Assembly: GCA_002269645.1 (NCBI GenBank) | Contig: NIVC01004754.1 | Span: 1 to 36,094 of the forward strand | DNA length: 36,094 nucleotides | Direction: 5' to 3' | Source of the DNA: Macrostomum lignano | Lineage: Eukaryota | Shown here: positions 1-36,094 of the stretch, in pieces | Layout: each line of letters starts with the position of its first letter | Position numbering within the stretch: the first letter of the stretch is position 1 | The notes under the pieces: generated by a model | What the model was told of the DNA's origin: nothing | What the model saw: the letters and a program-made list of their open reading frames with translations, nothing else | Databases searched by the model: none | Program-made: the position numbers and the translations under genes

Positions 1-63
1 GAGAATTGCCCATCGATCTTTTCTACGCGAAAGACTGGCACTAAATACGATATGCTAAATATG

Positions 64-137
64 AATGTTCTAAATGTTCTAAATGGTACCAGCTACAGAG
101 GGGGATGCCAGCTACAGAGGGGCGCCAGCTACAGAGG
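64..137. repeat. Short tandem repeats (AATGTTCTA x~2.5; CCAGCTACAGAGG x3)
   Basis: CCAGCTACAGAGG at 89-101, 108-120 and 125-137; AATGTTCTA repeated at 64-85. Confidence 0.7.
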
Positions 138-274
138 TGCAGATTGGAGGTCCCTGTGACTAGTGTGCAAGGCTGGGAGCAAAAAGCTTTTTTCTTCTTT
201 TGCTGTCAATCCGATTTAGTAGTCTATATTTTTTAATTGAGTAATTATCTCGCACTGTCAGTTTTAATTCTTAC

Positions 275-651
275 CTCTCCGTTATTCCAGGGTATTCGCC
301 GAATCCGTGTCTCATGTCGTCGACATATTCGCCATTGTAAGCGTCTCCATCGTACCAAACTTGTTCACCTGAAGTTGTTTACGTTTTAACAATCAGTCAA
401 AACAATGAAATAACAATCAAACATTCCGACCCAGAATACCAGAATACCTTTGCCATTTCTCTTGTCATTGGAAAAACTCGCCGGAGTACGTGTCACCATT
501 AGGCCAAGTGAAAACCCCGGTTCCCTGCTTGGCCTGATCGCTAACGTCACCATCGTAGAGAGCGCCAGTTTTTATATTCGATGGATGTTACCAAGCTGCT
601 GAGACTCATGGCTGATTGAGGCTCGAAGGTTACTGGCAATGAGACAGCCAT
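275..651 (-). CDS. MORN-repeat protein, 5' exons (join complement 448-651, 275-368); three 1-nt frameshifts in homopolymers; gene presumably continues leftwards
   Basis: Manual minus-strand translation with three single-base corrections gives MAVSLPVTFEPQSAMSLSSLVTSIEYKTGALYDGDVSDQAKQGTGVFTWPNGDTYSGEFSNDKRNGKG|EQVWYDGDAYNGEYVDDMRHGFGEYxWNNGE, i.e. three consecutive MORN motifs (YxGxxxxxxxxGxGxxxWxNGD). A 79-nt GT-AG intron (447-369) is phase-1 compatible, and a GTAAG donor starts at 274. Frameshifts fall at T5 569-573, A5 472-476 and G3 290-292. An ANKMY1/RSPH1/MORN-type identity cannot be resolved. Confidence 0.75.
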
Positions 652-2085
652 GGTGCCTGTAGCTTATACTGTTTTTATCAATGCTTCAGGCTTTTGCCGC
701 TTGGTCTGAAATTATAATATAAACCTTCGATACCAATTTCGAAAAAGATTTTAGAAATTTATGAATGAAACAAAAAACAACATATGTATAATAATACATT
801 GATAAGATATTTACAAAGCAGTATTTAAGCTAAGAGACATATACAGTATGCAGTATACATTTTAAATCCATTTAGATGCTAAATGTTTCAGACTAAAAAG
901 CTTAAAACAATAAGTATCCTAACTAAGCAAATAAAGTTGTATAGGAAAGCGAGCAACATGTTATAAAAATAATTACTATCTCCATAAGCTTATGGAGCTT
1001 AGTTGGATAAAAATTCCACTAAATGGCAGTATTTTACGATACGTCCAAAGATACATTATCTGTACAAAATTGGTTAAATAACTCCATTTACTTAATAAAA
1101 TATTTTAGGCTCTTTAATCTTTGTATAGTCTCCGTATACCTGTGATTCTCAGTAAAATCAAAATACTTCCAGCGTTAGAATTATCTTCCTAAAATTTCCT
1201 TGAAAATACAGTTTTTTTGCAGCTGTTGGCTGGAAAATTTATTTAACTAAATAAAGTCTGCTTTTTCATGTTAAATTTGTCAGACGAAACGTTGGATGCA
1301 CCACATTACGACTCTTAAAGTTAAGCATTTATTATTTAAAAGTAAAACCTTTGTAAAAAATATTGTTAGTATAATTGTATTACAAGCTTAAAAACAACCA
1401 GTTATACTTACTTGTTTAAATACACAAAATCCTAATTTGGAAATTGTCGTTATCTTAGAAAATCTATTAGACCAGACCCTGACAATCGGTTAATTACAGT
1501 TATTACAGCTATCTACTTACATTCCTACTGCGCAATTGAAAAGCTAAGCAGCCTACCTAATGCAGTTAGTGTATTTTTATACTGTGAAATAACAGCTATA
1601 CTACTTTTGCTTATAATTATATTTTTTCTGTGTAGAGATTCTAATAGTAGAATATAATAATAGAAACGCAACATTCAAGAGAAAACTTAAACACCATTAT
1701 GCCATGGCATTATGCTGTATTAATGTATTATTCTATGCTATGCTAGTATTTTTCTGCAGCAAACTAAAGTGTTCTACTACTTGTCAATCAGAATAGGCTA
1801 GTGTTCAATCATTGGATTAGAAACTATTTCTCTAGGCCCAAAAGTTTTGACTTTGAGTAGGCCTAAGGCCTATTGAGTATTGTGAATGATATGATCAACA
1901 GAAGGTTCAGTTAGGCCTGTGTCTAATCTTTTATAGCCTAGCTAAAGCAGTATTTGTTATATTATCTCCAATCCTAGATATTTATAAGATTGGAAGATCA
2001 TGGCTATATTCTTTGAAATTTCATTTATATAATTCCCTGGCACTTGATTCCTTATTGTTACAGGGGTTGTGGGGGAGGGAAGTTT

Positions 2086-2640
2086 ATCCTATTGCTGACA
2101 CCAAATTTGTTGTAAGGGGGTCAGGGTTACTGGGGATTTTCTGAGCGTTTCTTAGGATTTGGGGAGGAAAATGTAATTTATTCTACTAATAGAAGTAAGC
2201 CTTAGGTTGCTCCTGGTGGCATGATGTGTCTGAGCAGCAAGACACAATTTTCTACTCAGTCTGGGGAAATATAAATGGGGGAGATAAGGGTTTCGCGATG
2301 GATTAGAGTTGCTTGGCACGCTAATGGGGAATTCTAGTGGTTAGTAGGGAATGCTGGCATAAATGGCAGGTTGCTTCATTAGGAATTAAGTAGCGGGAAT
2401 AGAACTTCTAATACTAAGGGACAATTAGTCGGGGCGAGCAGTGACTTGACAGTTGTTATGTCTAGGGAAGATCAGGGAGGGTTGGGATGCAAGGCCGATT
2501 CTTCTTGGGGAAACGCTCGCGGGGAGAAGGGAAAGGAGTGGCTGTGCGTCTCTACTGTACGCTCCTCTGAATAAGAAAGGAAGATTGACGAATACTAAAT
2601 TCTATTTTTAGCACAACTGTTCTTCTAATGCTTGAGAACA
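2086..2640 (-). mobile_element. Possible degenerate LTR-retrotransposon 5' LTR plus tRNA-Leu-like primer binding site
   Basis: Minus strand reads ...CCCCCTTACA (end 2111), a 7-nt spacer, then TGGTGTCAGCAATAGGAT (2103-2086), 15/18 identical to the common Gypsy PBS TGGTGTCAGAAGTGGGAT as I recall it. AATAAA lies ~70 nt upstream of the putative LTR end, and the composition differs sharply from the AT-rich flanks. The far boundary (2640) is a guess. Confidence 0.3.
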
Positions 2641-3767
2641 GGATAGGAGTATTGGAGCCAAGTGGCAAACCAAGCAAACACAAGTTATCTTTTCTAACAT
2701 ATATTTTTTGCTTATATAGGAAACTTTATAAAAATGGCAGATACATTATAACAATATTTTCTTACTGTATTCTTTGTTAAGGCAAAATAAAAGATGTAGC
2801 CGTACATATTTAGTGCATAGTATTAATTTAGAAGTTTACAAATACACTAAAAAGAAAAGGCAGAATTACATGCGTGAAATATGTAACATACAGTATATAA
2901 TAGAATTTTAGCTACTTCATTATCTTAGTCAGTTGACATTTTCTTAGCATTTTAAATCTTAGGGCCTATTTAATTCAAATTAAATAGTGTATTCAGGCTG
3001 CCATATCTCCAAGACTAAGTAACTTTGTATGAACACACTAAAAGGACATAGACAAAAGTACCTACTATATTCTATAATAGGTCAAAAAAGCAACCATAGT
3101 CCCAAAGATGTTTCATGCATGCCACAAAAAAATTTGACTCTGCATGCTACATTCCAAGGGTTTCATTTGCACTATGTGCTGCATGCAAAGTGGTGACTAG
3201 GGAAGAGGAGGTTAAAAGCAAAAATGTGCTTATGTTTTAAAGAGCACTTTGCTTATATGCTTACGCAATGCAGCAAAGCCTGTTTAAACAAATTGAATTC
3301 TTTTTCACAGATTGGATTACTTTTCTCTATCTTTTATTTTGTTGCAAAGGTATAATTATAACGAAATATATTATATTGTAATTATTTAACTAAAATTTCA
3401 TAATTAAAATATTGAAAAAAATAATTTAAATTAAGACATTACCAATTACAAATTTCCACAGTGCAGCCAAATCCAAATCTGTTTTATTTCCAAATCTATT
3501 TTGAAAATGCTATATGCCAAAAAATTTTTTGGCTATTGCATATGAAGTCTTACTATATATGGTAATGTAGGCGATGCAAGGGCTAAAAACCCTCATGCAT
3601 ATCACGAATTCATTGAGAAAACAGCATCCTTAGGAGAGTGAAAAGGCAATAGATAAAAAGTGACAATCAGAAAGGCAACAGTCAAAAAAGCCATAATCAC
3701 AATATATTCACATGTATTACAAGGCCCAAAAGTTTTGCATTTATGAGTCTCATAGACTTGCATTTAT

Positions 3768-4560
3768 TACGAGGGGTGTCCCAAAAGTCAGTGCACTTTC
3801 TTCACTATAGCCTTTTCTGACCAATCAGAAATATTAAGTCTATTGCAGTTAAAAAGAGAATTATCTGCCTGTTAAAATGACTTTCTGTTTATTTTTGTAT
3901 CTGCTGGCATTCTTGAGATATGAGCACTTTTCTGCTTCACCCCCTGTGCTACTTTTACAAATTGCCATAGACCAAAGCTTTGTACCTGATGCATGAAACA
4001 ATGAAACATTCAACAAATCAACAAAACATCCGCAACATGAAAGCTGAGGAAAGAACAGTTAAAAGTTAATCAACATTGTCCTGAGGCTTCTCCACATTGT
4101 CACCACTGGGTGCGCTGCACACTTCTGCCATCGGCTGTGCATTTCAACAACGCACGTCCCACATGGCCAAGAAAACGGAGGAGACGATCAAGCAGGCAAA
4201 ATCTGTGCTGCTCTCACTGCCACCCTACTCTCTGGATTTGTCAACAGCTGACTTTGCCTTCTTTCCAAAGAGGAAGAAGCTGCTGCATGGACAAATCTTT
4301 GCTTGTCATGGGAGCTTGGAAGCATTGACTTGCCAAATTCTCCTTCATGAGATGCCACACTCAGATTTTGCTGATTGACAACATTGACAACATGCATAGC
4401 CAATGGCAAAAGTGTGCAGCACAGTGGTGACTATGTGGTAAAGCTTCAGGACAATGTTGAATAACTTTTAATGGTTCATTCCTCAGCTTTCATGTTGCGG
4501 ATGTTTTGTTGTTTCATTGAATGTTTATTGAATGTTTACCCAGATACCAAAGTGACAACC
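3768..4560 (+). mobile_element. Mariner (Tc1/mariner) transposon relic, frameshifted C-terminal transposase fragment with inverted duplication
   Basis: TA|CGAGGGGTGTCCCAAAAGT mariner-type terminus at 3768. Translated fragments HFNNARPT (HDNARPH motif), LPPYSLDLSTADFAFFPKRKKLLHGQIF (YSPDL motif region) and WQKCAAHSGDYVVK (WxKCxxxxGDY C-terminus) lie in different frames. Confidence 0.8.
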
Positions 4561-5084
4561 TGTTTTTTAGTTAGATGCCATTTAATTTTAAAGTCTAGTT
4601 AACATGTAGTAGACAAAAAATAAAAAATGACCAGTTTTAAATAAACCACAAAGCCAAAGGGTGGAGTATAGCTTGCTTGAAACTTTAAATTTTTATAATA
4701 TATTAACCATTTATATCATTCTACATTTATATTTTTAGGAAAAAATTGAAAATTTAACTAACAAAAGTGATTTTAAGGCATTTATTGCATAACACTTAGT
4801 CAAGGTAGGTATGTTGCTAGATCAATCAACAAAGCCCCCAATAAATTAAAGAAAGATACACATGACAAAACATTAAAAAAGAAATGAATTAATCAATAGA
4901 AAAACCTGGAAAACTGAGAGAAAACAAGGGAAGCTATTGCCAAAAGGCTCTTTTGATATAGTTATGTCATATTTTTGTGAAAAGCAATGTTGCATAGATT
5001 ATGTAAAATTTGGGAGTTGAACATTTATGGGTAATATTAATATTAGTACCTGATTAATTATACCTGTCCTAATAGATAGATGTG

Positions 5085-5290
5085 CAACCGACAGCTCTGC
5101 TACAGCTATTGCACAGCATGTCTGAAGGTTGTATAGCTGTTCAGTCCAAGGACTAGGGGGGGGGGGTTGCCACACACATCCTCAGTTACCCAGCTGGCAC
5201 CCATTTTGCAGCTGGTTGAACTGAACCAATGCAGAGTTCAGTGTCACTGCTAAAGGACACAAATAACAACTGGGCTTCAGTCAGGCTAAA
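5085..5290 (+). mobile_element. Possible degenerate CORE-SINE (MIR-core-like) relic
   Basis: 5200-5262 CCCATTTTGCAGCTGGTTGAACTGAACCAATGCAGAGTTCAGTGTCACTGCTAAAGGACACAA resembles the MIR/CORE consensus CCCATTTTACAGATGAGGAAACTGAGGCACAGAGAGGTTAAGT...GCCCAAGGTCACA (recalled, aligned by eye). Boundaries are uncertain. Confidence 0.35.
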
Positions 5291-5619
5291 CCCCTCTTCT
5301 ATATTATTATCACTGTATATAATTTTTATAGTGGTAATTTTGTTTTTAGAGACTATAGAAGAGTGGCGTTGGGGATTTTTAAATTGAGTGTGTGAAAAAT
5401 TTGTTGTGAATTCGAAGTTTCCATGTTTTAAATGTTCCTGACTTAATCAAATTATTAAGAAAATAAAAAATGTATTTAAATAAAAATTACTAAAAATAAA
5501 AAAAAAAAATTTGACAACAAAAACAAAAAAATTCCATCTCCCAAACGTTTTGTAAAATAAAAGTAGAAAAAACTAATTTAAAAATGATTCATAAACTTTT
5601 CCAGCTACTAAAAACAATC

Positions 5620-5877
5620 ATGCTACTTCCCAAATCACTATTTCTGGCACTGCTATGCTCTGCCACTGTCACTATAGTGTCCTCCATCTCGCCCTGCTCT
5701 GTGGGCATTCCGCCAACCAGCTGTTCGGCCTGCATCAAATTGCACAGCTCCTGCGCCTGGTGCACAGACGAATCATTTGATGACAGTCGCATTGGGCCTC
5801 AGCACAGGTGCGGCACTAAGGCCGAGCTTAGGGACCGCGGCTGCATTCTCATGGAGTCGCCAGTTAGTCGCGCTGAG
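5620..5877 (+). CDS. ITGB: Integrin beta exon 1 (signal peptide + PSI domain)
   Basis: MLLPKSLFLALLCSATVTIVSS signal-like, PSI cysteines, donor GAG|GTGAGG at 5877/5878. Confidence 0.88.
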
Positions 5878-8800
5878 GTGAGGGAAGAAATGTACTTTTA
5901 CTCAATCTTGGTAGCCTTAGACTGTCTTTATTGGTCAATTATAGATGGATACGGATCAATGGTCTTCATGCAGACTTGCAACCCAATCACATCCGGCTCT
6001 ATATAGGACCACAACCTGTCACATCTGGCTCTTTATTGAGTCACAATCTGTCACATCTGGCTCCTTATTGAGTCACAACCTGTCACATCTGGCTCTTTAG
6101 TCTTTATAGTGGGTCACAACCTGTCACACCTGGCTATTTATAGTGGGTCACAACCTGTCACATCTGGCTCGTATTGAGTCACAACCTGTCACACCTGGCT
6201 ATTTATAGTGGGTCACAACCTGTCACATCTGGCTCTTTATAATGGGTCACAACCTGTCACATCTGGCTCTTTATTGAGTCACAACCTGTCACATCTGGCT
6301 CCTTATTGGGTTACAACCTGTCACATCCGGGTCCTTATTGGGTCACAACCTGTCAAATCTGGCTCTTTATTGAGTCACAACCTGTCACATCTAGCTTTTT
6401 ATAGTGGGTCACACCTGGCCCTTAATAGTCGATCACAACCCGGTCACACCTGGCCCTTAAAAGTTGATCACAACCTCTCAACCCTGGGTCCTGGATCCCT
6501 GGATCACAACTATTCCGCCTGGCTCCTCATGGTGAGTCACAACTTTTCACTCCTGGCTCCTTTAGTGAGTCACAATCTGTCACACCTGGCCCTTAATAAT
6601 GGGTCACAGCCTGTCACACGTGGCTCCTTAATCCGGTCACACCCAGCCCTATATAGTGGGTCACAACCCGTCGCGTCGCACTCTCGCACCAAAGTCGCCG
6701 TCTTCGATTCTGAGCCACATTAATCTGGGGCTCCAAGGCACGGAGTACATCAGCAGAGCATGTCTGACTGAGCCCCCACACTGCATCCCACAGCCCCACT
6801 TACAGAAGGCAACTGTTCAATGGCAATAGCAAATGTTCTTCCATCATGCACTATAATATCGTGAGAAAGTAAATAAATAATCTAAATAATAATCTTAAAT
6901 AAAGTCTCACTTATTTATTGTACTAGAACAATCTCTCGGGGATTGCATTTATGTAGCTATATTCATTCAGTTATGTTCCCATAACCATATCCGTAACTTC
7001 CCATAGCCGTTTCTATAGCTACGACAGAACTCTAGATAGGGCCAGAAGCTCGCAAATGAAGATTTATCACCCCTGTCCATCTGCACATTCCCAGATCATG
7101 CTCGACAACCCGCTGAGCGATAGCAACCAAATCAAGCCTCAAAATGTGAGCGTATGGGCCCGAACTCATCATTCAATCCAACTGGAATTCGAATTTAAGC
7201 AAGCTGAAAACTACCCGGTGGACATGTACATCCTGTCCGACAAGAGTCACAGTATGCGAGACTTTCTACAGTCCGTAGCCAACATGTCCGAGAAGATCCA
7301 GCAGACTCTGGGCGAGCTGACTCGCAACTGGCGCATCGGGGTCGGATTCTTTGTCGACAAGCCAGTGTTCCCCTACGTGCAGCCGAATCCGTCTGCTGCG
7401 CCCTGCGACTCTTTGGGCTTCGGCGAACGGTGCATCGACACCTTCAGCTATATTCACGCTATGGATTTGAGCCAGAATGTCGTCGAGCTTAAAGAAGTAA
7501 ATCTTCACCTTATTATATACCGATATGTAGCGTTATTACCTTTGGATGAGCTATATAAATGCTATGCTACCCTCCCAGGCTTTTAACTTTCATTTGTACC
7601 GTCGCTCGATAATTTGACCTTTATTTGTACTCTACTTACCCTAATTACGACGCGCTCTGACTCTTTAACCTTCATTTGTACCGGTGCTACCTTTGCCCGA
7701 CTCTTTAACCTTATTTGTACCGGTGCTACCTTTGCCCGACTCTTTAACCTTATTTGTACCGGTGCTACCTTTGCCCGACTCTTTAACCTTATTTGTACCG
7801 GTGCTACCTTTGCCCGACTCTTTAACCTTATTTGTACCGGTGCTACCTTTGCCCGACTCTTTAACCTTATTTGTACCGGTGCTACCTTTGCCCGACTCTT
7901 TAACCTTCATTTGTACCTGTGCTGCCCTTCCCCGACTCTTTAACCTTCATTTGTACCCTTCATTTGAAACTACGTTGTCTGACTAATTTAACTTTCATTT
8001 GTGCCTTTTCATACCCACATTAGGTCACAGCGGCCAAGACCATCTCGGCCAACCTGGACGCCCCCGAAGGCTCCCTAGACGCCCTACTGCAGGCGGTGAT
8101 CTGCCGCTCACAAATTGGTTGGCGATCGAATTCTCGCAAAGTGGTCCTGCTGGCTATTGATGGCGGCTTTCACATGGCTGGCGACGGCCGGTTTGGCGGC
8201 ATTATCGAACCGTTTCCCGAGTCGCAGTGTCACCTGGAGACGGGTAGGAATAAACTGAATGTTACTGGCAGTCTGGAGTACGTCAATGCCACCAGGTGCG
8301 TTAGAGATGTTTTTTGTAACTTGGCAACGGTTAGTTAATACTCAACTGAGCGAGGCGTGAGTGAATGAGGAGCGATTGTGAGAGGTGTGAATGAGTTGAG
8401 AAGTGAATGAGTGAGGAGTGATAAGTGAATGAGTGAGGAGCAAGTAGTGAATGAGTGAGGAGTGAGAGTGAATGAGTGAGGAGCAAGTAGTGAATGAGTA
8501 AGGAGTGAGAAGTGAATGAGTGAGGAGTGAGAAGTGAATGAGTGAGGGGTGAGAAGTGAATGAGTGAGAAGTGAATGAGTGAGGAGTGAGAAGTGAATGA
8601 GTGAGAAGTGAGTGAGTGAGGAGTGAGAAGTGAGTGAGTGAGAAGTGAGTGAGTGAGAAGTGAGTGAGTGAGGAGTGAGAAGTGAGTGAGTGAGAAGTGA
8701 GTGAGTGAGGAATGAGAAGTGAGTGAGTGAGAAGTGAGTGAGTGAGGAGTGAGAAGTGAGTGAGTGAGTGAGAAGTGAGTGAGTGAGGAGTGAGAAGTGA

Positions 8801-11800
8801 GTGAGTGAGAAGTGAGTGAGTGAGGAGTGAGAAGTGAGTGAGTGAGAAGTGAGAAGTGAATGAGTGAGAAGTTAATGAGTGAGGAGTGAGAAGTGAATGA
8901 GTGAGGAGTGAGTGAGTGAGGAGTAAGAAGTGAGTGAGTGAGGAGTGAGAAGTGAATGAGTGAGAAGTGAATGAGTGAGGAGTGAGGAGTGAGAAGTGAG
9001 TGAGTGAGGAATGAGAAGTGAGTGAGTGAGAAGTGAGTGAGTGAGGAGTGAGAAGTGAGTGAGGAGTGAGAAGTGAGTGAGTGAGGAATGAGAAGTGAGT
9101 GAGGAGTGAGAAGTGAGTGAGTGAGGAGTGAGAAGTGAGTGAGTGAGAAGTGAGTGAGTGAGGAATGAGAAGTGAGTGAGTGAGAAGTGAGTGAGTGAGG
9201 ACTGAGAAGTGAGTGAGTGAGGACTGAGAAGTGAGTGAGTGAGAAGTGAGAAGTGAATGAGTGAGAAGTTAATGAGTGAGGAGTGAGAAGTGAATGAGTG
9301 AGGAATGAGAAGTGAGTGAGTGAGAAGTGAGTGAGTGAGAAGTGAATGAGTGAGAAGTTAATGAGTGAGTGAGTGAGAAGTGAGTGAGTGAGGAATGAGA
9401 AGTGAGTGAGTGAGAAGTGAGTGAGTGAGGACTGAGAAGTGAGTGAGTGAGGACTGAGAAGTGAGTGAGTGAGAAGTGAGAAGTGAATGAGTGAGAAGTT
9501 AATGAGTGAGGAGTGAGAAGTGAATGAGTGAGGAATGAGAAGTGAGTGAGTGAGAAGTGAGTGAGTGAGAAGTGAATGAGTGAGAAGTTAATGAGTGAGT
9601 GAGTGAGAAGTGAGTGAGTGAGGAATGAGAAGTGAGTGAGTGAGAAGTGAGTGAGTGAGGACTGAGAAGTGAGTGAGTGAGGACTGAGAAGTGAGTGAGT
9701 GAGAAGTGAGAAGTGAATGAGTGAGAAGTTAATGAGTGAGGAGTGAGAAGTGAATGAGTGAGGAATGAGAAGTGAGTGAGTGAGAAGTGAGTGAGTGAGG
9801 ACTGAGAAGTGAGTGAGTGAGGACTGAGAAGTGAGTGAGTGAGAAGTGAGAAGTGAATGAGTGAGAAGTGAGTGAGTGAGGAGTGAGAAGTGAGTGAGTA
9901 AGGAGTGAGTGAGTGAGGAGTGAGAAGTGAGTGAGCGAGTGAGGAGCTAGTGGTTAGTTCACTCTGTCGTGATATTTCTGCTGTGACTCCTGTATATCTT
10001 TAGTTTAGGTTACTTATGGAAAAAACTACTTGAAAAATGGTTTTTAACAGTAGAACTACCAAGAGGGGGGATGACGGCGTCCGGGTGAAGACTGAATGCT
10101 TGAGATACTAGCTGAGGATTTCCGGCGGTTGAGGCTTGCCCATTATTGAAGCTTGATAAGAAAAATCTGACATATTTTCGCAAAATGATGTCCATAGTCA
10201 CCTGGTGTCATCTGTTGAAAGTACCGACGGCGTCGGGTGATGACGGAATGCTCGAGAGACCAGCTGAGGATACCTAGCAGTTGAGGTTTTCCACTGTCGA
10301 GGCTTGATCGGCGAAACTAGAGAAATTCGTATCAGGGTGTCGATAGTCACCGGTGCCATCTGTTGAAGGTCCAGAAGCTCCATCTGGGTGAAGGCCAGTG
10401 ACCAAAGAAGTGTTCAAGTTGCTGATAAAATTTGGAGGCTTGGCAAGGCTGCACTGAGGCGAAGTGCTAATTGGCGCACAGGGGTGTACTGAATACACTG
10501 GCGCTTATGGGAAAAATCCGAACTTCCGGCAGAATCGTCGAATATCTCGACGATCCAGAGGGCTGGCGACTTTATTCTTGTTTGAGAAGGTGCGCAACAA
10601 AAAGTTAGCCCGTGTTCTTGAACTTCGTGTGCCTGCGTTGCTCCAATACGGCGCAGCAAAAAAATTGTCAAGGGGGGATTTTCTTTACTGATAATAATTA
10701 ATTGATAAAACTTCAGATTTGACTATCCATCAATTGGGCAAGTTGCCAAGGTGCTCTCCGACGCCAAGGTGTCTGTAATATTCGCCTTGAAATCTGACAG
10801 CTACACGCCTCTGTACATGCAACTGAAGCACGCCCTGCCAGTGGTGACTGAAGTCGATCTGGTCACTAACGATAACGTATTGGAATTGATTAAAAAGAAT
10901 TATCGATCCATTGCTGAGACTGTTGAGATTCGGGCTAACGATCCTGGCCTATGGTTGAACATCACGTCCGAGGTTCGATGCCCCGGCGAGACCGATTTCA
11001 AATTGGGCAACAGGTGCCACCGAGTGCCGCTAGGAGCCACCGTGTCCTACAGGGCCACCGTCACCCTCACCAAGTGCCTGCCCCGGCCAGAAGAGATTGT
11101 ACATTTCGCGTCAACAACTTCTGACGATCGAATGGAAGTTCGAATTAAATCGCTGTGCAATTGTCCGGAGTGCGAGGCCAAAGCTAATCCTCTGCAGAAG
11201 GTGCCGAAGTGTCAGAATGTCGGGTGAGTTCTACCGTTTTGATTGCGTCATCCCTCAGAGCTTTAGTTAGCCAGCGCTGTACTTGGCTGTACGTAATTCT
11301 CGGAGTCGCTAGCACTTTTTGGATGACCTTAAAAGAGAAGAGAGGTGAGAGTGGGAGAAGAGAAGGCAGAGGAGAGAGGGACAAGAGAAAGGGGATGAGA
11401 GAGGGAGAAGAGAAAGGGGATGAGAGTGGGAGCAGAGAAGGGAGATGAGAGTGGGAGAAGAGAACGGAGATGAGATGAGAGAGGGAGAAGAGCAGGGAGA
11501 GGAGAGAGGGAGGAGAGAAGGGAGATGAGAGAGGGAGAAGAGAAGGGAGATGAGAGAGGGAGAAGAGAATGGAGATGAGAGAGGGAGAAGATAATGGAGA
11601 TGAGAGAGGGAGAAGAGAAGGGAGATGAGAGAGGGAGAAGAGAAGGGAGATGAGAGAGGGAGAAGAGAATGGAGATGAGAGAGGGAGAAGAGAAGGGAGC
11701 GGAGAGAGGGAGAAGAGAGAGGGAGAGGAGAGAGGGAGAAGATAAGGGAGAACAGAAGAAAGAGGAGAGAGGAGAGGAGAGAGAGGGGGAGAAGAGAGAG

Positions 11801-13651
11801 GAGATAGAAGATTAAAGAGTAGATTAGAGAGAAAAGAGCTGAGAAGAGCCGCAAACCTTGAGCAGGCCGGATTGATAGAGAGCAAGATAGAGAGGCTTGG
11901 TATCCCGCATGTGGCCGAAGTTGGCCGACACCTCAACTTAATAAATCTTAAAAATAACGATCAATGTTTTTTCTTTCCAACCCAGCCACCTGGAGTGCGG
12001 AGTATGCAGTTGCCATGGCAACTACAGCGGCGACTCGTGCCAATGCGACGCCCAGACCGGGTCCCAGGTTGACCAGTGCCACTCCGGCGACGTATCGAAT
12101 ATTTGCAGCAAGAACGGCCGGTGCGTGTGCAACAAATGCGTGTGCTACAAGGACAATTACTATGGCAAACTGTGCGAACTGGACAAGCTGTCCTGCCCGG
12201 ACTCCTGGGACACCAAGGAGCCCTGCGGCGGGCCCAGTCGAGGCGAATGCGACGGCAAAAGGACGTGCATTTGCAAGCCTGGCTACTCTGAGAAAGACTG
12301 CTCATGCTCAGACGCTAACAAGCTCAAACCGGACTGTCATTCTAAGAAAGAGCAATACAAAGATATGCAGTGCTCAAATCACGGCACCTGCATCTGCGGC
12401 CGATGCGTCTGCGAAGCCCTGTGGTCCTCTGATCCGCACTGCGACACCAAGGCTGGATCAACTGGCAGCCTGTGCAACGACGAAGGCCTCCGCCGATGCG
12501 TTGAGTGCGTGTTCAATCATCGGAAACTGGCGCCCGAGGACCGGCAGACCCAGTGCAACTGCAGCCTGGTTGAGGAGGGCGTCTGGATTGACGCTAGCAA
12601 GTGGGTGTCTCTGGCGTCTGTTCGTTCTAAGCTTTTTGAAAAATTAGTGCGGAATCTAAAATATGAGATTAGAGAGAATCTAGCAGATGAGATGACAGAG
12701 ATTGGGATTGGATTAGTAGAAATATTATTAAGAATGGTATCGGATTAGATTAGACAATCTATAAGATTAAATAGACTAGGAGATGAGACTAGAGAATTTA
12801 GGAAATGAGATTGGAGAGAATCCAAGGGATGAGATTAGAGAGAATCTAGGCAATGAGATTAGAGAGAATCTAGGAGATAAGATTGAAGAGAATCTAGGAA
12901 TTGAGATTAGAGATAATCTAGAAAATGAAGTTCGAGATAATCTAGAAAATGAGATTAGAGCATCTAGAAAATGATATTAGACACACAATTAACGAGATGA
13001 GATTAGAAGAGAACCTAGAAAATGAGATTAGAGTATCTACGAGTAGATGAGACTAGAGATAATTTAAATCAGATAAAAGAGAAACTATATATGATTAGAT
13101 CAGATCTTGGTCAAGACTAAAGTAAACCTAGGGTGTTATGATAGATGTTAGGAGAGATTGGAGGAAGTCGAAGTTGTGAGACTAGAGAAAATATTGGTGA
13201 GATTAGAAGCTAATATTAACAGCCTCATGCCTGCTCATCCCTAATTAGGATCCAGTTGACTCCCCAAAGCGAGGTGATCAACGACAAGAGCACCTGCGTG
13301 CTCAACATGGCCAACGAGTGCAGCCTCTTGTACGGCTACATCATCGGGGACGGCAGCATTGGCAGCAGGTCTATTCGCAACATGACGCTGTTCATCCAGG
13401 AGGAGAAGCAGTGCCGCGACCGGGTGTCTCCGCTCATTCTCGTGCTCATCGTAGTAGCCGCCGTGGTAATTGTCGGCATCATCATCCTGCTGATTTGGAA
13501 GGCTCTGATCACGATATCCGACCGGCGAGAGTTCGCCAAATTCAAGAGTCAGACTCAGAACTCCGCCTGGGGCGCCGGGGAGAATCCGGTCTATCGAGAT
13601 CCCAACACCACCGTCACTAATCCCGTGTTTGCCGGCAAGAACGACTTTTGA
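5620..13651 (+). CDS. ITGB: Integrin beta subunit (beta1/betaPS-like), 6 exons: join(5620-5877,7095-7496,8024-8295,10717-11223,11986-12600,13249-13651), 818 aa
   Basis: All five introns are GT-AG with matching phases (0,0,2,2,2); the CDS is 2457 nt with no internal stop. Domains in order: signal peptide, PSI (CSACIKLHSSCAWC), betaI with MIDAS DKSHS, FVDK, SANLDAPEG, DGGFHMAGDG, DYPSIGQ; hybrid; four I-EGF; beta-tail; TM; cytoplasmic tail with NPVY and NPVF motifs. Confidence 0.95.
6005..6720. repeat. Intronic minisatellite, 32-34 bp unit (CACAACCTGTCACATCTGGCTCTTTATTGAGT)
   Basis: About 20 copies, degenerating rightwards, in integrin intron 1. Confidence 0.9.
7095..7496 (+). CDS. ITGB: Integrin beta exon 2 (hybrid/betaI start, MIDAS)
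   Basis: Acceptor CCCAG|ATC, donor GAA|GTAAAT; contains YPVDMYILSDKSHSM and GFFVDKPVFPY. Confidence 0.92.
7660..7960. repeat. Intronic minisatellite, 39-bp unit (CTCTTTAACCTTATTTGTACCGGTGCTACCTTTGCCCGA)
   Basis: About 6 near-perfect copies plus degenerate flanks in integrin intron 2. Confidence 0.92.
8024..8295 (+). CDS. ITGB: Integrin beta exon 3 (betaI domain)
   Basis: Acceptor ATTAG|GTC, donor AG|GTGCGT; ISANLDAPEGSLDALLQ, IGWR, DGGFHMAGDG, CHL. Confidence 0.92.
8345..9950. repeat. Complex GAGT/GAGAAGT microsatellite (~1.6 kb) in integrin intron 3
   Basis: Continuous run of GAGT, GAGAAGT and GAGGAGT units with almost no C; 230-bp higher-order period at 9161/9391/9621. Confidence 0.95.
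10717..11223 (+). CDS. ITGB: Integrin beta exon 4 (betaI end, hybrid, start of I-EGF1)
   Basis: Acceptor TTCAG|A, FDYPSIGQ...SVIFA...LCNCPEC, donor GG|GTGAGT. Confidence 0.92.
11330..11835. repeat. Purine-rich (GA) minisatellite, ~25-bp unit GAGAGGGAGAAGAGAAGGGAGATGA, integrin intron 4
   Basis: Direct inspection; source of the Leu/Ser-rich minus-strand ORFs. Confidence 0.9.
11986..12600 (+). CDS. ITGB: Integrin beta exon 5 (I-EGF1-4, beta-tail start)
   Basis: Acceptor CCCAG|C; repeated CxxxGxCxCGxCxC EGF pattern; donor AA|GTGGGT. Confidence 0.92.
12660..13210. repeat. Degenerate ~24-bp minisatellite (GAAAATGAGATTAGAGAGAATCTA) in integrin intron 5
   Basis: Repeated GAGATTAGAGA..AATCTAG cores. 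Confidence 0.8.
13249..13651 (+). CDS. ITGB: Integrin beta exon 6 (beta-tail, TM, cytoplasmic tail)
   Basis: Acceptor ATTAG|G; TM LILVLIVVAAVVIVGIIILLIWK; SDRREFAKF; NPVY; NPVF; TGA at 13649-13651. Confidence 0.93.
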
Positions 13652-13728
13652 TCGGCTTTTTTAATTGTTGAATATGAAACTGCGATGTTTCTGCGTCTTT
13701 TACACAAGTTTATGCTCTAAGTTTACTT

Positions 13729-14255
13729 TGAAGTTTAGCAATCTACTTAGGGTGAGATTTTGAAGTTTAGCAATCTACTTAGGGTGAGATTTTGAAGTTT
13801 AGCAATCTACTTAGGGTGAGATTTTGAAGTTTAGCAATCTACTAGGGGTGAGATTTTTAAGTTTAGCTATCTACTAGGGGTGAGATTTTTAAGTTTAGCT
13901 ATCTACTAGGGGTGAGATTTTTAAGTTTAGATATCGATCTACTAGGGGTGAGATTTTGAAGTTTAGATATCGATCTACTAGGGGTGAGATTTTGAAGTTT
14001 AGATATCGATCTACTGGGGTGAGATTTTGAAGTTTAGATATTGATCTACTGGGGGTGAGATTTTAAAGTTTAATTATCCACTAGGGTGAGATTTTGAAGT
14101 TTAGCTATCTACTAAAGGTAAGATCTTAAAGTTTAGCTATCTACTAAGGGTAAGATCTTGAAGTTCAGATATCGATCTACTGGGGTGAGATTTTGAAGTT
14201 TGTTTATCTACTAGGGTGAGATTTTGAAGTTTAGATATTTTCTAGGGGTGAGATG
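13729..14255. repeat. 32-bp minisatellite containing TTAGGG (TTTGAAGTTTAGCAATCTACTTAGGGTGAGAT), just downstream of the integrin stop
   Basis: Period 32 (GAAG at 13730, 13762, 13794); about 16 copies, diverging rightwards. Confidence 0.92.
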
Positions 14256-14607
14256 ATTTTAAAGATGCTTAACTTTTAAGTTTGACTGTCGCTCTGTCGA
14301 GTGTTTATGGTTAAAGTCCATGCTGCTTTTTAAGCTTGTTATTGTCAACAACTTTTTGTTGTCAGCTTTACTTGGACAAGCGGCTTCCATTTGTACCCGC
14401 TTAGCGTTGCTTTCCGCTGCATGTCTTACTAGCATCAGTAGTACCTTATGTACTTTATTTGCCATACAGTAAAAACGGATTTTTCAATGTGCTTGCTTTT
14501 TCACTAGCTTAATTATGTTGCATGATTGCGTTCGCAACATTTTCTTAGTTTTTCACATTTTAAGTGCCATGCAGTATAGGCTCTTCTGTCTATTTTATGC
14601 AACATCC

Positions 14608-14840
14608 AACCCTACTGTTCACCCTAGAAACTCCTGTCTCTATAATGTACACTCAGAAGAACATCTACCCCTAGTGAACACTCTGGAAAACCCCTGTCCC
14701 CCATAATGTACACTCAGTAGAAATTCTACCCCTAGTGTACACTCTGGAAAACCCCTGTCCCCCATAATGTACACTCAGGAGAACTCCTACCCCTAGTGTA
14801 CACTGTGGAAAACCCCTGCCCTTATAATGTACACTGTAGA
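14608..14840. repeat. 61-bp tandem repeat x~3.7 (CCCCTAGTGTACACTCTGGAAAACCCCTGTCCCCCATAATGTACACTCAG...)
   Basis: TAGTG at 14672, 14733 and 14794. Confidence 0.88.
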
Positions 14841-15703
14841 AAGGCTCTTGCATAACATTGAAAATTTTATTAATAACAACCCTGATACACTGTTTAGGCG
14901 TATCACTTAGTGACGATATTGTGTTTATGCTAAAGCATAGCATATTAAATTTTTGTAAATAAATTTTTTTACGAGCTAAAAAATTGTTCTCATTTCACGT
15001 CAATTTTTTTAACTTTCTAGTGAAATGTTTTGTCATTTAAAGAAAAGAATTTCTTGATGCTATTTATAAGCTGTTGTATATTAGTACTACTACTATACAT
15101 GTTGGTGTGCTTAAAACCTCTATATTATTGTCAGTAGCATGAACTGCTACAAAAATCAAATATTATATTTGCTATAGTTAGGTGCCTCAGTAGTTCCGTC
15201 TGATCGATAGCAAACCGGATGCATGATTATTATTTTGCCTTTTCAAGCAGCTTTTTATGATGTGTTTGCTGCATGATATATTTGTTTGTTTGTTATATTC
15301 AATGCAGTCGCCTATAAGTACTATATTTATTATATATGTAATACGTTTGTATTTATTCATTGTTTAGCAATTGCTCTCTAAAAACTACAATAACTATGCT
15401 AATATTTAATAAATAAATTTAATAATCGGAATAAACTTTTGCTAAAACATTATTAAATGATTTTATAACGCAAAACTCAATTTCTTCATCAAATTGTCTA
15501 ATATAGAGATGAATTTTTTAGAGGCGTGTGCAAAATTTGTGTATAAATAAAACTGAGGAATGCACAAAAGATGATTTATTTTTCAAACAGAGTTATTAGT
15601 CTGAAAGAATCTTGTCGATAGTTGCAATATATGCGCCGTGGTTTATAAAATGATGTGAAATGCCAAATAAGTGGCAAAAAGTGCATTAATATAAGCATGA
15701 AGG

Positions 15704-15894
15704 CAGGCAAGGACTACTTAAAGTAGGATGGGAACTGCGTTTCTTGGAAATGTTTAGAAAATTCTTGGAGAATCATTTCTTAGCTGTCTGAAAAATGAAA
15801 CCCTATCTCCGTAATGCATTTTTTCAGTAAAATCTGTCTCCTAAAAATTTTCAAGAAGCGTAGTTTTCCATCATTCTACTTAAAGTAGTCCCTG
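15704..15894. mobile_element. hAT-like MITE, 191 bp, ~50-bp imperfect TIRs, 8-bp TSD
   Basis: Left CAGG-CAAGGACTACTTAAAGTAGGATGGGAACTGCGTTTCTTGGAAATGTTTAG versus reverse complement of right end CAGGGACTACTTTAAGTAGAATGATGGAAAACTACGCTTCTTGAAAATTTTTAG. Flanks CATGAAGG (15696-15703) and CATGACGG (15895-15902) match 7/8. Confidence 0.75.
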
Positions 15895-16252
15895 CATGAC
15901 GGTATAATAATATACGGTATTAAGAGAACATCAAAAAACATCTAGAAAGTCAGTAAATTGGAAAATATATTATAAGACCATGTCGCGTATAACCTGTTTT
16001 AGTTAACTTGCGTCTAAACTACTTATTTAAAAGCTAATAAGTAGTTTGATGACATATTGATGTAATATTTTGTGCTATATGAAGTAACAGATAGAAAAAT
16101 TAAATATTAGTTTTAAAAATGAGAAAAGGTTCCAATTGACAAGAGAAAAACCTAAAAAGTCAAACGAAGATTTAACAAATAATGAGATTTGTCCTTTCCT
16201 GTCCTTAATAGCTACTAGCATTACTATTCTGTAGCTAATAATCAAAGCCATG

Positions 16253-16461
16253 TTAATCCAGGTACCAAACGCAGTCGGGCCCTTTGTTGGCCACGCCGGT
16301 CAGCTTGCCATTTCTAATAGCCAGGTAGCGCTGGCCGAACTTGGCAAAAATCACCACCGCCCTGCGGCCGTCCGTGGACTCCTCGTCCGAGATCAGCAGC
16401 CACTCTTCGGCGCCGTAGTGCTGGCCCTTCGTGTAGATGTAGTCACCGTTCGGGTCGTAGC
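16253..16461 (-). CDS. TIR/beta-trefoil gene exon 4 (last)
   Basis: Acceptor CCCCCAG|GC; GYDPNGDYIYTKGQHYGAEEWLLISDEESTDGRRAVVIFAKFGQRYLAIRNGKLTGVANKGPDCVWYLD*. Confidence 0.85.
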
Positions 16462-19330
16462 CTGGGGGAGATAGTGATTATCAGAGTGAGGGAGATAATG
16501 ATTATCAGAGTGAGGGAGATAATGATTATCAGAGTGAGGGAGATAATGATTATCAGAGTGAGGGAGATAATGATTATCAGAGTGAGGGAGATAATGATTA
16601 TCAGAGTGAGGGAGATAATGATTATCAAAATGAGGGAGATGATGATTATCCAAATGGGGAAGATAATGATGATCAGGGTGAGGGAGATAATGATTATCAA
16701 AATGGGGAAGATAATGATTATCAGGGTGAGGGAGATAATGATTATCAGAGTGAGGGAGATAATGATTATCAGAGTGAGGGAGATAATGATTATCAGAGTG
16801 AGGGAGATAATGATTATCAGAGTGAGGGAGATATTGATTATCAGAGTGAGGGAGATAATGATTATCAGGGTGAGGGAGATAATGATTATCAAAATGGGGA
16901 GATAATGATTATCAGAGTGAGGGAGATAATGATTATCAGAGTGAGGGCGATAATGATTATCAGAGTGAGGGCGATAATGATTATCAGAGTGAGGGAGATA
17001 ATGATTATCAGAGTGAGGGAGATAATGATTATCAGAGTGAGGGAGATAATGATTATCAGAGTGAGGGAGATATTGATTATCAGAGTGAGGGAGATAATGA
17101 TTATCAGAGTGAGGGAGATAATGATTATCAAAATGAGGGAGATGATGATTATCCAAATGGGGAAGATAATGATTATCAGGGTGAGGGAGATAATGATTAT
17201 CAAAATGGGGAGATAATGATTATCAGAGTGAGGGAGATAATGATTATCAGAGTGAGGGCGATAATGATTATCAAAGTGAGGGCGATAATGATTATCAGAG
17301 TGAGGGAGATAATTATTATCAGAGTGAGGGAGATATTGATTATCAGAGTGAGGGAGATAATGATTATCAGAGTGAGGGAGATATTGATTATCAGAGTGGG
17401 GGAGATAATGATTATCAGAGTGAGGGAGATAATGATTATCAGGGTGAGGGAGATATTGATTATCAGAGTGAGGGAGATAATGATTATCAGAGTGAGGGAG
17501 ATATTGATTATCAGAGTGAGGGAGATAATGATTATCAGAGTGAGGGAGATATTGATTATCAGAGTGAGGGAGATAATGATTATCAGAGTGAGGGAGATAT
17601 TGATTATCAGAGTGGGGGAGATAATGATTATCAGAGTGAGGGAGATAATGATTATCAGAGTGAGGGAGATATTGATTATCAGAGTGAGGGAGATAATGAT
17701 TATCAGAGTGAGGGAGATATTGATTATCAGAGTGAGGGAGATAATGATTATCAGAGTGAGGGAGATAATGATTATCAGAGCGCATAATGATTGGGACTGT
17801 GATGCAGAGTCATATTCAGCCTCACTCACCGAGGTACTGCTTAGTTTGGTAGTTGCGGAAGTAGTGGATCTCAGACTTGGGCTCCAGCTTGCTCTCCTCC
17901 CAGTAGCTGGTGTCCTCGGGCGTGTCTCGCAGCACCAGGGTGCTCCGGCTGCCGCTAGCCTGGTGGTGCTTCACCTCGCCTGCGCATGGGGGAATGATAG
18001 AGGTGTTTGCGTCTTATTGATATGCAAGGCTGTGCAAATGTCATCATTTCTTTGGTAGCTTGTTAATGTACCGACGATCTGGAATGCCTTCGAGCGCGTT
18101 ATCATGTCATTTACATGTGCATGAACATAAACTTGAACCGATTAGGGAGTTAGGGTTGCCGATTAGGGTATTAGGGTATTAGGGATTGCAAACAAAGGAC
18201 AATTTAAGTTTGCCAATTAAGGTATTAGGGTTTGTCAATTAGGGCATTAGGGCATGCCAATTAGGGTGCTAGAGACTCCAATTAGGGTTCAATTGACGCC
18301 AGTTAGAGATACTAATTCGGACATTAGGGCCAGCGAATTCGATGAAGCACTAGCGCCAAATTGAAAGCGAGGCCTATAAACTAATTGAATAAATGCTACA
18401 ACAATATTAACACCCCTAACTCTGACTCACCCGATTCGGCCAGAAATTTTCCCAACTGGCTGTGCCTGAAAGCTCGGCCGGGTTTCTTCTTCAAATCCAC
18501 CTTGAGCGCCGGAGGCTGGGATGGACTGGCCTGGCCAATTTTGAGTTTGTCTCCGGCAGCGTGGATGATTTCTTTAGTAAGCGACACGATGCTGTTGTCG
18601 AAGGCCTCATCACGTCGGAAGTCCATCCAGAGCAGTCCGGCCGTGATGATGCCCAACCAGCCGGTGGCCTTGAACTTCAGCTCGGCCATGGCCGGCACGA
18701 TTGGGACGTCGCGAGCGTCGGCATAGTTGAGCTCCTTCTTGCAGTTTTTGGACTCCTGGTACTTGGCAGTGATGAACGGGCATACCACCGCTGCGTTGTC
18801 TACGCCTGCGGCCATGCTGTGGTTGTTTTGGGGAGAGTGCCAGTTCAGTTTAGGGGAGTGCCAGTTCAGTTTAGGGGAGTGCCAGTTCAGTTTAGGGGAG
18901 CCTTTTCAGTTTAGGGGAGTGCCATTTTAGTTTAGGAGAGTGCCATTTTAGTTTAGGGAAGTGCCTTTTCAGTTTAGGGGAGTGTCGTGGGATTAAATTA
19001 TAACTGGAGCGCCTTGATTTAATTTTTAATTGTTAGATCATGTTGCCTTGTATTTATATGCAAATTCTTCCATGCACAGCTTTGGCTCTACTACTCATAC
19101 TTCTACTTTATGCCAGTACTATACTACTTCTCCTACTGTAAGTAGCTTATTAGAGTATATTTAAAATTAAAGCTGCCTTTTAAGCTATATATATACCTGT
19201 CATTGATGTTACCGCTCATTCCACCATGGATGTCCATCCACACGGCGATTCCCTGAGACTGGAGGGCTTCGTAAACTTTCTTGACAAGGGCCTGCTTGTC
19301 CCACTGGTACGAGAGCATCACGTGACTCAT
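16253..19330 (-). CDS. TIR-domain protein with C-terminal predicted beta-trefoil domain, 4 exons: complement(join(16253-16461,17830-17979,18431-18816,19197-19330)), 292 aa
   Basis: Three GT-AG introns with matching phases (2,1,1); CDS 879 nt ending in TAA. N-terminus MSHVMLSYQWDKQALVKKVYEALQSQGIAVWMDIHGGMSGNINDSMAAGVDNAAVVCPFITAKYQESKNCKKELNYA...GWLGIITAGLLWMDF fits the invertebrate TIR_2 pattern. The C-terminus has three pseudo-repeats with (G/K/R)x(F/Y)L...W. Confidence 0.9.
16470..17780. repeat. 24-bp minisatellite (GAGGGAGATAATGATTATCAGAGT) x~54 filling intron 3 of the TIR gene
   Basis: Direct inspection; each unit contains the palindrome GATAAT-G-ATTATC. Confidence 0.95.
17830..17979 (-). 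CDS. TIR/beta-trefoil gene exon 3
   Basis: Acceptor GCGCAG|GC, donor G|GTGAGT; 150 nt; EVKHHQASGSRSTLVLRDTPEDTSYWEESKLEPKSEIHYFRNYQTKQYL. Confidence 0.85.
18142..18329 (+). repeat. Degenerate telomere-like tract (11 TTAGGG hexamers in ~190 bp) in TIR gene intron 2
   Basis: TTAGGG at 18142, 18150, 18163, 18171, 18179, 18225, 18239, 18247, 18261, 18282 and 18324. Confidence 0.8.
18431..18816 (-). CDS. TIR/beta-trefoil gene exon 2 (bulk of TIR, linker, start of trefoil)
   Basis: Acceptor CCACAG|C, donor G|GTGAGT; matches ORF 18396-18815. Confidence 0.9.
18830..18985. repeat. 21-bp minisatellite (GGGGAGTGCCAGTTCAGTTTA) x~7 in TIR gene intron 1
   Basis: Direct inspection; abuts the exon 2 acceptor. 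Confidence 0.9.
19197..19330 (-). CDS. TIR/beta-trefoil gene exon 1 (coding)
   Basis: ATG at 19330; MSHVMLSYQW...VWMD TIR box-1-like motif; donor AG|GTATAT. Confidence 0.88.
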
Positions 19331-19593
19331 GGTTCTATTTTTAGGAATTGGAAAATGATGCTTAGCAGAAAACCAATTAATCAAAGCTTGTAATAGTGGC
19401 ATAATTCAATATTCAGATAATCAATAACCTCAATAAACCTGTCAAAGCATTAATCTGACATTTATAAATCATTATTTCGAGTATTGCTTTGAACACTTTC
19501 AGATTTAGAAAATAAAAAACGTTCATCTTCGTCTAGACTAGAAAACAAAAATATTACACTGACACTTTGTTTAATTACGAAATTAAAATAGTA

Positions 19594-22063
19594 CGAGTGG
19601 AACTCCTCCTCTGGAGGAGAAAGGGGAAGAACTCCCATCACCGGAATTCTGAAGGGGAAGAACTCCCATCACCGGAATTCTGAAGGGGAAGAACTCCCAT
19701 CACCGGAATTCTGAAGGGGAAGAACTCCTATCAGCTGAAATTCCATGAATTGAATCCCATCTTCCAAATCATCTCCAAATCCTCTACAATCTATCAACTC
19801 CCATCTCTCATCTCTTGCGCCCTGCGCTCTGATTTTTATTTTTACTCTCTTCTTTCTTCTCACTAATTACTCCTCTCTACACTTTCATCTCTCTCATCTC
19901 TGATCTTTCATCTCTATTCTCCCTCCTCTCTCCCTTCTCTCGCTTCTTTCTCTCCTCTATTCCTACTCTTCTCGCTTATCTCTACTCACTTATCTATCGT
20001 CTCCGCTCTACTTTCTCTCTTCCCTTTTCTCTCTTCTCTCTGCTATCATTTCTCGTATCTCTTATACGCTCTCACCCTCTCCTTTCTTATCTACCATCTT
20101 TCTTCCTTCCTTTCTACTGCATCACCTGTCTCCTCGCCTCTCTTTTCTCTCCTCTCCATTCTCTCTTCTCTCCTCTCATCTTCCCTCATCTCTTCTCTAA
20201 TCTCTAATCTCTCCTCTCTCATATCTCTTCTCTACTCACTTATCTATTCTCTCTCCTCTGCTCCCTTTTTACACTTTCCTATATGCTCTCACTCTCACCC
20301 TCTCCTTTCTTATCTCCTGTTTTTTACACTCCTTTCTACCACCTGTCTCCTCTCGTTTCTCTCCTCTCTGCACTCTCATCTTTACCCTCTTCTTTCTCCT
20401 CACTACTTTCTTCTCTTAAATCTCTGATCTCTGATCTTTCATCTCTCTCCTCTCACCTCTCTCCTCTCTTTCCTCTCTTCTATTGCCTCTGTACGCTCTT
20501 ATCCCTCTTTTCTTCTCTCTCCTGTCTCCTCTCTGCTATCTCATATCTCCTCTCTCATATCCTCTCCCTTCATCTCCTCTCCCCTCTTCTCTTCTCTCTC
20601 CTTCGTTGCCGCCTTACTCCCCTCTTCTCTCCCGTCTGTCATGTCTAATCTCTCCACTCATTTCTACTCTGTTTTCTATCATCTAATCTCTCTTCTCTTT
20701 TCATTATTCTCTTTACTCTCTTCTCTGACTGATTGAAGATGCCAAATCCATCATGATCCTCTCCGCGAAGCAGAAATCTTGTCTGTGCAACTGAAAACCA
20801 TCGAAATCCTCTCCGTGAAACTGGACTCCTTCGAATCCTCTCCTTGAAACTTAAATCCATCAAAATCGTCTCCATAAAACAGAAATCAATCATAAATTAT
20901 CTCCGCGAAACAGAAATCCTCTCCGTGAAGCTGAACATCATCGAAATCCTCTCTTCATGAAACTGAACACTATCGAAATCCTCTCCACGATACAGAAATC
21001 CTCTCCGTCAAAATTAAAACATTGAAATCATCTCCGCTAAACTGGACTCAATAGAATTTTTTTCCGTCAAACAACTCAACTCTCCGGATTCATTGGTTAG
21101 GGTTAGGGTTAGGGTTAGGGTTAGAACTACGCACAGCTTTCTGTTAAGGCACTGATAAAAATATTGAACTAATTGAATCAATTCATTGCGCAACCGATTT
21201 CACAGTCAGTCAGTATCAGTCTCAGTTAAAGTTAACAAAAACATTGCGCAATCTAAATCAACCCTCCAATACACAGCAGCAGTGAGAAGTTGAACCCTCC
21301 CCCAACTTTATCTATTACGTCTCGCAAAACTGAGTACAATTTTTGCAGAAAGTTAAAAGTATGGAAATAGTGTTTTAAATGCTGTGCTTTTTCTTTTCAT
21401 ATTTCAAGCATACAACTTATATCCTCAAACTCTGCGTTGCAAGCTCTTTCCAGCAATATAAGTGTCTCCTCTAAAAGTTTAAAACTCGAGGAACAGTTAG
21501 CGTTTGAAATTTACCGATTTCCCGACTTCTTGCTAGAGAAGCTCGCAAGTTTATTCATTGAATTTCACTGCCAAACTAATACACAGGACTGCCTATGGAA
21601 AAAAGGCGCCAATAATAAAACCAAATGAATCTCGACACAGTCTATCTATTTACACTGTACAACTGCTATGTACACTCAGTCCAAGCCCAACCCCCGTTCT
21701 GGGGGAAGCGTTAAATTTAACTCAACCCCCCAACACGCGGGGGGTTTTATTTGCATTGAACGCAGAACACGCGCACCCACCACCCCTCAATACACAGCGG
21801 CCCGCGGGCGGAGGTTGGGGTGGCTACTTTTACAAACTGGCTGCAGCCCCAGGCAGAGTAGCAAAAGAAGGTTATTGGGGGTCAAGAATGCAGTTTTCTG
21901 CTTTTTTGAGGATCTTAGAAATTAAAATTTCAGAATTAAAATAGCCTATAGCCGACCTCGGATAATTTCCAATCTTCCCATATAAGTTTCAACGCTGAGT
22001 TGGCACTATTCAAGGAGGAGTTGTCGAAATGACAGACAAACAACACGTGAACTTTAGTATATG
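19594..22063 (-). mobile_element. Helitron-like array copy 1 (2470 bp, most diverged, edge copy)
   Basis: Hairpin 19603-19619 with a changed loop; 31-bp internal tandem 19621-19735; TTAGGG x4 at 21097-21120; unique GC-rich segment ~21640-21880. Confidence 0.72.
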
Positions 22064-24275
22064 TAAGTGGAACTCCTCCTTCGGAGGAGAAAGGGGAAGA
22101 ACTCCCATCACCGGAATTCTATTCCCTGAAATATCCATCAACTGAAATTGCATGTCTTCAACCCTATCTTCCAAATCGTCTCCAAATTCTTTACAAAATC
22201 TTTCAAAGACCATAGCTCAAAGACTCTCAAGTCTCTCATATCTCCTCTCTCCTCTCTCTCATCTCATCTCTACCCCTGCTCCCTTATTTATCTCTTCTCC
22301 CTCGTCTTTCGTCTGTACCTTCTCCTGTCTTCTGTCTCCTCTCTTCACTCTTATCTCTCCCTCTTCTCTCCTCTCTCATATGTCATCTCTACTCACTTAT
22401 CTATCGTCTCTCTTAACCCTCTCTCTCTCTTCTCTTTTCTCTTCTCTCTGCTCTCATTTCTCATATTTCATATACGCTCTGACACTACTTTCTTGTCTCC
22501 CATCTTTCTTCCTCCTTTTCACTATCCCCTGTCTCTTCTCCTCTCTCTTTTCTATTCTCTCCATTCTCTCTTTTCTCCTTTCCTTGCTCCTTTCATCTCT
22601 CTCCTCTCTCCTCACTCTCTTCTCCTTTCGCTTCTCTCTCCTCTCTCTCCTCTCATCTTTACTACCTTATTTATATCTTCTCCCTAGTCTTTCGTCTGTA
22701 CTCTCTCCTGTCTCCTCTCTCCCCTCCTCTCTCATCCCTCATCTCCTCATCTCACTCTTTCTTTCTCCTCTACTCTCCCCTCTCTTCTATTGCCTCTGTA
22801 CGCTCTTATCCCTCATCTATTCTCTCTCCGATCATCTCCAATCTGTCATGTCTAATCTCTCCACTCAATTATACTCTGTTTTCTATCATCTCTTCTCTCT
22901 TCTCTTTTCAGTCTTCTCTTTACTCTCTTCTCTGACTGATTGAAGATGCCAAATCCATCAAGATCCTCTCCGCGAAGCAAAAATCCTGTCTGTGCAACTA
23001 AAAACCATCGAAATCCTCTCAGTGAAACTGGACTCCTTCGAAATCCTCTCCTTGAAACTTAAATCCATCAAAATTGTTTCCATAAAACAGAAATCAATCA
23101 TAAATTATCTCCGCGAAACAGAAAGCCTCTCCGTGAAGCTGAACATGATCGAAATCCTCTCCGTGAAACTGAACACCATGGAAATCCTTTCGTGAAACTG
23201 AACATCATCGAAATCCTCTCCACGAAACAGAAATCTTCTCCGTCAGAATTTAAACATTGAAATCGTCTCCGCTAAACTTGACTTAATCGAATTTTTTCCG
23301 TCAAACAACTCAACTCGCCAGATTCATTAGGGCTAGGGTTAGGGTTAGGGTTAGGGTTAGGGTTAGAACTACGCACAGCTTCGTGTTAAAAGGCACAGAT
23401 AAAAATATTGAACTAATTGAATCAATTCATTGCGCAACCGATTTCACAGTCAGTCAGTATCAGCCTCAGGTAAAGTTAACAAAAACATTGCGCAATCTAA
23501 ATCAACCCTCCAATACACAGCAGCAGTGAGAAGTTGAACCCTCCCCCCAACAATCTTTGCAGATTAAAGTACAATCTTTGCAGAAAGTTAAAAGTATGGA
23601 AATAGTTTTTCAAATGCTGTGCTTTTTCTTTTCATATTTAAAGCAAACAACTTATATCCCCGAACTCAGCGTTGCAAGATCTTTCCAGCAATATAAGTTT
23701 CTCCTCTCAAAGTTTAAAACTCGAGGAACAGTTAGCGTTTGAAACTTTCTGATTTAAAGCATTGAAGTATCGAGTGTACGTTCACTGCCTGCTTGCAAGT
23801 TGATGCATTGAATTTCAATGTCCAACAAATACACAGGACTGCCCATTGAAAGGCAGGAAAACTTATCAGTAGCCATATCATTGCGCAATTATCTATAAAG
23901 TCAGCCAGTGAGCCAGGGTCCAAGTGTACACACGCAGCCACTGAGAACGCTCCCACCCCCCACTGGAAAGAAAATACACTACAGAGATAGGGAAAAGTTG
24001 TGGCGCAATCACTAAAAATTCATGCATTTTTCAGCTCCAAGCAGAAAGAGGGGACAATTAAGATTATCAAAGGTCAAGACCGCCGTTTTCTGCTTTTTTG
24101 AGGATCTTAGAAATTAAAATTTCAGAATTAAAATAGCCTATAGCCGACCTCGGATAATTTCCAATCTTCCCATATAAGTTTCAACGCTGAGTTGCCACTA
24201 TTCAAGGAGGAGTTGTCGAAATGACAGACACACAGACAGACAGACAGACAAACAACACGTCAACTTTAGTATTAA
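22064..24275 (-). mobile_element. Helitron-like array copy 2 (type A, ~2212 bp, one internal module)
   Basis: Near-identical to copies 4 and 6; telomeric tract 23327-23362. Confidence 0.75.
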
Positions 24276-26722
24276 CGAGTGGAACTCCTCCTTCGGAGGA
24301 GAAAGGGGAAGAACTCCCATCACCGGAATTCCATTCCCTGAAATCCATCAGCTGAAACTCCATGACTTGAATCCCATCTTCCAAATCGTCTCCAAATTCT
24401 TTACAAAACCTTTGAAAGACCATAGCTCAAAGACTCTCACGTCTCTCATATCTCCTCTCTCCTCTCTTCGCTATTATCGTGACTCTCTTCTCTCTCCTCT
24501 CTCTCATCTCATCTCTACCCCTACTCCCTTATTTATATCTTCTCCCTGGTCTTTCGTCTCTACTCTCTCCTGTCTCATTTCTCCCCTCTTTTCTCCTCTC
24601 TTCTCTCTCCCCTCTCCTCCCTCATCTCTCATCCTTCATCTCACTCTTTCTTTCTTCTCTACTCTCCCCTCTCATCTATTTCCCCTGTACGCTCTTATCC
24701 CTCATCTCTATTCTCTCTCCTATCATCTCTCCAAATTCTTTACAAAACCTTTCAAATACCATAGCTCAAAGACTCTCACGTCTCTCATATCTCCTCTCTC
24801 ATATCTCTTCCCTCATCTCACTCTTTCTTTCTCCTCTACTCTCCCCTCTCTTCTATTTCCTCTGTACGCTCTTATCCGTCATCTATTCTCTTTCCTATTA
24901 TCTCTCTTGTCTCCCTCTGCTATCTCATATCTCCCTCTCATCTCCTCTCTCCTCTTCTCTTCTCTCTCCCTCTTCGTTTCCGCCTTACTCCCCTCTTCTC
25001 TTCCATCGGTCATGTCTAATCTATCCACTCATTTCTACTCTGTTTTATACCATCTCATGTCTCTTCTCTTTTCGATCTTCTCTTTACTCTCTTTTATGAC
25101 TGATTGAAGATGCCAAATCTATCAAGATCCTCTCCGCGAAGCAGAAATCCTCTCCGTGAAACTGAAAACCATTGAAATCCTCTCCGCGAAACAGAAATCC
25201 TCTCCGTGAAACTGAAAACCATCGAAATTATCTCTTTAAAACTGGACTCAATCGAAATTTTCTCCGTCAAAAAGAATAAAATATTAGGATTCATTGGTTA
25301 GGGTTATTGTTAGGGTTAGGGTTAGGGTTAGAGCTACACACAGCTGCGTGTTTAAATAAAAAATTGAGCCAATTGAATCAATTGATTGCGCAACCGATTT
25401 CAAAGTCAGTCAGTATCAGTCTCGGTAAAGTGAACAAAAAGATTGCGAAATTTAAATCAACCCTCCAGTACACAGAGACCGGCCCCTTTTCAATACGCAG
25501 TGGCAGTTAGAAATTTAACCCGGGTGTTGGGGGCATTGAACTAAAAATGAGTACAATCTTTGCAGAAAGCTAAAAGTATGGAAATAGTTTTTGTATGCTG
25601 TGCTTTTAGTCTTTATATTTAAAGCAAACAATTTATATCCTCGAACTCAGCGTTGCAAGATCTTTTCAGCAGTATAAGTCTCTTCTCTTAAAGTTTAGAA
25701 CTCGAAGAGCAGTTAGCGTTTGAAAGTTCCCGTTTTAAAGCATTGAAATATCGAGTGTACGTTCACTGCCTGCCAAAGAGGCTCGCAAGTTTATTCATTC
25801 ATTACACAGGCCGGCTATTACACAGGGCAGCCTATTAAAAGGCACAGATAATGAAAAAAATTGATGTCGCAACCGATTTCACAGTCAGTCATTATCAGTC
25901 TCAGTTAAAGTTAACAAAAACATTGCGCAATATAAATCAACCCTCCAATCCACAGCAGTAGTGAGAAGTTGAACCCTCCCCCCAACTTTATCTATTTCGT
26001 CTCGCAAAACTGAGTACAATATTTGCAAAAAGTTAAAGTATGGAAATAGTTTTTCAAATGCTGTGCTTTTTCTTTTCATATTTAAAGCAAACAACTTATA
26101 TCCCGAACTCAGCGTTGCAAGATCTTTCCAGCAATATAAGTTTCTCTTTTCAAAGTTTAAAACTCGAGGAACAGTTAGCGTTTAAAACTGTCTGATTTAT
26201 TGCATTGAAGTATCGAGTGTACGTTGACTGCCTGCTTGCAAGTTGATGCATTGAATTTCAATGTCCAACAAATACACAGGGCTGCCCATTGAAAGGCAGG
26301 AAAACTTATCAGTAGCCATATCATTGCGCAATTATCTATACAGTCAGCCAGTGAGCCAGGGTCCAAGTGTACACACGCAGCCACTGAGAACGCTCCCACC
26401 CCCCACTGGAAAGAAAATACACTACAGAGATAGGGAAAAGTTGTGGCGCAATCACTAAAAATTCATGCATTTTTCAGCTCCAAGCAGAAAGAGGGGACAA
26501 TTAAGATTATCAAAGGTCAAGATTCAAGTTTTCTGCTTTTTTGAGGATCTTAGAAATTAAAATTTCAGAATTAAAATAGCCTATAGCCGACCTCGGATAA
26601 TTTCCAATCTTCCCATATAAGTTTCAACGCTGAGTTGGCACTATTCAAGGAGGAGTTGTCGAAATGACAGACAGACACACAGACAGACAGACAAACAACG
26701 CGTCAACTTTAGTATATATAGA
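24276..26722 (-). mobile_element. Helitron-like array copy 3 (type B, 2447 bp, two internal modules)
   Basis: Modules ~25350-25830 and ~25838-26280; interrupted telomeric tract 25298-25327. Confidence 0.75.
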
Positions 26723-28977
26723 CGAGTGGAACTCCTCCTTCGGAGGAGAAAGGGGAAGAACTCCCATCACCGGAATTCTATTCCCTGAAATATCCATCAA
26801 CTGAAATTCCATGTCTTTAACCCTATCTTCCAAATCGTCTCCAAATTCTTTACAAAATCTTTCAAAGACCATAGCTCAAAGACTCTCAAGTCTCTCATAT
26901 CTCCTCTCTCCTCTCTCTCATCTCATCTCTACCCCTGCTCCCTTATTTATCTCTTCTCCCTCGTCTTTCGTCTGTACCTTCTCCTGTCTTCTGTCTCCTC
27001 TCTTCACTCTTATCTCTCCCTCTTCTCTCCTCTCTCATATGTCATTTCTCTTACTTATCTATCGTCTCTCTTAACCCTCTCTCTCTTCTCTTTTCTCTCC
27101 TATCTGCTTCTCATTTCTGATATCTCATATACGCTCTGACACTACTTTCTTTCTTGTCTCCCATCTTTCTTCCTCCTTTTCACTATCCCCTGTCTCTTCT
27201 CTTCTCTCTTTTCTATTCTCTCCATTCTCTCTTTTCTCCTTTCCTTGCTCCTTTCATCTCTCTCCTCTCTCCTCACTCTCTTCTCCTTTCGCTTCTCTCT
27301 CCTCTCTCTCCTCTCATCTTTACTACCTTATTTATATCTTCTCCCTAGTCTTTCGTCTGTACTCTCTCCTGTCTCCTCTCTCCCCTCCTCTCTCATCCCT
27401 CATCTCCTCATCTCACTCTTTCTTTCTCCTCTACTCTCCCCTCTCTTCTATTGCCTCTGTACGCTCTTATCCCTCATCTATTCTCTATCCTATCATCTCC
27501 AATCTGTCATGTCTAATCTCTCCACTCAATTATACTCTGTTTTCTAGCATCTCTTCTCTCTTCTCTTTTCAGTCTTCTCTTTACTCTCTTCTCTGACTGA
27601 TTGAAGATGCCAAATCCATCAAGATCCTCTCCGCGAAGCAAAAATCCTGTCTGTGCAACTAAAAACCATCGAAATCCTCTCAGTGAAACTGGACTCCTTC
27701 GAAATCCTCTCCTTGAAACTTAAATCCATCAAAATTGTTTCCATAAAACAGAAATCAATCATAAATTATCTCCGCGAAACAGAAAGCCTCTCCGTGAAGC
27801 TGAACATGATCGAAATCCTCTCCGTGAAACTGAACACCATGGAAATCCTTTCGTGAAACTGAACATCATCGAAATCCTTTCGTGAAACTGAACATCATCG
27901 AAATCCTCTCCACGAAACAGAAATCTTCTCCGTCAGAATTTAAACATTGAAATCGTCTCCGCTAAACTTGACTTAATCGAATTTTTTCCGTCAAACAACT
28001 CAACTCGCCAGATTCATTAGGGTTAGGGTTAGGGTTAGGGTTAGGGTTAGGGTTAGAACTACGCACAACTTTGTGTTAAAAGGCACAGATAAAAATATTG
28101 AACTATTTGAATCAATTCATTGCGCAACCGATTTCACAGTCAGTCAGTATCAGCCTCAGGTAAAGTTAACAAAAACATTGCGCAATCTAAATCGACCCTC
28201 CAATACACAGCAGCAGTGAGAAGTTGAACCCTCCCCCCAACAATCTTTGCAGATTAAAGTACAATCTTTGCAGAAAGTTAAAAGTATGGAAATAGTTTTT
28301 CAAATGCTGTGCTTTTTCTTTTCATATTTAAAGCAAACAACTTATATCCCCGAACTCAGCGTTGCAAGATCTTTCCAGCAATATAAGTTTCTCCTCTCAA
28401 AGTTTAAAACTCGAGGAACAGTTAGCGTTTGAAACTGTCTGATTTATAGCATTGAAGTATCGAGTGTACGTTCACTGCCTGCTTGCAAGTTGAAGCATTG
28501 AATTTCAATGTCCAACAAATACACAGGGCTGCCCATTGAAAGGCAGGAAAACTTATCAGTAGCCATATCATTGCGCAATTATCTATACAGTCAGCCAGTG
28601 AGCCAGGGTCCGATTGTACACAGGCAGCCATTTAGAACGCCCCATCCCCCACTGGAGAGAAAATACACTGCAGAGATAGGGAAAAGTTGTGGCGCAATCA
28701 CTTGAAATTCATGCAAATTTTCAGCTCCAAGCAGAAAGAGGGGACAATTAAGATTATCAAAGGTCAAGATTCAAGTTTTCTGCTTTTTTGAGGATCTTAG
28801 AAATTAAAATTTCAGAATTAAAATAGCCTATAGCCGACCTCGGATAATTTCCAATCTTCCCATATAAGTTTCAACGCTGAGTTGGCACTATTCAAGGAGG
28901 AGTTGTCGAAATGACAGACAGACATACAGACAGACATACAGACAGACAAACAACGCGTCAACTTTAGTATATATAGA
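26723..28977 (-). mobile_element. Helitron-like array copy 4 (type A, 2255 bp)
   Basis: Exact junctions at both ends; (TTAGGG)6 at 28017-28052. Confidence 0.78.
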
Positions 28978-31900
28978 CGAGTGGAACTCCTCCTTCGGAG
29001 GAGAAAGGGAAGAACTCCCATCACCGGAATTCTATTCCCTGAAATATCCATCAACTGAAATTCCATGTCTTTAACCCTATCTTCCAAATCGTCTCCAAAT
29101 TCTTTACAAAATCTTTCAAAGACCATAGCTCAAAGACTCTCAAGTCTCTCATATCTCCTCTCTCCTCTCTCTCATCTCATCTCTACCCTGCTCCCTTATT
29201 TATCTCTTCTCCCTCGTCTTTCGTCTGTACCTTCTCCTGTCTTCTGTCTCCTCTCTTCACTCTTATCTCTCCCTCTTCTCTCCTCTCTCATATGTCATCT
29301 CTACTCACTTATCTATCGTCTCTCTTAACCCTCTCTCTCTCTTCTCTTTTCTCTTCTCTCTGCTCTCATTTCTCATATTTCATATACGCTCTGACACTAC
29401 TTTCTTGTCTCCCATCTTTCTTCCTCCTTTTCACTATCCCCTGTCTCTTCTCTTCTCTCTTTTCTATTCTCTCCATTCTCTCTTTTCTCATTTCCTTGCT
29501 CCTTTCATCTCTCTCCTCTCTCCTCACTCTCTTCTCCTTTCGCTTCTCTCTCCTCTCTCTCCTCTCATCTTTACTACCTTATTTATATCTTCTCCTTAGT
29601 CTTTCGTCTGTACTCTCTCCTGTCTCCTCTCTCCCCTGCTCTCTCATCCCTCATCTCCTCATCTCACTCTTTCTTTCTCCTCTACTCTCCCCTCTCTTAT
29701 ATTGCCTCTGTACGCTCTTATCCCTCATCTATTCTCTCTCCTATCATCTCCAATCTGTCATGTCTAATCTCTCCACTCAATTATACTCTGTTTTCTATCA
29801 TCTCTTCTCTCTTCTCTTTTCAGTCTTCTCTTTACTCTCTTCTCTGACTGATTGAAGATGCCAAATCCATCAAGATCCTCTCCGCGAAGCAAAAATCCTG
29901 TCTGTGCAACTAAAAACCATCGAAATCCTCTCAGTGAAACTGGACTCCTTCGAAATCCTCTCCTTGAAACTTAAATCCATCAAAATTGTTTCCATAAAAC
30001 AGAAATCAATCATAAATTATCTCCGCGAAACAGAAAGCCTCTCCGTGAAGCTGAACATGATCGAAATCCTCTCCGTGAAACTGAACACCATGGAAATCCT
30101 TTCGTGAAACTGAACATCATCGAAATCCTCTCCACGAAACAGAAATCTTCTCCGTCAGAATTTAAACATTGAAATCGTCTCCGTTAAACTTGACTTAATC
30201 GAATTTTTTCCGTCAAACAACTTAACTCGCCAGATTCATTAGGGTTAGGGTTAGGGTTAGGGTTAGGGTTAGAACTACGCACAGCTTCGTGTTAAAAGGC
30301 ACAGATAAAAATATTGAACTAATTGAATCAATTCATTGCGCAACCGATTTCACAGTCAGTATCAGTCTCAGTTAAATTTAACCAAAAGATTGCGCAATTT
30401 AAATCAACCCTCCAGTACACAGAGACCGACCCCTTTTCAATACGCTGTGGCAGTTAGAAATTGAACCCCCATCTGTTGGGGGCATTGAACCAAAAAATGA
30501 GTACAATCTTTGCATAAAGCTAAAAGTATGGAAATAGTTTTTTTGATGCTGCTCTTTTAGTCTTTATATTGAAAGCTAACAATTTATATCCTCGAACTCA
30601 GCATTGCAAGATCTTTTCAGCAGTATAAGTCTCTTCTCTTAAAGTTTAGAACTCGAAGAGCAGTTAGCGTTTGAAAGTTTCCGTTTTAAAGCATTAAAAT
30701 ATCGAGTGTACGTTCACTGCCTGCCAAAGAGGCTCGCAAGTTGATTCATTCATTACACAGGCTGGCTATTACACAGGGCAGCGTATTGAAAGGCACAGAT
30801 AATAAAACAAATTGATGGTGCAACCGATTTCACAGTCAGTCAGTATCAGTCTCAGTTAAAGTTAACAAAAACATTGCGCAATCTAAATCAACCCTCCAAT
30901 ACACAGCAGCAGTGAGAAGTTGAACCCTCCCCCCAACTTTATCTATTACGTCTCGCAAAACTGAGCACAATTTTTGCAGAAAGTTAAAAGCATGGAAATA
31001 GTTTTTTCAATGCTGGGCTTTTTCTTTACACATTTAAAGCAAACAACTTATATCCCCGAACTCAGCGTTGCAAGATCTTTCCAGCAATATAAGTTTCTCC
31101 TCTGAAAGTTTAAAACTCGAGGAACAGTTAGCGTTTGAATTTACCAATTTCCCGACTACTTGCTAGAGAAGCTCGCAAGTTTATTCATTGAATTTCACTG
31201 CCAAACTAATACACAGGGCCGATAATAAAAAATGAACCAATTGAATCAATTGATTGTGCAATATATTTCTGTGTTAGTCAGTATCAGTCTCAGTTAAAGT
31301 TAACAAACAGATTGCGCAATCTAAATCAACCCTCAAATACACACGACCGACCTCCTAACTGTTGGGGGGTCGGTCGAACGCCATTGAAATCCTAAAATGA
31401 GTACAATCTTTGCAGAAAGTTTAAAGTATGGAAATAGTTTTTGCAATGCAGAGCTTTTAGTTTTCATATTTAAAGCAAACAATTTATATCCCTGAAATCA
31501 GCTTTGCAAGTTCTTTCCAGCAATATAAATTTTTTCTCTCAAAGTTAAAAACTCGAGCAACAGTTTGCGTTTGAAACTTTCTGATTTAAAGCATTGAAAT
31601 ATCGATTGTACGTTCACTGCCTGCTAAAGAGGCCCGCAAGTTTATGCATTGAATTTCAAGGTTCAACAAAATCACAGGGCTGCCTATTGAAAATTAGAAC
31701 ACAAATCTTTGCGCAATTGTCTATACAGTCAGCCAGTGAGCCAGGGTCCGATTGTACACATGCAGCCATTTAGAACGCCCCATCCCCCACTGGAGAGAAA
31801 ATACACTGCAGAGATAGGGAAAAGTTGTGGCGCAATCACTTGAAATTCATGCAAATTTTCAGCTCCAAGCAGAAAGAGGGGACAATTAAGATTATCAAAG

Positions 31901-32112
31901 GTCAAGATCGTTTTCTGCTTTTTTGAGGATCTTAGAAATTAAAATTTCAGAATTAAAATAGCCTATAGCCGACCTCGGATAATTTCCAATCTTCCCATAT
32001 AAGTTTCAACGCTGAGTTGGCACTATTCAAGGAGGAGTTGTCGAAATGACAGACAGACATACAGACAGACATACAGACAGACAAACAACGCGTCAACTTT
32101 AGTATATATAGA
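28978..32112 (-). mobile_element. Helitron-like array copy 5 (type B, 3135 bp, three internal modules)
   Basis: Modules start ~30295, ~30789 and ~31211; (TTAGGG)5 at 30239-30268. Confidence 0.78.
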
Positions 32113-34350
32113 CGAGTGGAACTCCTCCTTCGGAGGAGAAAGGGGAAGAACTCCCATCACCGGAATTCTATTCCCTGAAATATCCATCAACTGAAATTCC
32201 ATGTCTTTAACCCTATCTTCCAAATCGTCTCCAAATTCTTTACAAAATCTTTCAAAGACCATAGCTCAAAGACTCTCAAGTCTCTCATATCTCCTCTCTC
32301 CTCTCTCTCATCTCATCTCTACCCCTGCTCCCTTATTTATCTCTTCTCCCTCGTCTTTCGTCTGTACCTTCTCCTGTCTTCTGTCTCCTCTCTTCACTCT
32401 TATCTCTCCCTCTTCTCTCCTCTCTCATATGTCATCTCTACTCACTTATCTATCGTCTCTCTTAACCCTCTCTCTCTCTTCTCTTTTCTCTTCTCTCTGC
32501 TCTCATTTCTCATATTTCATATACGCTCTGACACTACTTTCTTGTCTCCCATCTTTCTTCCTCCTTTTCACTATCCCCTGTCTCTTCTCTTCTCTCTTTT
32601 CTATTCTCTCCATTCTCTCTTTTCTCCTTTCCTTGCTCCTTTCATCTCTCTCCTCTCTCCTCACTCTCTTCTCCTTTCGCTTCTCTCTCTCTCTCTCCTC
32701 TCATCTTTACTACCTTATTTATATCTTCTCCTAGTCTTTCGTCTGTACTCTCTCCTGTCTCCTCTCTCCCCTCCTCTCTCATCCCTCATCTCCTCATCTC
32801 ACTCTTTCTTTCTCCTCTACTCTCCCCTCTCTTCTATTGCCTCTGTACGCTCTTATCCCTCATCTATTCTCTTCCTATCATCTCCAATCTGTCATGTCTA
32901 ATCTCTCCACTCAATTATACTCTGTTTTCTATCATCTCTTCTCTCTTCTCTTTTCAGTCTTCTCTTTACTCTCTTCTCTGACTGATTGAAGATGCCAAAT
33001 CCATCAAGATCCTCTCCGCGAAGCAAAAATCCTGTCTGTGCAACTAAAAACCATCGAAATCCTCTCAGTGAAACTGGACTCCTTCGAAATCCTCTCCTTG
33101 AAAGTTAAATCCATCAAAATTGTTTCCATAAAACAGAAATCAATCATAAATTATCTCCGCGAAACAGAAAGCCTCTCCGTGAAGCTGAACATGATCGAAA
33201 TCCTCTCCGTGAAACTGAACACCATGGAAATCCTTTCGTGAAACTGAACATCATCGAAATCCTTTCGTGAAACTGAACATCATCGAAATCCTCTCACGAA
33301 ACAGAAATCTTCTCGTCAGAATTTAAACATTGAAATCGTCTCCGCTAAACTTGACTTAATCGAATTTTTTCCGTCAAACAACTCAACTCGCCAGATTCAT
33401 TAGGGTTAGGGTTAGGGTTAGGGTTAGGTTAGGGTTAGAACTACGCACAGCTTCGTGTTAAAAGGCACAGATAAAAATATTGAACTATTTGAATCAATTC
33501 ATTGCGCAACCGATTTCACAGTCAGTCAGTATCAGCCTCAGGTAAAGTTAACAAAAACATTGCGCAATCTAAATCGCCCTCCAATACACAGCAGCAGTGA
33601 GAAGTTGAACCCTCCCCCAACAATCTTTTAGATTAAAGTACAATTTTGCAGAAATTAAAAGTATGGAAATAGTTTTTTCAAATGCTGTGCTTTTTCTTTT
33701 CATATTTAAAGCAAACAACTTATATCCCCGAACTCAGCGTTGCAAGATCTTCCAGCAATATAAGTTTCTCCTCTCAAAGTTTAAAACTCGAGGAACAGTT
33801 AGCGTTTGAAACTGTCTGATTTATAGCATTGAAGTATCGAGTGTACGTTCACTGCCTGCTTGCAAGTTGATGCATTGAATTTCAATGTCCAACAAATACA
33901 CAGGGCTGCCATTGAAAGGCAGGAAAATTATCAGTAGCCATATCATTGCGCAATTATCTATACAGTCAGCCAGTGAGCCAGGGTCCGAATGTACACAGCA
34001 GCCATTTAGAAAACGCCCCATCCCCCACTGGAGAGAAAATACACTGCAGAGATAGGGAAAAGTTGTGGCGCAATCACTTGAAATCATGGCAAATTTCAGC
34101 TCCAAGCAGAAAGAGGGGACAATTAAGATTATCAAAGGTCAAGATTCAAGTTTCTGCTTTTTTGAGGATCTTAGAAATTAAAATTTCAGAATTAAAATAG
34201 CCTTATAGCCGACCTCGGATAATTTCCAATCTTCCCATATAATTTCAACGCTGAGTTGGCACTATTCAAGGAGGAGTTTCGAAATGACAGACAGACATAC
34301 AGACAGACATACAGACAGACAAACAACGCGTCAACTTTAGTATATATAGA
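32113..34350 (-). mobile_element. Helitron-like array copy 6 (type A, 2238 bp)
   Basis: Near-identical to copy 4 apart from scattered 1-nt indels; telomeric tract 33400-33434. Confidence 0.78.
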
Positions 34351-36094
34351 CGAGTGGAACTCCTCCTTCGGAGAGAAAGGGAAGAACTCCCATCACCGGA
34401 ATTCCATTCCCGAAATATCCATCAACTGAAATTCCTGTCTTTAACCTATCTTCCAAATCGTCTCCAAATTCTTTACAAAATCTTTCAAAGACCATAGCTC
34501 AAAGACTCTCAAGTCTCTCATATCTCCTCTCTCCTCTCTCTCATCTCATCTCTACCCCTGCTCCCTTATTTATCTCTTCTCCCTCGTCTTTCGTCTGTAC
34601 CTTCTCCTGTCTTCTGTCTCCTCTCTTCACTCTTATCTCTCCCTCTTCTCTCCTCTCTCATATGTCATCTCTACTCACTTATCTATCGTCTCTCTTAACC
34701 CTCTCTCTCTCTTCTCTTTCTCTTCTCTCTGCTCTCATTTCTCATATTTCATATACGCTCTGACACTACTTTCTTGTCTCCATCTTTCTTCCTCCTTTTC
34801 ACTATCCCCTGTCTCTTCTCTTCTCTCTTTTCTATTCTCTCCATTCTCTCTTTTCTCATTTCCTTGCTCCTTTCATCTCTCTCCTCTCTCCTCACTCTCT
34901 TCTCCTTTCGCTTCTCTCTCCTCTCTCTCCTCTCATCTTTACTACCTTATTTATATCTTCTCCTTAGTCTTTCGTCTGTACTCTCTCCTGTCTCCTCTCT
35001 CCCTGCTCTCTCATCCCTCATCTCCTCATCTCACTCTTTCTTTCTCCTCTACTCTCCCCTCTCTTATATTGCCTCTGTACGCTCTTATCCCTCATCTATT
35101 CTCTCTCCTATCATCTCCAATCTGTCATGTCTAATCTCTCCACTCAATTATACTCTGTTTTCTATCATCTCTTCTCTCTTCTCTTTTCAGTCTTCTCTTT
35201 ACTCTCTTCTCTGACTGATTGAAGATGCCAAATCCATCAAGATCCTCTCCGCGAAGCAAAAATCCTGTCTGTGCAACTAAAAACCATCGAAATCCTCTCA
35301 GTGAAACTGGACTCCTTCGAAAATCCTCTCCTTGAAACTTAAATCCATCAAAATTGTTTCCATAAAACAGAAATCAATCATAAATTATCTCGCGAAACAG
35401 AAAGCCTCTCCGTGAAGCTGAACATGATCGAAATCCTCTCCGTGAAACTGAACACCATGGAAATCCTTTCGTGAAACTGAACATCATCGAAATCCTCTCC
35501 ACGAAACAGAAATCTTCTCCGTCAGAATTTAAACATTGAAATCGTCTCCGTTAAACTTGACTTAATCGAATTTTTTCCGTCAAACAACTTAACTCGCCAG
35601 ATTCATTAGGGTTAGGTTAGGGTTAGGGTTAGGGTTAGAACTACGCACAGCTTCGTGTTAAAAGGCACAGATAAAAATATTGAACAATTGAATCAATTCA
35701 TTGCGCAACCGATTTCACAGTCAGTATCAGTCTCAGTTAAATTTAACCAAAAGATTGCGCAATTTAAATCAACCCTCCAGTACACAGAGACCGACCCCTT
35801 TTCAATACGCTGTGGCAGTTAGAAATTGAACCCCCATCTGTTGGGGGCATTGAACCAAAAAATGAGTACAATCTTTTGCATAAAGCTAAAAGTATGGAAA
35901 TAGTTTTTTTTGATGCTGCTCTTTTAGTCTTTATATTGAAAGCTAACAATTTATATCCTCGAACTCAGCGTTGCAAGATCTTTTTCAGCCAGTATAAGTC
36001 TCTTCTCTTAAAGTTTAGAACTCGAAGAGCAGTTAGCGTTTTGAAAGTTTCCGTTTTAAAGCATTAAAATATCGAGTGTACGTTCATGCCTGCC
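34351..36094 (-). mobile_element. Helitron-like array copy 7 (type B, truncated by window end)
   Basis: Near-identical to the corresponding part of copy 5; telomeric tract 35606-35634. Confidence 0.75.

Follow-up and report, generated by a model that had tools for sequence, protein, structure and literature searches.

Gene structure at the locus

The window analysed here is a 36,094-nt stretch of Macrostomum lignano DNA (contig NIVC01004754.1) that carries, on its minus strand, a gene running from an ATG at 19330-19328 to a TAA at 16255-16253 and filling the interval 16,253-19,330 exactly. The first-pass annotation had proposed four phase-compatible exons and an intact ORF of 292 aa for this interval, and both hold up: the joined CDS comprises 879 nt in frame with one stop, which is terminal, and its product is identical over its full length to the M. 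lignano UniRef entry A0A1I8GCP2 (100% identity, E 2e-197), an entry that UniProt labels solely as "TIR domain-containing protein". All three introns are GT...AG, an in-frame stop lies 5' of the ATG, and GC contents are 52-61% in exons versus 38-42% in introns. A tblastn search of the protein against the window returned four exon blocks and no second copy.

Exon 1 (19330-19197) covers aa 1-44 and two nucleotides of codon 45 and contains the ATG, the TIR beta-A strand (MLSYQW), the alpha-A helix and the BB-loop region; its splice donor is AG|GTATAT. Intron 1 (18817-19196; 380 nt, GT-AG, phase 2) includes a 21-nt tandem repeat at 18827-18984. Exon 2 (18816-18431) specifies aa 45-173 and one nucleotide of codon 174, covering the remainder of the TIR domain to aa 135 (18816-18546), a linker of aa 136-156 (18545-18483) and, from aa 157, the opening strands of a beta-trefoil (18482-18431). 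The GAG codon for Glu73, within a CKKEL motif, lies in this exon at 18732-18734, also on the minus strand. Intron 2 (17980-18430; 451 nt, GT-AG, phase 1) holds degenerate ATTAGGG-type repeats. Exon 3 (17979-17830) covers aa 174-223 and one nucleotide of codon 224; it completes trefoil subdomain alpha (TSYW) and opens subdomain beta (HYFRNYQTKQYL). Intron 3 (16462-17829; 1368 nt, GT-AG, phase 1) consists almost entirely of a 24-nt minisatellite in 54.9 copies (16466-17780). This array between exons 3 and 4 accounts for the long spurious ORFs on both strands and bears out the earlier observation that repeat-derived ORFs hide the last two exons. Exon 4 (16461-16253) encodes aa 224-292 and the TAA stop, and supplies the remainder of subdomain beta (GYDPNGDYIYTKGQHYGAEEW) followed by subdomain gamma (VIFAKFGQRYLAIRNGKLTGV...DCVWYLD).

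In such repeat-rich DNA, the gene could be a prediction artefact or pseudogene with exons joined by chance. Minisatellites crowd the locus and generate spurious ORFs, no AATAAA or ATTAAA occurs within 550 nt 3' of the stop, and no transcript contig with exactly the 292-aa product is on record. Against this stand the intact ORF with canonical four-exon splicing and the orthologues, which align without gaps over every exon junction. All three M. lignano introns are shared, in codon and phase, with the cnidarian Nematostella (L001) and the teleost Megalops (L002), at alignment columns 50, 206 and 260. For many orthologues the full-length protein is encoded on transcript-sized contigs of about 1 kb. 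Chance is excluded by the full-length match to A0A1I8GCP2 together with 45-69% identity to proteins of other phyla, and the splice sites, gap-free orthologues and conserved introns effectively refute the artefact reading, to which we assign a negligible probability. The gene is intact, and its product is a soluble protein of the cytosol that has two domains and belongs to an ancient holozoan family.

Domain organization and predicted structure

AlphaFold2 models the whole 292-aa chain with high confidence (pLDDT 91.1, pTM 0.88) and, with Foldseek, resolves two domains, a TIR at aa 1-135 and, beyond a short linker of variable sequence, a beta-trefoil of 12 strands at aa 157-292. Model confidence is lowest in the BB-loop region, as in other TIRs. 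The TIR and trefoil domains are predicted to adopt a fixed mutual arrangement in the model. A transmembrane segment is absent because hydropathy peaks at only 1.07 (Kyte-Doolittle, 19-residue window), and a signal peptide is absent because the TIR beta-A strand begins at residue 3, as the first-pass annotation had supposed. Its N-terminal TIR, interdomain linker and C-terminal trefoil were likewise recovered, and the pseudo-repeat motifs that it quoted all lie where it placed them. Membership of the TLR, IL-1R or MyD88 families was rejected on the same hydropathy maximum and the lack of LRRs, an Ig ectodomain and a death domain. Among orthologues, identity is 58-68% in the TIR domain, 60-73% in the trefoil (outside fishes) and 10-33% in the linker; both domains are strongly conserved and the linker is not, a pattern consistent with selection.

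The beta-trefoil domain

The C-terminal 136 aa match beta-trefoils with Foldseek probability 1.0, a target-normalised TM-score (TMt) of 0.84-0.85 and rmsd of 1.9-2.1 A, and DSSP assigns 12 strands to the model between aa 159 and 291, as expected of this fold. These values are for Symfoil and related designed trefoils derived from FGF-1; SeviL (E 5e-7) is also among the best matches, and BEL, actinohivin, MOA and fascin match as well. Each subdomain ends in a Trp (W200, W244 and W289, in SYW, EEW and CVW). The likeness to FGF-1 is structural only, and IL-1/FGF cytokine membership was rejected: the trefoil is fused to a TIR domain in a protein that has no signal peptide or transmembrane segment, and its strand 9 reads AVVIFA rather than the (F/L)ES that is the IL-1 motif in this strand (10.1101/2025.07.17.662885). 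Fascin membership was also rejected, with one trefoil here against four in tandem in fascin (6i10 is at rank 48, E 2.3e-5).

Assignment to the R-type lectins (ricin-B/CBM13) by sequence fails as well. No ricin Pfam (PF00652 or PF14200) is on record for any full-length family member, QxW motifs are absent from the trefoil, with the Trp alone kept of each, and hhalign gives a probability of 0.2% against a rotifer RicinB_lectin_2 domain. The only hint from the PDB at the sequence level is to SeviL and is non-significant (E 0.38 with the whole protein, 0.044 with the trefoil profile); the remaining PDB sequence matches of the whole protein are noise (antibody V domains). This weak similarity covers SeviL residues 68-129 and misses its sugar site at residues 21-39 (PMC7744527), and a sugar-binding motif is not demonstrable in the trefoil.

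The trefoil is a sequence orphan. Its occurrence in other architectures was sought with a word-indexed profile search and an exhaustive HMMER profile search; the latter covered 1.84 billion representative proteins and gave 79 matches, nearly all of them members of the TIR-trefoil family or single-exon fragments. The multi-repeat matches P0193, P0194 and P0224 were judged by eye to be repetitive junk, and two further matches are remote relatives at best: P0217 (E 9e-6), a sulfatase from a bacterium in which three repeats resemble trefoils, and the multi-trefoil protein P0221. In Pigoraptor, P0105 carries the trefoil behind a non-TIR, SAM-like N-terminus. Foldseek comparison with viral structures found separate trefoils (baculovirus FGFs and pandoravirus fascin-like proteins) and one giant-virus TIR; among the viral matches listed, none spans TIR and trefoil together, the alignments covering about 130-190 columns apart from one of low quality.

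The TIR domain: enzyme-like or scaffold-like

PF13676 (TIR_2) is precomputed for the M. lignano protein (P0001) and nearly all orthologues. In a PDB profile search the TIR profile matches Cat1 (3.7e-6) and SARM1 (5e-4) best, with Hydra TRR-2, RPS4 and Roq1 also among the matches, and PADLOC models of ThsB (2.5e-6) and SAVED-TIR (1.2e-5) are recovered. SARM1 is the well-characterised NAD+-cleaving TIR protein of animals. The TIR-only model (pLDDT 91) reaches Foldseek probability 1.0 to many TIR structures at TM values of up to 0.81, consistent with a flavodoxin-like TIR fold with a BB loop; SARM1 TIR superposes at an rmsd of 2.1 A with TM 0.79-0.81. Not one of the 35 orthologues in the alignment, which range from a filasterean to fishes, departs from Glu73, and in profile alignment this residue corresponds to the catalytic E642 of SARM1 (KEI) and to the Glu of the Cat1 CWDEL motif. 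It is the putative counterpart of the alpha-C-region catalytic Glu of NAD+-cleaving TIRs. From profile rank, the invariant Glu73 and the PADLOC matches, the domain resembles an enzymatic TIR.

Other observations weigh against this reading. A Glu at the catalytic position is necessary, yet insufficient, for NADase activity, and in enzymatic TIRs a Trp four residues upstream lines the NAD+ pocket (W638 in SARM1, whose DWVH is inserted with respect to the profile, and the W of SDWCWDEL in Cat1). In the 35-sequence alignment no Trp or other aromatic occupies this position, which is Asn69 in M. lignano and Ser in fishes (SKNCKKEL and SRSCKKEL, respectively). Scaffold TIRs also match the TIR-only model about as well as enzymatic ones do (Hydra TRR-2 3.6e-6, MyD88 4e-5, MAL 1.5e-4, and also TLR1), so that the two kinds are not separable by TIR-only structure match.

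The missing Trp and the scaffold matches favour a non-enzymatic scaffold or adaptor TIR that signals only by assembly with other TIR proteins, its trefoil either binding a protein partner or localising it, for instance at the cytoskeleton, a glycan or a lipid of the membrane. Beta-trefoils often bind proteins, actin or lipids, as the fascin and FGF matches illustrate, which suits such a role. Sequence profiles nevertheless put enzymatic TIRs first and Glu73 never varies, and we consider a pure scaffold a possible but rather unlikely account.

Family distribution and age

The family consists of two-domain proteins of about 290-300 aa, and its full-length orthologues come from cnidarians, annelids, one nemertean, one acoel, many teleosts and the filasterean Pigoraptor. 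Those in other phyla align over 99-100% of the M. lignano protein length, with identities of 60-70% between the flatworm, cnidarians and the filasterean (63% to Nematostella and 60% to the filasterean). The search for TIR and beta-trefoil architectures that the first-pass annotation had suggested yields a family extending from filastereans to teleosts, together with rotifer proteins that combine a TIR with a ricin-type trefoil. Another relative has this TIR type fused to NB-ARC (P0102). The possibility of a lineage novelty was rejected, since the family is old, widely conserved and already in databases, named by its TIR domain alone. Distribution is patchy, and the search matches include no sequence from mammals, birds, insects, nematodes or molluscs. 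The view that the architecture is uncharacterised agrees with the literature searched, in which no paper describes the family or a TIR plus beta-trefoil protein and no functional study was found; the ecTIR-DC classification (Gerdol et al. 2017) lay outside the scope of these searches. Surveys of cnidarian TIR proteins use a "TIR-only" class.

M. lignano has 0 TLRs (PMC8609888), and acoels are reported to lack both TLR and MyD88 (PMC12849515). The acoel Convolutriloba nevertheless retains a family member (P0037), and the family persists in animals that lack TLRs or MyD88. The obvious scaffold partners are therefore missing from such animals, which counts against a TIR that acts only through assembly with other TIR proteins.

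The extent of conservation raises another alternative: a housekeeping or metabolic, NAD+-linked SARM1-like enzyme, in which an auto-inhibitory trefoil reads an endogenous metabolite and the output is stress-induced or developmental cell death. Identities of 60% or more between flatworm, cnidarian and filasterean are unusually high for an immune receptor, the search matches reveal no large lineage-specific expansions, and the pTM of the model suggests a trefoil docked on the TIR domain, as an auto-inhibitory domain would be. A patchy distribution, however, fits defence genes that can be dispensed with better than core metabolism, and the modules joined to related TIRs, a lectin-type trefoil and NB-ARC, are typical of immune sensors. 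We regard this alternative as improbable, at a level below that of the scaffold.

Proposed function and significance

The best overall explanation is that the TIR-trefoil protein is a candidate ligand-gated, enzyme-like TIR switch in an ancient holozoan family, a tentative reading to which we give a little under an even chance. A sensor-effector logic is plausible by analogy and would be in line with the rotifer ricin-type fusion, the NB-ARC fusion and the fusion of the trefoil to a SAM-like N-terminus. The trefoil would serve as a ligand-binding or regulatory module. Its very high conservation across phyla makes it an unlikely receptor for pathogen effectors in an arms race, and a glycan or small molecule that is itself conserved would be a more probable ligand than a pathogen protein that evolves fast. 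Binding may release or nucleate TIR-TIR self-association, which could assemble a composite active site around Glu73; once assembled, the TIR would use up NAD+ or produce a signal derived from it, leading to a stress, immune or cell-death response. Such a pathway would be independent of TLRs and MyD88, as in SARM1, plant TIR proteins and bacterial TIR effectors such as Thoeris ThsB, TIR-SAVED and Cat1.

A bolder form of this switch reading holds that the family is a second ancient enzymatic animal TIR lineage beside SARM1, a free-standing, cytosolic NAD+-consuming or NAD-signal switch that would be gated by the orphan, lectin-like trefoil, act without TLRs or MyD88 and have been retained from filastereans to teleosts. 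We consider this form doubtful, with a likelihood similar to that of the scaffold. If true, it would give animals a counterpart of the TIR-only proteins of plants and of the sensor-effector TIR proteins that serve in bacterial defence.

An atlas of TIR domains from 2026 emphasises that several eukaryote-only clades, common in non-model animals, are wholly unstudied (PMC13142454), and the TIR-trefoil family gives a concrete definition of one such unstudied TIR family. Because the trefoil half has no Pfam family in the precomputed matches, Pfam-based genome surveys would probably register the TIR domain alone. Survival of the family in flatworms without TLRs, and in acoels without TLRs and MyD88, makes it a candidate for their route of TIR signalling; many food and model fishes have it too. 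The protein is small and soluble, and gene function is testable in Macrostomum, Nematostella and teleosts, each of which has a member.

Comparison with known systems

The first-pass annotation had noted a resemblance to the mussel lectin MytiLec together with the absence of its HPxGG motif. The absence stands and the resemblance does not: mytilectins share the beta-trefoil fold class and nothing more, with no sequence match and no place among the best 50 structural matches. SeviL and other R-type lectins share its form, a single-domain trefoil of some 130 aa in which every subdomain ends in a Trp. The M. lignano trefoil differs from them in lacking QxW and in being cytosolic and TIR-fused, and its match to SeviL is non-significant and off the sugar site (PMC7744527).

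SARM1 is likewise a cytosolic animal protein with a bacterial-like, PF13676-type TIR whose catalytic Glu aligns with that of the M. lignano motif (E73 = E642) and which superposes well (TM 0.79-0.81), and in both proteins a non-TIR domain likely regulates the TIR. SARM1 joins ARM and two SAM domains to a C-terminal TIR, whereas the M. lignano protein has an N-terminal TIR, a linker and a trefoil; its TIR has no W638 equivalent and the similarity is remote (E 5e-4). An orthologous relationship was rejected, since the 292 aa hold only TIR, linker and trefoil, with no ARM or SAM.

Cat1, TIR-SAVED, TIR-STING and ThsB offer an analogy in two modules, a TIR and a ligand-binding domain, in which the trefoil would take the ligand-binding part. 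Cat1 is the best PDB sequence match of the M. lignano TIR (3.7e-6), and ThsB and SAVED-TIR are linked through PADLOC. The CARF, SAVED and STING sensors of the bacterial fusions bind cyclic nucleotides and are not trefoils, and the TIR-trefoil family is holozoan-restricted, with ancient spliceosomal introns and no operon context.

The bdelloid rotifer proteins with TIR and RicinB_lectin_2 (P0093-P0098) have the same order of N-terminal TIR, linker and C-terminal trefoil in about 310-336 aa. Their TIR is 50% identical to that of M. lignano (2e-42) and retains the Glu of CK(D/K)EL, whereas their trefoil is of the canonical ricin type (PF14200), a (QxW)3 domain of almost perfect three-fold symmetry with no detectable homology to the M. 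lignano trefoil (hhalign probability 0.2%).

Arabidopsis PP2-A5 is a small soluble TIR-lectin two-domain protein linked to defence (cited in PMC12355970). It shares an N-terminal TIR and a C-terminal lectin-type domain with the M. lignano protein, and it differs in that its lectin domain is a PP2 beta-sandwich and its TIR belongs to a plant-specific clade. PP2-A5 and the TIR-trefoil fusions arose independently.

Gene model and locus

The TIR-trefoil gene occupies four exons on the minus strand (19330-19197, 18816-18431, 17979-17830 and 16461-16253), with its ATG at 19330 and a stop codon that ends at 16253. The joined exons form an 879-nt frame (292 codons plus TAA), introns start with GT and end with AG in all three cases, and an in-frame stop lies 5′ of the ATG. 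Along its whole length the product matches UniRef A0A1I8GCP2, a M. lignano "TIR domain-containing protein", at 100% identity (E 2e-197), and 35 full-length relatives align without gaps over all three exon junctions. GC contents are 52-61% in exons and 38-42% in introns, compared with 41% for the window. No transcript contig that encodes the exact M. lignano 292-aa product is on record, and neither AATAAA nor ATTAAA occurs within 550 nt of the stop. The intact four-exon ORF at 16253-19330 proposed in the first-pass annotation is borne out by its GT-AG introns, frame and database identity; judged from sequence, this gene model is right, and next to no weight can be given to an artefact.

Intron 3 is filled almost completely by a 24-nt minisatellite (GGGAGATAATGATTATCAGAGTGA; 16466-17780; ~55 (54.9) copies, 93% matches) that, on both strands, yields spurious ORFs as long as 298 aa. 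These long ORFs mask exons 3 and 4 in the ORF list, as had been noticed earlier. Degenerate ATTAGGG/TTAGGG-like units with short spacers, which resemble telomere repeats, occur in intron 2 (~18140-18300), and ~290 bp before the ATG, presumably in the promoter or 5′ region, there is a 31-nt tandem repeat (19621-19733; 3.6 copies, 98% matches). When searched against the window with tblastn, the product returned the four exon blocks only, with no second copy. A 195-aa M. lignano protein (P0080, UniRef A0A1I8F900), misleadingly named "EamA domain-containing protein", is near-identical to parts of the TIR-trefoil protein and has apparent frameshifts; it probably reflects a damaged copy, or else a gene model of poor quality drawn from another copy of the genome.

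Upstream of and convergent with the TIR gene is a multi-exon integrin beta subunit gene (5584-13651, plus strand). It has a Cys-rich PSI-like start (5584-6006), a beta-I domain with a DxSxS motif (7056-7586; integrin beta-3 match, E 2.5e-22), Cys-rich EGF-like repeats (~11964-12748), and a transmembrane segment with NPxY-type tail motifs (13256-13651); all but the beta-I domain are ORFs recognized by eye. Long purine-rich minisatellites of GAGTGA and AAGAGAAGGGAG types (8348-9939 and 11333-11805) lie between its exon-like ORFs and drive the GC skew to extremes (up to +0.91); we infer that they are intronic to the integrin gene. From 20620 to 36094, a ~2.2 kb unit occurs in at least seven tandem copies (spacing 2164-3137 nt, 60-100% identity). 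These units have a strong C-over-G skew on the plus strand and long Ser/Leu-rich pseudo-ORFs, each holds 111-140-nt internal repeats, and they may represent a satellite or a degenerate mobile element.

Fold and domain architecture

A whole-chain AlphaFold2 model built on a 35-sequence alignment has a pLDDT of 91.1 and a pTM of 0.88, the latter implying that the TIR and trefoil domains would be docked on each other. An alpha/beta domain occupies residues 1-135. Modelled on its own (pLDDT 91), this TIR superposes on SARM1 with TM 0.79-0.81 and an rmsd of 2.1 Å; its probability-1.0 structure matches include RPS4, Hydra TRR-2, SARM1, SPARTA TIR-APAZ, RUN1 and AbTir, together with MyD88, MAL and TLR1, and the family has a Pfam TIR_2 annotation. 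The linker (residues 136-156) has many Pro, Ser and Lys residues and is only 10-33% identical across orthologues. Residues 157-292 form twelve strands and match beta-trefoils in Foldseek with probability 1.0; Symfoil and related designed FGF-1-derived trefoils match best (TMt 0.84-0.85, rmsd ~2 Å), followed by SeviL, BEL, actinohivin, MOA and fascin. An invariant Trp closes each of the three pseudo-repeats in the 35-sequence alignment (W200, W244, W289). These AlphaFold2 and Foldseek results agree with the earlier structural reading of a TIR domain, a Pro/Ser/Lys linker and a three-repeat beta-trefoil, which is therefore correct. The protein is soluble and cytosolic because its highest 19-residue hydropathy is 1.07 and its first strand begins at residue 3, in keeping with the reported lack of a signal peptide or transmembrane segment.

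At the sequence level, the predicted trefoil is an orphan. Its profile has no significant match in the PDB, where SeviL reaches E 0.044 over a stretch that excludes the SeviL sugar site (PMC7744527). Exhaustive HMMER searching of 1.84 billion representative proteins with this profile gave 79 matches, nearly all from the TIR-trefoil family or its single-exon fragments. Assignments to ricin-type lectins, mytilectins, fascin or IL-1/FGF each failed sequence tests. The first-pass annotation had likened repeat 1 to MytiLec while remarking that the HPxGG motif was missing; the motif is indeed absent from the protein, and the likeness is not supported, with no sequence match and no MytiLec among the top 50 structural matches. 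Two trefoil variants were also seen, one with an N-terminal hydrophobic segment that appears transmembrane-like by eye (P0181) and one with a long insertion (P0201).

Distribution and ancestry of the family

Full-length relatives (~285-300 aa, 45-69% identical to the flatworm protein) occur in anthozoan and scyphozoan cnidarians, annelids (Owenia, Dimorphilus), a nemertean, an acoel, many teleosts from elopomorphs to percomorphs, and the filasterean Pigoraptor chileana (EukProt "Opistho-2"; PMC7147346). Protein, profile and exhaustive HMMER searches returned no mammal, bird, insect, nematode or mollusc members. The unicellular Pigoraptor has a full-length orthologue with 60% identity (P0026), in records that may include contamination; if this record is not contamination, the family is older than animals. 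A second protein from the same, possibly contaminated, records (P0105) carries the family's trefoil behind a different, non-TIR, SAM-like N-terminus with weak Sfmbt SAM similarity (E 0.45).

Exon structures were rebuilt exactly for the Nematostella vectensis and Megalops cyprinoides genes. The M. lignano introns fall at alignment columns 50 (phase 2), 206 (phase 1) and 260 (phase 1); Megalops has these and one at column 123 (phase 2), and Nematostella has all four plus one at column 71 (phase 0). All three flatworm introns are thus shared in column and phase with both species and are therefore ancient.

Compared with the flatworm protein, relatives are 58-68% identical in the TIR; in the trefoil, the non-fish members are 60-73% identical and teleosts just 33-49%. 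In percomorphs (e.g., P0052-P0081), the top-conserved invertebrate trefoil motif, DPNGDY-YTK-QHYGAEEW, has degenerated into, for example, DPSSDKVHSEASPSVSEEW, whereas the TIR is still ~58-62% identical. This decay hints at a putatively altered or relaxed ligand site in fishes.

Bdelloid rotifer proteins (P0093-P0098; Adineta, Rotaria) have the size and domain order of the flatworm protein and a 50% identical TIR (2e-42), but carry a different trefoil at the C-terminus, a canonical, near-perfectly three-fold (QxW)3 RicinB_lectin_2 domain (PF14200) with no homology to the flatworm trefoil (hhalign probability 0.2%). The predicted C-terminal trefoil is retained, or regained with different sequence, behind this TIR type. 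A MLSYQWD-type TIR also lies N-terminal to NB-ARC (PF00931) in a 426-aa Logan assembly protein (P0102) and ahead of a long non-trefoil C-terminal region in Amphiura filiformis (P0104), which suggests that it may be a reusable effector module. The rotifer ricin-type and NB-ARC fusions thus place this TIR type repeatedly N-terminal to sensor-like modules.

Possible function

The TIR profile best matches the CRISPR-associated TIR Cat1 (3.7e-6), followed by SARM1 (5e-4) and Hydra TRR-2 (2e-3), and matching PADLOC models are ThsB (2.5e-6) and SAVED-TIR (1.2e-5). Glu73, in a CKKEL motif, is invariant and aligns with SARM1 E642 and the Glu of Cat1 CWDEL. The function that we infer, and favour at somewhat below even chances, is that of a ligand-gated TIR effector in which the trefoil would bind a conserved ligand, the TIR would then self-associate, and Glu73-dependent NAD+ chemistry would follow. 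Because the trefoil is so strongly conserved, its probable ligand would be a small molecule or glycan that is itself conserved, and not a pathogen protein that varies. Regulation of metabolism or cell death in the manner of SARM1, with an endogenous metabolite as the signal read, would share the enzyme step and seems improbable. Counting against any enzymatic reading, the position four before the Glu is Trp in SARM1 and Cat1 but Asn or Ser in the TIR-trefoil family, a Glu at the TIR catalytic site is necessary but not sufficient for activity, and enzyme and scaffold TIRs are not told apart by structure searching. A scaffold TIR without enzymatic activity, with the trefoil serving to localise it, is a rival reading of limited probability. 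M. lignano is reported to lack TLRs (PMC8609888, Table 1) and acoels to lack TLRs and MyD88 (PMC12849515); the gene is kept in both, so that a role as a Toll-pathway adaptor is unlikely.

Relation to known systems

The literature search found no description of a TIR-trefoil family and no such protein mentioned together with NAD+, in line with the initial view, in which this architecture was not recognised among characterised animal proteins. The ecTIR-DC groups of Gerdol et al. 2017 may include the family, a 2020 survey lumped proteins of this sort together in its heterogeneous "group 18", and the 2026 TIR atlas (PMC13142454) describes several eukaryote-only clades in cnidarians and other non-model animals as uncharacterised. 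The gene is already in databases, but its architecture and how widely it occurs are undescribed. The claim about structure stands on solid ground, and the family is an attractive one that lends itself to testing. Architectural tests for SARM1, plant TIR and bacterial TIR-fusion systems were all failed by the TIR-trefoil protein; in its proposed working, its nearest counterparts would be SARM1, the TIR proteins of plants and the sensor-effector TIR fusions of bacteria.
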